Shown here piece by piece: positions 1 to 64,000 of a DNA stretch of 64,000 nt. The notes under the pieces are model-generated. The model saw only the letters and a program-made list of their open reading frames with translations, had not been told where the DNA came from and did not search any database. Location: NCBI GenBank assembly GCA_963781885.1, contig CAWAHW010000003.1, positions 128,001 through 192,000 on the forward strand. The letters run 5' to 3'. This DNA comes from an uncultured Spirochaetota bacterium (GTDB lineage: Bacteria > Spirochaetota > Spirochaetia > SZUA-6 > Fen-1364). Numbering within the stretch: the stretch's first letter is position 1; every line of letters begins with the position of its first letter. The position numbers and the translations under genes are program-made.

Positions 1-333
1 GGCGCGACGAATGTCGGCCTTCACCTGGACACTTTCCAGATGAATATTGAGGAGAAAAGCCTGCCTGCCGCAATCCTGCTTGCGGGAGACCGGCTTGTTC
101 ATTTCCACCTGTGCGCGAGCAACCGGGGCGTCCCGGGTGATGACCACATCGATTGGCCCGGCGTGTTCGCCGCGCTGAAGCAGATCGGGTACAAGCGATG
201 GATCACCGTCGAGGCCATAAGCCCGGACGCGGGGGAAAGTGCTTTGGCCGCCAGGGTTTGGCGACGCGTGGGGGAGCCGGATGAGATTGCGGCCGGCGGC
301 CGTGCACTCATACGGAAATATCTCGGTGCATAG
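1..333 (+). CDS. Sugar phosphate isomerase/epimerase (D-psicose/D-tagatose 3-epimerase-like TIM barrel), 5' truncated by window edge
   Basis: Frame 1 open from base 1: NVGLHLDTFQMNIEE...HFHLCASNRGVPG...ITVE, the ketose 3-epimerase metal motif (DxxH is DTFQ here). Confidence 0.8.
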   Translation, partial: GATNVGLHLDTFQMNIEEKSLPAAILLAGDRLVHFHLCASNRGVPGDDHIDWPGVFAALKQIGYKRWITVEAISPDAGESALAARVWRRVGEPDEIAAGGRALIRKYLGA

Positions 334-353
334 CAATTGAAGGAGGCAGAGAG

Positions 354-1379
354 ATGGCAGACGACAGGAAGCTGAGATTCGCGGTGATCGGGGTTGGATA
401 CTGGGCGTCGCTGCAAATACAGGCATGGAGCGAGGTCAAGGGAGCCGTGCTGGTCGCCATTTGTAACCGCACGGTCTCAAAGGCCAGAGATTTCGCGGCC
501 ACCTACCACATCCCGAAGGTCTATGGCGACATCGAGGAAATGTTCCGCAAGGAGAAGCTGGATTTCGTGGACATCATCACCTATCCCTCGGCGCATCTGC
601 AGGCCGTACAGCTTGCCGCGAAGCACAAAGTGCCGGTGATCTGCCAGAAGCCAATGGCTTTCGATTTCGCCAGCTGCCTTGCCATGCACAAGGCCTGCAA
701 AGATGCGGGCGTTCCGTTCTCTATTCATGAAAACTACCGGTGGCAGCCGCCCAACCGAGGGGTCAGGGAATTGCTCGACCAAGGATGCATCGGCGAGCCA
801 TTCCGCGCCCACATCCAGCTTTCCTACGGCACGGCGGAGACATTCGTGACGGAGGCATCGCTGAAGGACTACGTCGATTTTGCGCTGACGGATATGGGGC
901 CGCATTTATTTGACCTGGCGCGCTACTTGTTCGGGGAGCCCGAAAGCATGTACTGCCAGACATATAAAAGCCTCGATTTTCTTCCCTCTGATGACATCGT
1001 CTGCGCGATGGTGCGATTCCGCAACGTCATCTGCACCTGCGAGATCACCTCGCTCGTCAATTACCGCGTGTTTGTCGAGGGAAAGAATGGATCACTGGAG
1101 CTGGGCACAGGCGAAAATGTCACGCTCAAATCAGGAAAAGAGACGTCCGTCCGGCAATACCCCTCCCCCCATTACTCCTGGATCAGCGACTACGACGAGA
1201 ATTATCATGGAAAAGATTGCATTCACAGCATCGTCCAGTGCAACCGGCATCTCTTCGATGCCCTGTGCGCCGGCAGGCCGCCGGAAACCTCCGGCGATGA
1301 AGAGCTCAAAGTCATGAGGATGATCGAGGCCGCCCGGGAGTCATCGAAAAGCAACCAGGTGGTGCGCCTGTCATTCTGA
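354..1379 (+). CDS. Gfo/Idh/MocA oxidoreductase, D-apiose dehydrogenase-like subgroup
   Basis: GVGYWA Rossmann motif, CQKP instead of CEKP, HENYRWQ, DMGPH; RBS AGGAGG upstream. Confidence 0.85.
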   Translation: MADDRKLRFAVIGVGYWASLQIQAWSEVKGAVLVAICNRTVSKARDFAATYHIPKVYGDIEEMFRKEKLDFVDIITYPSAHLQAVQLAAKHKVPVICQKPMAFDFASCLAMHKACKDAGVPFSIHENYRWQPPNRGVRELLDQGCIGEPFRAHIQLSYGTAETFVTEASLKDYVDFALTDMGPHLFDLARYLFGEPESMYCQTYKSLDFLPSDDIVCAMVRFRNVICTCEITSLVNYRVFVEGKNGSLELGTGENVTLKSGKETSVRQYPSPHYSWISDYDENYHGKDCIHSIVQCNRHLFDALCAGRPPETSGDEELKVMRMIEAARESSKSNQVVRLSF

Positions 1380-1399
1380 AATCCAGAGAGGAGGGCTCG

Positions 1400-2305
1400 A
1401 TGAAGGTCAACCTGGGCATGAATCTCAGCTATGCGGTCAAGCGGTGGCCGGAGCCGGATATCTGGGGCAGGCAGGTGAGCGAACGCTGGGCGTTGAAGTC
1501 CGTGGAGTTCAACTTTGACCTCTTGGACCCGCGCGGGACCGGGTCGGCGCGGGACGCAATGTGCGAGGAAATCAGACGCGCGTCCCGGAAATACAGTCTT
1601 GAGGTGCGCAGCGCCACCATCGGCGGGGGCGCCTATGCCTACAATCTGCTGATGCATCCCTTCGTGGAGTTCAGGAAGGATGCGCTGGCGTGGTGCGAGC
1701 TCGCGGCAATCGCCTCCGAGAAGATGGGGTCCCGTTCGGTCGGCGGGCCGGTGGGAGCCATGAGCGTGGAAGGAATGCACAACCCCGCGAAACGTGACTA
1801 CCTGCTCGAGGAGTTCATTGAAGGAATGCGATGTTTTGCGCGCGTGGCCGCGCTGCACAATCAGGACTGCATCACATGGGAACCTACCCCGATCGCGCGG
1901 GAGCTCTCCGTGGACATCGACGCGACGTATCGACTGTACGAACGGATGAACAAGGATGTGCCCATCCCCATCTTGCTCAGCCTGAACGTGGGGCACCAGT
2001 GCTCAGGCGCCGGCATGACGGGGAAAAATCTGGATCTCTACCAGTGGCTCAAGGAGCTCGGAAAGATCTCGTCGTGCGTCCGTCTCCAGCAATCCGACGG
2101 CGTGATGGACAGGCACTGGCCGATGAGCAAGGAATACAACGATAAAGGGATCGTGCGGATGGACAAGGTTCTGGAGGCGCTCGCCAAGTCCGGCTCTCAA
2201 GAGGTGGACCTTTTTCCCGAGATCATATTCGCCTTTGAACACAACGAGGAGAGGCTCCTGGAAGAGATGGATGAGACGATCAGCCACATAAAAAAGTACA
2301 TATAG
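1400..2305 (+). CDS. Xylose-isomerase-like TIM barrel sugar-phosphate epimerase (EryC-like)
   Basis: LGMNLSYAVKRWPEP N-terminus, WEPTP, NVGHQ, QQSDGVMDRHWP; RBS GAGGAGG. Confidence 0.65.
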   Translation: MKVNLGMNLSYAVKRWPEPDIWGRQVSERWALKSVEFNFDLLDPRGTGSARDAMCEEIRRASRKYSLEVRSATIGGGAYAYNLLMHPFVEFRKDALAWCELAAIASEKMGSRSVGGPVGAMSVEGMHNPAKRDYLLEEFIEGMRCFARVAALHNQDCITWEPTPIARELSVDIDATYRLYERMNKDVPIPILLSLNVGHQCSGAGMTGKNLDLYQWLKELGKISSCVRLQQSDGVMDRHWPMSKEYNDKGIVRMDKVLEALAKSGSQEVDLFPEIIFAFEHNEERLLEEMDETISHIKKYI

Positions 2306-2436
2306 AACCATCGGGTGTCGTTGCCGGCCTCGTCGTCTCCCGCCGGCTCAAGACATTTCCGACGGCCTCGAGAGGTCCCAGATCCTCAAAGGCATCGACT
2401 CGGAGGGAAGCACACAGGCCGTCGTATCCCTTTGTC

Positions 2437-3054
2437 TCAGCGCCCGATGAGGTCCGTTCGCGTGAGTTGGACGTTCCCCTTCACCGCCGGCGCGTTGAGC
2501 AGGTGCCAGGCGACATACTGCTCCGCGTAGAGCTCGGGCGAAGCGGTGCCGTCGACAGGAACGATGACCTTGAAGCCGCGCAGGCAGGCGCCGATGCTGG
2601 TCCCCAGGACCGCACCTTCCGCCTGAAGGCCCGTGATGATCAGCGTCGTGATGCCCTTTGACGTGAGGTAGGCTTCCAGATCGGTTCCATAGAACTTGTC
2701 CACGCTTGCATGTACCACGTGCTCGGTCGACGTCGGCTTCAGGTCGGCCGTGATCGATGCGACGTCCGCGGAGCCGCCCAGGCTGTATGCAACCACGAGC
2801 CCGGAGCTCCGCGCGAAGGCGAGCAGCTTTTTCACCCTCGGCACGGTGGCAAGCGACCGCGGGCGTCCACCGATGATGCGATCCTGGAAGTCGAGCAGAA
2901 GGAGCGCTGTCGTCGCGGGATCGACCTTGACGGGGACGAGGCCGGGCGCCGGTGGCGGCTGGACGGTGGACCAATCGTCCACGATTGTTTTCCCCTGGGC
3001 GCTGGCCGCGACGGCCACGACCGACAAGATGAAGACGCTCAGCAATCCTTTCAT
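2437..3054 (-). CDS. Isochorismatase-family hydrolase with signal peptide
   Basis: TALLLLDFQ, DKFYGTDLEAYL, LIITGLQAEGAV; N-terminal MKGLLSVFILSVVAVAASA|Q. Confidence 0.8.
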   Translation of the reverse strand: MKGLLSVFILSVVAVAASAQGKTIVDDWSTVQPPPAPGLVPVKVDPATTALLLLDFQDRIIGGRPRSLATVPRVKKLLAFARSSGLVVAYSLGGSADVASITADLKPTSTEHVVHASVDKFYGTDLEAYLTSKGITTLIITGLQAEGAVLGTSIGACLRGFKVIVPVDGTASPELYAEQYVAWHLLNAPAVKGNVQLTRTDLIGR

Positions 3055-3231
3055 GGCAGACCCCCCAGTTGATTTGCCCCTTTTCATTTGGAGCATTTCA
3101 GACAAAGTTAACCCTTTTTGGGGATTGGTGGCCTCGGAGAGATGCAGCTGTTCCCGTTCAATGGCGCGTCTTCATCTTATTTTGTGGTTATTTTCTTCTA
3201 TACAAGTAACCATTTCACTCAGGAGGATTGG

Positions 3232-4110
3232 ATGGAGCAAAAAACAGTCATCGTGGCAGGGGCGACGGGCTACCTCGGCCAGAAAATCGTCAAGGCCCTC
3301 CTGGCCCAGGGTGCCCGGGTAAAGGCCATGGTTCGGGTGACAAGCGACCGGACTGCATTATCGGCCCTCGGCGTCACTGACTTCGTGGTCGGTGACATGA
3401 TGGACCGGGGATCCCTGAAAACGGCGCTGGCGCAGAGCCCCCGGGCCGATGCCCTTATTGCCAGTGCGGCGGGCTACACCCGGCATACCCAAGGGGATTC
3501 CGAGGCAACGGACACCGAGGGGTATAAAAACCTCGTCGATGCAAGCAAGGAAGCGGGGATTCCCCGGTTTGTCCTGATATCAATCCTGGAGAGCGACAAG
3601 GCCGTCAACGTCCCGCATTTTCACAACAAGTACCTCGCGGAAGAGCAACTGAAAAAGGCAAAACAGCCTTTCATTGCCCTCCGCGCAGGAGCCTTCCTCG
3701 ACCAGGCTCGCGACATGGTGCTTTCCCAGGTGAAGGAGGGGATCTATCCCGGGCTTTTTGCTGATGTCTCCCTTGGGATGGTCTACACGCCGGACCTGGC
3801 ACGGTACGCGGCCCTGGCGGCAACCACTTTGCCGGACACCGCACTTGGTCGTTCGGTAGATATCGGTTGGGCAACCCCTGCCAGCGGCGCTCTCCTGGCC
3901 AAAGCCTTCACGCAGGCACTGGGAAAACAGGTTGTGGCGAAACAGTTCGTTCCTCCCATGATGAACCCGGATATGGCGGCAATGATGGAGTGGGTAAGGA
4001 CCGGAGCCTATGTCAGCCGCAATCCTCAAGTCCAGAAAGAGCTTTTCGGAGACCTCCCCACGGTTGAAGAGGCTGTTCGGCGATATTGCCGGGACCGCGG
4101 CCTGGTGTAA
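3232..4110 (+). CDS. NmrA-like/NAD(P)H-binding atypical SDR
   Basis: VAGATGYLG, HFHNKYLAE; RBS AGGAGG at 3221 places the start at ATG 3232. Confidence 0.85.
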   Translation: MEQKTVIVAGATGYLGQKIVKALLAQGARVKAMVRVTSDRTALSALGVTDFVVGDMMDRGSLKTALAQSPRADALIASAAGYTRHTQGDSEATDTEGYKNLVDASKEAGIPRFVLISILESDKAVNVPHFHNKYLAEEQLKKAKQPFIALRAGAFLDQARDMVLSQVKEGIYPGLFADVSLGMVYTPDLARYAALAATTLPDTALGRSVDIGWATPASGALLAKAFTQALGKQVVAKQFVPPMMNPDMAAMMEWVRTGAYVSRNPQVQKELFGDLPTVEEAVRRYCRDRGLV

Positions 4111-4203
4111 GGTCCGAAGCGGCACTTGCAGGGAGCCCGGAAATTGGGATAGACGGGAGGCTGCCTTGCAGGCCCGCTGATGGTCGCAAAAGTTCGTACC
4201 CGA

Positions 4204-5025
4204 CTAGGGATTGACTGTGTACTCCTGAACCAGGTGGATGTCGTTTTTCACCTCGAGAACGCCGGGTACCGTTCTGGCCGCGGCGACCGCCACTTCGATC
4301 GGCGCTTCCGTATTCGACAGTCCGTCGAGAGTCACCACCCCGTGTTCGGAGGTTGCGGTCAGGTTTGGTATATGTACCTTCTTCACGCAGATTATCGCTG
4401 TCAAAACCTTCTGCCCCAGGAGAAGGTCCGAGATCATCCTCCCCCCTGCGGCCTCGTCGCGAGAGTCTATCGTCAAGGTCACACAGCTTTTGATCATTTC
4501 CGCCGCCTTGACGGCGTCCAGTCTCGCCGTATTGATGATCAGGTCGTAGCCTCGGGCGTCAGCCCAGTCGATTTTAAAATTGATCTTGCTGAAGCCGATG
4601 CGGTCATGATCGCACTGTTCCAGTAGGTGCCCGGCTTGCCGCTCATTGCAGGAAAATTGCCTCATCGCTCGTTCAACGCGCAGGCCCATGGGCGCCGTGA
4701 TGCGGATGGCCAGGTGGCTAGGGACTTTTTTGAATACGATGGAGCCCCCCCTCCCCACGATGATGCAATTGCCTTCCGACGCTTCCTCGTACAATGCGAG
4801 CTTCAAGTACTGGATGTAATCAGTCCAATTCTGGGAAAAAGAGGACCAGAAGCCGGGCCTTTTCTCATCGTACTTCTGCTGTTCCGCCGGCTTGAATCCA
4901 TGCTCTGCGAGACGCCTCTCAACATAGTCGCGGTCGATGATCCGCCAGCCGGTCATCCGACTGAGCTCACGGGCGGTCTCCTCACCGAGTGCGGCAAGTT
5001 CACGTGAAACAGTGATGATGGGCAT
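4204..5025 (-). CDS. Cytidylate kinase-like family protein with C-terminal BON domain
   Basis: IITVSRELAALG, IIVGRGG, YDLIINT; C-terminal GVVTLDG...VPGVLEVKNDI. Confidence 0.8.
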   Translation of the reverse strand: MPIITVSRELAALGEETARELSRMTGWRIIDRDYVERRLAEHGFKPAEQQKYDEKRPGFWSSFSQNWTDYIQYLKLALYEEASEGNCIIVGRGGSIVFKKVPSHLAIRITAPMGLRVERAMRQFSCNERQAGHLLEQCDHDRIGFSKINFKIDWADARGYDLIINTARLDAVKAAEMIKSCVTLTIDSRDEAAGGRMISDLLLGQKVLTAIICVKKVHIPNLTATSEHGVVTLDGLSNTEAPIEVAVAAARTVPGVLEVKNDIHLVQEYTVNP

Positions 5026-5071
5026 CGTGCGCCCCCTCTCAAACGAGCATCTGGGAATGTCGCTATTTTCA

Positions 5072-5100
5072 ATTCTGAAGGCCTCGCCACCGTCTGTCAA
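5072..5100 (-). promoter_or_regulatory. Sigma70-type promoter for the cytidylate kinase-like gene
   Basis: Minus strand TTGACA-17 bp-CAGAAT. Confidence 0.55.
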
Positions 5101-5170
5101 GCAAACAAGCGGGGACGCACGCCTCAAGCCGCGGAAATCGTGAACCAGTTGTTCAACGACGCACACGCTT

Positions 5171-5866
5171 TCATGGAGTCACCAGGAACCGCACCCCGGC
5201 CTCCGCGTGCGCGGCCATGGTGTCGAAACGTGGCACGGAAAGATCCTCCTGCGTGACGATGAGGGGAAGCTCCGTACAGCCCAGCACGATCCCCTCGGCG
5301 CCGCGCGCGACGAGCTCCGCGGCCGCCTCCAGCACGTATGTGCGGGACGAATCGAGGAACTGTCTCGCGCACAGTTCGTCGAAGATGATGGCGTTGATCC
5401 GTTGTCGGCGCGGCGCATCCGGGATGAGGGATTCAACGCCGAAGCGCTCACGAAGACGCGCCCGGTAGAAGTCCTTCTCCATGGAATAGCGCGTGCCCAG
5501 GAGCCCAATCCTCTTCACCGAGGCCGCCCGGATCCTCTCTCCCACCGCGTCCGCGATATGGAGAAGGGGAACGCCCGCGGCCTGTTCGACTTCGTCGGCG
5601 AACAGGTGCATGGTATTGGTGGCAATCATGATCCCGTCCGACCCGGCGGCGGCCAGAAGCCGCGCCTCGGCCAGGAGCACGGCCTTCACCGCGGGCCAGT
5701 CTCCGCGCCCCATTGCGTCGGAGAGCTCCTGGAACTCCACCGAGCTCACGAGCAGCCGCGCGGAGCGTGACCCGCCCAGCTCCCGCTGCACCCCCTCGTT
5801 GATGAGCCGGTAGTATTCAGCGGTTGAGAGCCAGCTCATGCCACCGATGATTCCCAGCCTCTTCAT
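5171..5866 (-). CDS. Aspartate/glutamate racemase family protein (YgeA/RacX-like)
   Basis: GIIGGMSWLST, ATNTMH, LGCTELP. Confidence 0.9.
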   Translation of the reverse strand: MKRLGIIGGMSWLSTAEYYRLINEGVQRELGGSRSARLLVSSVEFQELSDAMGRGDWPAVKAVLLAEARLLAAAGSDGIMIATNTMHLFADEVEQAAGVPLLHIADAVGERIRAASVKRIGLLGTRYSMEKDFYRARLRERFGVESLIPDAPRRQRINAIIFDELCARQFLDSSRTYVLEAAAELVARGAEGIVLGCTELPLIVTQEDLSVPRFDTMAAHAEAGVRFLVTP

Positions 5867-5879
5867 TCCCGTCCCCCCT

Positions 5880-7280
5880 TCACTTCTTTTCTACCGCCGC
5901 GCGCGCAGCGACGAACGCCCTGACCGACCTCTCGACGTCATCCCCCGCGGTCGCGTAGGAGCAGACGCTGATGCGGATTGCGGGTGCGCCGTTCCATGTC
6001 GTCCCTCCGCACCAGCATTCACCCGACGCCTGGATTCGTGAAAGGGTCGCCTGGGTGAGCTCAGGCGTCGCGCAAGCCGCAAGAACCTGGTTGAAGACAA
6101 CATCGTTCAGGATCGTGAAGCCCTCCCGGGAGAGCAGGCGGGCGAAGAGCTTCGCCATGCTGTGCAGTTCCTCCACGAGAGCGGCCGCGCCGGACCTGCC
6201 CAGGGACATGAGGGTGGCCCACAGATCCACCGCACGGGCGCGGCGGGACATGTCGGGGACGTAGAGCATCTCGTCGCGGTTCTCTCCATACTCGACATAC
6301 GCCGCCGAGGCGCGCATGGCGTTCACGAGCGCGTCCCTGTCCCGGCAGAAGACGATCCCATTGTCGTAAGGGGCATTGAGGGTCTTGTGTGCGTCGGTGG
6401 ACCAGGAGTCCGCGAGTGCCGCGCCTTCGGTCAGATGGCGCAGGCGGGGGGAACCCGACGCCCAGAGTCCGAAGGCGCCATCGACGTGCACCCATGCGCC
6501 TGCCGCGCGCGCTGGGGGGATGATGGCGGTGAAGGGATCAAAGGCGCCCGTGTTCACGTTCCCCGCCTGGAGAATGAGGAGGGTCCGCGCATCCAGGACG
6601 GGCATGCGGGATGGGTCCATCCTGCCGTGCGCGTCCACGGGAACGAGCTCCACCCGGTCCCGGCCGAGGCCGAGGAGGCCCAGGGCCCTGAAGACGCTCA
6701 TGTGCGCCTGCGTGCCCAGGACCACACGGATCTCAGGAGCACCGATCAGCCCCCTGCCGCCGCAATCCCATCCAGCGCGGCGGAGGAGCTCGTCACGCCC
6801 GGCGGCCAGGCCGCAGAGTGTGGCCATCGACGTGCCCCCCACCAGTCCGGCCACCGTCCCGGGAGGCAGACCGAGCAGGTCCACGAGCCACCTCTCACAG
6901 GCGGACTCCAGATGGGCGGCGATGGGGGACATCACGTACAGCGCGGCGTTCTGATCCCACGCATCCGCGATCCATTTGGCGGCAATAGCGCCCGGGAGGC
7001 TTCCACCGTTCACGAAGCCGAAATACCGCCCACCCGTCGTGGCCGCGGTTGCGGGAGAGCCGTGCCGATGGAGCAGATCCACGATACGTGACGGCTCCGT
7101 CGGATCTTCCGGCAAGGCCGCGGGGAGCACGGCAAGCCCCTTGAGAGCGGCGGCGTCCGGCACGACGCGCATCTCCCTTGCGCCGGCCGCATACTCGGCG
7201 GCGCAGGCGCTGGCGTGGTCGAGCAAACGCGTGTCCCGCGCCTGCTCCCGCAATGTCCGTAGAATCTGCTGTGATTCCAT
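5880..7280 (-). CDS. Group II PLP-dependent decarboxylase
   Basis: RYFGFVNGG, WVHVDGAFG, DSWSTDAHKTLN (PLP lysine); RBS GGAGG before ATG 7280. Confidence 0.85.
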   Translation of the reverse strand: MESQQILRTLREQARDTRLLDHASACAAEYAAGAREMRVVPDAAALKGLAVLPAALPEDPTEPSRIVDLLHRHGSPATAATTGGRYFGFVNGGSLPGAIAAKWIADAWDQNAALYVMSPIAAHLESACERWLVDLLGLPPGTVAGLVGGTSMATLCGLAAGRDELLRRAGWDCGGRGLIGAPEIRVVLGTQAHMSVFRALGLLGLGRDRVELVPVDAHGRMDPSRMPVLDARTLLILQAGNVNTGAFDPFTAIIPPARAAGAWVHVDGAFGLWASGSPRLRHLTEGAALADSWSTDAHKTLNAPYDNGIVFCRDRDALVNAMRASAAYVEYGENRDEMLYVPDMSRRARAVDLWATLMSLGRSGAAALVEELHSMAKLFARLLSREGFTILNDVVFNQVLAACATPELTQATLSRIQASGECWCGGTTWNGAPAIRISVCSYATAGDDVERSVRAFVAARAAVEKK

Positions 7281-7418
7281 CTCCGCCTCCTGGTCTCCGG
7301 GGGGCGCGTCGCGTTGACAGCCGTGTCTGGCCGGGCGCCCCGGGGGGATGCACGAACGGTAGCCCTGGAAAATGTATGCAGTCAATACTATACTTGTCTG
7401 CAATACATTATGAATGCA

Positions 7419-8807
7419 ATGACTACATCCTGGAAGCCGGCAAGCCTCAATGACGACCTTCCCCTTTACCGCGCCATTGCCGAGGCTCTTGCCGGGGATA
7501 TCTCCTCGGGGAGGCTTCGTCCGGGGCAACGGCTCCCCTCCCAGAGACGGCTTGCCGCCCTGATCGGCGTGGACCTGAGCACCGTCACACGCGCCCTTGC
7601 CGAATGCCAGAGGCGCGGCCTCATTCAGTGCACCGTGGGACGCGGGACCTTCGTCACGGCGGACGGGGGTGCGCCCCTTGCCCTGGCGCGCGTGGAGCAG
7701 GCGTCCCGGGCGCCACTCATTGAGATGGGCCATGTGCTGCCTCTCTATGACCAGGAGAAGACGGGCAGGGATGCAATCCGCCGCTTCCTTCCCGCTCTGG
7801 ATCTGGAGCGATGTTTACGCTACACGGACCCCGAGGGCATGCGCAGGCATCGGGAAGCGGGCGCGGCATGGGTGAAGCGCGCGGGGGTCGCGGTGCGGCC
7901 GGAGAACGTGCTTGTGACCGCGGGTTCGCAGAATGCCATTGCCTGCTGCCTGCTGGCGCTCTTCAAGCCGGGGGATTCCATTGCCGTTGACGAGCTCACT
8001 TTCACCGGCCTCAAGGCCATAGCGCGGATGCAGGATATCCGGCTGATCCCAGTCGAGATGGATGACCATGGCATGCTCCCCGACGCATTGGAGAGGGCCT
8101 GCCGGCGCGAGCACCCGCGTGGGCTCTACCTCATGCCGGATTTTCAGAACCCCACGACCTCGGCGCTGCCGGAGGATCGGAGGAGTGAAATTGCCCGGCT
8201 CATCGAGCTGCACGATCTCATATTCATCGAGGATGACGCCTACGGACACACGGTGGGACGCCACACGGCGCTCAGCGCGCGTGTCCCCGAGCGGGGGATC
8301 TACCTTGGGGGGACCTCGAAGCTCTTCGGCGCCGGGTTGCGCATCTCATTCGTGGCCTGTCCGGCCCGCTTCGTCGCACAAATGGGGGGCGCCGTTCTCG
8401 GCACGGTGTGGATGGCCTCTCCGCTGAACGCGGAGCTCATGACGCGGATCATCACGGGCGGCCATGCTGAGCGGATCATCACCGCCAAGCGGGCGGAGGC
8501 GCGCGCGCGGACCGTGATGGCCCAACGGAAACTGGCGCCGTACCGTCTGCATGCGCGCGAATCCGGTTTCTCCGCATGGCTCGCCCTTCCGTCGGGCTGG
8601 ACGGGACGTGATTTCGAGCTCTCCGCGCGGGACGTGGGGGTCCGGGTATTCGCGGCTGAGAGGTTTGCCATTGGCGGCAGGGCGGCGCCCGCCGCGGCGC
8701 GGATCTCGCTCACGGGGCCGGAGACGAGGGAGGAATTGTCCCACGGCTTGGATATACTGGCGGATGTGCTCGCCCGGGGACGTGTCTCTTCCTCCGCCAT
8801 CCTGTAG
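7419..8807 (+). CDS. MocR/GabR-family regulator (GntR HTH + aminotransferase-like domain)
   Basis: LRPGQRLPSQRRLA...VGRGTFV HTH; FQNPT, IEDDAY, GTSKLFGAGLR; divergent from the decarboxylase; alternative start 7410. Confidence 0.9.
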   Translation: MTTSWKPASLNDDLPLYRAIAEALAGDISSGRLRPGQRLPSQRRLAALIGVDLSTVTRALAECQRRGLIQCTVGRGTFVTADGGAPLALARVEQASRAPLIEMGHVLPLYDQEKTGRDAIRRFLPALDLERCLRYTDPEGMRRHREAGAAWVKRAGVAVRPENVLVTAGSQNAIACCLLALFKPGDSIAVDELTFTGLKAIARMQDIRLIPVEMDDHGMLPDALERACRREHPRGLYLMPDFQNPTTSALPEDRRSEIARLIELHDLIFIEDDAYGHTVGRHTALSARVPERGIYLGGTSKLFGAGLRISFVACPARFVAQMGGAVLGTVWMASPLNAELMTRIITGGHAERIITAKRAEARARTVMAQRKLAPYRLHARESGFSAWLALPSGWTGRDFELSARDVGVRVFAAERFAIGGRAAPAAARISLTGPETREELSHGLDILADVLARGRVSSSAIL

Positions 8808-8856
8808 CCCACGGTGGATGTTCGGCCTCAGAGCTCCCCTCCGCTTTGGCCCGGGC

Positions 8857-9996
8857 TCATCCGCGGTAGGATCGCCGGTAGGCGCCGGGCGTTGCACCCT
8901 GGACTTTACCAAAAGTGGAATAGAAACGCGGGGCGCTGGCGAAGCCGGTTTCTGCCGCGATGGCGGCGATCGTGAGGGTCGTGTCCCGAAGCAGCCGGCG
9001 CGCCTCGTCGATCCGCCTGCGGACGATCTCCTGGTGGATGCTGCGGCCCAGCGTGCTCCGAAACCTTTTCTCCAGCGTCCGCCGCGAGCACGGGATTGAC
9101 ACGAGGAGCTGCGCGACGGTGAGCCGTCCCGCCGCGGCACCGTGTATCGCTGCCAGTGCACGGTCCACCAGTGCGTCTCCCGTGGCGAGCGCCCGGGTGG
9201 ACTCGCGTTCCACCACTTCGCGCGGGGCAACGACGGCCGGCTCGGAGGGGCCGGGCCGGCCGTCCAGCAGGGCGGCCAGGGCCTCCGCCGCCTCCCACCC
9301 GATGCGTTCCAGGTCCAGCGCGATGCTGGAAAGGGGCGGCACCGACAGCTCGCAGAGGATATCTTCGTTGTCCACCCCCAGGATGGCGAGATCCGACGGA
9401 ACGTGCAGGCCCAGCCGCCGGCAGGCGGCCGCCGCCTTCAGTCCCACCGTGTCGTTGCAGGCGAAAAGGGCGGCGGGCGGGGGGAGGGCGGCAAGCCACC
9501 GGTCGAAACGCTCCGAGTGATGAAGCTTCTCCCACCAGTCCAGGGGCTGCTCGAACACGGAGAGGCGGGCAGGTCCGACCGCCTCGCGAAAGGCCTCGCG
9601 TCGTGCCCGCGACCATCCCACGCGCGCCACGCCGCAGAAGGCGAAGCCGCGTCGCCCCAGCGCCTTCATGTGGCGGCCGGCGAGACGGCCCGTGGCGCGG
9701 TCGTCGTTGCTGACCTGGCGGAACCCCGGACGGAGCCACGCGCCGGCAACGTCCACCACCGGGATCCCGCGCGCGGCGAGGCGGTCCGCGTCGCGGCGGG
9801 ATTCGATGCGCGCGATGATCCCGTCCCCGTCCCAGCGCTCCAGGGATCCCATCGCCTGGAACATCCACCCGAAGCCGTACAGGTCCCAGTCCGGCCGGCC
9901 GCGGGCGTAGCGCACGACCCCCCGCGCCACCCCGTGCTCGTAGTGGTCGATGAGACCCATGAACAGGCCGACCCGCTTTCGTCGATGCGCCCGCAT
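8857..9996 (-). CDS. XylR-type activator (LacI-like sensor + AraC HTH)
   Basis: DGIIARI, FACND, ILGVDNE, PPLSSI, VVERESTR, C-terminal IAAETGF...TPGAYR. Confidence 0.88.
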   Translation of the reverse strand: MRAHRRKRVGLFMGLIDHYEHGVARGVVRYARGRPDWDLYGFGWMFQAMGSLERWDGDGIIARIESRRDADRLAARGIPVVDVAGAWLRPGFRQVSNDDRATGRLAGRHMKALGRRGFAFCGVARVGWSRARREAFREAVGPARLSVFEQPLDWWEKLHHSERFDRWLAALPPPAALFACNDTVGLKAAAACRRLGLHVPSDLAILGVDNEDILCELSVPPLSSIALDLERIGWEAAEALAALLDGRPGPSEPAVVAPREVVERESTRALATGDALVDRALAAIHGAAAGRLTVAQLLVSIPCSRRTLEKRFRSTLGRSIHQEIVRRRIDEARRLLRDTTLTIAAIAAETGFASAPRFYSTFGKVQGATPGAYRRSYRG

Positions 9997-10089
9997 GATC
10001 ATCCCTTTCGTAAAACGTTATAAAGTATACGCATTTCGGGCATCCCGGGAACGGGCCGGCGGCTTATGATGAGGATGTGGAGGAACCGC

Positions 10090-11097
10090 ATGGAGAAGAA
10101 TGACCTGATCACAGTGGCCGGTGCGGGCGGGTTCATCGCCGGCTCGCTCGTCCGCTATTTCCACGACAAGGGATTCACCCGGATCCGCGCCGTGGACAAG
10201 AAGCCCCTCACGGAATGGTACCAGCGCACGCCCGGCGTGGAAAGCCTCAGCCTCGACCTGAGCGATCCCGATAATTGCCGGCGCGCCGTGGAGGGTGCCG
10301 CCGAGGTGTACAACCTGGCCGCGGACATGGGGGGCATGGGCTTCATCGAGCGTCACCGCGTGGACTGCCTTCGAAGCGTGCTGATCAACACGCACATGGT
10401 CGAGGCCGCCTGGCGCGCGGGGGCGCAGCGCTACTTCTTCTCATCCTCGGCCTGCGCGTACAACACCGATCTGCAGAAGGACCCGAAGGTACGGGCGCTG
10501 AAGGAGTCCGACGCCTATCCCGCGATGGCGGAGCGGGGTTACGGCTGGGAGAAGCTGATCTCGGAGATGTTCTGCCAGGAGTACACGGCGGAACGGGGCT
10601 TGTCGACGTTCATCGCGCGGTTTCACAACGTCTACGGTCCCAACGGCACGTGGGACGGGGGCCGTGAGAAGGCGCCCGCGGCGTTGTGCCGCAAGGTCAT
10701 CGAGGCCAAGGACGCCGGTGCGAAGGAGATCACGATCTGGGGAGACGGGACGCAGACGCGCAGCTTCATGTATATCGACGACTGCACGAAGGGCATCGAC
10801 CAGATCATGCACTGTGAGAAGCTGCTGGCCACCCCCATCAACCTCGGCTCATCCGAGCTTGTCTCCATCAATGAGCTGGCGACACTGGCGGAGAAGATCG
10901 GGGGCGTGAAGCTCACGCGGCGCTATGATCCCACCGCGCCTCGGGGCGTGGCCGGGCGCAACAGCGACAACACGATGATCCACTCCATCCTGGGCTGGGA
11001 GCCGAACACGCCGCTTTCGGACGGGCTGGCAAAGACCTACCACTGGATCGAGCAGCAGTACCGGGACAAGAAGTCAGGCAAGCGGACAGTGAGCTGA
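10090..11097 (+). CDS. GDP-mannose 3,5-epimerase-like NAD-dependent epimerase
   Basis: GAGGFIA, NLAADMGGMGFI, SSACAY, YGWEK, RFHNVYGP..TWDGGREKAPAALCRK, WGDGTQTRSF. Confidence 0.85.
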   Translation: MEKNDLITVAGAGGFIAGSLVRYFHDKGFTRIRAVDKKPLTEWYQRTPGVESLSLDLSDPDNCRRAVEGAAEVYNLAADMGGMGFIERHRVDCLRSVLINTHMVEAAWRAGAQRYFFSSSACAYNTDLQKDPKVRALKESDAYPAMAERGYGWEKLISEMFCQEYTAERGLSTFIARFHNVYGPNGTWDGGREKAPAALCRKVIEAKDAGAKEITIWGDGTQTRSFMYIDDCTKGIDQIMHCEKLLATPINLGSSELVSINELATLAEKIGGVKLTRRYDPTAPRGVAGRNSDNTMIHSILGWEPNTPLSDGLAKTYHWIEQQYRDKKSGKRTVS

Positions 11098-11102
11098 CCG
11101 GC

Positions 11103-11900
11103 ATGGGGCATGATCTGCGCACGGTCATCGGGCCGATCCCCTATCGCATGGCATTCGCGGGCGGCTGGATCGACCAACCATTCGTCTCCCGGCTGAACCC
11201 GCAGCCGCCGGGCTCCATGGTGACGGTGGCGGTTGAGCCGACATTTCGATGGATGGATCGCTGCGGCATGGCCACCTCCACGCGCACGGTGGCCATGCGC
11301 CACTGGGGCGGGCGGATGCCGGACGGGGACCCCGCCCGTCTGGTTCGGGAGCTGTATGACGCGGAGAATCGGGGCAAGGCCGAGCCGTCCGGATCCCAGG
11401 ACATGGTCGGACTGCTCTATCCCGGCGTGTGCCGGCTTGACTATGACGCATCCGTGGAGGGCGGCGTGTTCCCGAGCGCCGTGGAGAGTTGCTCGTCGCC
11501 CGAGGTGGCGCGGTGGCTGGAGCGGATCATCAAGGTGCTGCCCGTGGCCCCGAGGCCGGCGGGCTACGAGCCGCTGGCGGTCAAGAACCTGGACCCGGCG
11601 TGGATCGCGCGGCTGGGGAGATCGGGACGCTCCTGCTGGGAGGCGATCCTGGCGATGGACGCCGCCGCGCTGGGTGAGTCGATGAACGAGTGCATGCGAT
11701 GCTGGGAAGCGCTGCTGCCCCTCGTGGTACGGCCGCCGGAATCGCCCGTCGACCTGGCAGGGCTCCTGCGCTGCTACCAGGAGCGCTCTCACGGGGCGAT
11801 GTACTCGGGATGCGGCGGGGGCTACCTGTACATCGTGAGTGAGGAGGCGGTCCCGGGCACTTTCGGCGTGCAGGTCCGCACCCGGAGCGCCGGGGGGTGA
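11103..11900 (+). CDS. Atypical GHMP-superfamily sugar kinase
   Basis: PYRMAFAGGWIDQP, GMATST, SGSQD, YSGCGGGY. Confidence 0.7.
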   Translation: MGHDLRTVIGPIPYRMAFAGGWIDQPFVSRLNPQPPGSMVTVAVEPTFRWMDRCGMATSTRTVAMRHWGGRMPDGDPARLVRELYDAENRGKAEPSGSQDMVGLLYPGVCRLDYDASVEGGVFPSAVESCSSPEVARWLERIIKVLPVAPRPAGYEPLAVKNLDPAWIARLGRSGRSCWEAILAMDAAALGESMNECMRCWEALLPLVVRPPESPVDLAGLLRCYQERSHGAMYSGCGGGYLYIVSEEAVPGTFGVQVRTRSAGG

Positions 11901-12721
11901 GCGTGCGCACGGTATTTGTGACGGGGGCATTCGACGACCTGGGAGCCCGCCACGCGCGCCTGCTGCACGAGTGCTCGCGGATCGGCGAGGTCGTGGTCGG
12001 GCTGTGGTCGGATGCGGCGGTATCCGCGGCGTCCGGTACGCCGCCGAAGTTCACGTTTGCCGAACGGCGCTATCTCCTGGAGTCGCTGCGTTTCGTCGCC
12101 CGCGTCATTCCCGTCGAAAACCACCGGCAGCCGGAGCTGTCGCGGGAGGGGGCCGCCGCGCCCGTGGTGGGCTGTGACGTCGGCGCATCTTCCGCGGAAT
12201 CAGTCGCCGCCCGCGCGGCGGCCGGGGCGCTCCACGCCGACCTGCGCACGTTCGGGGACGTGGAGCTGGCGGGGTTTCCGGACATCCCGGTCTCCCCTCC
12301 CGATCCGTCGCGGCGGCGGGTGGTCGTCACCGGATGCTTTGACTGGCTTCATTCCGGGCATGTCCGGTTCTTCGAGGAAGTGGCGGGCCATGGAGAGCTG
12401 TACGTCGTCGTCGGTCATGATGCGAACGTGAGGCTCCTCAAGGGCGAAGGCCATCCTCGATTCTCCCAGGACCACCGCCGCTACATGGCGGGCAGCATCC
12501 GCCACGTCCACCAGGCACTCATCTCCTCGGGATCGGGATGGATGGACGCCGAGCCGGAAATCGCCGCCATCGGCGCGCAGGTCTACGCGGTGAACGAGGA
12601 CGGCGACAAGCCCGAGAAGCGAGAGTTCTGCCGCACGCACGGCCTGGAATACCTTGTGCTCAAACGGGTGCCAGCGGCGGGGCTGCCGCGCCGGTCCAGC
12701 ACCGACTTGCGTGGCTTTTAG
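11897..12721 (+). CDS. Cytidylyltransferase-like (HxGH) nucleotidyltransferase with two tandem domains
   Basis: Degenerate TGAFDDLGARH and intact TGCFDWLHSGH; C-terminal RRSSTDLR; GTGA overlap with the kinase. Confidence 0.8.
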   Translation: MSVRTVFVTGAFDDLGARHARLLHECSRIGEVVVGLWSDAAVSAASGTPPKFTFAERRYLLESLRFVARVIPVENHRQPELSREGAAAPVVGCDVGASSAESVAARAAAGALHADLRTFGDVELAGFPDIPVSPPDPSRRRVVVTGCFDWLHSGHVRFFEEVAGHGELYVVVGHDANVRLLKGEGHPRFSQDHRRYMAGSIRHVHQALISSGSGWMDAEPEIAAIGAQVYAVNEDGDKPEKREFCRTHGLEYLVLKRVPAAGLPRRSSTDLRGF

Positions 12722-12864
12722 CGGCCTCTCCGTGGCGCTCCGGTATCTGCCCGCGCCGGCGCGGGTTCCGCGCGCGAGTGCCGGAAATCGAACGTTTTGT
12801 GACGTATTCTCGATTGTGTTCGCTCCGGGCCCGTGCCTACATGGGCGGTGAGCAGGTCCCCCTC

Positions 12865-14421
12865 ATGCAAGAGATAATTCTCGAGGTCGAAAACGTTTCC
12901 AAGAGCTTTCCCGGCGTGAAAGCGCTTGACCAGGTCTCGTTCGATCTCCACAAGGGCGAGGTCCATGCCCTGGTGGGGGAAAACGGGGCGGGCAAGTCGA
13001 CGCTCATGAAGATACTTTCCGGCGTGCACCAGCCGGACGAAGGTGTCATCCGCTTCAAGGGACGCGAAGTGCGTTTCCACGATTCCACCCAGGCACGGGA
13101 TGCCGGCATCGGGATCATCTACCAGGAGCTCAACCTTATTCCCCACCTGTCGGTGGCTGCCAACATCTTCATCGGCAGGGAGCCGCTCACGCGGCTTTTC
13201 ACCCTGAACGAAAAGAAAATGAATGAAGACGCCGTCGCCATCCTGGGGCGGCTGAATATCCGGATCGACCCGACAATCAAGCTGAATCGGCTCCCGATCT
13301 CCAAGCAGCAGATGGTGGAAATCGCGAAGTCCCTCTCGTTCGATTCGGAAGTGCTCATCATGGATGAGCCGACCAGCGCGCTTACCGAATCGGAGATTGA
13401 CGAGCTGTTCACCGTCATCCATACGCTTCGCGACCGTGGGGTCGCGATCATCTACATCTCCCATCGCCTGGAAGAGCTGAAGCATATCGTGGACCGCATC
13501 TCCATCTTCCGCGACGGTCGCTCCGTCAGCACGGACGTGTACTCCGCGATCACAATGGACACCATCGTCAACCGGATGGTGGGCCGGACCCTGGAGCAGA
13601 AGTTCCCCGCGCGGCACAACGTGCCCACGGAGGAGAAGATCCTCGACGTCAGAGGCATCACGCGCAAGGGCGTCCTGCACGACATCTCCTTCGACCTGTA
13701 CCGCGGCGAGATCCTCGGCTTTGCCGGGCTCATGGGCGCCGGCCGCTCCGAGCTGGCGCGGGCAATCTTCGGCGCAGACCCCATCGACGCGGGAACCGTG
13801 ACGATGAACGGGAAGAAGCTCACGTCGCTCACCCCCTCGGAATCGATCCGGGCGGGAATCGCCTATCTCTCGGAAAACCGCAAGCAGGAAGGGCTCGCGG
13901 TGAGGATGAAGGTGGCGGAGAACGTCTCCATGGCCAACATGGCCGGTGTGACCAGCCGCATGGGTGTGATCTCGCGCCGCCGCGAGCTGCAGGCGTGCCA
14001 GCGGTACGTGGATGAGCTGGCCATCCGCACCCCGAGCCTCATGCAGGTCGTCAACAACCTCTCCGGCGGGAACCAGCAGAAGGTCGTCGTGGCCAAGTGG
14101 CTCTTCTGCGATTCGAAGGTCCTCATCTTCGACGAGCCGACCCGGGGAATCGACGTCGGCACCAAGTTCGCCATTTACGAGCTGATCGAGCGGCTGGCCC
14201 GGGAGGGGGTCGGGGTCATCATGATTTCCTCGGAGCTCCCCGAAATCCTGGGAATGACCGACCGCGTCCTCGTGCTGCACGAGGGCAGCCTTGAAGCCAC
14301 CCTGGTGACGAAGAATACGACACAAGAGGAAATCCTCAACTTTGCGGCGGGTCTGGGCGGGAGGGCCGAAAGGCCTTTGAATGGCCAGTCACGCCCGGCG
14401 GAAGAGAGAACCCAACCATGA
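12865..14421 (+). CDS. Monosaccharide (CUT2) ABC transporter ATP-binding protein
   Basis: GENGAGKST, MDEPTS, LSGGNQQKV, DEPTRGIDVG. Confidence 0.95.
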   Translation: MQEIILEVENVSKSFPGVKALDQVSFDLHKGEVHALVGENGAGKSTLMKILSGVHQPDEGVIRFKGREVRFHDSTQARDAGIGIIYQELNLIPHLSVAANIFIGREPLTRLFTLNEKKMNEDAVAILGRLNIRIDPTIKLNRLPISKQQMVEIAKSLSFDSEVLIMDEPTSALTESEIDELFTVIHTLRDRGVAIIYISHRLEELKHIVDRISIFRDGRSVSTDVYSAITMDTIVNRMVGRTLEQKFPARHNVPTEEKILDVRGITRKGVLHDISFDLYRGEILGFAGLMGAGRSELARAIFGADPIDAGTVTMNGKKLTSLTPSESIRAGIAYLSENRKQEGLAVRMKVAENVSMANMAGVTSRMGVISRRRELQACQRYVDELAIRTPSLMQVVNNLSGGNQQKVVVAKWLFCDSKVLIFDEPTRGIDVGTKFAIYELIERLAREGVGVIMISSELPEILGMTDRVLVLHEGSLEATLVTKNTTQEEILNFAAGLGGRAERPLNGQSRPAEERTQP

Positions 14422-15422
14422 GCGACACCCACGCACCACGCAAAGACCCGAGGGGCCACGACCCGGCCGCTGCTCCCGGACGATCCCGGATGGCGGTGGA
14501 CAGGTTCCTCACGTTCGGCGCGGTGGTCGTGCTGTTCGGCGTGTTTTCAATCACGGCGAAGAACTTTTTCACCATGCGCAACGTCCTGAGTCTCCTCCTG
14601 CAGACCAGCACGACCACTCTCATGGGAATCGGCGTGACATTCACCATCATCACCGCCGGCATCGACCTTTCCATCGGTTCGGTGGTCGCCTTTACCGGCA
14701 CGGTCGCGGTGATGGCCGCCATCGCCGGGGTCCCGATCTGGATCAGCTGGATAATCGGCCTGGTGGTCGGGGCCTTCTGCGGCTTCCTGAACGGTCTCAT
14801 GATCACCGGGCTGAAGCTCCCGCCGTTCATCGCCACCCTGGGCATGACCTTCGTCGTCCGAGGCGTGGCGCTCACGATCACCAACGCCAACGCGTGGCCC
14901 GCGCCGGATGCGTTCGGCGCGCTGGGCAACAACACGCTCTTCCGCACCGGGCCCAAGTTCCCCGGCATTCCCTACCCCGTCATCGTCATGGCAGTTGTTG
15001 CCGTGCTTTTCCATTTCATCCTCCGCAAAATGCGCGTCGGCAGATACACGTACGCGGTCGGTTCGAATGAAGAGGCGGCCCGGCTTTCCGGCATCAAGGT
15101 CGGCCGCATCAAGATCATCAACTACATCATCTGCTCGACACTCGCCGGCCTGGTCGGCGTCATTCTCGCTTCCCGCATGGTCACCTCGCAGCCCAACAGC
15201 GCAAGCGGATACGAGCTGAATGCCATCGCCTCCGCGGTCATCGGCGGCACGAGCCTCATGGGCGGCGTCGGCACGGTGGGGGGAACGGTGATCGGCTCGT
15301 TCATCATCGGCATCATGACGGTGGGGCTCACCATGCAGGGCACGAACTATTTCATGCAGCAGATCGTGATCGGCGTCGTGGTGATCCTGGCCGTGGCCTT
15401 CGATCAGAGACGCAACAAATAG
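14418..15422 (+). CDS. CUT2 ABC transporter permease (RbsC-like)
   Basis: GIDLSIGS, PPFIATLG, GSNEEAARLSGI, YELNAIASAVIGG. Confidence 0.95.
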   Translation: MSDTHAPRKDPRGHDPAAAPGRSRMAVDRFLTFGAVVVLFGVFSITAKNFFTMRNVLSLLLQTSTTTLMGIGVTFTIITAGIDLSIGSVVAFTGTVAVMAAIAGVPIWISWIIGLVVGAFCGFLNGLMITGLKLPPFIATLGMTFVVRGVALTITNANAWPAPDAFGALGNNTLFRTGPKFPGIPYPVIVMAVVAVLFHFILRKMRVGRYTYAVGSNEEAARLSGIKVGRIKIINYIICSTLAGLVGVILASRMVTSQPNSASGYELNAIASAVIGGTSLMGGVGTVGGTVIGSFIIGIMTVGLTMQGTNYFMQQIVIGVVVILAVAFDQRRNK

Positions 15423-15492
15423 GAGTCATTGCGACAGCAATGAGAAATACCGCGACCCGTATGGGCCGCGGAGTTGGTTCAAGGAGGTCGGT

Positions 15493-16453
15493 ATGAAGAA
15501 GCTTCTTTTCATTCTCGTGGCGCTCGCCTTCATCGCCGGATTCGCGTCCGCGCAGGAAATCGCGGTGATCGTGAAAACGGGCAACTCCAGCTACTGGCAG
15601 AACGTCCAGACCGGGTGCTTCGACGCACAGAAAGAGCTGAAGGCAAAAACCCCGAAGCTGTCGGTGACGTTCCTCGGGCCCCAGTCGGAGAGCAACATCG
15701 CGGAAGAAATCAACATCGTCGAGAGCGCGATTGACCGTGGCGTGAAGGCGATCGTCCTTGCGCCGTCGGATGTCACCGCCCTTGTGCCGGCCGTGAAGAA
15801 GGCCAAGGATGCCGGCATCCCGGTCATCGTCATTGACTCGCTGCTGAGCGGTCCCACTTCCAACTACGTCTCCTTCCTCGCCACCGACAACGACGCGGCG
15901 GGAAGGGCGTGCGCGAAGGAAATGATCGACCGGGTGAAGGCAGCCACCGGCAGTGACAGCGGGAACATCGCCGTCATGTCGTATGTCGCCGGCGTTGGCT
16001 CGGAGATTGGCCGCGTGGGCGGCTTCAAGGATTACATCGCGAAGAACTCGCACCTCAAGATCGTGACCACGCAGTACTCCAATGCCGATATGCCGACCGC
16101 GCTCAACCAGACCACCAACGTCCTCGCGGCGAACCCCGACCTCGTGGGAATCTTCGGGGCCAACGAGCCGACGGCCGTCGGCATGGGCCGCGCCATCGCG
16201 CAGGCAGGTCTCGCGGGCAAGATCGTTGCCATCGGGTTCGACGGGAACGCCGCCCTCCAGGGCTTCATCAAGGACGGGACCATTCAGGCAATCGCGGTGC
16301 AGAGCTCTTACAACATGGGGTACCTCGGAGTGAAGTCCGCGTACGACGCCGCTTTCGCCAAGAAGAAGATCCCCGCGACAGTCGATACCGGGTTCATCAT
16401 CGTGACCAAGGACAACATCGACTCCACGGCCGCCAAGAACGTCCTGTACCTAG
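15493..16453 (+). CDS. CUT2 sugar-binding protein; true stop probably TAG 16451-16453, displaced by a 1-base insertion (the given ORF reads on to 16548)
   Basis: Signal peptide, RbsB-like motifs; GTCCTGTAC-C-TAG followed by an atypical tail and a hairpin. Confidence 0.88.
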
Positions 16454-16468
16454 ACCGGGCCATTTTCT

Positions 16469-16504
16469 GCGACCGCCCTTGTTCTCCTTCGCGAGGGCGG
16501 TCGC
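16469..16504 (+). terminator. Stem-loop after the binding-protein gene
   Basis: GCGACCGCCCT...AGGGCGGTCGC, 11-bp stem, followed by TCCTTTCT. Confidence 0.55.
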
Positions 16505-16575
16505 TCCTTTCTCCACCTGGCAGGCAGGCCCGCTTTTGGTTATCCTGAGCGCGGTGAAAGAACGGCGCGTGACAT

Positions 16576-18189
16576 ATGTACAGGTTCCTGATGGTGGACG
16601 ACGAAGAAATCGTCCGCCGCGGCTTCCGACGCAAGATAGACTGGGCCAGCCTCGATTTCGAGTTCCTCGAGCCGTGTGAGAACGGGGAGCAGGCCATCGA
16701 GGCCATCGGGGCACTCCATCCCGATGCCGTCATGACGGATATCGCCATGCCCCACGTGGACGGGCTGGACGTCGCTGCCTGGGCCGCGGAGCACCACCCC
16801 GAAATCGTCATTTTGATTCTCTCGGGGTACGACGAGTTCGAATACGCCCAGAGGGCAATCAAGAGCAACGTCTTCGAATATGTGCTCAAGCCGGTAACCT
16901 CCCGGGATCTCACCGCACTGCTCGAAAGGCTGAAGGTGCGGCTGGATCACCTCCGGCGTTCCCGCGAGGAAACGAAGTCACTCGAGCTGCGGGCGGAAGC
17001 CGCATCGAGCTTTCTGAAGGCGCGGACCCTCCTCGACCTCGTGAGCGGCGCGGCGGACAAGATTCCCGATTCCCGGTTCCAGGAGGTCTTTGGCTTCCCG
17101 CCGCAGGGCCTGGCCGGTGCCGTGGTGATTGCGCAAGATGATCCCGCCGGCGAGGGAGAGCTCGACGTCTCGACCCGACTCCCGGCAGCGGCGGCGGAGG
17201 TAGCCGGCTCGGCCCGCCGCGTGTTCTGCTTTTCTCCCGGTGAAGGGCGGGAGGCCATCCTGATCCTGGAGCAGGATACCCTCTCCTGCGACCGCCTGGC
17301 TTCCGCGATCGCCGCACGGGCGGCGGCCCCCGTCGGCCCGGCGCCGTCCGCGGTTCGCGTTCCGATCGTCGGAATGGGTCGGCCGTACGAATCGTGGCGT
17401 GACGCGGCCCGAAGCTTCGCGGAGGCGGTCGCCGCCCTTTCCTACAGGCTCGTTTCGCCGCCGGGGGGAGTCTTTCGCTACGGGAGGGAGCGGGAGGACG
17501 ACCCGCAGACCCTCGAAGGTCTTGCCGAACAGCGAGAGCGCACCTGCCGCGCCACGGTCGCCGGTGAGACGGTGGAAGCGGAAAACCATTCAGCCGCTTT
17601 CGCGGCGCTGCTGCGGGAGGGCGGCATCTCTGCCCACCGCGTGCGGCACGAGATCGAGGCGCTGTTTGCCGCCGTCCTGGACGCGTTGCGGGACCTTGGC
17701 GTCTCCTCGTCAGCCGTGGCCCAGGACCTCCGGCTGGACCCCGATCTCGCCGTGCAGCGACTGCGCACGTCAGAGGACGTGACGGCGCTCCTCGTGCGGT
17801 TGGCGACCTACGCGGGCTCGATCCTCGATGGGCGCAACCTTCCCGCCCCGGAATGGAAGGTGCGCGACTTCAAGGACTACGTGGCCCGGCACTATGGGGA
17901 GCGGGCGCTCTCGGTGCAGACCATCGCCGCGAGCCTCTCCATCAGCGCGAGCTACCTCTCCAAGCTGATCAAGCGCCACCTGGACCGAAGTGTGGTAGAC
18001 TATCTCATCGACTACCGCATGGAGCGCGCCAAGGAGCTTCTCTCAACCTCCGACCTGATGACGTACGAGATCGCGGAAGCAACGGGCTACCCTGACGCGC
18101 AGTACTTCAGCACCGTGTTCAAGCGGCACATCGGGATCACCCCGACGGAGTTCCGGGCCCGGCGGAGAGGCAAGATCTCGCGCCCATGA
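16576..18189 (+). CDS. YesN-like response regulator (REC + AraC)
   Basis: VDDE, TDIAMP, SGYDEFEYA, YVLKP; C-terminal GYPDAQYFSTVFK. Confidence 0.92.
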   Translation: MYRFLMVDDEEIVRRGFRRKIDWASLDFEFLEPCENGEQAIEAIGALHPDAVMTDIAMPHVDGLDVAAWAAEHHPEIVILILSGYDEFEYAQRAIKSNVFEYVLKPVTSRDLTALLERLKVRLDHLRRSREETKSLELRAEAASSFLKARTLLDLVSGAADKIPDSRFQEVFGFPPQGLAGAVVIAQDDPAGEGELDVSTRLPAAAAEVAGSARRVFCFSPGEGREAILILEQDTLSCDRLASAIAARAAAPVGPAPSAVRVPIVGMGRPYESWRDAARSFAEAVAALSYRLVSPPGGVFRYGREREDDPQTLEGLAEQRERTCRATVAGETVEAENHSAAFAALLREGGISAHRVRHEIEALFAAVLDALRDLGVSSSAVAQDLRLDPDLAVQRLRTSEDVTALLVRLATYAGSILDGRNLPAPEWKVRDFKDYVARHYGERALSVQTIAASLSISASYLSKLIKRHLDRSVVDYLIDYRMERAKELLSTSDLMTYEIAEATGYPDAQYFSTVFKRHIGITPTEFRARRRGKISRP

Positions 18190-19937
18190 AGATCCGCCGC
18201 ATCCAGGACACCCTGATCCGCGCCATCGCCACACTCATCGTGGTCGCCCTGGTCCTGCTTGGGACGCTGTCGTACTACTACCTTCACAAGATCCTCATCC
18301 AGAACGCGGAGGAAGGGACGATGCAGCTGGTGAGCCAGCTGAACCGCATCATCGAGAACTACATCAGCTACATGGACGACATCGCCCTGATGGCCATCAA
18401 CAACACGGACGTGAGGGAGTTCATGTCACGCCCTCGCGCGGATTCTCCCCAGCTGCGCGCGAAGATCGAAGCCACGTTCGAGTCCCTCCGGGCCGTCCGC
18501 CGCGACATCGATTCCGTGTTCGTCATCACCCGGGACGGGCGCGCCATCGCCGCGACCACCGGGCGCGCGTTGAATCCCACGGTGGACCTCCGGCAGCGGT
18601 TCCTGGAGCTGGAGGCCGGGGTCGTTCCGGACCGGCCGTCGGTGTCTTCCGCCCACGTGGAAAACCTCGTGGATTACCGTTATCCCTGGGTGATCTCCCT
18701 GGTTCGCGTCTTGCCGGTCGGACCCGGAGAGCAGAGCCCCGGGCTCATCCAGGTGGACCTCAACTACGACATCATTGCGCGCCTGTGCAAGGACATCCAG
18801 CTGGGCACCTCCGGGTACGTTTTCATCCTGAGCCGCGGCGGAGACATCGTGTATCACCCGCGGCAGCAGCTCATCTACGGGAACCTCAAGTCGGAGCGGA
18901 TCGCGGAAATCATGGCCCTCCATGGCGGGAACCTCAACGCCGTGGTGGACGGCCGGGCGATCCTCTACACCGTTGTGAGCTCGAAGGACACGGGCTGGGA
19001 CGTCGTTGCCGTCTCCTACCTGGACGAGCTGTTCCGCGCCAGCCGGCAGGCGGAGTACGTCTTCCTCATGCTCTCGCTGCTCGTCCTCGTCGGGGCCATC
19101 GCCGCCGCAATGGCGATCTCGTCGAACATCTCCCGGCCGATCGAGAGCCTGCGGCACTCGATGCAGGCCGTGGAGAGCGGCAACTTCGACATCGACATCA
19201 CCGTCAATGCGCGCAACGAAATGTACCAGCTCGCGCGGGATTGCGACATCGCGGTGAAGAAGGTGCGCGACCTCATCGAGCAGAACCGCCGCGAGCAGGA
19301 GATCAAGCGGAAGCTGGAGCTGCGGGCGCTGCAGGCGCAGATCAACCCCCATTTCCTCTACAACACGCTGGACTCGATCATCTGGATGATCGAGCTCGGC
19401 GAAACCGAGCGGGCCATCGACATGACCTCCTCCCTGGCCCGGTTCTTCCGCATCGGAATCAGCCGCGGAGAGGAGACCATCAGCGTCCGCACGGAGATGG
19501 AGTACATGCAGACGTACCTGGAGATCCAGAAGCAGCGCTACAAGGACAAGCTCTCCTATGAGATCGCCTTCTCGCCGGATCTCTACGATTCCCAGATCCT
19601 CAAGCTCCTTCTGCAGCCGCTGGTGGAGAACGCCATTTACCATGGGATCAAGAACATCGCGGGGCCCGGGCTCATCCGGATTGACGGCGTGCGCGACGGG
19701 GAGTCAATGGTGATCCGCATCAGCGACAACGGCGTGGGGATGGCTCCCGATCAGCTCGCGGCGCTCCGCGAGGGGGTGATCGAGCCCCGTCCGACCAACG
19801 GCGTGGGGGTGCGCAACGTGCAGGAACGCATTCACGTCTACTTCGGGCTGGAGTACGGCGTGAGCTTCGAGAGCACGCCCGGGGCCGGTACGGTGGCAAC
19901 GGTCCGCATCCCGGTGAGCGCGGGGAGCGCAACGTGA
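18186..19937 (+). CDS. YesM-like sensor histidine kinase (dCache, HAMP)
   Basis: LQAQINPHFLYNTL, LQPLVENAIYHG, DNGVG. Confidence 0.93.
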   Translation: MKIRRIQDTLIRAIATLIVVALVLLGTLSYYYLHKILIQNAEEGTMQLVSQLNRIIENYISYMDDIALMAINNTDVREFMSRPRADSPQLRAKIEATFESLRAVRRDIDSVFVITRDGRAIAATTGRALNPTVDLRQRFLELEAGVVPDRPSVSSAHVENLVDYRYPWVISLVRVLPVGPGEQSPGLIQVDLNYDIIARLCKDIQLGTSGYVFILSRGGDIVYHPRQQLIYGNLKSERIAEIMALHGGNLNAVVDGRAILYTVVSSKDTGWDVVAVSYLDELFRASRQAEYVFLMLSLLVLVGAIAAAMAISSNISRPIESLRHSMQAVESGNFDIDITVNARNEMYQLARDCDIAVKKVRDLIEQNRREQEIKRKLELRALQAQINPHFLYNTLDSIIWMIELGETERAIDMTSSLARFFRIGISRGEETISVRTEMEYMQTYLEIQKQRYKDKLSYEIAFSPDLYDSQILKLLLQPLVENAIYHGIKNIAGPGLIRIDGVRDGESMVIRISDNGVGMAPDQLAALREGVIEPRPTNGVGVRNVQERIHVYFGLEYGVSFESTPGAGTVATVRIPVSAGSAT

Positions 19938-20926
19938 GGAGCCGGTCCGTCCTGTTCCTGCTCGCGGCGGCGGTCCTTGCCGCCGCTTCGCTCACCATCC
20001 TGTACCACGGGGCTCGTCTTCTCAACCCCGTCTCCGCCGCGACACGACGTGTGATCGTCATCTTCAAGACCGTCGACTACCGCACCACGCCGTTCTGGGG
20101 CAACGTGCGGGATGGCGTGGTGTCCGCCGGCGAGGACCTGGGCATGACGGTGCAGATTCGGGGACCGACCCTCGAAACCGACATCGCGGGCCAGATCGAC
20201 ATCGTGCGCCAGGCCATTCGTGAAAAGCCCGACGCCATTGTCCTGGCCGCCGCGGACTACAACCTGCTCGTGCCGTTGGCGCGGGAGATCAAGCGCCAGG
20301 GCATCCCCCTTGTCTGCATAGACTCATTCATCAATTCCGATGATGCCGACACGCGGATCGGCACGGACAGCTACGAGGGCGGCCAGAAATGCGCGGCGGC
20401 CCTGATGCGCTATGTGAAGCCCGGCGACCTGGTCGCGGTCATGAGCTACGTGAAGGGCAGCTCGACGGCCATCGACCGCGAGTCCGGAACCCGTGACTAC
20501 CTGGACGGCAAGGTCAGGATCCTCGACACGCTGTACAGCAACGCGGATGCAAAGCTCGCCTATTCCCAGGCGGCCCGATTGATCGCCGATACTCCGCAGC
20601 TTCGCGGGATCGTCGCATTGAACGACCCCACCGCCAGCGGGGCGGCCCGCGCCCTGGATGAATCGGGCAAGGCAGGCTCCATCGCGCTCGTCGGCTTCGA
20701 CAATTCACTCCTGGTGCTGCGCGATGTGGAGAGGGGCATCATCCGCGACACCGTTGTGCAGAAGCCGTTCAACATGGGGTACCTCGGGATCACGACGGCG
20801 CGGGACCTCATCATGCGCCGCAAGCCCGCAAAGTTCATCAACACGGGCTCGGTCGACATCTCCCGGCTCAACATGTTCCAGCCGGAGAACCAGAAGCTGC
20901 TATTTCCCGTCACCGAAGGACAGTAG
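19934..20926 (+). CDS. Membrane-anchored RbsB-like binding protein co-encoded with the two-component system
   Basis: N-terminal TM, FWGNVRDG, VGFDNS, VQKPFNMGY; GTGA overlap with the kinase. Confidence 0.85.
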   Translation: MRSRSVLFLLAAAVLAAASLTILYHGARLLNPVSAATRRVIVIFKTVDYRTTPFWGNVRDGVVSAGEDLGMTVQIRGPTLETDIAGQIDIVRQAIREKPDAIVLAAADYNLLVPLAREIKRQGIPLVCIDSFINSDDADTRIGTDSYEGGQKCAAALMRYVKPGDLVAVMSYVKGSSTAIDRESGTRDYLDGKVRILDTLYSNADAKLAYSQAARLIADTPQLRGIVALNDPTASGAARALDESGKAGSIALVGFDNSLLVLRDVERGIIRDTVVQKPFNMGYLGITTARDLIMRRKPAKFINTGSVDISRLNMFQPENQKLLFPVTEGQ

Positions 20927-20983
20927 CCGCGGCCCCGGCCGCCCTGCCCGTGCGCAAAAACCCCGCCATGCTATACTCCCTCC

Positions 20984-22345
20984 ATGGGATTTACTTCACA
21001 ACGTGCCCGGACCGCCCGGACAAGGACTGCCGCCCGGCTCGCTCTGGCCTTCGGACTCTCCTGCTGCCTGGCGGCGTGTGGGGCCTGGAAGGGCCCATCT
21101 CCCGTTGCCAGCTCGCCCCGGAAGATCCAGGTGATGGCGTCAGACGGCTGGATCTACGATGTCATGGGGGAGAACGCGAAGCGGTTCGAGAAGGAGACCG
21201 GAATCAAGGTCTCATTCTCGATCTACGCGCCGCACGTGTACTTCCGTGCGCTCCAGACGATGCTCGCCTCCGGTGAGGCAGCCGACATTTTTCTCATGCA
21301 GTCCACGCGGTGGTACCTGGGCAGCGAGATCGATCCCGGGAAGTGGTGCATCGACCTGACGTCGGAGGAATGGACGAAACGCCTGAAGCCGGAATGGCTT
21401 CCTGCCGTCTCGTACAAGGGACGGGTCTACGGCCTCATCGTGTGGGACGACACCCTGGGATGGGTCTATACCTACAACGACAGGATCTTCCAGCGGCTGG
21501 GTCTCTCGGCGCCGCGGACATATGAGGAGTTCATGGCCGTCTGCGAGCGGATCAAGCGGGCGGGCATCGTTCCCATCTACGAACCCGGGGCCAGCCGATG
21601 GCACACGTCCCTTACCTTTTTCGAGATGGGCGCCACTTTCGAGGAGCGGGACCCCGGACTCTACGAGCGGCTCAACACGAACCGGTTGAAGTTCGCCGAC
21701 TACGCGCCGTTCCACCAGGCGCTCGGCCAGATTCTTTCCGCGGCCAATCGCGGCTTCTTCGGCAGCGACTTCATGGCGGACACGATCGAAGGGTCGAAGA
21801 CCGCTCTCCTCTCGGGCGCCGCCGCCATGACGCTGAACAAGATCGGGTTTGCCCGAAGCGTTCTGAAGACCAACCCCGACTCCGGTGCCCAGACTTGGGG
21901 GATGTTTCCCATCCCCTGGCTGGACAACAGCACGGTGAGCATCGAGCGCTCGGCGCCCACGTGGTTTGGGAACGCGAAAAGCCGGGACCGCGCGGCGGTT
22001 CTCGAGTTCTTCCGGTTCCTGACCCGTGATGACAATCTCTACCGGTACGCCAGCGAGCAACCGGAAGGCATCAGCCTGTCGTTCCCCACGCGTCCCGTGC
22101 CTCTCCTGCCGAACGAACAGGCGTTCGTTGGCGCGGCTCGGCTCGGCGGGGAGCCGTTCCAGGGCGGGGTCAAGTACATCATGACGCAGTGGATGGAAAT
22201 CGAGGCCGATTTCGAGTCGATGCTCGCCGGAGCGATGAGCCCCTCCGGTTTCCTGTCGGCCGTCGATGTGCGGAGGGCCAACATGGCAGCCGCAGCCCGG
22301 GATCCTGCGTGGCCGCCGCCTCTCACCGGCGCATCGAGTCCCTGA
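20984..22345 (+). CDS. Family 1 extracellular solute-binding lipoprotein without adjacent permeases
   Basis: Lipobox LAAC, FEKETGIKV, YNDRIF..LGLSAPRTYEEF. Confidence 0.8.
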   Translation: MGFTSQRARTARTRTAARLALAFGLSCCLAACGAWKGPSPVASSPRKIQVMASDGWIYDVMGENAKRFEKETGIKVSFSIYAPHVYFRALQTMLASGEAADIFLMQSTRWYLGSEIDPGKWCIDLTSEEWTKRLKPEWLPAVSYKGRVYGLIVWDDTLGWVYTYNDRIFQRLGLSAPRTYEEFMAVCERIKRAGIVPIYEPGASRWHTSLTFFEMGATFEERDPGLYERLNTNRLKFADYAPFHQALGQILSAANRGFFGSDFMADTIEGSKTALLSGAAAMTLNKIGFARSVLKTNPDSGAQTWGMFPIPWLDNSTVSIERSAPTWFGNAKSRDRAAVLEFFRFLTRDDNLYRYASEQPEGISLSFPTRPVPLLPNEQAFVGAARLGGEPFQGGVKYIMTQWMEIEADFESMLAGAMSPSGFLSAVDVRRANMAAAARDPAWPPPLTGASSP

Positions 22346-23087
22346 ATGCGGTGGGGTTCTGCCCGGTTTCCTTCTTGAACAGGCGGGAGAAATAAAGAGC
22401 GTCCTCGTATCCCACCGCCGCGGCGACCTGCTTGACCTCCATCAGCGGGTGCCCCACGAGCAGACGCTTCGCCTTCTCGATCCTCAGGCGGATCAGGTCC
22501 TGTGTCGGGGTGCATCCCTTGATTCGGCGGTAGAGCCGCAGCAGGTAGGCGGCCTTGCACCCGAACCCCGCGGCCAGCCGCTCCAGCGAATAGGGCAGGC
22601 GGTAGTTCTCCTTGAGATACAGCTCGACCGAGTCCGCCAGGTCCTGCTCCCGGGATCCGATTCGGTCCAGTCCGAACTCCGCGTCGACCGATCCCGCCGA
22701 AGCCTCCAGCCGGATGCGGATTTTGCGGAGGGTCTCCTGCAGCGCGGGGACCTCGACGGGCTTGAGGATGTAGTCGTCCACGCCGAGCTCGATGGCCCGA
22801 CGGGCATACTCGAACTCGCTGTACCCCGAGACGATCAGGATCCGGAGGTCCGGGTTGGTCCTTCGGATCCGCTCCACCAGCTCAAGCCCCCCAAGGACCG
22901 GCATCTTGATGTCGGTGATCAACAGGTCCGGAAGGTACCGCTCCACGAGCTCCACGGCTTCTTCCCCGTCCGCCGCGGTCCCGGCGCATTCGAGATTCGG
23001 GTCCAGCTCGGCGGTCTTGCGCGCCAGGTAGTCGCGCATCCGCTCCTCGTCCTCCGCGACGACGAACGTAAGCTTCCGGTCAGCCAC
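22323..23087 (-). CDS. Response regulator (REC + AraC)
   Basis: AEDE, TDIKMP, SGYSEFEYA, YILKP, GYEDALYFSRLFKK; GTG start overlaps the kinase stop. Confidence 0.9.
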   Translation of the reverse strand: MADRKLTFVVAEDEERMRDYLARKTAELDPNLECAGTAADGEEAVELVERYLPDLLITDIKMPVLGGLELVERIRRTNPDLRILIVSGYSEFEYARRAIELGVDDYILKPVEVPALQETLRKIRIRLEASAGSVDAEFGLDRIGSREQDLADSVELYLKENYRLPYSLERLAAGFGCKAAYLLRLYRRIKGCTPTQDLIRLRIEKAKRLLVGHPLMEVKQVAAAVGYEDALYFSRLFKKETGQNPTAFRDSMRR

Positions 23088-24900
23088 GGAGCCCGGCCCC
23101 CATCGCGATGCGCGCTCCTCCACCAGGACGGTTGCCGAGGCTGAAGGCGACCTCGCTTCCGTATGCGAGCCTCAGCCGCTCGTAAGAATTGATGATTCCC
23201 ATCCCTGAGATCGACATGCCGGAACGCCCGTTTCCACCGCCCGGGCGGGCGGCAATCCGCTGGGAAATCCTTTTCAGCGTCTCATCGGAGAACCCGGGTC
23301 CATTGTCGAGGATCTCCATCGACCACCGCCCGTCCACGCAGGCGCCGCGCAGCTCGATGCACCAGGGAGGCCGCACCGACGTCGCGTATTTGAAACAGTT
23401 CTCGATGAACGGCTGCAGGATCAGCCGGGGCACGACGATCTGCCCCATTTCAGGTGAGACGTCGATGCGGTATTGGAGGCTCCCGCCGAACCTCGCCCGC
23501 ATGGCAGCGAGATAGCTCTCCGCGTATCCTATCTCGGTTCCCAGGGTCGCCGTCGTTCCCTCGGTGGACGACACGTAGCGCAGCACCCTCGCCAGGTTGA
23601 GGATCAGCTCCTGGATGGCGGGTGACGAGCCCTCCTCCGCCATGATGCCGATGGTCTGCAGCATGTTGTGGATGAAGTGCGGGTTGATCTGCGCCTGCAG
23701 CGCGACCAGCTGGGCTTCTTTCTCGTGCGCGCGCAGGGACACGGCCTCCTGGAGCGATTCGTTGAGCTTCCGTCGCATGTCACGGAAGGCCAGCCGCAGC
23801 TCATCGATCTCCCCCAGGACCGTCATGTGCGTGCCCGCCCCGCTCTCTTCGAGGTTTCCCAGGTCGAGCGCCTCGATCTCTGCGTGGAGGGCCTTGAGAG
23901 GCACGGTGACCCGGCGGGCAATGAAGTATGAGGCCCCCAGGGAGCAGGCGATCGCGATCAGCGCGAGAAGGCCGATCCGCAAGGCGTATTGGAGCACGCT
24001 CGCCGCAAGACCGCCCGGGAGCGCACCGATCAGGAGCGTCCACCCGGTGTCCTGCGACGTGGCCACCGCGAAGATGCGAGGCTCATGCGTCCCGGGAAGG
24101 ACGCCGGTCACGATGGGTCGGCGTGAGGCCTGCGCGGCAAGCGCACGGAAGACGGCAGGGTCCGCGGCGGTCCCGTCGTATGGATACAACTGGTTCCAAT
24201 CCGCGTCGAAAAGGGCGAACGACCCCGATGTGCCGCTCAACAGATCCAGCTCTCCGAACAGCGTGTCGCAATACTGCTCCACCTCGATGATCCCCTGCGT
24301 CGACAGCATGGCGTCCTGGAAGCTTCTGATGAGCGATATGTAGCGCTTGTCCTTGACGATGACCGAGGTTTCCTCAAGAAGCGGATCCGCGTGGGGAGGG
24401 AGAATCAGCCGTTCCCCACCGGATCGGAGGACCCGCGCGTACCACGGCTCCCGGGATACGTCCCGCTCGATGAGGCGGCTGTAGTACCCCGCGCCGATCA
24501 TCTCTCCCCGCAGATCGTAGACGTTGGCCTGGGGTGCCGAGCGGTTCGGGCCCAGGATCGTCTCGCTGATCTCGATCAGCGATTCCGTGTTCTCCAGCTT
24601 CCCGATCCTCTGCTCCGGCGTGGCGGGGTTGCGTGGAAGGGCGAGGTGCCGGGCGAACAGACCCTGAAAGACCTGGGAGTAGACCATCGTCAGGCTCAGG
24701 CGGTCCATCTCGGTCACCTGGGCGTCGAGGTTTGTTATGACGGACCGGCAGAGCGTGTTTAGCGCGTCGGCGAACCTCTCCCGGGCGACGCCCGCCGCGT
24801 AGTCGTACACCACGAGAGAAAACCCGACGAGCACGCAGACGAGGACCAGCGAAACGGCGAGGAAGATGGATCTGCGGACCGTGCTGCGGCGGTGTTTCAC
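23080..24900 (-). CDS. YesM-like sensor histidine kinase
   Basis: LQAQINPHFIHNML, LQPFIENCFKY, DNGPG; two TM segments. Confidence 0.9.
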   Translation of the reverse strand: MKHRRSTVRRSIFLAVSLVLVCVLVGFSLVVYDYAAGVARERFADALNTLCRSVITNLDAQVTEMDRLSLTMVYSQVFQGLFARHLALPRNPATPEQRIGKLENTESLIEISETILGPNRSAPQANVYDLRGEMIGAGYYSRLIERDVSREPWYARVLRSGGERLILPPHADPLLEETSVIVKDKRYISLIRSFQDAMLSTQGIIEVEQYCDTLFGELDLLSGTSGSFALFDADWNQLYPYDGTAADPAVFRALAAQASRRPIVTGVLPGTHEPRIFAVATSQDTGWTLLIGALPGGLAASVLQYALRIGLLALIAIACSLGASYFIARRVTVPLKALHAEIEALDLGNLEESGAGTHMTVLGEIDELRLAFRDMRRKLNESLQEAVSLRAHEKEAQLVALQAQINPHFIHNMLQTIGIMAEEGSSPAIQELILNLARVLRYVSSTEGTTATLGTEIGYAESYLAAMRARFGGSLQYRIDVSPEMGQIVVPRLILQPFIENCFKYATSVRPPWCIELRGACVDGRWSMEILDNGPGFSDETLKRISQRIAARPGGGNGRSGMSISGMGIINSYERLRLAYGSEVAFSLGNRPGGGARIAMGAGLRG

Positions 24901-25013
24901 GGCCGCATGGTACCACGGAATTTATTCCATGTCCTTGCGCAATCCAGTCCATTTACGCCACCGGGAGGCTGCCAGATACTGCCGGGGACTCAATACGCTC
25001 GAAGGAGGTATTC

Positions 25014-26294
25014 ATGACCAAACGACTGATTCTCTGTCTCGCCCTTGTTGCACTTTGCGCAGCGTTCGGATTCGCGAACGGCACAAGCGAAGCCTCTTCC
25101 CAGGGACCGGTGACCCTTACTGTCTGGGACTTCAAGTACGGGCCCAGCGATGCCCAGAAGCCCATGCAGCAGATCGACGCCTTGTTCCAGCAGAAGTACC
25201 CCGGCGTCACGATCAACCACATCGCGCAGCCCGGCGAGCCCCAGTACTACCAGATCATCCAGGCGGCCGCCAGCGCCAACCAGGGACCGGACGTGGCCAT
25301 GTTCCACCCCGGAGCCCGTGAGTACGGGTTTGGCGACATTCTCATCGATCTGACCCCCTACATCCAGGACATCAAGAGCCAGTTCACGCCCGCGAGCATC
25401 GCCATGGTCTCCATGGACGGCAAGGTCGGCGCGCCGATCAAGGTCCTGCCCATGACCATGCAGGGCTTCGGCATCTACTACAATAAGGCCTACTTCAAGA
25501 AGGCGGGCCTGGATCCCGAGCAGGCTCCCAAGACCGCGGCGCAGTTCCTGGCGGCATGTGACAAGCTGCAGGCGGCCGGGATCGTTCCCATCGCGGTCGG
25601 CCAGACCTATTCGATCGACTTCCTCCTCCGCTGCCTCGTCGCGAACGCCTTCGGGCCGAACGTCGCGGGCCTCAAGGATGGATCCGTGACGTACTCGGAC
25701 CCGCTGTTCCGCGAGAGCGTCGAGTTCGTCAAGACGCTCGTGGACAAGGGGTACCTGGAAAAAGACGGCTTCTCCCGGCCCTACTTCATGGACGGGATCA
25801 ACAACTTCGCCGCGGGAAACGGTGGCATGTTCATCGGGCTTCTGTCTGACGTCGGCAACTGGAAGGCGTTCTGCGACAAGCTCGGGGCCGACAATGTCGG
25901 ATATTTCCCCACCATCAACTTCCCCGACGGCAAGTACAAGGACCAGCAGGTGGCCCAGGGCGCGGGCATCGGCTACGGCGTCATGACCTGGTCGAAGAAC
26001 CCGAAGGTGGGCGCCGCCTACGCGAAGTTCTACACAACCGGGGACGGGGCGCGCATCTACGCCAGCGCCACCGGGGCGCTGTCGCCCAATTCGGCCGTGC
26101 CCGCCTCGACCGACTATCCCCTTCTCACGACCATCCAGAAGTACCTCAAGGGAGGATTGGCTCTGGACTACCTCCCGATGTTCTACAACGGCTACGAGGA
26201 TGACGCGAACCGGCTGTGCGACCAGATGTTCGTCACCGGTCAGCTGACGACGGACCAGTTCATCACCGCGTACCAGAAGCTCATCACGAAATAG
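25014..26294 (+). CDS. CUT1 ABC transporter substrate-binding protein
   Basis: Signal ...GFANGTSEA, IYYNKAYFKKAGLDP; RBS GGAGG. Confidence 0.92.
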   Translation: MTKRLILCLALVALCAAFGFANGTSEASSQGPVTLTVWDFKYGPSDAQKPMQQIDALFQQKYPGVTINHIAQPGEPQYYQIIQAAASANQGPDVAMFHPGAREYGFGDILIDLTPYIQDIKSQFTPASIAMVSMDGKVGAPIKVLPMTMQGFGIYYNKAYFKKAGLDPEQAPKTAAQFLAACDKLQAAGIVPIAVGQTYSIDFLLRCLVANAFGPNVAGLKDGSVTYSDPLFRESVEFVKTLVDKGYLEKDGFSRPYFMDGINNFAAGNGGMFIGLLSDVGNWKAFCDKLGADNVGYFPTINFPDGKYKDQQVAQGAGIGYGVMTWSKNPKVGAAYAKFYTTGDGARIYASATGALSPNSAVPASTDYPLLTTIQKYLKGGLALDYLPMFYNGYEDDANRLCDQMFVTGQLTTDQFITAYQKLITK

Positions 26295-26307
26295 AGCTCC
26301 TTCATGA

Positions 26308-26332
26308 AGGACGGGGCGTTCTGCCCCGTCCT
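26308..26332 (+). terminator. Intra-operon stem-loop after the SBP gene
   Basis: AGGACGGGGC-GTTCT-GCCCCGTCCT, perfect 10-bp stem. Confidence 0.6.
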
Positions 26333-26357
26333 CTCTATTCCACTCTACGGAGCTGCC

Positions 26358-27233
26358 ATGCGTCATCGTAGTCTCGAAAGAGACGGAATCGCCCCTTACA
26401 TTTTCCTTTTGCCGCTGCTGGTGCTCCTTGCCGCTTTCATCCTCTATCCCGTCGTCATGAACCTGGTCGCGAGCTTCACCGAGTGGAAGGGCTACGGGCC
26501 CATGAAATGGACAGGCCTGTCCAACTACCGCACCATGCTCAAGGACCAGGCGTTCTGGACGTCCATCTGGAATACCGGCATCCTGGTCTGCTACATCCCG
26601 TTGAGCATGGTCGTGACCGTGTTCGTTGCCGCGCTCCTGCGCGAAGGCCTCCGAGGCTGGAAGGCGTACCGCGCCATCCTCTACATCCCCAACCTGCTGG
26701 GGCCGGTCATCATCGGCGTGGTCTTCTCCATCTACCTCCGGGATGACGGGTCGCTCAACCTCCTGATCAAGTGGGCCGGTGGGTCGACCGTGCGCTTTCT
26801 CACGTCCCCCTCCATCGCCATCAATTCGGTCGGCATGGTCCAGGTGGTCTGGGTGCATCTCGGGTTCGGTCTCATCTACTTCCTGGCCGCCATGAACGGC
26901 ATCGACCAGGGAGTCTACGAGGCGGCGCTCATCGATGGAGCGGGATTCTTCCGGACGCTGTGGAGCGTCACGATACCGAGCATACGCTTCGCGATTGAGT
27001 TCTGGGTGGTATTCAGCTTCATCGAGGTATTCGCCCGCATGTTCAGCTACATCTACACCCTCACCCGCGGCGGGCCCGGATTCGGCACGTTCACGCTGGA
27101 ATATGGCATTTTCGCCCAGGGATTCGAGAAGTTCCAGGCAGGGTACTCCAGCGCGTGGTCCGCGGTCCTGTTTATTTTCTGCGCCGCCATTTCGATCGCG
27201 CAAATACGCCTGATGCGAAAGAGAAGCCCATGA
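26358..27233 (+). CDS. CUT1 ABC permease (MalF-like)
   Basis: GLSNYRTML, YEAALIDGA (EAA motif), TRGGPG. Confidence 0.92.
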   Translation: MRHRSLERDGIAPYIFLLPLLVLLAAFILYPVVMNLVASFTEWKGYGPMKWTGLSNYRTMLKDQAFWTSIWNTGILVCYIPLSMVVTVFVAALLREGLRGWKAYRAILYIPNLLGPVIIGVVFSIYLRDDGSLNLLIKWAGGSTVRFLTSPSIAINSVGMVQVVWVHLGFGLIYFLAAMNGIDQGVYEAALIDGAGFFRTLWSVTIPSIRFAIEFWVVFSFIEVFARMFSYIYTLTRGGPGFGTFTLEYGIFAQGFEKFQAGYSSAWSAVLFIFCAAISIAQIRLMRKRSP

Positions 27234-28069
27234 AAAAGGCAACCGCGATCAATGCGAGCGCGCGGGTGCTCGTCCAGGTCTTCCTGCTTGTGCTCGTCAT
27301 CGGCTCGCTTCTTCCCCTCTACAACGTGATCGCCGCCAGCTTCAAAACCGGGGACGAGTACGTGGCGAACCCTTTCTTACCCGCGAAAGCGCCGACAGGC
27401 GACAACTACGTTTACGCCGCGCTCACGGCAAGGCTCCTGCACTACGCGGTCAACAGTCTCATCCTGGTGCCGCTGGGTCTCGTGCTCTACCTGGCAGTAT
27501 GCGTCTCCGCGGGCTATGCGTTCGGGAAGATGCGGTTCCGCCTGAGGCGGCCCCTGTTCTTGCTGGTGCTCTTCCTCACGATCTTCCCGCAGCTCCTGCT
27601 GGCAACCCAGGTCTTCAGGCTGATCTCCCTGCTGCACCTCACGAACACCGGCGCGGGCGTGATCCTCTCCTGGGTGGCATACTTCTCGCCTTTCGGGACC
27701 TACATCATGACCACCTACTTCACCGACATGCCCTACGAGCTCGTGGAGGCGGCGCGCATGGACGGCGCCTCCCATTCCCGAATCCTCGTGACCGTGATGA
27801 CGCCTCTGGCCATGCCCATGATCGCGACAATCGCCATCATCGGTTTCCAGTCCATGTGGAACGAGCTCCCGTTCTCCCTGCTCATTCTGCAAAACCAGGC
27901 TTCACGCACCCTCACGCTCGGCATTGCCATGATGAGGGGAGAGTACGGCATCGCGGTGCCCGCACTGAGCGCGGCCCTCGTCATTGCCATGGCAGTGCCT
28001 CTGCTCATGTTCCTTATCTTTCAGCGCCGCGTCACACTCGGTGCGACCGCCGGCGCCATCAAGGGGTGA
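27230..28069 (+). CDS. CUT1 ABC permease (MalG-like)
   Basis: EAARMDGAS, WNE, GAIKG C-terminus; ATGA overlap. Confidence 0.92.
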   Translation: MKKATAINASARVLVQVFLLVLVIGSLLPLYNVIAASFKTGDEYVANPFLPAKAPTGDNYVYAALTARLLHYAVNSLILVPLGLVLYLAVCVSAGYAFGKMRFRLRRPLFLLVLFLTIFPQLLLATQVFRLISLLHLTNTGAGVILSWVAYFSPFGTYIMTTYFTDMPYELVEAARMDGASHSRILVTVMTPLAMPMIATIAIIGFQSMWNELPFSLLILQNQASRTLTLGIAMMRGEYGIAVPALSAALVIAMAVPLLMFLIFQRRVTLGATAGAIKG

Positions 28070-28099
28070 GCACTCGTTGCCCTGCAAGAGGAGTCTCGC

Positions 28100-28984
28100 C
28101 TGAGCACATACGACATCACATTCGTCGGGCATCTCTGTCTTGACGAGATCACGCCGTACCACGGGAACACCGTCGTTGCTCCCGGCAGCGCGGTGCTCTG
28201 CGGCGCCGTTGCTGCCGCCCGCATCGGCCAGCGCGTGGCTGTCGTGACGAGAATGGCGCCCGCCGACGACGTGATCCTGCGGCCGCTTCTCGATCTGGGC
28301 GTGGAGACGTTCGTGATCCCCTCGCCGGAAACGTCCTACTCGGTGGTCATCCATCCGACTCCCAACGTGGACGAGCGCATCCTGAAGCTCGCGCGCAGCG
28401 CCGGGCCCTTTGCCGTCAGTGATGTTCCGGCGATCGCCACGCGCGACCTGCACCTGGCCGGGATCTCCGACCAGGAGTTCAGCCTGGATTTCATCCGCGG
28501 CTTGAAGGCTCAAGGCTACCGCCTGTCGGTCGACATGCAGAGCTTCGTTCGCCAGGTGGACCCCCATACCCGCACGATCGAGTTCCGCGACGTTCCCCTG
28601 AAAAAGGATATCGTTGCGCTGATGAGCAAGGTGAAGCTGGATGTCGTGGAGGCCAGGGTGCTCACCGGCACCGATGACCTCGAACAGGCGGCGCGCCAAA
28701 TCGAAGCCTGGGGCAGTCCGGAGACGGTCATCACGCATGCGGAAGGCGTGCTCGCCCGAGTGAATGGCCGGACCTACTATGAAAAGTTCTCGAACCACAG
28801 CACGGCGGGGCGGACGGGGCGGGGTGACACGACTTTCGCCGCCTATCTTGCCCGACGCGGAGATCACGACGTCGCGGAATCGCTGAAATTCGCGGCCGCG
28901 CTGGTCTCAATCAAGATGGAAACTCCGGGGCCTTTCCAGGGAACGCTGGCCGACGTTCTCACGCGCATGGAACAGGAGCATTGA
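28100..28984 (+). CDS. PfkB-family carbohydrate kinase (probable CTG start)
   Basis: YDITFVGHLCLD in frame upstream of the listed ORF; GRTGRGDT anion-hole motif; RBS GAGGAG at 28088. Confidence 0.8.
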   Translation: MSTYDITFVGHLCLDEITPYHGNTVVAPGSAVLCGAVAAARIGQRVAVVTRMAPADDVILRPLLDLGVETFVIPSPETSYSVVIHPTPNVDERILKLARSAGPFAVSDVPAIATRDLHLAGISDQEFSLDFIRGLKAQGYRLSVDMQSFVRQVDPHTRTIEFRDVPLKKDIVALMSKVKLDVVEARVLTGTDDLEQAARQIEAWGSPETVITHAEGVLARVNGRTYYEKFSNHSTAGRTGRGDTTFAAYLARRGDHDVAESLKFAAALVSIKMETPGPFQGTLADVLTRMEQEH

Positions 28985-28987
28985 CGT

Positions 28988-31333
28988 ATGCATCTTTTCA
29001 AGACATCGGAGAAATACTTCCAGGTTCATCCATGGACGGTCGTCGAAGAGGGCTTTGATCCCCGGAAACAACGCCTGGCAGAATCGATCTTTTCCCTGGC
29101 GAATGAGTTCATGTGCGTCCGGGGATACTTTGAAGAAGGCTACTCCGGGGATCACCTGCTGGGGAGCTATTTCAGCCAGCTGTACGAAGTGCTGGACGTG
29201 GACTATCCCCAGGTTTTCAAGGGTTTCGTGACGGAGGCCGCCAGCATGATCACCGCGGTGGACTGGCTCTACACGCGGATCACCCTCGACGGGGAAACCC
29301 TGGACCTGGCGACGGCACAGTTTTCGAGTTTCAGGCGCACGCTCGACCTCCGCGACGCCACCCTGGCGCGGGAGCTCGTCTGGACGACCCGCAGCCGCAA
29401 GCAGCTGAAGCTGACGTTCAACCGTTTCACCGATATCGATTCCACCGCGCGGGGGTGCCAGAAAATCACCTTCGAGCCGCTCAACTTCTCCGGCAAAGTG
29501 ACTGTCTGCAGCGGCCTGGATTTCAACACAATCTATGAGCTTGCGGCGGGGTGGGACCAGACCCAGGGAACGGGCGCCAGCAAGGAAAAGTCCGCCGAGA
29601 CCAACTTCTGGACGTGCGAACGGCGGCAGCGCCTGGGCGATGTTTGTGCGATTCAGGCCCGAACCCAGAGGAGCGGCTGTCACCTGTTTTCAAGCTTCCG
29701 CGTCTCGGCCGATCAGCCGATCAAGCCCCGGCTCGTCGAACGGGAGAAGTTCATCGGGGTCGACCTGGCGCTCCACCTCCGGGCGGGGCAGGCGACGGTG
29801 CTTTCGAAAACAACGGTCAGCCATTGGGAACAGACGGAGGACGCCGAGCAGGTCTGGACCAACGGCCTTCGGCTTGCCCAGCGGCTCACCGGGACAACGT
29901 TTGACCAGGCCATGGAAAAGCATCGCCTGAGTTGGAGCCGTTTCTGGGACCGAATGGATATTGAAATAGACGGCGACCCGGAGATGCAGCAGGGCGTCCG
30001 CTATTCCCTGTTTGCGATGTACATCAACTATCATGGAGAAAGCGACCGGCGGAACGTGATCTGCAAGCTCGGAGGCGAAGTCTACAGCGGCGTCAACTTC
30101 TGGGATACTGAAATCTATTGTCACCGGATGTACATGTTCCTCGATCCCAAGATTGCGCGCAAACTTCTCATGTACCGTTACCACTACCTGCCCAGAGCGA
30201 TCCAGAACGCGCAGCGGGTTGACCTGGAAGGCGCCCGGTACCCGTTCTCAACCATCACGGGGAATGAGGAAAGCGGCACCTGGCAGCATGTCGACCTGGA
30301 GATCCATCAAAACGAGGCGATCTACTACGCGATCTGGCATTATGCGCGCGTCTGCAGGGATACGGAGTTTCTGTACCGCGAGGGCATTGAAATGCTGCTC
30401 CAGATGTGCCGCTGCATGGCGAGCTGGGGCGGCTGGAGCCCGAAAAAAGGCGATTTTGGATTCTACGGAGTCATGGGGCCGGATGAGTTCCACATGATGG
30501 TGAATCACAACTGCTATACGAACTACCTTGGCAAGAAGATGTTCACCTATACTCTGGAGGTGCTCAGCGGGATGCAACGGGACGCCCCGGAGCTGTATCA
30601 GCAAGCGATTGCAAAAGTACAGCTGCGTCCAGAAGAGCCCGTGGAATGGAAGCGGATGGCGGAGAAGATGCGGATTCCCAAGGACGAAGCAACCGGCATC
30701 TACGAGCAGCATGACGGGTACTTCGATCTCCCGCACGTGGAAGTGAAGGACATCCCGATGTCCCAGATCCCGATCTACAAACACTGGGCGTACATCCGGA
30801 TTTTCCGATTCGATATGCTGAAGCAGCCCGACTTTCTCAACCTGCCGTATTTTTTCAGCCAGGACTTCAGCATGGAAGAAAAGCGGCGGAACTACGAGTA
30901 CTACGAGGCCCGCACCAGCCACGAATCGTCACTCTCCCCGTCCTTGCATGCCATCCTGGCCGCCGAACTGGGGAAGAGGGAGGAAGCATACAACTTTCTG
31001 GCCTATGCGGCCCGCCTGGACCTGGACAACTACAACAGGAATACCGAGCAAGGCATCCATTCTTCCTCGGCGGCGGGGGTCTGGGCGGGTATGGTCTCTG
31101 GTTTCGGCGGATTGCGCACCGACGCGGAGACGCTGATTCTCAATCCGACCATTCCGGTTCAGTGGACGGCGTACCGCTTCCGTATCTCCTATGCCAACGC
31201 GCTGCTCGCCGTGGAGGTCACTCGCGACATGGCGCGGTTCAGGGTGGTGGAGGGAGACGGCGTCATCGTGAGCATCTACGGCGAGGTCCGCCGGATCACC
31301 GCGGACGGCCTGGAGGTCATGATCCCGCAGTAA
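28988..31333 (+). CDS. Glycoside hydrolase family 65 phosphorylase
   Basis: ESIFSLAN, FWDTEIY, VMGPDEF, KQPD, HESSLS. Confidence 0.92.
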   Translation: MHLFKTSEKYFQVHPWTVVEEGFDPRKQRLAESIFSLANEFMCVRGYFEEGYSGDHLLGSYFSQLYEVLDVDYPQVFKGFVTEAASMITAVDWLYTRITLDGETLDLATAQFSSFRRTLDLRDATLARELVWTTRSRKQLKLTFNRFTDIDSTARGCQKITFEPLNFSGKVTVCSGLDFNTIYELAAGWDQTQGTGASKEKSAETNFWTCERRQRLGDVCAIQARTQRSGCHLFSSFRVSADQPIKPRLVEREKFIGVDLALHLRAGQATVLSKTTVSHWEQTEDAEQVWTNGLRLAQRLTGTTFDQAMEKHRLSWSRFWDRMDIEIDGDPEMQQGVRYSLFAMYINYHGESDRRNVICKLGGEVYSGVNFWDTEIYCHRMYMFLDPKIARKLLMYRYHYLPRAIQNAQRVDLEGARYPFSTITGNEESGTWQHVDLEIHQNEAIYYAIWHYARVCRDTEFLYREGIEMLLQMCRCMASWGGWSPKKGDFGFYGVMGPDEFHMMVNHNCYTNYLGKKMFTYTLEVLSGMQRDAPELYQQAIAKVQLRPEEPVEWKRMAEKMRIPKDEATGIYEQHDGYFDLPHVEVKDIPMSQIPIYKHWAYIRIFRFDMLKQPDFLNLPYFFSQDFSMEEKRRNYEYYEARTSHESSLSPSLHAILAAELGKREEAYNFLAYAARLDLDNYNRNTEQGIHSSSAAGVWAGMVSGFGGLRTDAETLILNPTIPVQWTAYRFRISYANALLAVEVTRDMARFRVVEGDGVIVSIYGEVRRITADGLEVMIPQ

Positions 31334-31432
31334 AGGCGCGGAGCGTCCTCTCTGACAGCCTTCGAGCCCCCGTAAAGCCTTGCCGATCCCCCTGATGGGC
31401 GTCTCTCCACGCAGGAATGATGCCGCGGGATC

Positions 31433-31493
31433 TTGACAGGCGAGTGTGGCAGGGGGTATTTTTATGAAACTGATTCTATGAAATCACTTTCAT
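31433..31493 (+). promoter_or_regulatory. Promoter with tandem LacI-type operators
   Basis: TTGACA(31433)-18 bp-TATTTT; ATGAAActgaTTCTAT overlapping ATGAAAtcacTTTCAT. Confidence 0.7.
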
Positions 31494-31641
31494 GGACTCG
31501 ATGCACGTACGGCAGGCGGCCATGTGGCAAAAGGAGGTGAAAAGGTCCTACTAATTCGGTTTCAGCAGGCATTCGATCAATCCCGTTCCACGGTTGATTG
31601 ATTGCCGACAAGGGGAGTCTCAGGGACTCAGGAGGGATCTG

Positions 31642-31734
31642 ATGAAGAAGACTCTGAGTGTGTTGTCTCTACTCCTTGTATCGCTCACGACTTCTGTCGA
31701 CAAAAATCGAACCAAAGGGGGTTCACGCACATGA
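31642..31734 (+). CDS. 30-aa ORF resembling an orphan signal peptide (MKKTLSVLSLLLVSLTTSVDKNRTKGGSRT)
   Basis: RBS AGGAGG upstream; TGA overlaps the SBP ATG. Confidence 0.45.
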   Translation: MKKTLSVLSLLLVSLTTSVDKNRTKGGSRT

Positions 31735-33074
31735 AACGCACGGCATTATTCACGTTGTCGCTGCTCCTCGTTGCCGCGGCTCTGTCATTCGCAGCAGGGT
31801 CCAAGGAGGCCTCCCCGGCTCCGTCCTCCGCGAATGCGTCTGCCGCGGCCCCGACTATCGGGACGGCTCCTATCGTGCTCAACGCCTACTTCGAGACAGG
31901 GTTCGACATCCCCTTCAAGCTCGCCGACGAGTTCACGAAGCAGTTCCCGAACGTGACCTGGAACATCAAGCAGGACCAGTTCGCGAATCTCATCAATGAG
32001 ACGCCGCGCCTTCTCGCGGGCGACAACCCGCCGGACCTCATCAGGCTGCCGACGATGGTCTCATTTGCCAAGCAGGGGCTGCTCAAGAACCTTGACGGCT
32101 ACGCCAAGGCTTTCGGCTGGGACAAATGGCCCGTGCCGCAGCTGAACCAGAACCGTGTCGCGGCGGATGGTACCCGTGGCTCCGGCGCCCTCTATGCCAT
32201 GGGCCTCAACTACAGCCTGACGGGCGTCTTCTATAACAAGAAGCTCGCGGCCCAGATTGGCATGACGACGCCTCCCAAGACGCTCGCCGAATTGGAGGAC
32301 CTGCTGGCAAAGGCCAAGGCCGCGGGGCTCCAGCCGATCATGGAGTGGGGCAGCGCGAAGAGCGGCATGGGGCTCGCATTCCCTCTCCAGAACCTGATGG
32401 CTTCCGTTGGCCCCGTGGGCCCGATCAACGACTGGATCTTCCAGAAGAAGGGCGCCACGATCGACACTCCGCTGAACCTGGTTGCCGCGCAGCACCTGGA
32501 GCAGTGGATCAAGAACGGCTACTTCCCGCCTGACATCAATGCCATCGAGTACACGGACGCTGCCGACCGCTTCACGAAGGGCGAAGGCGTCTTCACGTTC
32601 AATGGCGATTGGCAGAACGCCGGCTACGATGCGGCCATGCCCGGCAACGTCGGCTTCTTCGTGATGCCGCCCGCACAGGCCGGTGCCGGCCCGGCGGCGA
32701 TGTCCGCCCCGCTCACCTACGGAATCGCTGCCAAGGCAAAGAACGCGGACGCCGCCGCGTTCTTCCTCAACTGGGTTGCCACGAATCAGAAAGCCCGGGA
32801 GATCGATGTCGCGATCGGCGGGTCGAACCCCGGCGGGCCGGCGGATGCCACGATGCCTGCTGTCGCCGCGGGCTCGGTCACGAATGAGACCCTCGCAGGA
32901 GGGCCGGTCATCGGCAAGGCCGGAAACTCGATGGACTTCATCGCCAACTCGACGAGCTCCATCTTTGCGCAGGGCTGGACGCCCGAGCTCCAGAAGATGG
33001 TCGGCGGCAAGCAGGACGCCGCTGGACTCCTGAAGGCGGTTCAGGCAGAATACATCAGAGAACTCGCTCAATAG
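31731..33074 (+). CDS. CUT1 ABC substrate-binding protein
   Basis: MKRTALF...SFAAGSKEA signal; VFYNKKLA..IGMTTPPKTLAE. Confidence 0.92.
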   Translation: MKRTALFTLSLLLVAAALSFAAGSKEASPAPSSANASAAAPTIGTAPIVLNAYFETGFDIPFKLADEFTKQFPNVTWNIKQDQFANLINETPRLLAGDNPPDLIRLPTMVSFAKQGLLKNLDGYAKAFGWDKWPVPQLNQNRVAADGTRGSGALYAMGLNYSLTGVFYNKKLAAQIGMTTPPKTLAELEDLLAKAKAAGLQPIMEWGSAKSGMGLAFPLQNLMASVGPVGPINDWIFQKKGATIDTPLNLVAAQHLEQWIKNGYFPPDINAIEYTDAADRFTKGEGVFTFNGDWQNAGYDAAMPGNVGFFVMPPAQAGAGPAAMSAPLTYGIAAKAKNADAAAFFLNWVATNQKAREIDVAIGGSNPGGPADATMPAVAAGSVTNETLAGGPVIGKAGNSMDFIANSTSSIFAQGWTPELQKMVGGKQDAAGLLKAVQAEYIRELAQ

Positions 33075-33105
33075 CGGCAACGGCCGCGGGAGAAGTTATT
33101 CGACG

Positions 33106-34053
33106 GTGACAACGATGATGACGTCAGACGTTCCCCCCGCGGCCGCCGCGCTCTCACGGCGGACCTTCCGTTTCAGGATGGTCCGCCGTCGGGAGACAAC
33201 CATCGGCTGGCTGTTTGCGGTGCCGGCCCTGGTGATGTACGCGATGTTCGTTCTGCTTCCGCTCGTCCTGAGCATCCAGTACTCGTTTTTTCGCTGGAAC
33301 GGGATCGGTCCGATGACCTGGGTGGGGCTCAGGAATTACCAGACAATCCTGGAGGTTCCCAACCTCCTCGGGAGCATCATCAATGCCTTCGAGCTGGTGG
33401 TATTCTTCAGCTTCGTACCGGTGGCGCTCGGGCTCGTTGTTGCAAGCATTGTGCACCGCGTGGCACCCGGGCGGCTCGGCGCGGCGGCCCGGACCATCCT
33501 GTTCCTGCCCCAGGTCATCCCGCTCGTCGCGGCCGGGATCATCTGGGGCTGGCTGCTGGCCCTTCCGGGCCTCATCAACCAGATCCTCAGGGGGGTCGGC
33601 CTCGGCGGGATCGCCCGCGCCTGGCTGGGCGACTTCAGCTGGGCGCTCCCGGCCGTCGGCCTCATCGGGATCTGGGTCGTGCTGGGGTTCTGCACCGTCC
33701 TGCTTTTGACGGGAATAACGAAGATCGACCCGTCACTCTATGAGTCGGCGAGGATTGACGGTGCCGGCTGGTTCACGGAGTTCTTCCAGATCACCATCCC
33801 GCTTCTCCGGCAGGAGATCGGGGTGTGCCTTACCGTGACGGTGATTGCCGCGCTCGCCGCGTTCGATATCGTCTACGTCACGACGGCCGGCGGGCCCGGC
33901 AACGCGACGGCGGTCCCGGGGATCCAGATCTACATCCTTGCCTTCACCGAGCAGCGGATCGGCCTGGCGTCTGCCCTGGCCGTGGTGCTCATGCTGCTGG
34001 TGCTGGTCGTCATCCTTCCCATCCAGCGCCTGAGCAGGGAGACCGGGCGATGA
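33106..34053 (+). CDS. CUT1 ABC permease
   Basis: VGLRNY, YESARIDGA, TAGGPG; exact start uncertain. Confidence 0.92.
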   Translation: MTTMMTSDVPPAAAALSRRTFRFRMVRRRETTIGWLFAVPALVMYAMFVLLPLVLSIQYSFFRWNGIGPMTWVGLRNYQTILEVPNLLGSIINAFELVVFFSFVPVALGLVVASIVHRVAPGRLGAAARTILFLPQVIPLVAAGIIWGWLLALPGLINQILRGVGLGGIARAWLGDFSWALPAVGLIGIWVVLGFCTVLLLTGITKIDPSLYESARIDGAGWFTEFFQITIPLLRQEIGVCLTVTVIAALAAFDIVYVTTAGGPGNATAVPGIQIYILAFTEQRIGLASALAVVLMLLVLVVILPIQRLSRETGR

Positions 34054-34874
34054 AGGTGGGACGCAGAGAGCTTGTGACCGGACGGGTCCTTCTCCTGGCG
34101 CTCATGGCGCTGACGATCCTGCCATTTCTCAGCATCTTCACGACCGCGCTGTATCCGTCGGGGACGGTGCCCAACGGGCTGGGATGGCCCGCGCACCCGC
34201 AGTGGGGCAACTTCATCCAGGCGTTCAAAGTGGCGAACATGACGGCACTCCTCGCCTCGAGCACGTTCATCGTGATCGCGGTTGTGCCGATTTCGCTCGT
34301 CATCTCCACGATGGCGGCATTTGCAATCGGTCTCCTGCGGATCCCGGGATCGCGCGTGCTGCTGTTCCTGTTCGTGTTCGGGCTGACGCTTCCGTTCGGA
34401 GGGATCATCGTCCCCCTCTATTACCTCGAGCGCTCCATCGGGATCTACAACACCCGGTTGGCGATCGTGCTGCCGCTGATCGGCCTGTACATGCCGTTCG
34501 CCGTGTTCTGGATGCGCGCGCACTTCGTCAATATGCCGGTCGACATCTCGGAGGCGGCCCGCCTTGACGGGGCATCCACGTGGGGACTGTTCCGGCGGAT
34601 ACACCTCCCGCTCGCACGCGCGCCGATCTCGTCACTGGGAATCCTCATGGCGGTCTGGACGTGGAACCAGTTTCTCCTGGCGCTGGTGCTCGTCGAGGAC
34701 CCGTCGCAGCGAACGATGGCGGGCGCGCTGGGAGCGTTCCAGGGCCACTACGCCACCGATGTCCCCCTGCTGTGCGCCGGCACCATCCTGATCCTGGTTC
34801 CCACCCTTGTCATCTTCGTGCTGTTCCAGCGGCAGATCATCGCGGCGCTGCTCCAGGGCGCGGTGAAGGGATGA
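34050..34874 (+). CDS. CUT1 ABC permease
   Basis: EAARLDGAS, WNQF, GAVKG. Confidence 0.92.
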   Translation: MKVGRRELVTGRVLLLALMALTILPFLSIFTTALYPSGTVPNGLGWPAHPQWGNFIQAFKVANMTALLASSTFIVIAVVPISLVISTMAAFAIGLLRIPGSRVLLFLFVFGLTLPFGGIIVPLYYLERSIGIYNTRLAIVLPLIGLYMPFAVFWMRAHFVNMPVDISEAARLDGASTWGLFRRIHLPLARAPISSLGILMAVWTWNQFLLALVLVEDPSQRTMAGALGAFQGHYATDVPLLCAGTILILVPTLVIFVLFQRQIIAALLQGAVKG

Positions 34875-34981
34875 GGCGGCGGCTCGACGCGCATCGACAC
34901 CGGAAACCGCTGCGCGATGCAGGATGCCGTCGGGGCTTGACAGTCGCCGTCATGTGAGGTCTCTGACTGAGGGAAATAACG

Positions 34982-35983
34982 ATGCCCGCACATGCACCCA
35001 CCATCTACGACGTGGCCAGGAAGGCCGGTGTCAGCGTCTCGACCGTCTCGCGCGCCGTCAATACGCCGCATCTCGTGCAGGAAAAGACCCGCCAGAAGGT
35101 CATGCGCGCCGTCGAACAGCTCAAGTTCGTGCCCAAGGCGGAAGCCTCCGTCCTGGCGCGAAAGCATGTCGGCAGCATCGGCGTGCTCCTCCCGTTTTTC
35201 ACCTCGCCGTCATTCGTGCAGAGGATGCGCGGCGTCGCGTCAGCCCTCTCCGCCACGAAGTTCGAGTTCGTCGTTTACACGGTCGGCTCCCGGGCCCAAC
35301 TGGACGAGTATCTTGACGTCCTCCCGCTCTGGCGCCGGCTGGACGGCCTGATCGTCATGTCGATGCCCCTCTCCGACGCGCAGCGGCGTCATCTCCAGTC
35401 GCACGCCCTTGAAATCGTGTGCGTGGAGTTTGCCCAGGCACATTTCTCTTCCATAGAGATCGACAACCACGAGGGCGGGAGAATGGCAGCGCGGCACCTC
35501 GCGGCAAAGGGACGTCGGCGGTGCGCGTACGTCGGCGAGGCAGGGGTCCCGGAGCACATCATCCACTTGAGCGACCTGCGTCTTGAGGGTTTTCGCCAGG
35601 GCCTGCAGGAGAAGGGGCTGGACCTGCCTGACGAATATGTCAATCGCGAGCCCTACAGTCGGGAGGGGGTCATGCGGCAGACGGAAGCCCTGCTCGGCCG
35701 TTCAGCTCCCCCCGACGCGATCTTTGCCTACTCGGATCTCCACGCTGTCGATATCCTCCGCGTCACCCGCGCGAAGGGGATTCGTGTACCGCAGGATCTA
35801 TCGATCGTCGGTTTCGACGGCACCGATGTGGCCGATTTCCTTGGATTAACCACGATCGACCAGCGTTTGGACGAGTCCGGCCGCCTTGCCGCGGAAATGC
35901 TCATGTCCCGCATCTCCGATCGCAGCCGCCCGCCGCAGAACACCCGGTTGCAGCTCAGCCTGATCGAGCGCGGAACGACATAA
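34982..35983 (+). CDS. LacI-family repressor
   Basis: TIYDVARKAGVSVSTVSR, VPQDLSIVGFD. Confidence 0.95.
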   Translation: MPAHAPTIYDVARKAGVSVSTVSRAVNTPHLVQEKTRQKVMRAVEQLKFVPKAEASVLARKHVGSIGVLLPFFTSPSFVQRMRGVASALSATKFEFVVYTVGSRAQLDEYLDVLPLWRRLDGLIVMSMPLSDAQRRHLQSHALEIVCVEFAQAHFSSIEIDNHEGGRMAARHLAAKGRRRCAYVGEAGVPEHIIHLSDLRLEGFRQGLQEKGLDLPDEYVNREPYSREGVMRQTEALLGRSAPPDAIFAYSDLHAVDILRVTRAKGIRVPQDLSIVGFDGTDVADFLGLTTIDQRLDESGRLAAEMLMSRISDRSRPPQNTRLQLSLIERGTT

Positions 35984-36063
35984 AGAAGGAATCGTTCAGC
36001 CGGCTCCTAAGGTTCTTACGATGCCGCCGTCGGGTCAAAGAACCGGTCGTCGTCCGTGGATCG

Positions 36064-36125
36064 TTGACTCTCGACCGTGCGCCGTGCTATCTATTATGAA
36101 AGTAGTTTCATGAAAGTTCTTTCAT
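36064..36125 (+). promoter_or_regulatory. Promoter with tandem LacI-type operators
   Basis: TTGACT at 36064; ATGAAAgtagTTTCAT overlapping ATGAAAgttcTTTCAT (36096-36125). Confidence 0.75.
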
Positions 36126-36182
36126 GAGGTTGCGGCACAGTCTTCCGCATGCGTCAGGAAGGCGCACAGGAGGGTACGGTGA

Positions 36183-36836
36183 ATGAAAGGCGACGTCATC
36201 CTGGTGGAAGAGCATCACCGAAAGGCAGCCGGCGTGATCGTGCCCGCGATCATCGAAAAGGTGAGAAAAAAGCCCGCGAGATACGTCATCAGTGTTGCCG
36301 GTGAATCGGGCAGCGGCAAATCGGAGACCGCGAAGGCGATTGCTGAAGAGATGTCGAAACTCGGCGTTCGATCCGTCATCCTGGGGCAGGACGACTATTT
36401 CGTGCTTCCGCCGCGGTCGAACGACGCCAGGAGGAGGGACGATCCGGAGTGGCTGGGACCACATGTCGAGGTTGACCTGGATCTCATGGAAAGCAACCTG
36501 AGGGCGGCGGTCGAGGGGGCGACCGAGCTCGCCAAGCCGCTCGTCGACTATGACAATGACCGGGTGGGAAAAGAGAGGATCAGCCTGGAGGGTGTCGCGG
36601 TGGTCATTGCGGAGGGAACGTACACATCCCTGCTGAAACGTGTGGACACCAGGGTCTTCATTGCCAGGAGTCGTCTGGACACGCTTGAGCACAGGATGAA
36701 AAGAAACAGGGGCGGCGAAGCGCGGGATCCTTTCGTCGAGCAGATCCTGACACGGGAGCACATGATCATCGCGGGGCATCGACATCTCGCGGACTTCGTC
36801 ATTTTGAACGACTACGACGTGCGCGCGATGATGTGA
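36183..36836 (+). CDS. Uridine-kinase-like P-loop kinase (candidate sucrose kinase)
   Basis: GESGSGKS, QDDYF, AEGTY; directly upstream of the GH13_18 gene. Confidence 0.75.
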   Translation: MKGDVILVEEHHRKAAGVIVPAIIEKVRKKPARYVISVAGESGSGKSETAKAIAEEMSKLGVRSVILGQDDYFVLPPRSNDARRRDDPEWLGPHVEVDLDLMESNLRAAVEGATELAKPLVDYDNDRVGKERISLEGVAVVIAEGTYTSLLKRVDTRVFIARSRLDTLEHRMKRNRGGEARDPFVEQILTREHMIIAGHRHLADFVILNDYDVRAMM

Positions 36837-36841
36837 CGGGC

Positions 36842-38311
36842 ATGGCGGTGAAGAACCAGGTCCAGCTCATCACCTATCCGGATTCGCTCGGAGGAAGCCT
36901 GGAAGCGCTCGACCAGGTGCTTCTTACGCATTTTCCGGGCCTCTTTCAGGGAGGAGTTCACATTCTCCCTCCGTTCCCGTCTTCCGGAGACAGGGGTTTC
37001 GCACCCCTGACCTACCTTGAGATCGAACCGCGCTTTGGCGGCTGGCAAGACATCCGGCGAATCAGCCATCATTCGCAGGTCATGCTCGACCTGATGGTGA
37101 ACCACATTTCCCGGCAGTCCGAGTATTTCCGTGACTTCCTGAAGAAGGGTCGCCGCTCGCGCTGGGCAGACCTCTTCATCACGCTGGACAAGATGTGGCC
37201 GGACGGGAAGCCTTCTCCAGAAGACCTTTCAAAGATGTTCCTGCGGAGGCCGCTCCCGTTTTCCCGGTTTGCTATCGAAACCGGCGAGGAGGAAACGGTC
37301 TGGACCACCTTCGGGAAGCAGGACCCCTCCGACCAGATCGACATGGACTGGCGCTCGGACGCGTACCGGAAGCTCCTGACGGACTTCATGGCAGGCTTCA
37401 GCCGCAATGGCGTGAGAATGGTCCGGCTGGACGCAGTCGGCTACGTTGTGAAGAAGATCGGGACGAGCTGCTTTTTCGTGGAGCCGGAGATCTACAGTTT
37501 CCTCGACTGGATCCGCGGAGAGGCTGACTCTTTCGGTATCGAGCTCCTTCCCGAGCTCCATGCGCACCATGCCAGCCAGTTCAACCTGTCCGCGCATGGG
37601 TACTGGATCTATGACTTCATCCTACCCTACATCATCCTCGAAGCCCTGCTCCTCAAGAAAAGCGGCAACCTGAAAGGGTACCTCGCGGTACGTCCCCACC
37701 GCCAATTCACGATGCTCGACTGTCACGACGGCATCCCCGTGAAGCCGGATCTGGATGGGCTTTATAAAAGCGATGACGCGAGAAAAGTGGTGCAGACCTG
37801 CATGGAGCGCGGCGCAAACCTGAGCTTCGTTCTCTCCCCGGTCCACAAGGATTCTGACGGTTTCGATGTCCACCAGATCCGGTGCTCCTACTACTCTGTC
37901 CTCGACCGCGACGACGATGCATACCTGTCGGCCCGAGCTCTGCAGTTTTTCGCGCCGGGCATACCCCAGGTCTATTACATGGGCTTGCTCGCGGGGGAAA
38001 ACGATTCGGAAGCTGTCCAGCGGACGGGAGAAGGCCGGGAAATAAACCGGCACAACTACAGCCGGGAGGAAATCGATACGCGGGTCCGCACCGAGGCGGT
38101 TCAAAGGCTGGTGCGGCTCATCCGGTTCAGAAACGAGTATCCGGCCTTCAACGGAGTTTTCCAGGTCATGGATTCGGAAGAGGGCGTCGTCCGTCTCCGC
38201 TGGCGGAATGATGACGGGGCAGTCTGCACGTTGAATGCTGACCTGCGGACCGGACGGTCGGAGATCGAATATGCCGATGCGGCCGGCGGACTCGTTCGCT
38301 CCAGAATCTGA
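36842..38311 (+). CDS. GH13_18 sucrose 6(F)-phosphate phosphorylase
   Basis: QLITYPDS, RLDAVGY, LPELH, DCHDG; specificity loops KMFLRR and GFDVHQ. Confidence 0.85.
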   Translation: MAVKNQVQLITYPDSLGGSLEALDQVLLTHFPGLFQGGVHILPPFPSSGDRGFAPLTYLEIEPRFGGWQDIRRISHHSQVMLDLMVNHISRQSEYFRDFLKKGRRSRWADLFITLDKMWPDGKPSPEDLSKMFLRRPLPFSRFAIETGEEETVWTTFGKQDPSDQIDMDWRSDAYRKLLTDFMAGFSRNGVRMVRLDAVGYVVKKIGTSCFFVEPEIYSFLDWIRGEADSFGIELLPELHAHHASQFNLSAHGYWIYDFILPYIILEALLLKKSGNLKGYLAVRPHRQFTMLDCHDGIPVKPDLDGLYKSDDARKVVQTCMERGANLSFVLSPVHKDSDGFDVHQIRCSYYSVLDRDDDAYLSARALQFFAPGIPQVYYMGLLAGENDSEAVQRTGEGREINRHNYSREEIDTRVRTEAVQRLVRLIRFRNEYPAFNGVFQVMDSEEGVVRLRWRNDDGAVCTLNADLRTGRSEIEYADAAGGLVRSRI

Positions 38312-38376
38312 CCAGAAGAGCAGCGATCTGGCGTGACTCCTTGTAATGCAAGGAGCTGCGTTTGGCCCAGGAGCGG

Positions 38377-38612
38377 CCGCGAATGCCGCCAGGAAGAGGC
38401 CGGGCGAATGCCACGGAACCGCACGGAGCACCGTGCGAGCTACCGTGGCCGGGCGAATGCCACGGAACCGCACGGAGCACCGTGCGAGCTACCGTGGCCG
38501 GGCGAATGCCACGGGGTACCGTGGCCGGTGTGGCCGGTGTGGGCGCAGGGCGGCGTTTCTGCTACAGTCAACTCCGCGGGATACCGCGGCCGCTTCCTGG
38601 CGGCATTCGCGG
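38377..38612. repeat. Intergenic element: perfect 20-bp terminal inverted repeats enclosing 49-bp tandem hairpin units
   Basis: CCGCGAATGCCGCCAGGAAG (38377-96) / CTTCCTGGCGGCATTCGCGG (38593-612); units start at 38398, 38447 and 38496 (third shortened). Confidence 0.85.
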
Positions 38613-38650
38613 AAGAAGTGGTCGCACAATCAGGCAACGGGGGTGGATCG

Positions 38651-39955
38651 ATGGCCAAGATAGCATTCATGGGCGCGGGGAGCACGGTCTTCGCGAAGAA
38701 TGTCCTGGGGGACTGCATGCTCACGCCCGCCCTGACGGGAAGCGAGATCGCGCTGTACGACCTGGACGGCCGTCGGCTCGCAGATTCTCGTTCGATGCTG
38801 GAAAACATCAATCGCAACGTCACGGCAGGAGCACGGATCCATGCATATGGCACAGGTGAGCGCAGGAAGGCTCTTGCCGGAGCCGACTACGTGGTGAACG
38901 CGATCCAGGTGGGCGGCTACGAGCCGTGCACGGTGACGGATTTCGAGATCCCGCGCCGCTACGGGCTTCGCCAGACCATCGGGGATACGCTGGGCATCGG
39001 GGGCATCTTCCGGGCGCTGCGCACGATTCCCGTCATGATCGAGTTCGGCCGCGACATGGAAGAGGTCTGCCCCGATGCATGGTTCCTCAACTATACGAAT
39101 CCCATGGCCATGGTGACGGGCGCGATGCAGCGCGCCACGGGCATCCGTACGGTCGGTCTCTGCCACAGCGTCCAGGTCTGCGCGAAGACGCTCCTGGAGG
39201 GCGTGGGAATGACCCATGATGAGCGCGTGCAATGGACGATCGCCGGCGTGAACCACCAGGGCTGGCTGTTGTCGATCACGCGCGACGGGAAGGACCTGTA
39301 TCCCGAGATCAAGGAGCGCTCCCGCAAAGGCGCGGTCCCTGCCGATGACCGGGTCCGGCACGAGATCATGCACCGGTTCGGCTACTATGTCACGGAATCA
39401 AGCGAGCACTCCAGCGAGTACGTGCCCTGGTTCATCAAGAGCACCCATCCGGAGCTGATCGAGCGGTTCAACATCCCCCTGGACGAGTATCCGCGGCGGT
39501 GCGTGAAGCAGATCAAGGACTGGGAAAAAATGCGCGCGGACCTCGTGGAGAACAAGGCACTCGGCCACGTGCGCACGCACGAGTACGCCTCGTGGATCAT
39601 GGAGGCGATGGAGACCAATCGGCCCTTCAAGATCGGCGGTAACGTCCCGAACGCAGACCTGATCACCAACCTGCCCCGGGAGGCGTGCGTCGAGGTACCC
39701 TGTCTCGTCGACGCGGGAGGCATCAGCCCGTGCCGGGTCGGCGATCTCCCGCCCCAGTGCGCCGCCCTCACCCGGACCAATGTCAACGTGCACCTCCTGG
39801 CGGTGGAAGCGGCGCTCACGGGAAAGAAGGAGCACATCTACCACGCCGCCATGCTCGATCCGCACGCCGCCGCGGAGCTCACATTGGACCAGATCGTGTC
39901 CCTCTGTGACGAGCTCATCGAGGCGCACGGCGAATGGCTCCCGCGGTTTCACTGA
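38651..39955 (+). CDS. melA: GH4 NAD-dependent alpha-galactosidase
   Basis: FMGAGSTVF, QTIGDTLGIGG, NYTNPM, GLCHSVQ, GYYVTESSEH. Confidence 0.85.
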   Translation: MAKIAFMGAGSTVFAKNVLGDCMLTPALTGSEIALYDLDGRRLADSRSMLENINRNVTAGARIHAYGTGERRKALAGADYVVNAIQVGGYEPCTVTDFEIPRRYGLRQTIGDTLGIGGIFRALRTIPVMIEFGRDMEEVCPDAWFLNYTNPMAMVTGAMQRATGIRTVGLCHSVQVCAKTLLEGVGMTHDERVQWTIAGVNHQGWLLSITRDGKDLYPEIKERSRKGAVPADDRVRHEIMHRFGYYVTESSEHSSEYVPWFIKSTHPELIERFNIPLDEYPRRCVKQIKDWEKMRADLVENKALGHVRTHEYASWIMEAMETNRPFKIGGNVPNADLITNLPREACVEVPCLVDAGGISPCRVGDLPPQCAALTRTNVNVHLLAVEAALTGKKEHIYHAAMLDPHAAAELTLDQIVSLCDELIEAHGEWLPRFH

Positions 39956-40059
39956 TCCCATGCCGGGCAATCGGGAAACCGACAAACGCCACGATCTCGA
40001 TTGGCTGCGACAGTCGGAAAATGATGAAGTCTCCCGAGCCTCGATGACGCTCCGCTTTT

Positions 40060-40258
40060 TCATCGGTCCTTGAGCGAGTCCACGTCCAGCCCCGCATCCG
40101 CGAGGTGATCGATGCGATTCAGGTAGATCAGCGACGCCCCCTCCTTCTCCGTCCGCAGCTCCGACAGGGAGCCGGTGTAGATATGAAACGGCCATCGTCG
40201 ACGGGGCGGCATGCCCAGGAGCTCGGCCGCGTCGTCATAGCGCACGGGCCAGGGATCG
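40060..40258 (-). pseudogene. Possible C-terminal fragment of an unidentified gene
   Basis: Protein-like ...YDDAAELLG...IYLNRIDHLADAGLDVDSLKDR* with host-like codons; no clear start. Confidence 0.3.
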
Positions 40259-40747
40259 TGCTGTTCGCCGAAGCGCGGCGCCGGGGCATCCCGACGTCCG
40301 TCGACACGCAATTTCCAGCCTCCGTGGATGACCCTCATGAAAAAGGTCCTGCCTTCCATCGATTATCTCTTCTGCGACGAGCGGGAGGCTCTCAACCTGA
40401 CGGAAACGCAGGTGCTCGAGGACGCGGCAAATGTCCTGCGTGATGCGGGCGTCGGTACGGTGATCGTCAAGCGCGGCGAAAACGGCTCCGATCTCTTCGG
40501 CGACTGCTGGAACTGCCACGAGCCTTCCGTGATGAGGGGAGAGCTGGTGGACAGCATCGGCGCAGGAGACGCATTCGACGCGGCATTCCTCGTGGCGCTC
40601 CTGGAAGGAAGGCCGGTGCAGGCGCGCGCCAGGTTTGCGAGCATCGTTGCCGGATGCACCGTCACGGCGCCCGGCGGATATGAAGGAATGCCGGATCGCC
40701 GGCAGGCGGCCGAAATCGAGGCAGGCCTTGCCGGCAACCAGGGATAG
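40258..40747 (+). pseudogene. PfkB kinase C-terminal half, 5' truncated and frameshifted
   Basis: LFAEARRRGIPTSVDTQF, then shifted frame LPSIDYLFCDEREA...VKRGENG...VDSIGAGDAF. Confidence 0.75.
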
Positions 40748-40792
40748 GGCAGGGTCGCTCGACGGCCGGCGACGACACCGGGTCCGCGGCGG

Positions 40793-42121
40793 CTATCCGG
40801 CGGGTTGGGCCCCTGCCGCCTGGGAGTAGTCGCGCAGCACGCGGCAGACGCTTTCCCGCAGCAGCGCCGGGGGTGTCGGGCTGATCCTTCCCTCCCGCAC
40901 GGCCTCGAAATGGTGCGGCAGGTACTGGCTGAGAAGGGTGAGAGGAATGCTCCTCTGCCCGAGGTTCCCAAGCAGGACGCCGGTTGCCGCGCTCACCGCG
41001 GGCACCGTCCAGTAATAGCGGCATCGATCGGAAAAACTGAACCGGCGCGCCAGGCGCTGCTCATCCTCCGTGCCGTGGTAATACCCCTTCCAGTGCGCGG
41101 GATTGGCGAACATCGCTTCCTCCAGCGTGGCTGAAAGCATGGACATTTTTGCGCTGCGGGGGTCGAGCATCTCCCGCTCGATATTTTCGAGGCCGAAGAG
41201 GCATTCACGCAGCGCAAAGGTGAGGGCCGGGCCCACCTTCAGGATCGCGACGCCATCCTCGACGAGCTGCCGCAGGAGCGCGGGGGGCTGGTAGTCCGTG
41301 GAGTGGCCTTCCAAGACCAGCGCGGGGCTCCGCCGCGCAGCCGCGCAGAGCGAGGCGGCAGCGGTCCGACCATAGGGATGAACCTGCTGATCGCCGTATT
41401 CCACGCCCGGCTGCGCGACCACCGCGACGACTCTCGACCATGCCTCCGTGAGCCCCCGGGCGTGAAAGGATGCGCGGCAGAGGGAGACGGTCTGCTCGAA
41501 ATCGGCCACCCTCGTCACGGCCACGCCTTCTGCCTCCGAGACGATTCCGCCGGGGGGCGGCACCTCCGTCCCGATCACGTAGACGGGCGGAGAGACGCGC
41601 GTGCCGGCGTGCCCCCGATCGTGGAATGCCGCCTCGGCGGCGGCGGCAAGGTCAGCCTCCCGCTCGGCAATGACCGCCGGCGTAAGCCCGCCGTCGCGGT
41701 CCACCGGGTCGCCGCCGAGCGGCATGCTCGCGTCCAGGTGAATTTTGCCGTACCCCGCGCGGACGCAGGCGGCAACCAGCTCCCGCGATCGCGCCATCGC
41801 TTCCGCCGCCGGGGCGGCCCTCCAGGGATAGGGTCCGAGGTGATCCCCGCCGATGATGATCCTCTCCCGCGGGAATCCGCCTGCATCCGCCGCGGCAAAG
41901 AGAAAATCGCGGAAGCTCGCGGGCGTCATTCCCGTGTAACCGCCGAGCTGGTTGACCTGGTTCACCGTGGATTCGATCAGCACGGGAAGCCCGTCGACCG
42001 CGGCCTGGAGGAGTGCCGCCTCGATCACCGTCGGATGCGCGCTGCAGACCGACCCGATGCCGCGGGCGTCTGCGGCTTTCTGCGAAGCGACGAGACCCAG
42101 GAAAAAATCCAGCGTTTCCAT
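40793..42121 (-). CDS. GatZ/KbaZ-family tagatose-6-phosphate epimerase / aldolase accessory subunit
   Basis: SVCSAHP, ESTVNQVNQLGGYTGMTP, GGDHLGP, KIHLDAS, GTEVPPPGG, EGHSTDYQ, LKVGPALT. Confidence 0.92.
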   Translation of the reverse strand: METLDFFLGLVASQKAADARGIGSVCSAHPTVIEAALLQAAVDGLPVLIESTVNQVNQLGGYTGMTPASFRDFLFAAADAGGFPRERIIIGGDHLGPYPWRAAPAAEAMARSRELVAACVRAGYGKIHLDASMPLGGDPVDRDGGLTPAVIAEREADLAAAAEAAFHDRGHAGTRVSPPVYVIGTEVPPPGGIVSEAEGVAVTRVADFEQTVSLCRASFHARGLTEAWSRVVAVVAQPGVEYGDQQVHPYGRTAAASLCAAARRSPALVLEGHSTDYQPPALLRQLVEDGVAILKVGPALTFALRECLFGLENIEREMLDPRSAKMSMLSATLEEAMFANPAHWKGYYHGTEDEQRLARRFSFSDRCRYYWTVPAVSAATGVLLGNLGQRSIPLTLLSQYLPHHFEAVREGRISPTPPALLRESVCRVLRDYSQAAGAQPAG

Positions 42122-42149
42122 GCGGTTGTCCTGTCGTGCGGAAGCTCAG

Positions 42150-42278
42150 TTATGCAATGCGGCTGACATCGTCTTGGTATTGTTCGATGCGCGGGATCTG
42201 TCTCGTCGGCCGACCGTCCGCGTAGAGTGCGGTGGAAAGGACCGCTCCCCGGGCAACAGCGATAAGGCGTGATGGCAT
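42150..42278 (-). CDS. Possible 42-aa small ORF or remnant upstream of the gatZ-like gene
   Basis: MPSRLIAVARGAVLSTALYA...; GGGGAGG RBS upstream. Confidence 0.25.
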   Translation of the reverse strand: MPSRLIAVARGAVLSTALYADGRPTRQIPRIEQYQDDVSRIA

Positions 42279-42469
42279 AGATCCTACCTCCCCACTCGCC
42301 TCATCCTATACTCGATTGGACCTCACGGGAAGTCAGGTTTCGGGCTGCGGCCTTGGAGAACTGCAGCGCTGAGATCATCGGCATATATGTGCCACTCTCG
42401 GCGTGCACGGCGCCCGGGCAAGATACCCACAGGCTGCAAACCGCGATCACCGCCGCGGTGCTGGACGAT

Positions 42470-42877
42470 TCAGGATCCTGCACCAGGCAGTCTCTCGGTC
42501 TTCCGGTATGCCGTTCCCTGAAAGAGGGCTATCGTATCGCCTTTCTCGTCGCGCACAGAGATGAGATACGTCGCAAGCTTCGGGCCGAGGGAAATCTCCT
42601 CCGCTTCTGCGGTCAAGATGCCGCCGTTGACCGCCTTGAAATAGGAAATGCTCACGTTGATGGCCACGGCGAGCGTGCCGTGCGAGTTGCACGCGCTGGA
42701 AAAGACTGCGTCGGCGAGTGTGAAGATCACTCCCCCATGAAGAGTGCCCGCGCTGTTGAGGTGGTGGCCCTTTATCTCCAAGCGGCCTTTTGCTCTCCCC
42801 GGTGCGTACTCGATAATATCGATGCCCAGATGCCTCGCGAACCGGTCGTTGTCGATGAATCGCCTTACGTCATCCAT
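42470..42877 (-). CDS. PaaI-family hotdog thioesterase
   Basis: HLNSAGTLHGGVIFTLAD. Confidence 0.9.
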   Translation of the reverse strand: MDDVRRFIDNDRFARHLGIDIIEYAPGRAKGRLEIKGHHLNSAGTLHGGVIFTLADAVFSSACNSHGTLAVAINVSISYFKAVNGGILTAEAEEISLGPKLATYLISVRDEKGDTIALFQGTAYRKTERLPGAGS

Positions 42878-42993
42878 CCAAAGATCCTTTCAGAGCCCTG
42901 AACCGATCCCGCGCTTAAAATCACTAACGCATGTGACTGGATAGCCGCGGAGGAAGTTGTCCGATTGGCGGCGTTCGACTTTCTCTGCCGAAC

Positions 42994-45900
42994 CTACCTT
43001 CCATACAAGACGAAACCGCTCCAGTAATAGGGGTCAGAGAAGTCAGGAGAACGGATAAACTCTTTCTTTGCCGCCGTTATCGCTTCTGAATATCCAAGGC
43101 CCTGCTTCTCTACTTGGGAATACAGCTTCACCATGAACTCTTTCGTCGCCGCGTCGTCGACCACCCATAACGTTGCTCCCACGCGATTTGCTCCTGCAAC
43201 AAGAAACGAGCGGGTCAGTCCGACAACCCCATCCCCTTGCACCACTTTGCCAAGCCCCGTCTCGCACGCCGAAAGATTCACAAAGTCCGCCTTGAACCTC
43301 AATACCGCCACGTCCTCCGCCGTGAGGTACCCGCTTTCCGGAGAGTCCTTCAGGGCTCCGCTCACCTCCGAAAGCACCAGCGCGGAGTATGACGGGTATT
43401 CCGCATCGTAGAGCCCATGACAGGCGAAGTGAACCACCCGCTGTTGTGCCAGTTCCCCGGAGGCCGAAAGCTGCTTCACGAGCTGCTCACTTGCCTGCGC
43501 GCCTAGTACCACGCGCGTGCCCTTGCCCCCGTAGACAGTCTGCGCGATAGTCAGGACCTCATCGCGCGTCCCGGGCAGATCGTCCCATTGGATTCCCAGC
43601 GCCTTGTAGTAGGATTGCGCCCCCCGTCCTGCGCAGTACTCCTTCGTCTTTGCGGTCGGGGCATTCACGACAACAATCCCCCGCGCGCCTCGCTGCGCCT
43701 CCGCCCCGATCCCAGAGTAACTCGCCCCGCCAAAGGCGAGCCACTGTCCCTCGCGCGCCCCGTAATTCCTTGCGCCTACCATCTGGAGCACCGACACCGA
43801 CGGCGCAAGACTCACCTGATAGATTTCGCACAGATAGGGGCTGCTGATGTTCTGGCGCAGCGCGTCAAAGGGCAGGAAAGCGAGCGCCCCGTCCGGCACG
43901 ATGACAAGCTTTCTCACACCTTCGAGCTTGCCGTCGAGCGCTCCGATCAGCTTTGCATACAATAGGTTCCCGAGTGTGTCCCGCTCCGCGCTGCGCTGAA
44001 GAATTGCCTGACGAAAGTCCTCGACACTTTGGGTGTAGGTGAAACTCCTGTCCAACTCAACCAGCTCGGCCCCCGAGCTTTTGACGATCAGGCAGTACGC
44101 CTGTTGCTCCTTGTCCTTCTCCCAGAGCACGTATTCGAGGATCGCCTCGTCGCCCGCGACCATCTGCTCAGCGTCCTTCAGGCTCGCCAGCGCCGGCTGT
44201 CGAAGCTCCTTGTAGCTGGCGTTGCTCATCAGCGATTGGTCCAGCTGCGCGAACTCCTGCTCTTTCTGCTGCAGGCGGTTGGCGATCTCGATCAAAGCCT
44301 GTTTGTCTTGATCCGATTCTGCCTTCTGGATCTCTGCCGTTCGCTGCGATGCCAGGCTCTCTATTTCGTCGTTGAGCGCAAGCATCTTGGTGCGCGTTTC
44401 TGTCGGTACTCCAGTCACCGACAAAGCCGCAGAAAGCGAGAGACGGTCAAGGAAGCCGCGAGCCCTCATCGCCTCGGCAGCTTGAAACACTCCTTGCACG
44501 TCATGCATGGCAACGCTGGCTTGCAGCGAGAGGTAATAAAGGGAGATGTTTCGAGCGGTGTACTCGACTTTGCCGCCGCCGGTTTCGTCGCGTGCCTGCT
44601 CGATCGCCGCGATGCCTTGCTGAAAAGCGTCCTTCGCCTCCGCAAAGCGGCCAAGCTGCACGTACAGCCAACCTAGATTGCGCGCCAGCTCAATTGACCT
44701 CTCTCGGTCCGCGATCCCGATGGCGAGTTGGAGCGCATTCTTGTCATACCCGATTGCCCGATCGCTCTCGCCTTTGTAATAGTACGCAGCGCCAAGATTC
44801 TCGTAGATGCCAGCGACGTTCGGGTGCCGGGCACCCTGGGAATTGACAAGTATCGACAACGCCGTTGCATAGCAGGTGATGGCCTGATCATAGTCACCTC
44901 GGGACGCATACGCCAATCCCATGTCGTTGTCGGTGGTCGCGACAAGCGGATGCTCTTCTCCCAACGCCTTTTTTTGAATCGACAGCGCCTTCTCGAAGTA
45001 CCCGATGGCGCGATCGGGCTGTCCTTCCGCCTGATAGGCATCTCCCAGACTGAGGTAGTCTTGCGCCACATCCGGATGTTCTTCTCCCAGCGCTTTCAGC
45101 TGAATCGCAAGGGCTTTCTCATAATAGGCGATTGCGCGATCGGGTTCCCCCTTTGCATCATAGGCGCCGCCCAGCGTGATATAGCTGTGCGCGACGTCCG
45201 GGTGCTCTTCGCCCAGGAGCCTCATCTGAATGGCAAGCGCTTGCTCGACGTAGCCAATCTCCCTGTCGTACTCACCCTTTGAAAAATACGCGGTGGCCAG
45301 GCCGAGATAGCTCGATGCCACGTCGGGATGTTGCTCGCCGAAGACCTTTCGTCGTATCGCGAGAGCCTTCTCATAGTAGCCGATGGCTTGATCGTAATCG
45401 CCCTTGGAATAAAACGCTCCACCCAGGCCGATATAGCTGGTTGCCACGTCGGGATGGTCGTCGCCTAAAAGGTCCGTCTGAATTGCCAGCGCCTTCTCAT
45501 AGAACGCGATTGCCCGATCGTATTGGCCCTTGGACCACATGGCGCTGCCCAAGCTCACGTAGGTTTTGGCGACGTCGGGTGCCTTTCTCCGAATACCTTC
45601 AGCCGTATGGCCAGCGCTTGCTCGTAGTACTCGATCGCTCGATCGTCGTTTCCCTTGAGCTGATAGGCACCGCCGAGATTGAACAATCTCCAGGCGACAT
45701 CGGGGTGTTCTTCTCCGAGCGCCTTCACGTCAATTGCCAAGGCCTTCTGGTAGTATTCGATAGCGCGGTCGTACTCGCCCTTGGAGACGCATGCGGCTCC
45801 AAGACTATTGTCGCATTCAGCCACGTCGGGATGTTCTTCTCCCAGCACCTTGACGTCGATCGCCAGGGCCTTTTGGTAGTACGCGATGGCGCGGTCGTAC

Positions 45901-47048
45901 GCGCCCATGGAATGGTAGGCGTGCCCGAGATTGTCGTAGACGATGGCGACCCTTCTGTCTTGCTCTCCCAGCAACCTCGTCCAGATGGCAAGCGCCTTTT
46001 CGTACCAGCCAATGGCCTCGTTGTATGCACCCTTTGAGTCGTATGCGCCGCCGAGGTTGTTGTAGGTGTTCGCGACCGCAGCGTCACCCTCACCCAACGC
46101 CGTCTCCTGAATCGCACGTGCCTTCTGGTAATACTGGATAGCCTGATCGAACTCGCCGACGTGGAAATGCGCGAGTCCCAGGTTGCTGTAGCTTGTTGCC
46201 ACGTCCGGGTGTCCATCGCCAAGGAGCTTCACGCGATCCGTCAGCGCCTTCTGGCAATACCCAATTGCCGCGGTGAAGTCCCCGGCTTCGGAGCTGACGG
46301 AACCGAGTGCCTGCAAGACGGCTGTCCCTGCAAGGCTTTCAGCTCCAAGCGCTTTCTCATATCCGTTCAGCGCATTTTTGTACAGTTCCGACGCCTCTTC
46401 GTAGGCGAAAACCTGGCTCTTTTTTGCGGCCTGCTCTTGCAGCGTATTGGCTTCTGCAATTGATCCAAGAGAAGCGAAAAAGGACTTGCAGGGCTCGATT
46501 CCGCGAACGGGAGCAAAGTCCTCATCGGAGCCGAGATACGCCATGTCTGAAAAGCCGTAATAGACGGCTTTGTCAATGTAGCGGAGAGCAAATTCGGCGT
46601 TCCCCGAAACCCCGTAGTAGCAGGCGATGTTGTAATACACCCCGGGATTTCCTGAGTAAAGTGATTCTGCCCGCTGGGCAATCTGAAAGCCCTCGGAATA
46701 CGTCCTGCGTCTGCTGAAGTACACGCCGCAGAGGTTCTCCAGCACCGCCAGATATCTCGCATCTATCGCCAACGCCCGCTCGTACCATAAAATGCTCTGG
46801 TCAAGCTCTTCTTTCTGGAAGTAGCAAACTCCTAGCAAGGCGCAGGCGAGTTTTGCGGTTTCTCTATCCTGCGCTGTCGCCGCGCGATTCAGAGCCTGGA
46901 TTGCATCGTCATATTTCTGGGCCTGCAAGAGCTGCTGGCCTTGCTGCAAAGCATCTGCAAAGCCGTCGGCGCATGCCGGCAGGCAGGCAAAGAACAAAAA
47001 AGTTCCAGCAAAAAGGGCAAACAGGGCGCCTCGGAATTGTATTCTCAT
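42994..47048 (-). CDS. Exported TPR-repeat + CHAT (caspase-like) protease, split by a 1-base deletion near 45578
   Basis: About 13 GEEHPDVA-type repeat linkers; VPDGALAFLPF, HFACHG, LSACETG, TLWVVDD, PYYWSGF; restoring one base gives HPDVAKTYVSLG. Confidence 0.88.
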
Positions 47049-47164
47049 GACATGGAGACCCTCTACCCTGCCATCTTACCTTTCCTTTTCTGCAAGTTCC
47101 AGAAGAAGCGAAATGTTGCTCACCATGCGTTTGATCGTTGGGCGAAAGCTCACGGGGACCTGCG

Positions 47165-48739
47165 TCAGTGCCGACTGGCGGCCCCCCCGGAAAGGTGGTC
47201 GGCCAGACGGAGGGCAAGGGCAACTATTGTGAGTGTAGGGTTCGCATAGCCGCTCGTCGGGAAGACGGCGCTGCCGGCCGCGTAGAGGTTGTCGATCCGA
47301 TGGAAACGGCAGTCCGGGTTCACGATGCCGTCATCGGGCGACACGGACATGCGAAGGCTCCCCATGTGATGATCGCCCGTCGCAAGCGCGGTCTCTGCCC
47401 GGCTGAAAGTCCAGCGTTCCGGTCCGCCGGAGAGATCGGTCAAGATCCTGAACCCGGTGGCCCCGTTCCGCTCGAGATGGTCGCGGACAAGATCCAGCGC
47501 TTTGACCGCCGTCCGCTTGTCCTCCTCACGGAGCCGCCAGTCGACGTGAGCCACGGGCTGCCCGAAGAGGGGATCGACCTCCGCGTGATCGAGGTCGATC
47601 ACGCTTTCCTCGTTGGGAACCTGTTCCCAGTTGAGATTGACTTCTGCCCGGTCGCCTGTCGGGTCGAAGCGCAAAATGGCGCGGAAGTTGCCGATTCGCT
47701 CCTCCGCCATCGTCGCTGCCGTCGGGACGAGGACGCCCCAAGCGTTGAATACCTCGTACTTCGCCATGAGCCCAGGACTCACGAGGGGGGCGCTGTCATG
47801 GACGAAGGTGTCCCCTTCGGGCCGGAGCCGGACCTGCTGGTCGCGGAAGAAGTTCCTTGCCTCCCGGGGGAGGGGAGTGGCGAACCGGGCCTCCGCGGCG
47901 GTCGTGAGGAGGGGATGGACCATGAAGCCGCGGCCGAGGTGATCATGGCGATTGTTCCCGAGATCACCGGAAAGCTTGAGCTTCCGGACGGTCTCAATGC
48001 CCCCCATCGCAAGGACATAGCGATCAGCTTCGACGTGGAAACGGCGGTCCGCCTGTCCCTCGCGCAGAGAAGCGCAGACGAACCGCAGCACGTGCCCGCC
48101 TTTGCCGGTTTCACCTTCAATGGAAAGGAGGTGCGCATTGAACAGCACCGTCACATTCGGCGCGGCACGGAGCGCCTCCCCGAGATGGACCTGGAATTGA
48201 CGCACGTTGTCCGCGTACTGCGCGTGAAAGACAGCCTGGGCAAGACGATCCTGCGTCTTCCGCGGGAAGCCCCCGCCGCCGAGAGCACATTCCCAGAAAG
48301 CATGATCGTCGTAGTTGAATGGACCGTACCTGCCGTAGGCGTTCGCCTGAGCGTAGGAGGGATCGAGCGAGGCTCGTGAGATTGGCCAGGCGGCAGAGCG
48401 GTACCCCTGCCGTGGCAGAAAGTCTGCGTCGTCGAGGGGCCGGGCCCAGAATCCGAAATGATTCGTCGTCCCACCGTACATATTGAGCCGTGAGCGACGC
48501 AGGAAGAGTGGATCAACTCTGCTCAGGAAAGACCCAAGGGTGCCCCCGTAGACCTTCTGCCGCGATCCGGACGGCAGTCCGCGATCCGCCGGCAGTCCGC
48601 TCGCCAGGACGAGCACCTTGAGCGGCGAGCCTATGAGACGGTGCGCAATGGCCAGTCCTGCGGCGCCTGCGCCGGCGATGCAGAGGTCGAAATCTCCCAC
48701 GGTTTTATCCGCCAGGAGGTCGCCGGATTCAACGTACAT
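47165..48739 (-). CDS. GMC-family FAD oxidoreductase
   Basis: GAGAAG, GGTTNHFG, LGRGFMVHP, HHMGSLRM, FPTSGYANPTLT. Confidence 0.88.
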   Translation of the reverse strand: MYVESGDLLADKTVGDFDLCIAGAGAAGLAIAHRLIGSPLKVLVLASGLPADRGLPSGSRQKVYGGTLGSFLSRVDPLFLRRSRLNMYGGTTNHFGFWARPLDDADFLPRQGYRSAAWPISRASLDPSYAQANAYGRYGPFNYDDHAFWECALGGGGFPRKTQDRLAQAVFHAQYADNVRQFQVHLGEALRAAPNVTVLFNAHLLSIEGETGKGGHVLRFVCASLREGQADRRFHVEADRYVLAMGGIETVRKLKLSGDLGNNRHDHLGRGFMVHPLLTTAAEARFATPLPREARNFFRDQQVRLRPEGDTFVHDSAPLVSPGLMAKYEVFNAWGVLVPTAATMAEERIGNFRAILRFDPTGDRAEVNLNWEQVPNEESVIDLDHAEVDPLFGQPVAHVDWRLREEDKRTAVKALDLVRDHLERNGATGFRILTDLSGGPERWTFSRAETALATGDHHMGSLRMSVSPDDGIVNPDCRFHRIDNLYAAGSAVFPTSGYANPTLTIVALALRLADHLSGGAASRH

Positions 48740-48760
48740 GGGCCCACCGAACCGCGCGGT

Positions 48761-49597
48761 TCATGCATGGCGGCACAGGTATTCGTCCACCCCGGACTGC
48801 CAGAAAGGCAATTCGTGTCCCGTGACCAGCCGAAAGAGCCTGCAATCCAGCACCGTGCGCGCCGGTCTTCGCGCCGCACGCGCGACGGCGCTTTCCAGCT
48901 TCTCCAGCGGCACCGTGCGTCCCGCCTTTGACAGCACGTAGCGTGCAAACTCCAGCCGGGTGCATGCTCCGCGGCTCGTGGCGTGGTATGTCCCGTACGC
49001 GCCCGTCGGAATGAGGGCGCCGATTGCGGAGGCCACGTGCGGAACGTATGTCGGCGACTCGAGCTGGTCTTCGGCCATCCGCACGACGCCATCGTTGTCC
49101 GCCGCGGTCAGCACGCGCTCCACGTAGTTTTTCGGCCGATGACCGAAGAGCCAGGAAGTCCTTACGATATAGGTCCTCGGCCAGATGGCGGCTGCGAGTC
49201 TCTCCCCCGCGAGCTTCGACTTCCCATACTGGTTGATCGGGTTCGGTGATGAGAACTCGTTGTAGTCTTCCTTTGCCGCGCCATCGAAAACGTAATCCGT
49301 GGAGATGAGCAGGTAGTCGGCGGAGAGCGCCCGGGCGGCCAGCGCCAGGTTTTGTGAGCCCACCGCGTTCACATTCCAGGCCGCGTCCGGCTGTTTCTCG
49401 CAGACTTCGACGTCCACCAAGGCCGCGACGTTCACGATGAGGTCGGGCCTCAGCGCGGTCACCCGATTCAGGGTGCCTGCCCTGTCCGTGATGTCGATCT
49501 CATCGACATCCCACGCAATCACTTCGTGCTCGCGGGCGAGCATCCGCGCGAGCTCGCTTCCGAGCATCCCCTTGGCGCCGATGACGACGATCTTCAT
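48761..49597 (-). CDS. rfbD: dTDP-4-dehydrorhamnose reductase
   Basis: GAKGMLG, ISTDYVFDG, YGKSKLAGE, DQLESPT, ARRPA. Confidence 0.85.
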   Translation of the reverse strand: MKIVVIGAKGMLGSELARMLAREHEVIAWDVDEIDITDRAGTLNRVTALRPDLIVNVAALVDVEVCEKQPDAAWNVNAVGSQNLALAARALSADYLLISTDYVFDGAAKEDYNEFSSPNPINQYGKSKLAGERLAAAIWPRTYIVRTSWLFGHRPKNYVERVLTAADNDGVVRMAEDQLESPTYVPHVASAIGALIPTGAYGTYHATSRGACTRLEFARYVLSKAGRTVPLEKLESAVARAARRPARTVLDCRLFRLVTGHELPFWQSGVDEYLCRHA

Positions 49598-49622
49598 TTC
49601 GCGACCTCTTCTGAATGAACTT

Positions 49623-50744
49623 TCATAGAGCGGCGACCTTCTCCCAGCGTCCGGATTTGGCCGATGAGTACAGGGCATCGATCGCGAGATGATTGGCGAC
49701 ACCATCGGCCAGTCCCGGGCTCGGGTCCCGATCCTCGAAGATTGCCTTGAGGAACCGATATTGGCTCTCGGCATGCAGCCTCTCCCAGCCGAGTATGGCC
49801 CGGGCAGGAGGCACCGAGGCTCCGGGGAAACTCGAGATGGTCTCCAGGCGGACCCAGCCGGCCCCGTCAGCCGGGCGCGTCGCGTCGTAGAAGTAGAGCC
49901 AGTTGGCATCCATGAGGTCGAATCGCACGGCGCCCTTGGAGCCTTCGATCCGGATGCGAAGGTCATCGGCCGAACCGGTGGCGAAGCGCGAGACGATGAG
50001 GCTGCCGAGGGCCCCCGAGGCCATGCGGAACTGCATCCAGGCGGCGTCGTCGACGGTGACGCGGCCGAGCTCGCTTCCCCCTTTCCTGAGGGGGCGCTGC
50101 GCGACGTAGGTTTTCGTCTCCGCGAAGACCTCGGCGATCTCGCCGAGGAGCCAGCGGATGAGGTCGATGACATGGGAGCCGAGATCCACGACGGCGCCGC
50201 CTCCCGATGCCTCGAAGCGCATGCGCCACGTGAGGGGACGGGAGGCGTCCTGGTAGCCCCCGTGGAGGTACTCGCTGTGAAAACCGTAGATCTCGCCGAG
50301 CGCTCCTGCCTCGATGAGGGCCCTGGCCTTCGCGAGGGCCGGCGCGAAACGGTAATTGAAGGTCATTCCCAGGCGGCTCTTGGAACGGGCCGCTGCGGCC
50401 GCGATCTCCCGGGCCTCGGCCCCGGAGAGGGCCAGTGGCTTCTCGCAGATGACGTGCTTGCCCGCTTCAAGGGCAAGAAGGATGGCCTCCTTGTGGGCGT
50501 AGTTGGGAAGGACGATGTCGATGACCTGCACGCCGGGATCCGCCACCAGTGCCCGTATATCGGCGTAAGCGCGCTCGAAGCCTCCCTCGCGGGCCGCGGC
50601 ATCAGCCGTCTGGGTCGAGCTCGTGCAGACCGCCGCCATCACGTAGCGCGGAAGCGAGGGATAGATCCCCGGAATGCTTCGGTACGCCAGAGCGTGGAGC
50701 TTTCCGATGCTGCCGTATCCCAGCATGCCAACGCCGAGGGGCAT
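49623..50744 (-). CDS. Gfo/Idh/MocA oxidoreductase
   Basis: GYGSIG, CEKPLA, FNYRF, WRM..EASGGGAVVDLGSH. Confidence 0.9.
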   Translation of the reverse strand: MPLGVGMLGYGSIGKLHALAYRSIPGIYPSLPRYVMAAVCTSSTQTADAAAREGGFERAYADIRALVADPGVQVIDIVLPNYAHKEAILLALEAGKHVICEKPLALSGAEAREIAAAAARSKSRLGMTFNYRFAPALAKARALIEAGALGEIYGFHSEYLHGGYQDASRPLTWRMRFEASGGGAVVDLGSHVIDLIRWLLGEIAEVFAETKTYVAQRPLRKGGSELGRVTVDDAAWMQFRMASGALGSLIVSRFATGSADDLRIRIEGSKGAVRFDLMDANWLYFYDATRPADGAGWVRLETISSFPGASVPPARAILGWERLHAESQYRFLKAIFEDRDPSPGLADGVANHLAIDALYSSAKSGRWEKVAAL

Positions 50745-50754
50745 GACGTCCGTC

Positions 50755-51558
50755 CTACTTTGCCGCGAGACCTGCCGGTCCGCGATGCGCCCCTGAGGCA
50801 GCGTCCATTTTCACGCGGAGCGAGCGGACCGCGGCGGCGATCTCCCCTGAGCCGGGCTTGAACTTGCCGTTCTTACCCTTGAGGAGCGGCGAGGAAAACT
50901 CGCCCACTGTCATGCCCTTCGCGATGAAGCCCTCAACGTTGGCCTCGTTCAATCCCCCGTCTTCCATGAGGTCGCAGACCGACTCCCTCCCGGCGGAGAC
51001 GATCATGTCGTGGAGGCGACCAATATTGTCGTACATGATAGGGTCGACGGTATGGGGGCTTTTCGCGCCGCTCGTGGGTTTCCAGAAAGGAGCCTTGCAC
51101 TCGTACTCCACGATGTCGACGAAGGGCACGTACTGCTCGAATGCGACGATGGGGGTGCCCTGCCAGGCCCACACGCCCACCTTGAGCTCGAGAGTTTCCT
51201 TGACGAAGACGACCTGCTGCATGAGCATTTCCCCCGTCGTCTCGATGGGGAGACTGATGAGATTCGCGCCAAGGTCTTTGAGCTGGCGGAAAAGGTCGAA
51301 CGAGGGGCGCATCATCTGGAGCTGGACTTCAATCTCGAGAGAGGTCCGCGGCCGGATGCCATCGAGAACGTCGATGCCCCCGCGGGGCGCGGCGAAGTCC
51401 ATGTACGTGCCGTCCCTCATCTCGATGTGAACCCAGTCGGCCCCGCCAGCCTCGAGCTCTTCGACGGTGGCCCCGAGGTAGCCGTAGTCCGCCCAGAAGA
51501 GCCCGGCGGCGATCTTCGCCTGCCTGGCCACCCGGCCGATCTTTTCCTTTGTCGCCAT
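50755..51558 (-). CDS. Divergent ribulose-phosphate 3-epimerase-family protein
   Basis: AGLFWADY..L..LEAGGADWVHIEMRDG, EVQLQ, MEDGGLN. Confidence 0.7.
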   Translation of the reverse strand: MATKEKIGRVARQAKIAAGLFWADYGYLGATVEELEAGGADWVHIEMRDGTYMDFAAPRGGIDVLDGIRPRTSLEIEVQLQMMRPSFDLFRQLKDLGANLISLPIETTGEMLMQQVVFVKETLELKVGVWAWQGTPIVAFEQYVPFVDIVEYECKAPFWKPTSGAKSPHTVDPIMYDNIGRLHDMIVSAGRESVCDLMEDGGLNEANVEGFIAKGMTVGEFSSPLLKGKNGKFKPGSGEIAAAVRSLRVKMDAASGAHRGPAGLAAK

Positions 51559-51623
51559 TGCCCTCTCTCTCGGCCGGAAGGATAGTCCTGACCATGGGAG
51601 AAGTCAAGAGGAAAACTATCACT

Positions 51624-51642
51624 TGAAAGATAACTACTTTCA
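51624..51642. promoter_or_regulatory. Palindromic operator candidate in an AT-rich divergent promoter region
   Basis: TGAAAG-ataacta-CTTTCA. Confidence 0.4.
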
Positions 51643-51722
51643 TATGATCCTAATTTCGTGCTAAAATGTTGCGGGCCAGGCGGCAATCCGAATGGCACTG
51701 TCAGCCGCTTCGAGGAGGAACC

Positions 51723-52682
51723 ATGGACACAGTGCTCTGTGGCGTGGATATCGGAGGGACCAAACTGGGGCTTGGCATCGTTTCGACCGAGGGGCGCCTT
51801 CTGGCCGAAGAAACGATCCATGACCATGTGCGAAAGAGCCCTGACCAGGTGGTGGCCGACATCGCGAGGCTGGTCCCCGACCTCCTGGGGCGAGTCGGCC
51901 TTCCGATGGGGGCCCTCAATGGCGTCGGAGTCGGGACTGCCGGCCACCTCCGCTACAGGGACGGCGTGATGATTACCATGTCCAATCTCACCGGATGGGC
52001 CGGCTTTCCTCTCCGCGAACGGCTCCGGGCGCGTTTCGCCATCCCCGTCGAGGTCGACAACGACGCCAACGCGCAGGCTTTCGGGGAGTTCAAATACGGC
52101 GCGGGCAGAGGGTACCGGGACCAGGTCTTCATGACGATCAGCACCCAGATCGGCGCTGGCATCATCCTCGGCGGGAAGCTCTTCCGCGGCATGACGGGCA
52201 CTGCCGGGGAGATCGGACACACCATCGTGGATCCCGGAGGCGCCGAAACCTGCCCCTGCGGGAACCGGGGCTGCCTGATCTCGATGGCCTCGGGCGTCGC
52301 CCTGCCGGGAGCATTTCGGCGAGCCTTCCGCGCCGGCGCGACCTCCCGTCTCGTCTCCGAAGCCGATCTCGGCTCAGGAACGATCGACGGCCCTCTCGTC
52401 GCCCGCGGTCTGGAGGAGGGGGACGAGGCCTGCCTCCACGTCGTCGCGGACTTCGCCTCCTGGATCGGCATTGCGGTCTACAACATGTTCCAGATCTTCA
52501 ACCCCGAGGCCGTCGTTCTGGGAGGAGGCCTCACCAACTGGGGCGCCCCCTTCTTCGATGGCATCCGCCGCAAGGTCAAGGAGCTCGCGCGGGACATGAT
52601 GTACGACGAGCTGCCCATCCTGCCGTCGACCCTCCCGGCCTCCGGCATCGTCGGAGCGGCCTCCCTCCTCCTGTCCGCATGA
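51723..52682 (+). CDS. ROK-family sugar kinase
   Basis: GVDIGGTK, DNDANA, GEIGH, CPCGNRGC; no HTH; RBS GAGGAGG. Confidence 0.92.
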   Translation: MDTVLCGVDIGGTKLGLGIVSTEGRLLAEETIHDHVRKSPDQVVADIARLVPDLLGRVGLPMGALNGVGVGTAGHLRYRDGVMITMSNLTGWAGFPLRERLRARFAIPVEVDNDANAQAFGEFKYGAGRGYRDQVFMTISTQIGAGIILGGKLFRGMTGTAGEIGHTIVDPGGAETCPCGNRGCLISMASGVALPGAFRRAFRAGATSRLVSEADLGSGTIDGPLVARGLEEGDEACLHVVADFASWIGIAVYNMFQIFNPEAVVLGGGLTNWGAPFFDGIRRKVKELARDMMYDELPILPSTLPASGIVGAASLLLSA

Positions 52683-54217
52683 CGGCGACGCTGCGCGCGG
52701 ACGTTGTCATCATCGGCTCCGGCCTCGGGGGCTCGGCGATCGCAAAGAGCCTGGCCGGCACCGGCCTCTCGGTGCTCGTCCTCGAACGCGGCGACTTCGT
52801 GCGCCAGGAGGCGCAGAACTGGGACGTCGGCGAGGTTGCCGTTCGACGCCGCTACGACGCGGGCGAGACCTGGTTCGACGCGGAAGGTCGGCCCTTCGTG
52901 CCCCGGGCCTACTACAACGTCGGCGGCGCCACGAAATTTTTCGGCGGCAGCGCCCTCCGGTTTCGACCCACCGATTTCGCGGCGCGCGAGCTTGACGGCG
53001 GCGCAACGGCGGCCTGGCCCTACGGTTATTCGGAGCTCGAGTCCTGGTACGCGAAGGCTGAAGACCTCCTCGAAGTCCACGGGCAGGCAGGAGAGGATCC
53101 GACGGAAGGTCCCCGGGGCAGCTACCCTCGGCCGCCCCTCGAGCACGAGCCGGTCATCGAGGCAATCTCCGGGAGGCTCGCGGCTCAGGGCCTCCATCCC
53201 TTCCATCTTCCCGTGGCGGTGGACCAGGGCCCGAAGGGCCGCTGCGTCAAAGGGAGCCCCTGCGACGGTTTCCCGTGCAAGGTGCGGGCAAAGGGAGACG
53301 CGGAGAACCGCATCCTTCGGCCCTTATTGCTGAAGAAGGAGCCCTGGCTCGAGCTGCGGACCTCATGTCTCGTCGAGCGCCTCGAGACCGACACCTCGGG
53401 GGAGCACATCGTCGCGGCCCTGGTCCGCCGGGGAGGCGAGCGCTTCAGGGTCGAGGGTGGGACTTTCGTGGTCGCTGCCGGCGCCGTCAACTCCGCCGTC
53501 CTCCTCCTCCGCTCGGCAAACGAGCGGTGGCCGGGGGGCCTCGCCAACTCGAGCGGACTCGTCGGACGGCACTTCATGGCGCACAACAACACGGTCGTCA
53601 TGGCGCTGTCCCCCTTCCGCCGGAATCCGACTCTCTTCCAGAAGACCCTTGCCCTCCACGACTACTACACGAGGGAAGGCCCGGCCGGCCAGGCTCTCGG
53701 CGCGGTACAGTGCCGTGGTAAGGTCAAACCCGAGATGCTCCGCGGACGCACGAATCCTCTGCTTCGCCGGCTCGCGGCCCCTATCGCGGAGCGGAGCGTC
53801 GACTTCTGGCTGATGACGGAGGATCTCCCCCTGCCGGAGAACCGCGTCACCGTCGACGGCTCGGACCGCATCTGCCTCTATCGGAGGCCCGGCAACACCA
53901 CCGCCCACCGGGAGCTCGTGAGGCGCTTCATCGGCCACGTCCGCCGCGCCGGTCTCCCGATCACTTTCGTTGACGAGCGCGGTGTCGACGCCATCCAGCA
54001 CCAGTGCGGCACCCTTCGCTTCGGCTCGGACCCGCGACGATCCGTCCTCGATCCGTGGTGCCGGAGCCACGACATCGAAAACCTCTGGGTTGTCGATGCC
54101 TCCTTTCTCCCCAGTTCTGCGGCAGTGAATCCCTCACTCACCATCCTCGCCCAGGCCCTCCGGGCGGGTTCGCGCCTCCGCGCCATTCTGGTGCCGCAGG
54201 CAGCCGAGTTGCCGTGA
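52679..54217 (+). CDS. GMC-family FAD oxidoreductase
   Basis: IIGSGLGG, VGGATKFFG, GLANSSGLVGRHFMAH, HQCGTLRFG, VNPSLT; ATGA overlap with ROK. Confidence 0.9.
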   Translation: MTATLRADVVIIGSGLGGSAIAKSLAGTGLSVLVLERGDFVRQEAQNWDVGEVAVRRRYDAGETWFDAEGRPFVPRAYYNVGGATKFFGGSALRFRPTDFAARELDGGATAAWPYGYSELESWYAKAEDLLEVHGQAGEDPTEGPRGSYPRPPLEHEPVIEAISGRLAAQGLHPFHLPVAVDQGPKGRCVKGSPCDGFPCKVRAKGDAENRILRPLLLKKEPWLELRTSCLVERLETDTSGEHIVAALVRRGGERFRVEGGTFVVAAGAVNSAVLLLRSANERWPGGLANSSGLVGRHFMAHNNTVVMALSPFRRNPTLFQKTLALHDYYTREGPAGQALGAVQCRGKVKPEMLRGRTNPLLRRLAAPIAERSVDFWLMTEDLPLPENRVTVDGSDRICLYRRPGNTTAHRELVRRFIGHVRRAGLPITFVDERGVDAIQHQCGTLRFGSDPRRSVLDPWCRSHDIENLWVVDASFLPSSAAVNPSLTILAQALRAGSRLRAILVPQAAELP

Positions 54218-54232
54218 GCTAGCGCCCGTTTG

Positions 54233-54300
54233 ATTTCGTTCGGTTCTGAAATGGTTTCGTCTCGATGCTGTGTTGACAACGAACGAAATGCTGCTACCCT
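54233..54300 (+). promoter_or_regulatory. DeoR gene promoter with inverted-repeat operator
   Basis: ATTTCGTTCG (54233) / CGAACGAAAT (54280); TTGACA at 54273, TGcTACCCT. Confidence 0.6.
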
Positions 54301-54334
54301 GTATCTGCCTGAGAGTCGCGAAACGAGGAGCGGA

Positions 54335-55147
54335 ATGGAGACCAAGGACGTCGTCAGCAGGAAACGCGGCCCGCGGGGGCGGGGAAAAGTCGGCAACCAG
54401 GACATCAGCAACGCGGTCCTCGAGGCGATCTTCAAGTCGGGAACCTGCAGGGTCGCAGACCTGGCCGCGGACCTCGGAGTTTCCGAGGTTTCCGTCAGGA
54501 AGAGCCTCAACAAGCTCGAGCGCCAGGGCCTCGTGCGGCGCTATCATGGCGAGGCCCGGCTCTACGACGGGGATGACATTCCCTTCAGGATGCACCTCCA
54601 CTACCCCGAGAAGCAGGCCATCGCCCGCCAGGCCGCGGAGCTTGTCGCCCCGGGGGACACGATCCTCCTCGAGGCCGGGTCGGCGATCGCGATGTTCGCC
54701 CAGAGGATCCGGGACACGAAGGGGTTGACCGTCGTCACCACCAACCTGTTCATCGCCCGTTCGTTCCGGGGCTCCAAGACGCAGGTCGTCGTGCTCGGTG
54801 GACTCTACCAGGAGGAGAGCGAGAGCCTCGTCGGCCCGTCGGTGTGCGAGGCGGTGAAGCAGATAGGCTTCTCGAAGGCATTCATCGGCGTCTCCGGCTT
54901 CACCCGCGCCTCGGGATTCATGCTCAATGACGTTGCCCGGGCCGACGTGACACGGGCTATCCTGGAGCGCGCGGCCGAGTGCGGTGCCAGGACATGGGTT
55001 CTCACCGACTCATCCAAGTTCGGCGTCTCGCACGCCGCGGTGGTATGTCCCGACCTGTCCCTTTTGAGCGGGATCGTGACGGATCCCGGGATCACGGAAG
55101 AATACAGGTCGCACTTCCTGAAGGCCGGTCTCCAGATCCTGACCTGA
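54335..55147 (+). CDS. DeoR/GlpR-family regulator
   Basis: LGVSEVSVRKSL..LE..GLVRRYHG, EKQAIA, EAGS, TDSSKFG. Confidence 0.92.
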   Translation: METKDVVSRKRGPRGRGKVGNQDISNAVLEAIFKSGTCRVADLAADLGVSEVSVRKSLNKLERQGLVRRYHGEARLYDGDDIPFRMHLHYPEKQAIARQAAELVAPGDTILLEAGSAIAMFAQRIRDTKGLTVVTTNLFIARSFRGSKTQVVVLGGLYQEESESLVGPSVCEAVKQIGFSKAFIGVSGFTRASGFMLNDVARADVTRAILERAAECGARTWVLTDSSKFGVSHAAVVCPDLSLLSGIVTDPGITEEYRSHFLKAGLQILT

Positions 55148-55181
55148 GGCCCCGGCACGCCAGCGGGCTGCAGGGGCGGGC

Positions 55182-57574
55182 CTATCGGAACGAATGCTCG
55201 GTGCGGGCGATGATGTCGTCCTGCTGGTCCGGGGCGAGGTCGTTGAAATAGGCGGAGTAGCCGGCAACGCGGACAACCAGATCGCGGTGCCGCTCGGGAT
55301 GCTTCTTCGCGTCGAGGAGCGTCTCGCGGGACACCAGGTTGTACTGGATGTGCCAGCCCTTCATGTCGTCGAAAAAGGTCCGCAGCATCGCTTCGAGGCG
55401 TCCCCGGTCTTCGACCGTGCGGAGCGATCCGGGGGTCAGCTTCTGGTTGAGGAGGACGCCGCCAAAGATCTCACGGGCGGGCAGCTTGCCCACCGACGAC
55501 AGGACTGCCGTCGGTCCGAGGAGGTCCGTGCCCGATGACGGGGAGGAACCTTCCGCGAGCGGCGTGCCCGCCCTGCGGCCGTCGGGCGTCGCCTTGACGG
55601 CCGCTCCCGAGGGGACGTTGGAGGAAATGCTCGAGGTGCCCGGGTAGTAGCCTCCGCCGATCGGCCCACGCCCGAAGCGCGTGTTTCGATACCGCGTGAT
55701 CTCGTCGATGTAGGCGCGGTAGGCCTCGATCGTGATCGAGTCGACGTCGTCGTCATCGTTGCCGTACTTGGGCGCTTTGTTCAGGAGCTTGAGACGGAGT
55801 ATCTCCCCGTCTTTCCCCGCAAAGTCAGTGTCGAGGGCGGCGAGGAGCTCCTCCTTCGTCACCGATTTCTCCTCGTAGACAAGCCGCTTGATCGCGGCGA
55901 AAGAATTGCCCATGTTGGCGATACCGACTTGCAGGCCGGAGATCCAGTCATAGACGGCGCCGCCCTCCTTGATGGTCTTGCCGCGCCCGATGCAGTCGTC
56001 GGTGAAGACCGAGCAGAGGATGTCGGGCACTTCCGTCTCCAGCGCCGTGTCGACCGCGGTATCCACCTCGACGCTCGCCCGTGTATAGAAGGCGACCTGG
56101 CGGCGCCATGCGTCCATGAGGTCAGCGAAGGTGGCGAAATCCGCGAGCGTGCCCGTGCCGGGGAAGAACGCCTTCCCCGAGGTCGCGTCGATGCCGTCGT
56201 TCAACGTCGCCAGCAGGATCCGCGGCATGTTGAGGAAGCTCATGCCCGTCGTGCGGTAGCCCCACTTTCCGGGCACCGCCACCTCGATGCAGCCGATGGC
56301 CGAGTAGTCGCGGGCGTCGTCGAGGCTCACGCCGCGTTCGAGCATGCCGGGCACCACAACCTCGTCGTTGTTGAATGCCGGCATGCCGAAGCCACGGTCG
56401 ATCACGCGGGCGCAGGCGTCGAGGAACTCCCTCGTCATGCAGCCATGGTAGCGCACCGACAGATTGGGCTGCGTGAGCTTGAGCTCACCCACGGTTTCAA
56501 GGATGAGGGTGGAGAGCCGGTTGGTTGCGTCTTTCCCGTCCTTGTCCACGCCGCCGATGGTGACGTTCTGGTAGAGGGGCCCACCCGCGGAGTAGCGCGT
56601 ATGGGACCACGAGCGGATCTTCTTGATCGCCAGGAGCTTGAGCCAGGTCGCCTCGAGGAGCTCGGCTGCTTCCTCGCGCGAGATGCGCTTCGAGTCGAGG
56701 TCACGGTCGTAGAAGGGCCCGAGGAACTGGTCCATGCGGCCGAAGGACACGGAATGGCCGTTCGACTCGATCTGGAGGACCGCCTGCACGAAGTAGGCGA
56801 GCTGGAGGGCTTCGCGGAAGCTTCGGGGCGCTCCTTCCGCGATTGCCGTCGCAGGTCGCGGCGATCGTGGCGAGCTCCGCCGCGCGGGACTTCGAGGTCG
56901 CGCGGGAGGCCTCGTCGGTCGCCAGTGCGGCAAAACGCTGGATGTACGCAGAGAAGCCCTCGAGCGCGTCGATCATCGCGAGGTGCAGCTGCCGACGCCT
57001 CAAGCCGTCCCAGGTCGAGACGTCGTCTGCTTCGAGCTCGCGAGCGACCAGCGCCTTGTATCCTGCGAGCCCGAGCTCCAGGATCCTGCGCGTGTTCGGG
57101 GCGATATGACCGTCGCCCGACGTCATGTTGCCCTCCGCGCGCACCATGCCCGGAGTCGTGGATGGCCTTGAGCTCGGGGCTGAGGAGTGCTTCGGCCCTG
57201 TCGTGGAGGGTCTTGCCTTTCCAGTATTTCACGATCTCCAGGAGCTCGGCCTTGTCCCCCGGGGAGATTTCATACGACTCGGCGGGCCGGTTCCCGATCC
57301 CCTCGATCTCCCGCTCGATCCACGCGACCGCGTACTCGGGAAAGATCGGAGCCGCCCTGTTCCTCGAGGCGAGGTTTCCCACAACAAGCTCATCCTTCCC
57401 GATCCAGATGGTCATCTCTTCGAGGGTGCGCCGGAGGGCCTGGGCGCGGCGCCTGGCCACGGGGAGGTTCTCGGTTTCCTTGTAGAGGCGGGTGTAGATG
57501 CGGGCGCGTTCGATGCAGATCGACGGCTTGGTCGAAAGGATCTCGTCCTTGATCCGGGCAATGCGTTCGGTCAT
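55182..57574 (-). CDS. Glycyl radical enzyme, YbiW/PflF-like; split into three ORFs by two +1 indels (~57150, ~56846)
   Basis: IESNGHSVSFGRMDQ, SAGGPLYQNVTIGG, AIGCIEVAVPGKWGYR.TGMSF, C-terminal RVAGYS. Confidence 0.88.
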
Positions 57575-57576
57575 GG

Positions 57577-58488
57577 TCAGCCTCCAGTCGACGTCGCGAA
57601 GCCGAAGGCGGCGGCCTTCGCCTCCCAGCGAGCGACGTCGCGTCTTTCTATGTCATGCCCCCCCTTCCAGGTACACTCGCGGTCGAGCATCGCGTATTTC
57701 CCGAGAGCGAGCTCATGGTAAGGCAGAAAGTCGACACGCCGCGTCACGCCCCTCGGGTTGGGAAGGGCGGCCGCGAACGTGAGCATTGCCTCGATCGAGG
57801 CGTCGTCCGCGTTGAAGCCAGGCACGAGAGGAACCCGAAGCTCGAGGTCGGCTCCCGAGGCCGCGAGAGTCGTCGTGTTCGCCATGACCTGGACAAGATT
57901 CCCGCCCGTGTCTTGCTTGAATCGGTCCGCGTCCACCTGTTTGAGGTCGGCGAGCCAGAGGATCGGAAGGCCGAGGAGGGGCGCGAGTGCACCGGGGGAC
58001 ACAGCGAGGCAGGTTTCGATGGCGACGTTGACGCTGCGCCCCATAAGGATCTCGGCGAGCTCTCGCGCGAAGGCAGGGTGGGCGAGCGGTTCTCCGCCCG
58101 AGAACGTGGCACCCCCTCCGGACTTCGCGAAGAAGGGCGCGTCTTTCATGACCTCGAGAGCGACTTCTTCCGCCGTCATATTTTTTCCGGCGATGCGGAT
58201 TGCGAGCGAGGGGCATACCCTCGCCAAGCCCGGGACCGCTTTCGCGGCCCGATTGGCCTGCACGGTCCCGTCCTCGCGCTGAGCCATTGCCCCTCCGAAG
58301 GCAGCGTCCAGACAGGCGTGGCAGCCGACGCAGCGATGCTCATTGTAAAGGATTTCCGGCTCGAAGGATTGTCCTTCCGGGTTGGAGCACCAGGCACAGC
58401 GCAGGGTGCAGCCTTTGAAAAAGACGACCGTCCTTATGCCCGGACCGTCATGAGTCGAGAAGCGCTGAATGTCGAAGATTACAGCCAC
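57577..58488 (-). CDS. Glycyl radical activating enzyme (radical SAM, YbiY/PflE-like)
   Basis: IQRFSTHDGPGIRTVVFFKGCTLRCAWCSNPE, FSGGEP, LPYH. Confidence 0.92.
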   Translation of the reverse strand: MAVIFDIQRFSTHDGPGIRTVVFFKGCTLRCAWCSNPEGQSFEPEILYNEHRCVGCHACLDAAFGGAMAQREDGTVQANRAAKAVPGLARVCPSLAIRIAGKNMTAEEVALEVMKDAPFFAKSGGGATFSGGEPLAHPAFARELAEILMGRSVNVAIETCLAVSPGALAPLLGLPILWLADLKQVDADRFKQDTGGNLVQVMANTTTLAASGADLELRVPLVPGFNADDASIEAMLTFAAALPNPRGVTRRVDFLPYHELALGKYAMLDRECTWKGGHDIERRDVARWEAKAAAFGFATSTGG

Positions 58489-58496
58489 TGAGAAGA

Positions 58497-58543
58497 ACAC
58501 TATCAGCTTATTTTCATTTGGTCAATATTTAATTCCGTTCGTA
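58497..58543 (-). promoter_or_regulatory. Promoter of the activase-GRE operon with a DeoR-like box
   Basis: Minus strand TTGACC-17 bp-TAGTGT; upstream ACGAACGGAAT. Confidence 0.6.
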
Positions 58544-58553
58544 AGTATTACAG

Positions 58554-59597
58554 TCATGGGAGCTGTGCCGCTGGAGCGGTATCCCCGGGGAGCAACGTCG
58601 GCCCGGTAGATGAGCGGACGATCAATTGCGGCGCGAGTATGACTTGCTTGAAGGGAGCCTCGCTTTGAATTCGTTCGAGGATCAGGTCCACTGCGATCCG
58701 GGCGATGTCGTTGATCGGCTGGTGAACCGTGGTCAGCGAGGGCGATGAGAACGAAGCATACGTGATGTCGTCATACCCGGTGAAGGAGACTTCCTGCGGC
58801 GCGGACACTCCCCGGTCGTGTGCGGCCTTGATGCCACCGAGCGCCATCTGATCGTTCGAGAAGACGATGGCGGTCGGTCGCTGAGCTTTCCCCCACAGGG
58901 CAATGAAGGCATCGTATCCGCTTTCCAGGGACCAATCGCCGCGGAACACGAGTCGTTCATCGTACTCGATGCCGTGTGACCTGAGGAATCTTCTGTACGT
59001 GACAAGCCGTTCCCTCGCGTTGATCTCCTGCAGCCGGCCGCAGACAAAGGCGATCCGGCGGTGTCCCAGTCCCGTCACGTGGCCAAGAACAAGCCTCATC
59101 CCGGCACCGTTGTCCGTGTCGACGTACGAGTGCGGGGTGCCCCGCGATCTCCCGTGTACGGCGACGAACGGAGCATTCTCCGCGGCGAGCAGCTGCACAT
59201 TCGCATCGTCGACGGCGGGCGCGAAGACGATGAGTCCGTCCACTTTCCGCTCGGTGATGAGGCGATGCAGCTCGGGGTTCTCGGATCCGTTCCTGATCGA
59301 TCCGAGAAACAGGTGGTATCCCCGGCTGCTGAGGTTCTGCTCCAGCTTTACGGAGAGCTCGATGAAGTAAGGCCGGGCTATGATGTATTCCTCCGGAGGG
59401 AATATCAACCCGATGTTTTTCGTCCGCCCGGCCGAAAGCGCCCGCGCGGCGGCGTTCGGGTGGTAAGAAAGCTCACGGATGGCCGTGAGAACGCGCTCTC
59501 GGGTTCCCTGGCGGACATTGGGCAGGTTGTTCACCACCCGTGAGACCGTCATGTATGAGACGCGGGCCCTTCGCGCCACATCCTGCTGCGTTGCCAT
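58554..59597 (-). CDS. LacI-family repressor
   Basis: TQQDVARRARVSYMTVSRV, PNAAARAL, GYDD, PSLTTV. Confidence 0.93.
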   Translation of the reverse strand: MATQQDVARRARVSYMTVSRVVNNLPNVRQGTRERVLTAIRELSYHPNAAARALSAGRTKNIGLIFPPEEYIIARPYFIELSVKLEQNLSSRGYHLFLGSIRNGSENPELHRLITERKVDGLIVFAPAVDDANVQLLAAENAPFVAVHGRSRGTPHSYVDTDNGAGMRLVLGHVTGLGHRRIAFVCGRLQEINARERLVTYRRFLRSHGIEYDERLVFRGDWSLESGYDAFIALWGKAQRPTAIVFSNDQMALGGIKAAHDRGVSAPQEVSFTGYDDITYASFSSPSLTTVHQPINDIARIAVDLILERIQSEAPFKQVILAPQLIVRSSTGPTLLPGDTAPAAQLP

Positions 59598-59686
59598 GAG
59601 CTCCCTTCTCGACCATGTGATTATAGCGGCTATTGCGCTTCCAGAAAAGCTGGTTCGAACCCGGCTCAAAGCTCCGGAAAAAAAGG

Positions 59687-59738
59687 TTGACAGGAGCGTA
59701 TCGCCGATCCATACTCCCGCAATGTGTGCGCACACATT
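59687..59738 (+). promoter_or_regulatory. Promoter plus perfect LacI-type operator
   Basis: TTGACA-17 bp-CATACT, then palindrome AATGTGTGCGCACACATT (59721-59738). Confidence 0.75.
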
Positions 59739-59853
59739 TTTATGTGTCGGAGGTTGGCGACAAGTTGTTTGCACGCTGTAGCGGGGTTATTCAGGGTTAG
59801 ATTCTTGGATGAGGCAAACCACCTCTTTGGGTTAGATTTCCGGTGAGGCAACG

Positions 59854-59906
59854 CGATGTCTTGACATCGTGCTTGTTGTCCGTCATTATGAACAAAAGAC
59901 CATAAT
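59854..59906 (+). promoter_or_regulatory. Promoter/operator region of the NifX-CDR-DUF134 module
   Basis: TTGACA (59861) inside palindrome CGATGTC-TT-GACATCG; ATTATG-N10-CATAAT (59885-59906). Confidence 0.5.
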
Positions 59907-60078
59907 CAGCCGCATGGACAAATTCAGCCCGAAACACGCCTCGGGGCTGGACCAAAAGGAACATGGACGGCGGAGCTCACAGTGGGGAGCCTTCTACGGT
60001 CATTCGGTAATCGCGGCGGGATTATGGGCTCGTCGTAAAGAAGGACGAGGTTTCGATCAAGGAAGAAGGAGATAGGCG

Positions 60079-60465
60079 ATGAAGGTAGCTGTTCCAGCAC
60101 AGGGTGGGCTCGTAGACGAGCATTTCGGCCATTGCAAAGAGTTCCTCGTGTTTGCGGTATCCGCGGATGGGTCGCTTCAAAGCGAAGCGACGATTCCCTC
60201 GGCGGAAGGTTGCGGCTGCAAATCGGATATAGCCTCGGTCCTTGCGCGTGCGGGGGTCACTCATCTCGTGGCCGGCAACATGGGCGAGGGTGCGGTCCAA
60301 GTACTCAGCTCCCAGGGCATTGAGGTGGTCCGCGGCGCATCGGGTGATGCGAGGAAGGCCGCGCTGGCGTTCGCCAACGGAAAGCTGGCCGACTCTGGCG
60401 TCGGTTGCACCGTCCATGCGCATGAGGCAGGCCATGACTGCAATCGACCGAACGGAACGGTCTGA
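60079..60465 (+). CDS. NifB/NifX-family (FeMo-co biosynthesis domain) protein
   Basis: MKVAVP..VDEHFGHC..GCGCKS..GNMGEGA. Confidence 0.85.
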   Translation: MKVAVPAQGGLVDEHFGHCKEFLVFAVSADGSLQSEATIPSAEGCGCKSDIASVLARAGVTHLVAGNMGEGAVQVLSSQGIEVVRGASGDARKAALAFANGKLADSGVGCTVHAHEAGHDCNRPNGTV

Positions 60466-60900
60466 TGGCGAAATACGTCATTATCGGAGGCGTCGCGGGG
60501 GGCGCCACGACTGCCGCCCGCCTGCGCCGTTTGGACGAGACGACGCAGATCATTCTCCTGGAGCGCGGCGAATATATCAGTTACGCCAATTGCGGCCTGC
60601 CGTACTGCGCGGGGGGTAATCAAAGAACGCTCGAAGCTCTTTGTCATGACCCCGGAACGTTTCAGGGCAACCCTTGCCGTTGATGTTCGTACTGGCCATG
60701 ACGCGACAGCGATCGACCCGGCAGGAAAAGCGTAACCATTGTCGAGAAATCGACCGGGCCGTCCAGAAAACATCGGGTGCATCGGCTGTAGCTTCCGGAC
60801 AAACATTTCCCGTGCTGCCCGTGGGAGGCTCGAAAGAAGCGACCCTCATAGTATTCTCAGACGACTTTGACCGAGCATTAGCGAGCTTCGAAATCTCTCA
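60465..60900 (+). pseudogene. Remnant of a multidomain CoA-disulfide reductase (with DsrE2 domain), large internal deletion
   Basis: IIGGVAGGATTAARLRR, SYANCGLPY; frameshifts; then ATLIVFSDDFDRALASF (DsrE2 start) only ~250 bp later. Confidence 0.75.
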
Positions 60901-61090
60901 AGGTGAAGCCTTGTATCGCATCGCAACAGCTCGTCATACTGCGGTCCAGCGATGTTGTCCGAGGCCTTCGTGAGGGAGGCTGCGTCAGATATGAGCTCAT
61001 TGACCCGAGAGTTTTCGGCCTGATCCGTGACCTTGACGCAAGGAAATGTCCAAATGTGAATCGTGTACTCGATGGTACGAAGGAGCGCTG

Positions 61091-61772
61091 ATGGCCAGAC
61101 CGCCGGTGGCACGAATTCTTGGTTCCCGGCTGCCCAAGAGAGGATTCAGGCCTTATGGCGCGACCGTCAGTGCTGCCGATGACGTCGTGTTGACTTTCGA
61201 CGAAGCGGAGGCTTTGCGGCTCGCCGATCTGGAAGGCCTATATCAACAAGCCGCGGCGCAGCGAATGGGAATATCTCGGCCGACATTCGCCAGGATCATT
61301 CGAGTCGGCTCGGCGGAAGACCGCCGACGCTCTGCTCAACGGCAAAAAGCTTCGCATAGCGGGTGGAGTTGTCGCCATTCAGAAGGAGGAGACCGGCCCG
61401 CTCATTGTTGCGATCCCGGTGACCTCCCGTGGTCTGGTCGAGACTCATTTCGGTCGCTGTGAGCGTCTTGCGGTTCTTACGATCGGGACCGACAAAACCA
61501 TTCAGCTTGAGCAGACGGTAGAAGCTTCGATAGGGCCGGGATGCAGGTCGAGCGCGATATCCCTTCTTGCGACGATGCACGTGCAGGCCCTTGTTGCCGG
61601 TTGTATTGGCGATGGCGCCATCCATGTCTGCGCTGCTCACGGCATGGCGGTCGTGCGCGGCGCCTCGGGTGTGGCCCGCGAAGCCGGGTTGGCATATGCG
61701 CGCGGCGAGCTCGAGGACTCGGGAATAGTGTGCGGGAAGACCTGCAAAGCTATGGCGCGCAACTGCCATTAG
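61091..61772 (+). CDS. DUF134 HTH protein fused to a NifB/NifX domain (frameshift ~61300)
   Basis: MARP..LTFDEAEALRLADLEGL.Q..AA.RMGISRPTF; shifted frame ESARRKTADALLNGK..HFGRC. Confidence 0.8.
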
Positions 61773-61790
61773 CGAGGATTCTCCCCGCCC

Positions 61791-62144
61791 CTATCTCGGC
61801 ATACTCGCTAGGCTTCCTCCGTTGATCACGTCGGTGAATCCGGCCCGCCTCAGAATACGCGCCGCCTGGGCGCTCCGCGCTCCCGAGGCGCAGTAAAGCA
61901 CGATGGGCTTGTCTTTCGGCAAGTCGGCCATGCGGGAAGGCAAGGTGTCCAGCGGTATGTTTCTTGCCTTGGGGTACGAAGAGCCCGCGAATTCTCGAGG
62001 CGTGCGCACATCAATGATCTTCGCACCTGACCGTATCTTTTCGCTCACCACCGAAGCCGGAGCCTTTTTTGCCCGAAATCTCTGGATGACGATAAACCCT
62101 ACGACTACGGCTATCGCGATGGAGAGAACCAGTTTGTTATCCAT
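61791..62144 (-). CDS. Membrane-anchored rhodanese-domain protein
   Basis: IIDVRTPREF, LYCASGARS; N-terminal TM. Confidence 0.88.
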   Translation of the reverse strand: MDNKLVLSIAIAVVVGFIVIQRFRAKKAPASVVSEKIRSGAKIIDVRTPREFAGSSYPKARNIPLDTLPSRMADLPKDKPIVLYCASGARSAQAARILRRAGFTDVINGGSLASMPR

Positions 62145-62188
62145 GGTTCTACTTTAAGCGGGATTGAGATTCGTGAAAGTGACTTTTA

Positions 62189-62512
62189 TCACGCATGGAC
62201 TATCGTGATGGAGATGGGCGCAGGCAAAGCGACCCCTCCCGCCACCTGAACAGTCTTGAAGACGCCGCTTGGCACGACGCAGCCGGCACAGCATCCCCTC
62301 AGGTGAGCGCGGGCCGCCTTCAGCACGATGCCGTCAGATCCATCGCCGATCTCTTGGTAGGCGTCGATAGGGGAAGCGAGCGCCTCCCCAAGTCCCCGTA
62401 TCTTCTCGCACTCGCTTCCGATCTCAAGCACCACAATCTGCTGGTCATCGGAACGAGCGGTGATCGTCGTGTGAAAGCCGCATACCCCTGCATTGATTGT
62501 TGTGTGTATCAT
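62189..62512 (-). CDS. Small Cys-containing conserved hypothetical protein (DUF6951-like)
   Basis: INAGVCGFHT..SECEKI..CAGCVVPSG..EVA-like QVAGGVALP. Confidence 0.65.
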   Translation of the reverse strand: MIHTTINAGVCGFHTTITARSDDQQIVVLEIGSECEKIRGLGEALASPIDAYQEIGDGSDGIVLKAARAHLRGCCAGCVVPSGVFKTVQVAGGVALPAPISITIVHA

Positions 62513-62778
62513 GGAGCCCTCATGAACTCTGTCAGAATGGAAAGGGGAGGGAAGACAATTGCTTCCTCCTCGCATTGATGGGAGCAGTTGCTGCAGCCTA
62601 CCACGCATTGGAATGGCTGAAGCACCTTTGGGGTGTTCGCATCGTCATCCCACCCATACACCCCATGACTGCAGAAATCATAGCATTTGCGGCAGCCTAC
62701 GCACTTTGTGACGTCCACCGTCGGATGCCAGGGAATCCGTTCCCGCGGCGTTCCTTTCCATGTGCCGTAGTCTTTCAT
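62509..62778 (-). CDS. 4Fe-4S dicluster ferredoxin
   Basis: CVGCRKCYDFC and CVVGCSNCSHQC. Confidence 0.88.
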   Translation of the reverse strand: MKDYGTWKGTPRERIPWHPTVDVTKCVGCRKCYDFCSHGVYGWDDDANTPKVLQPFQCVVGCSNCSHQCEEEAIVFPPLSILTEFMRAP

Positions 62779-62792
62779 CGTCCGACCTCCTC

Positions 62793-63550
62793 TTATGTGC
62801 GGGATGAAACGGCGCTCTCATGCGCCACACTGACATCACGAACTACGATGAATGATAGAATCACCAGTCCCGCCAATGCGAGGGCGTAGGCGCCGTAGAG
62901 CAGGGGAAAGCCCCCTCTATTGATCAGGCGCACGCCGAGAGCCGTGCCGATTCCGCCCCCGCCCATGAAGGCGAATGCCGCAAGGGACACGGCCATCCCC
63001 CGTGACGCGGCCGCGATGCTCAGAAGCAGCGCCGTGGCGATGATTGACAGTCCCGCATAGGTAGCGAATACTCCGCGCCAGCTGACGAGATAGGCGATAG
63101 TGCCTCCTATGGCCATGCTCAGACCTTGGCCGAGGAACGACACCCCATGAAAGTCCCGATCGCGCCTTGTCTCTCTTCCATGGGGAAAAGGTCCCCGATC
63201 GGCGCAAGAGATATCGGCATGACAGACGCCGCAAAAACTCCCGTCAAGGCCCGGTAGACGGCCAGCCCGGTCAAGCTGCTTCCGAGCGCTGACAGTCCCG
63301 TCCCCACGGTGAAGGCGATCATGGCAATGCTGATCACCTGCCGTTTGCCGAACCGGTCCGCCAGCGGACCGAAAACCAGTTGAAATATCCCGAAGGGAAT
63401 CATGTATGCGGTGATGAGGAGACCGGCCTTGACGGGGTCGACGCCGATTCCAGGGGCGATTGAGGGCAAGATCGGAGAAACAACCCAATTGTCTGCCATG
63501 ACGACGAATCCCGAAAGGCCAAGGATTGCGAGTATCGAGCTCTTCTTCAT
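62793..63550 (-). pseudogene. MFS transporter, frameshifted (~63144) and internally deleted
   Basis: GPLADRFGKR motif A; only ~250 codons in total. Confidence 0.75.
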
Positions 63551-63558
63551 GGACGTGG

Positions 63559-63795
63559 TCACCGGGCCTTGATCAATTCTTTGAGCTGATCGACGGTGGG
63601 GTTTTTCCCCTGAAGCACCACTGTTCCGTCGATCACCAAAGCCGGCGTGGAGATGACACCCCTTTGGACGATCTGCTGGATATCCGTCACCTTCCGTACC
63701 TCGGCCGTCACGGCGAGCTCGGTAAGAGCTTTCTTCACGTTCTGCTCCATGCTCATGCACTTCGAGCAGCCTGATCCCAATACCTCGATCTTCAT
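63559..63795 (-). CDS. Small redox-active disulfide (thioredoxin-like) protein
   Basis: MKIEVLGSGCSKC, GVISTPALVIDG. Confidence 0.88.
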   Translation of the reverse strand: MKIEVLGSGCSKCMSMEQNVKKALTELAVTAEVRKVTDIQQIVQRGVISTPALVIDGTVVLQGKNPTVDQLKELIKAR

Positions 63796-63835
63796 ACTTC
63801 GTGCCTCCTCGTGATTGCGGGCTCAAGTTCGCTTT

Positions 63836-64000
63836 TTATAAAACGATGTTGAATAGATATCCGACGATCAGGATGCCGACCCCGACAACGCCAATGAATG
63901 TAGCGATAAGCGGCATTTTCAGCACCTTTCGAAGAATGATCATTTCAGGCAGTGAAAGGCCGATCACCGACATCATGAAAGCAAGGACGGTTCCAAGCGC
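63836..64000 (-). CDS. ArsP/DUF318-family permease, C-terminal part (cut by window edge)
   Basis: LGTVLAFMMSVIGLSLPEMIILRKVLK...GYLFNIVL*. Confidence 0.82.
   Translation of the reverse strand, partial: ALGTVLAFMMSVIGLSLPEMIILRKVLKMPLIATFIGVVGVGILIVGYLFNIVL

Follow-up and report, generated by a model that had tools for sequence, protein, structure and literature searches.

A sugar-regulated gene cluster from a peat-soil spirochaete, found across many other bacterial phyla, may assimilate L-galactose via nucleotide sugars

Why would a peat-soil spirochaete keep a homologue of GME, the epimerase that plants use in making vitamin C, beside a sugar-responsive regulator and a sugar importer? The window, meaning the whole 64 kb stretch of DNA that was analyzed, carries a sugar-regulated gene cluster, also found across many other bacterial phyla, in which the GME homologue (10066..11097, plus strand) is followed by two genes encoding proteins termed P3 (11103..11900, plus strand; 265 aa) and P4 (11897..12721, plus strand; 274 aa). 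An earlier note on this DNA had described an epimerase, a kinase and a transferase as tightly coupled, and indeed a gap of 5 nt separates the GME stop from the P3 start, while P3 and P4 overlap by 4 nt. The same note placed a divergent XylR-type regulator before the trio and a monosaccharide ABC importer after it, with no glycosyltransferase, flippase or polymerase nearby; both neighbors are present, as detailed below, and the ORFs scanned throughout the 64 kb yielded none of these three kinds of domain, the rest of the window being an island of sugar-utilization genes. We consider it rather probable that the cluster is an inducible module assimilating L-galactose via nucleotide sugars, an analogue of the Leloir and Isselbacher pathways built from other enzyme families. 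What we observed are the identities of the genes, their folds and motifs, their conserved linkage and fusions, and the content of their neighborhoods; from these we infer all substrates, which nucleotide is used, which way flux runs and how regulation is wired.

The GME homologue (Pfam Epimerase) matches the plant GME structures 8SG0, 2C59, 2C54, 2C5A and 2C5E in a PDB search over residues 11-337 (E 8e-79 to 9e-78), and its GAGGFIAG, SSAC, YGWEK and GGREKAPAA stretches line up with the corresponding plant stretches; the alignment includes the catalytic Cys, Tyr-x3-Lys and Lys motifs. This full-length match at E about 1e-78 upholds the first description of an epimerase with GME motifs, including SSAC and REK. 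The nearest known enzymes are accordingly GDP-mannose 3,5-epimerases, namely plant GME and Methylacidiphilum MfGM35E, and the reaction is presumably the same. In the published accounts as far as consulted here, GME serves ascorbate and the cell wall in plants, and the roles given for bacterial GME are biosynthetic, with LPS or antibiotics proposed (PMC8787198; PMC6678494); the Methylacidiphilum enzyme, the only characterized bacterial one in those accounts, adjoins a glycosyltransferase, which counts against a catabolic reading. Unlike these roles, the context here, with a kinase and a transferase coupled to the epimerase, points to the opposite direction, that of assimilation.

P3 belongs to an unnamed family, with no match in Pfam, NCBIfam or PDB sequence searches. 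Its AF2 model (pLDDT 93.6) matched GHMP kinases in Foldseek at probability 1.0, and in VIA-align the best match was the heptokinase WcbL (Z 22.5), with the fucokinase part of FKP, whose structure was solved with beta-L-fucose 1-phosphate, at Z 20.8 and galactokinases at Z about 19. P3 is thus modeled with a fold shared by anomeric sugar 1-kinases, which accords with the "atypical GHMP kinase" of the original description, and a role as L-galactose 1-kinase is proposed from it. More distant P3 relatives carry GHMP_kinases_C matches and are fused to cytidylyltransferase-like domains; two of the 18 scanned are fused to glycosyltransferase domains, a point against L-galactose catabolism.

P4, the proposed L-Gal-1-P nucleotidyltransferase, matches Pfam CTP_transf_like (PF01467; 45.5 bits against a cut-off of 21), and both NCBIfam models and PDB 3ELB match it over two stretches. 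Its architecture is that of two HIGH-type domains in tandem, the N-domain degenerate and the C-domain catalytic: in the window's P4 and 32 orthologues alike, HSGH and RRSSTD are conserved and the N-domain reads L-x-x-R-H. In Foldseek, the AF2 model (pLDDT 89.3) matched the tandem fold of human ECT (TMq 0.71-0.74), besides single-domain matches to 3GLV, TagD and HldC. Orthology to HldE was ruled out, as P4 scored 66.8 bits against a cut-off of 181.5 with the RfaE domain II model. Of the "HldE-type" HxGH transferase first suggested, a HIGH-family nucleotidyltransferase is therefore what stands, one that is joined to the kinase in a sister clade, and "HldE-type" describes a resemblance only. The solved or curated relatives that P4 matched (ECT, TagD, HldC, PPAT and RfaE domain II) all use CTP or ATP, which speaks against GDP-L-galactose, and we know of no guanylyltransferase of this fold. 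GDP is proposed because of the GME homology and the ManC-like neighbors, its only basis.

Could the three genes be unrelated, an envelope epimerase, a hypothetical protein and a cofactor-type adenylyltransferase that lie by chance beside a ribose-like transporter? P3 lacks a family assignment and the N-terminal stretch of P4 weakly matches pantetheine-phosphate adenylyltransferase models, both of which would suit such an explanation. Yet among 80 related genome loci from at least 9 phyla (clade 1), P3 has GME as a neighbor in 70 (GME 55-92% identity) and P4 in 54, a clustering far beyond chance, and the gene order is conserved. In an independent second clade, sampled as 80 metagenome loci, the transferase domain is fused to the kinase and a GME homologue still lies directly upstream in 62, a count that, like the others for this clade, is a lower bound because at least 20 of the loci are shorter than 4.4 kb. 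This conserved linkage argues strongly against a chance juxtaposition, as do the fusion and the short overlap and gap in the window, and we regard it as highly improbable.

The surroundings of the clade 1 trio are mainly of a catabolic type. Regulators of the LacI (16/80), divergent AraC (13/80) and XylR (8/80) types are found there, together with transport genes (CUT2 binding protein in 11/80, SSF in 2/80), the mutarotases FucU (11/80) and RhaM (1/80), and GH29 within 300 nt in five of the 80 loci. A ManC-like (guanylyltransferase) gene occurs in 15, starting at most 31 nt from P4 in 10 of these, and a single locus (L022) reads GME-P3-P4-PMI-ManC, the only one in which PMI adjoins the trio. 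In clade 2, GH29 lies downstream in at least 44 of the 80 loci, with LacI in at least 28 and a ManC-like gene in at least 11; with clade 2 genes as queries, MFS and RhaM were each found in at least 7 loci and GH31 in at least 10. Glycosyltransferases are near the clade 1 trio in only 5/80 loci, so that catabolic-type contexts, not polysaccharide loci, prevail, in line with the assimilatory setting assumed in the earlier note. Two counts go against an L-galactose reading: GME is absent despite upstream room in five clade 1 loci (L018, L025, L045, L058 and L076), and the ManC-like gene stands beside the trio in only the 15 and 11 loci given above for the two clades.

In the proposed route, free L-galactose, which in other lineages would first be released by BpGH29-type exo-alpha-L-galactosidases, would be imported through the CUT2 ABC system, and P3 would phosphorylate its anomeric carbon to beta-L-Gal-1-P. 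P4 would convert L-Gal-1-P into NDP-L-galactose and PPi, the nucleotide most likely being GDP, and the GME homologue would carry GDP-L-Gal through GDP-L-gulose to GDP-D-mannose in the thermodynamically favored direction; the part of a review consulted here gives the GM35E equilibrium as unfavorable toward L-galactose (PMC8787198). A ManC-type guanylyltransferase would then turn GDP-Man and PPi into Man-1-P and GTP, the two opposed pyrophosphorylase steps thereby recycling NTP and PPi, and phosphomannomutase and phosphomannose isomerase would lead Man-1-P to fructose-6-P. The window's genome holds a ManC-like gene about 74 kb upstream (C3:53874-54956), which in some lineages lies in the operon, and PMI and PMM domains within one 1089-aa open frame (C3:55776-57899). 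Enzyme folds, the fusion clade and the catabolic-type contexts support the sequence of uptake, 1-phosphorylation, NDP-activation and epimerization first put forward for this locus, with the activities themselves predicted.

This order resembles the Leloir and Isselbacher (pyrophosphorylase) pathways of D-galactose, with GalK, GalT or UDP-sugar pyrophosphorylases, and GalE: a GHMP-superfamily anomeric kinase, nucleotide activation, an SDR epimerase leading to a mainstream NDP-hexose, and release of hexose-1-P. In contrast to those pathways, L-galactose is here the probable sugar and GDP the probable nucleotide, a minimal 265-aa GHMP protein takes the place of the kinase, the transferase has a HIGH-motif cytidylyltransferase fold and belongs neither with the HIT-family GalT nor with the PF00483 enzymes, and the epimerase would invert C3 and C5, from the L series to the D series, instead of C4. 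The earlier note knew of no described pathway of this form, and the collection of papers searched here likewise gave no description of one.

PMI, ManC and GME are, however, also the known biosynthetic route to GDP-L-galactose, so such neighbors fit a supply role too. P3 and P4 might activate imported L-galactose or L-fucose to the GDP-sugar, in the manner of the Bacteroides FKP, and GME, together with ManC and PMI, might supply or balance the GDP-L-galactose pool for glycosyltransferases encoded elsewhere, so that a surface glycan would be made and no carbon delivered to glycolysis. We judge this salvage reading unlikely, though credible enough to weigh. P3 counts the FKP fucokinase among its closest structural matches, and the published bacterial GME roles, the two glycosyltransferase fusions and the five loci with a glycosyltransferase nearby all suit supply. 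Against it, GME would be superfluous once a kinase and a transferase had yielded GDP-L-Gal, and still no partner is more constant in either clade; the usual neighbors, namely sugar-responsive regulators, importers, mutarotases and an exo-glycosidase, are those that mark a catabolic operon; beside the trio, no glycosyltransferase is conserved; and the high identity across phyla (P3 64-72%, GME 73-82%) fits transfer of a self-contained module.

FKP itself, the bifunctional L-fucokinase/GDP-fucose pyrophosphorylase of Bacteroides (PDB 9IIP, 9IIT), likewise joins a kinase and a nucleotidyltransferase that bring a free L-galacto-configured sugar to its NDP form, and the sister-clade proteins also fuse both activities. 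Its kinase part is nevertheless only 19% identical to P3, and a PF00483-family transferase precedes this roughly 360-aa part in a 950-residue chain that serves glycan synthesis, whereas the cluster combines a HIGH-fold transferase, a far shorter kinase and GME alongside. HldE/HldC and HddA/WcbL, of ADP/GDP-heptose synthesis, likewise combine a sugar kinase, of the GHMP or another type, with a sugar-1-P nucleotidyltransferase of the HIGH fold, and WcbL and HldC are themselves among the matches of P3 and P4, respectively. Those systems serve LPS core synthesis, in contrast to the L-galactoside import and hydrolysis context here, and neither GmhA (heptose-7-P isomerase) nor GmhB (phosphatase) was among the domains found in the window.

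How the L-galactose module would be controlled and fed is suggested by the genes on either side of the trio. The regulator (8857..10002, minus strand) combines a periplasmic-binding-protein fold with an AraC HTH (Pfam Peripla_BP_3, HTH_18 and HTH_AraC), reaches 26.9 bits against a cut-off of 27 with the PBP1_XylR model and matches the E. coli XylR structures 4FE4/4FE7 at E 9e-50; its orthologues in the eight clade 1 loci (52-86% identity) are divergent from the trio at 82-518 nt. The intergenic region (10003..10065), which presumably holds the promoters and operator, contains the near-palindrome TAAAACGTTATAA; a search of it for the sigma-70 consensus found none. The XylR-type regulator would control the trio. 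In the CUT2 importer, the ATPase (about 12865..14421, plus strand) has two ABC domains (Pfam ABC_tran x2), and the NCBIfam matches to RbsA, XylG, AraG and AlsA begin at residue 110-114 of ORF 12538-14421; the permease (14418..15422, plus strand) matches Pfam BPD_transp_2 and RbsC-/AraH-like NCBIfam models. The substrate-binding protein (15493..16548, plus strand), whose gene was at first taken to end at 16453, matches PDB 4WUT at E 6e-101 with about 62% identity (counted from the alignment), and its orthologues in the 11 loci, from two phyla, are 78-94% identical, one at 53%. Downstream, a YesN-like response regulator with REC and AraC HTH domains (16576..18189, plus strand) probably controls the importer; loci L006-L008 and L016 likewise have it alongside the binding protein. 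A histidine kinase (18186..19937, plus strand; Pfam dCache, HAMP, His_kinase and HATPase_c) and a paralogue of the transport binding protein (19934..20926, plus strand; Pfam Peripla_BP_4), which in the PDB also matches 4WUT best (167 bits), follow. The paralogue is probably the extracellular sensor partner of the kinase, and sensor, kinase and response regulator may together govern the importer.

As to which sugar is used, the trio-linked GH29s match BpGH29 best, at 468 and 330 bits versus at most 274 and 210 for other solved fucosidases, and BpGH29 is an exo-alpha-L-galactosidase according to the parts of two reports consulted here (10.1101/2023.03.30.534863; PMC9774334). Among the GH29 neighbors, four of five in clade 1 and 43 of 44 in clade 2 retain the WQTD motif, the Asp of which is probably the O6-binding Asp327. 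In Neorhizobium, an orthologous ABC system (binding protein 63% identical) adjoins an oxidative L-fucose/L-galactose pathway, with neighbors annotated as D-threo-aldose 1-dehydrogenase, lactonase-like amidohydrolase, rhaM, 2-keto-3-deoxy-type oxidoreductase, an HpcE-like gene and L-fuconate dehydratase. The GH29 type and this importer context narrow the L-sugar of the earlier note, such as L-galactose or L-gulose, to L-galactose as the predicted substrate, and suggest L-galactose/L-fucose-type sugars as ligands of the window's binding protein. The window's genome also encodes an L-fucose isomerase (1004.7 bits against a cut-off of 850), and therefore a separate entry route for L-fucose. Against L-galactose, 4WUT, the closest solved binding protein, was crystallized with D-fucose and no L-sugar, the genome, which is 92.55% complete, yielded a single GH29, which shares 27% identity with the trio-linked type and has no WQTD, and a search for FucU in the same genome found none. 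L-galactose is, moreover, a minor sugar in nature, which is odd beside the trio's wide distribution.

These points leave some room for the same kinase-transferase-epimerase logic acting on L-fucose, D-arabinose or L-gulose, or through a CDP- or ADP-linkage, toward a product whose fate is not yet recognizable. CTP or ATP use by the P4 relatives and the D-fucose in 4WUT would fit this, as would 4RXT, the next-closest binding protein, which we take to hold D-arabinose; FucU, RhaM and GH29 are classically tied to L-fucose and L-rhamnose, and L-fucose is far more abundant than L-galactose. By chemical reasoning, however, C3/C5 epimerization of GDP-L-fucose would give GDP-D-rhamnose, which has no known entry into central metabolism; FucI is already in the genome, the GH29 neighbors are of the L-galactosidase subtype with the probable O6-binding Asp kept, and the ManC-like and PMI neighbors indicate GDP-mannose. 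We hold another sugar or nucleotide to be distinctly unlikely.

Oxidative L-galactose catabolism operates in Bacteroides vulgatus. It has also been described for Luteolibacter LG18 (PMC12632266). The known oxidative routes share with the module its presumed substrate and ecological purpose, but in them a dehydrogenase acts on the free sugar and the path runs via L-galactonate, with no known C1 phosphorylation, nucleotide sugar or epimerase. If the proposed assignment is true, the cluster would represent a previously undescribed way of feeding L-galactose into mannose metabolism.

The gene inventory of the window, drawn from an ORF listing and profile scans (Pfam, NCBIfam), bears out the gene grouping described in an earlier note on this DNA. 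A reverse-strand regulator (8857-10002) combines a PBP fold with an AraC-type HTH and resembles XylR in both architecture and homology (E. coli XylR structures 4FE4/4FE7, E 9e-50 over residues 7-376), scoring 26.9 bits against Pfam PBP1_XylR, slightly below the cut-off of 27. Three forward-strand genes follow: a homologue of GME (GDP-mannose 3,5-epimerase) of the extended SDR type (10066-11097); P3 (11103-11900), which starts 5 nt past the stop codon of the SDR gene and encodes a 265-aa protein; and P4 (11897-12721), which overlaps P3 by 4 nt and whose 274-aa product is cytidylyltransferase-like. On the same strand, profile scans place the fused double ATPase (about 12865-14421), BPD_transp_2 permease (14418-15422) and Peripla_BP_4 binding protein (15493-16548) of a CUT2 monosaccharide importer; the gene layout of the earlier note holds here except that the binding-protein gene does not stop at 16453, where the note had put its end. 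The importer stays below every NCBIfam equivalog cut-off (RbsA, 579 versus 745; AlsB, 137 versus 335), so its substrate is not among the named ones. Downstream of it, 16576-20926 encodes a REC-AraC response regulator, a dCache/HAMP histidine kinase and a second binding-protein-like gene. The remainder of the 64 kb consists of sugar-utilisation genes, including more two-component systems and ABC importers, GH65, GH13, GH4, GatZ-like, LacI and DeoR genes, and profile scans of the 64 kb found no glycosyltransferase, flippase or polymerase domain, as the earlier note had observed for the vicinity of the trio.

Upstream of the regulator, the segment 4204-8807 carries a MocR-type GntR-aminotransferase regulator (7314-8807, forward strand), a 617-aa PLP-dependent decarboxylase (5880-7733, reverse), an Asp/Glu racemase (5171-5866, reverse) and a cytidylate-kinase-like/BON protein; it appears to be a separate amino-acid-related unit. 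Three further reverse-strand segments were recorded. Two neighbouring TPR-rich proteins, one with a C-terminal CHAT protease-like domain, break up the sugar island at 42994-47048; at 48761-50173, adjoining GMC oxidoreductase-like genes, an RmlD-type reductase domain (residues 193-467) follows about 190 residues without a Pfam match at E 1e-10; and a glycyl-radical enzyme (PFL-like plus Gly_radical, 55182-56933), whose N-terminus is short relative to the profile and begins at profile position 246, adjoins a DeoR regulator.

Judged by its sequence, the SDR is closely related to GDP-mannose 3,5-epimerase, matching plant GME structures at 265-269 bits (E about 1e-78, residues 11-337) and the best GDP-L-fucose synthase at 100 bits; it is thus closer to GME than to this or other NDP-sugar SDRs. 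The NAD-binding motif GxxGxxG is present (GAGGFIAG, residues 18-25), Pfam Epimerase scores 123.6 bits, and the stretches SSAC, YGWEK and GGREKAPAA align with SSAC, YGLEK and GGREKAPAA of 8SG0; no NCBIfam equivalog threshold is reached (Fcl, 122 versus 500). Catalysis by GM35E is described, in passages of one paper, as relying on Tyr-x3-Lys together with a Cys and a Lys that act as acid/base residues in the epimerisation of C5 and C3 (PMC6678494). According to a section of a review, the GM35E equilibrium is unfavourable toward L-galactose (PMC8787198), so the assimilatory direction would be downhill. In a Planctomycetia MAG (locus L015, 6903-8777), GME and P3 read as a single 624-aa open frame without a stop, and a similar frame was counted in locus L002; these could be real fusions. 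Both loci carry 'MFD' isolate names and may stem from long-read assemblies, where an indel could produce such a frame, and as possible artefacts of this kind they were not counted as fusion evidence.

P3 belongs to a large family: at least 7702 of 8000 scored candidates pass E 0.001, the family comprises 662 clusters at 50% identity, and among the matches listed, none of 120 relatives carries a precomputed Pfam domain, every given source name being 'hypothetical protein'. P3 has no Pfam match at E up to 0.001 and no NCBIfam match at E up to 0.01, and so goes unrecognised by the GHMP_kinases_N/C profiles; GHMP_kinases_C is matched solely by more distant relatives (3 of 18 scanned). Searches found no sequence match in the PDB, even at E 10, and none in plasmid records, while the ESM Atlas returned unnamed clusters and distant GHMP leads only. 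An AF2 model built from 36 homologues (pLDDT 93.6) predicts that P3 has the two-domain GHMP-kinase fold, with a Foldseek probability of 1.0 to GHMP kinases and VIA-align Z scores of 22.5 to 15 over 210-243 aligned residues. The top VIA-align matches are anomeric/heptose sugar kinases (WcbL, Z 22.5), among them, at Z 20.8 and 19% identity, FKP's fucokinase part, whose structure contains beta-L-fucose 1-phosphate; galactokinases score Z about 19, with mevalonate kinases next (Z 18-19). The conserved stretches G-M-A-T-S-T-R (55-61) and G-x-x-x-S-G-C-G-G-G-Y (231-241) lie at the places expected for GHMP motif II, the Gly/Ser-rich phosphate-binding loop, and for the Gly-rich motif III, but are atypical, differing from the canonical motifs.

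P4 scores 45.5 bits against PF01467 (curated cut-off 21) and 56.1 against TIGR00125 (27.7), and is a tandem of two HIGH-type domains. In 26 sequences, and again in the window protein plus 32 orthologues, some positions of the C-domain stretches H152-S-G-H155 and R266-S-S-T269 vary little or not at all, and the HSGH and RRSSTD stretches, with their HxGH and R-x-x-x-S-T signatures, are kept in the window protein and the 32 orthologues. The N-domain consistently lacks the first His and is therefore probably not catalytic. At full length, the P4 model (pLDDT 89.3) superposes on human ethanolamine-phosphate cytidylyltransferase (TMq 0.71-0.74), and its single domains superpose on 3GLV, TagD and the heptose-1-P adenylyltransferase HldC. 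An HldE/ADP-heptose reading was rejected: P4 reaches 66.8 bits against the HldE domain II/RfaE model TIGR02199 (cut-off 181.5) and 51.5 versus 521 for NF008454 (HldE), the epimerase scores about 268 bits to GME versus 31-33 bits to HldD, and neither GmhA nor GmhB is among the domains found in the window. Of what the earlier note had said about the three enzymes, the GME-like epimerase with SSAC and REK motifs and, by predicted fold, the atypical GHMP kinase are borne out, as is the HxGH motif of the transferase, whose likeness to HldE does not amount to orthology. No PF00483 domain was found in P3, P4 or the fused relatives scanned, which thus do not share the FKP-type architecture. All solved or curated relatives matched by P4 use CTP or ATP, which speaks against GDP as the carrier; GDP is proposed from the company of GME and ManC. 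We know of no other guanylyltransferase of the cytidylyltransferase fold; P4 would be the first.

In a scan of species-representative genomes, at least 568 of 600 matching stretches encode a P3 relative. The 80 best loci among these (clade 1, with separate P3 and P4) all come from metagenome-assembled genomes and belong to Spirochaetota, Verrucomicrobiota, Planctomycetota, Acidobacteriota, Chloroflexota, Latescibacterota, Armatimonadota, Lentisphaerae and one gammaproteobacterium. Neighbours were tallied by tblastn, independently of ORF calling; a batch of 75 neighbour ORFs lay outside the Pfam scan, so rare families in those loci may be missed. GME lies beside P3 in 70 of the 80 loci and P4 in 54; several further loci have partial GME or C-domain-only P4 matches, many at contig ends, and five have room upstream but no GME. 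P3 was found in 18/18 other genomes of the window's genus, in 2/12 genomes from other families of its order and in none of 120 further genomes sampled from the phylum. Because this distribution is patchy and cross-phylum identity is unusually high (P3 64-72%, GME 73-82%), the comparison suggests that the trio is a self-contained module spread horizontally.

The neighbours of the clade-1 trio include regulators of the LacI (16 loci), divergent AraC (13) and XylR (8) types. The same CUT2 binding protein occurs in 11/80 loci, which belong to Spirochaetota and Chloroflexota; its identity is 78-94% in 10 of them and 53% in the remaining one. Two loci have an SSF symporter, FucU mutarotases accompany the trio in 11, RhaM in one, and GH29 enzymes lie at most 300 nt away in five. 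A ManC-like guanylyltransferase is present in 15/80, always on the same strand and in 10 of the 15 starting 16-31 nt after P4; a single locus, L022 from Pirellulales, has the order GME-P3-P4-phosphomannose isomerase-ManC. Glycosyltransferases occur near the trio in 5/80 loci (WecG 2, GT9 2, GT4 1) and are direct neighbours in one, so that homologous trios do not sit mainly in polysaccharide biosynthesis loci, the circumstance that the earlier note had named as fatal to its catabolic proposal. These counts bear on an alternative we consider unlikely, namely that the trio salvages its sugar for glycans. Phosphomannose isomerase (PMI), ManC and GME also make up a biosynthetic route to GDP-L-galactose, and the published bacterial GME roles are biosynthetic, with the Methylacidiphilum enzyme MfGM35E adjoining a glycosyltransferase; yet, as the chief argument against salvage, GME would there be superfluous once kinase and transferase had already given GDP-L-Gal, and it is the most constant partner, sitting in operons under sugar-responsive regulators.

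Five acidobacterial loci (L024, L029, L030, L033, L054) have upstream of the trio a GH38 enzyme, an unnamed 216-aa protein, a metallo-beta-lactamase-fold protein and a DAHP synthase, and most of them have downstream a DUF1080-type 3-keto-disaccharide hydrolase and an unnamed 764-aa protein. The GH38 gene, 3.8-4.8 kb off in these five, prompted a reading in which D-mannose is taken up for GDP-L-Gal synthesis; it was rejected because importer orthology, mutarotases and L-galactosidase-type GH29 enzymes would be left unexplained. In five loci of Latescibacterota (L044, L047, L063, L066, L072), the trio lies between an unnamed 918-aa protein without a Pfam match and PcfJ-like plus AAT-like genes, with malate synthase G and type III pantothenate kinase upstream, a setting not obviously sugar-related.

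At a greater distance from P3 (30-45% identity), 18 relatives were scanned, and 13 are fused to a cytidylyltransferase-like domain, one of them also carrying an N-terminal RhaM mutarotase and another a PNP/UDP phosphorylase domain; two of the 18 are fused to glycosyltransferase domains instead. Eighty metagenome loci of one fusion type make up clade 2, in which a GME homologue 57-63% identical to that of the window lies directly upstream of the transferase-kinase fusion in 62/80. GH29 is found downstream in 44/80, LacI and ManC-like genes occur in 28/80 and 11/80, and clade-2 genes used as queries add GH31 in 10, MFS in 7 and RhaM in 7 of the 80, all of these counts being lower bounds because at least 20 of the loci are shorter than 4.4 kb. 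Typical orders are LacI (reverse strand), GME, fusion, ManC-like, MFS, RhaM and GH29 in L144, and GME, fusion, MFS, RhaM, NTP_transferase, LacI and GH29 in L126. Clade 2 thus looks like a classical sugar-utilisation operon, and it ties kinase, transferase and GME together independently of clade 1. The operon is compact, with a GC content of 0.39-0.44 in the five loci measured, and probably comes from Bacteroidota (an RteC gene is nearby). GH31 lies upstream in L093 and L102, with an arabinofuranosidase-like gene in the former and a GDSL esterase in the latter, and such loci resemble those for xyloglucan or pectin side-chain degradation. Directly upstream of the operon in L144 (392-3510), one of five clade-2 loci scanned with Pfam, are a D-lyxose/mannose isomerase, a PfkB kinase and a mannitol dehydrogenase, a further link to mannose/fructose metabolism.

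As to the sugar, the GH29 neighbours of both clades have as best PDB match BpGH29 (7LJJ, 7LK7, 7LNP, 7SNK), which is introduced in the source as an exo-alpha-L-galactosidase of the Bacteroides plebeius porphyran locus (10.1101/2023.03.30.534863) and whose Asp327 is stated, in part of a second paper, to fix O6 of L-galactose (PMC9774334). The L025 enzyme scores 468 bits against BpGH29 (about 53% identical, counted from the alignment) and 274 against the next fucosidase, and the L093 enzyme 330 against 210. The Asp of a WQTD motif, kept in 4/5 clade-1 and 43/44 clade-2 GH29 neighbours, has index 327 in 7SNK and is the sole Asp near that index; it would correspond to Asp327 if the inferred numbering holds. 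A Neorhizobium plasmid carries an ABC system orthologous to the importer, its binding protein sharing 63% identity with the window's; directly downstream of this system are genes annotated as D-threo-aldose 1-dehydrogenase, amidohydrolase, rhaM, oxidoreductase, HpcE-like and L-fuconate dehydratase, which we take to be an oxidative L-fucose/L-galactose/D-arabinose pathway; a Paraburkholderia orthologue has other neighbours. The window genome encodes an L-fucose isomerase above the equivalog cut-off, so L-fucose has a separate entry route, and the 14 ORFs scanned around it include no recognisable fuculokinase or aldolase.

Chemistry bears on the same choice. Epimerised at C3 and C5, GDP-L-galactose becomes GDP-D-mannose, from which fructose-6-P is reached by a single pyrophosphorolysis followed by two housekeeping reactions; GDP-L-fucose treated likewise gives GDP-D-rhamnose, for which we know of no catabolic route. 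GH29 subtype, importer orthologue, L-fucose isomerase and chemistry together point to L-galactose, and L-fucose was ranked below it as the main substrate. The closest solved binding protein, 4WUT, about 62% identical to that of the window, has D-fucose as its ligand, which argues against an L-sugar for the window importer. That ManC and PMI are operonic in a minority of loci only also counts against the proposed route. We regard another sugar or another nucleotide as distinctly unlikely. Neither a BpGH29-type enzyme nor FucU was found in the window genome (92.55% complete), so free L-galactose or other hydrolases would be needed there.

With L-galactose as substrate, the sugar would be imported and phosphorylated at the anomeric position by P3, P4 would form NDP-L-Gal, and GME would convert this to the mannose form. 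A ManC-type enzyme would then free Man-1-P, using PPi and regenerating NTP, and Man-1-P would pass onward via phosphomannomutase (PMM) and PMI. Genes for these last steps lie about 70-74 kb upstream on the same contig: a ManC-like gene (C3:53874-54956), which shares 52% identity with its counterpart in the operon of a related spirochaete, and beside it (G000:C3:53874-57899 overall) one 1089-aa open frame that has both type I PMI and PMM-type domains and may be a fused PMM-PMI enzyme. Overall, we see an even chance that these genes encode a widespread catabolic L-hexose-to-D-hexose route at the nucleotide-sugar level, leading from L-galactose through L-Gal-1-P, GDP-L-Gal and GDP-D-Man to Man-1-P and employing a new kinase family (P3), a guanylyltransferase of the cytidylyltransferase fold (P4) and a reversed GME.

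The XylR-type protein would control the trio and the downstream sensor set the importer. The latter assignment rests on the second binding-protein-like gene (19934-20926), which shares its best PDB match, 4WUT (167 bits), with the transport binding protein and is its paralogue, and on the set 16576-20926 travelling with that protein in loci L006-L008 and L016; the set resembles a three-component sensor that would detect the importer's own sugar ligand outside the cell. A promoter scan gave no sigma-70-like site, and terminator-like sites numbered 8 against a mean of 7.3 in shuffles, no excess, so these scans allow no regulatory site to be claimed. The octamer AAAACGTT or its complement occurs at 10011-10019 in the divergent promoter region, at 12791-12798 upstream of the ABC ATPase gene and at 12890-12897 just inside that gene, and may be an operator. 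Among sequencing runs holding the locus, no RNA run is listed, and the DNA runs are small-share, with at most 0.12 of sampled words.

The proposed route resembles the Leloir pathway, in its Isselbacher variant, in pairing two opposed nucleotidyl transfers, and we regard it as Leloir-type in its logic but carried out by new enzymes on a new sugar, with GME in a new role. L-Galactose catabolism in Bacteroides vulgatus is reportedly oxidative. So is the route described for Luteolibacter LG18 (PMC12632266), the L-galactose catabolism that the searched literature did yield. The full-text literature searched, to which most subscription journals do not belong, yielded no nucleotide-dependent L-galactose catabolism, 'L-galactokinase' or bacterial GDP-L-galactose pyrophosphorylase, the sole match to 'GDP-L-galactose pyrophosphorylase' being a kiwifruit review; by term search, the main text of an FKP phylogeny paper contains neither L-galactose nor cytidylyltransferase (PMC12732313).

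Were the proposal to hold, the trio enzymes would be useful for producing GDP-L-galactose and L-galactose-1-phosphate, which parts of the GM35E literature call scarce and costly. If correct, the proposal would give a function to a large, highly conserved and nameless protein family, P3, and a new physiological role to GDP-mannose 3,5-epimerase, an enzyme placed by portions of two papers in plant vitamin C synthesis and, in bacteria, merely proposed for LPS or antibiotic synthesis (PMC8787198, PMC6678494). In many environmental bacteria, GME would then serve chiefly to assimilate L-galactose derived from the glycans of plants and algae rather than to build the envelope. The route would be redox-neutral and oxygen-independent, bypassing L-glyceraldehyde, and thus suited to anaerobes of the peat, sediments and soils where the trio occurs, and it would bear on the recycling of L-galactose from pectin, xyloglucan, mucilages and red-algal galactans.
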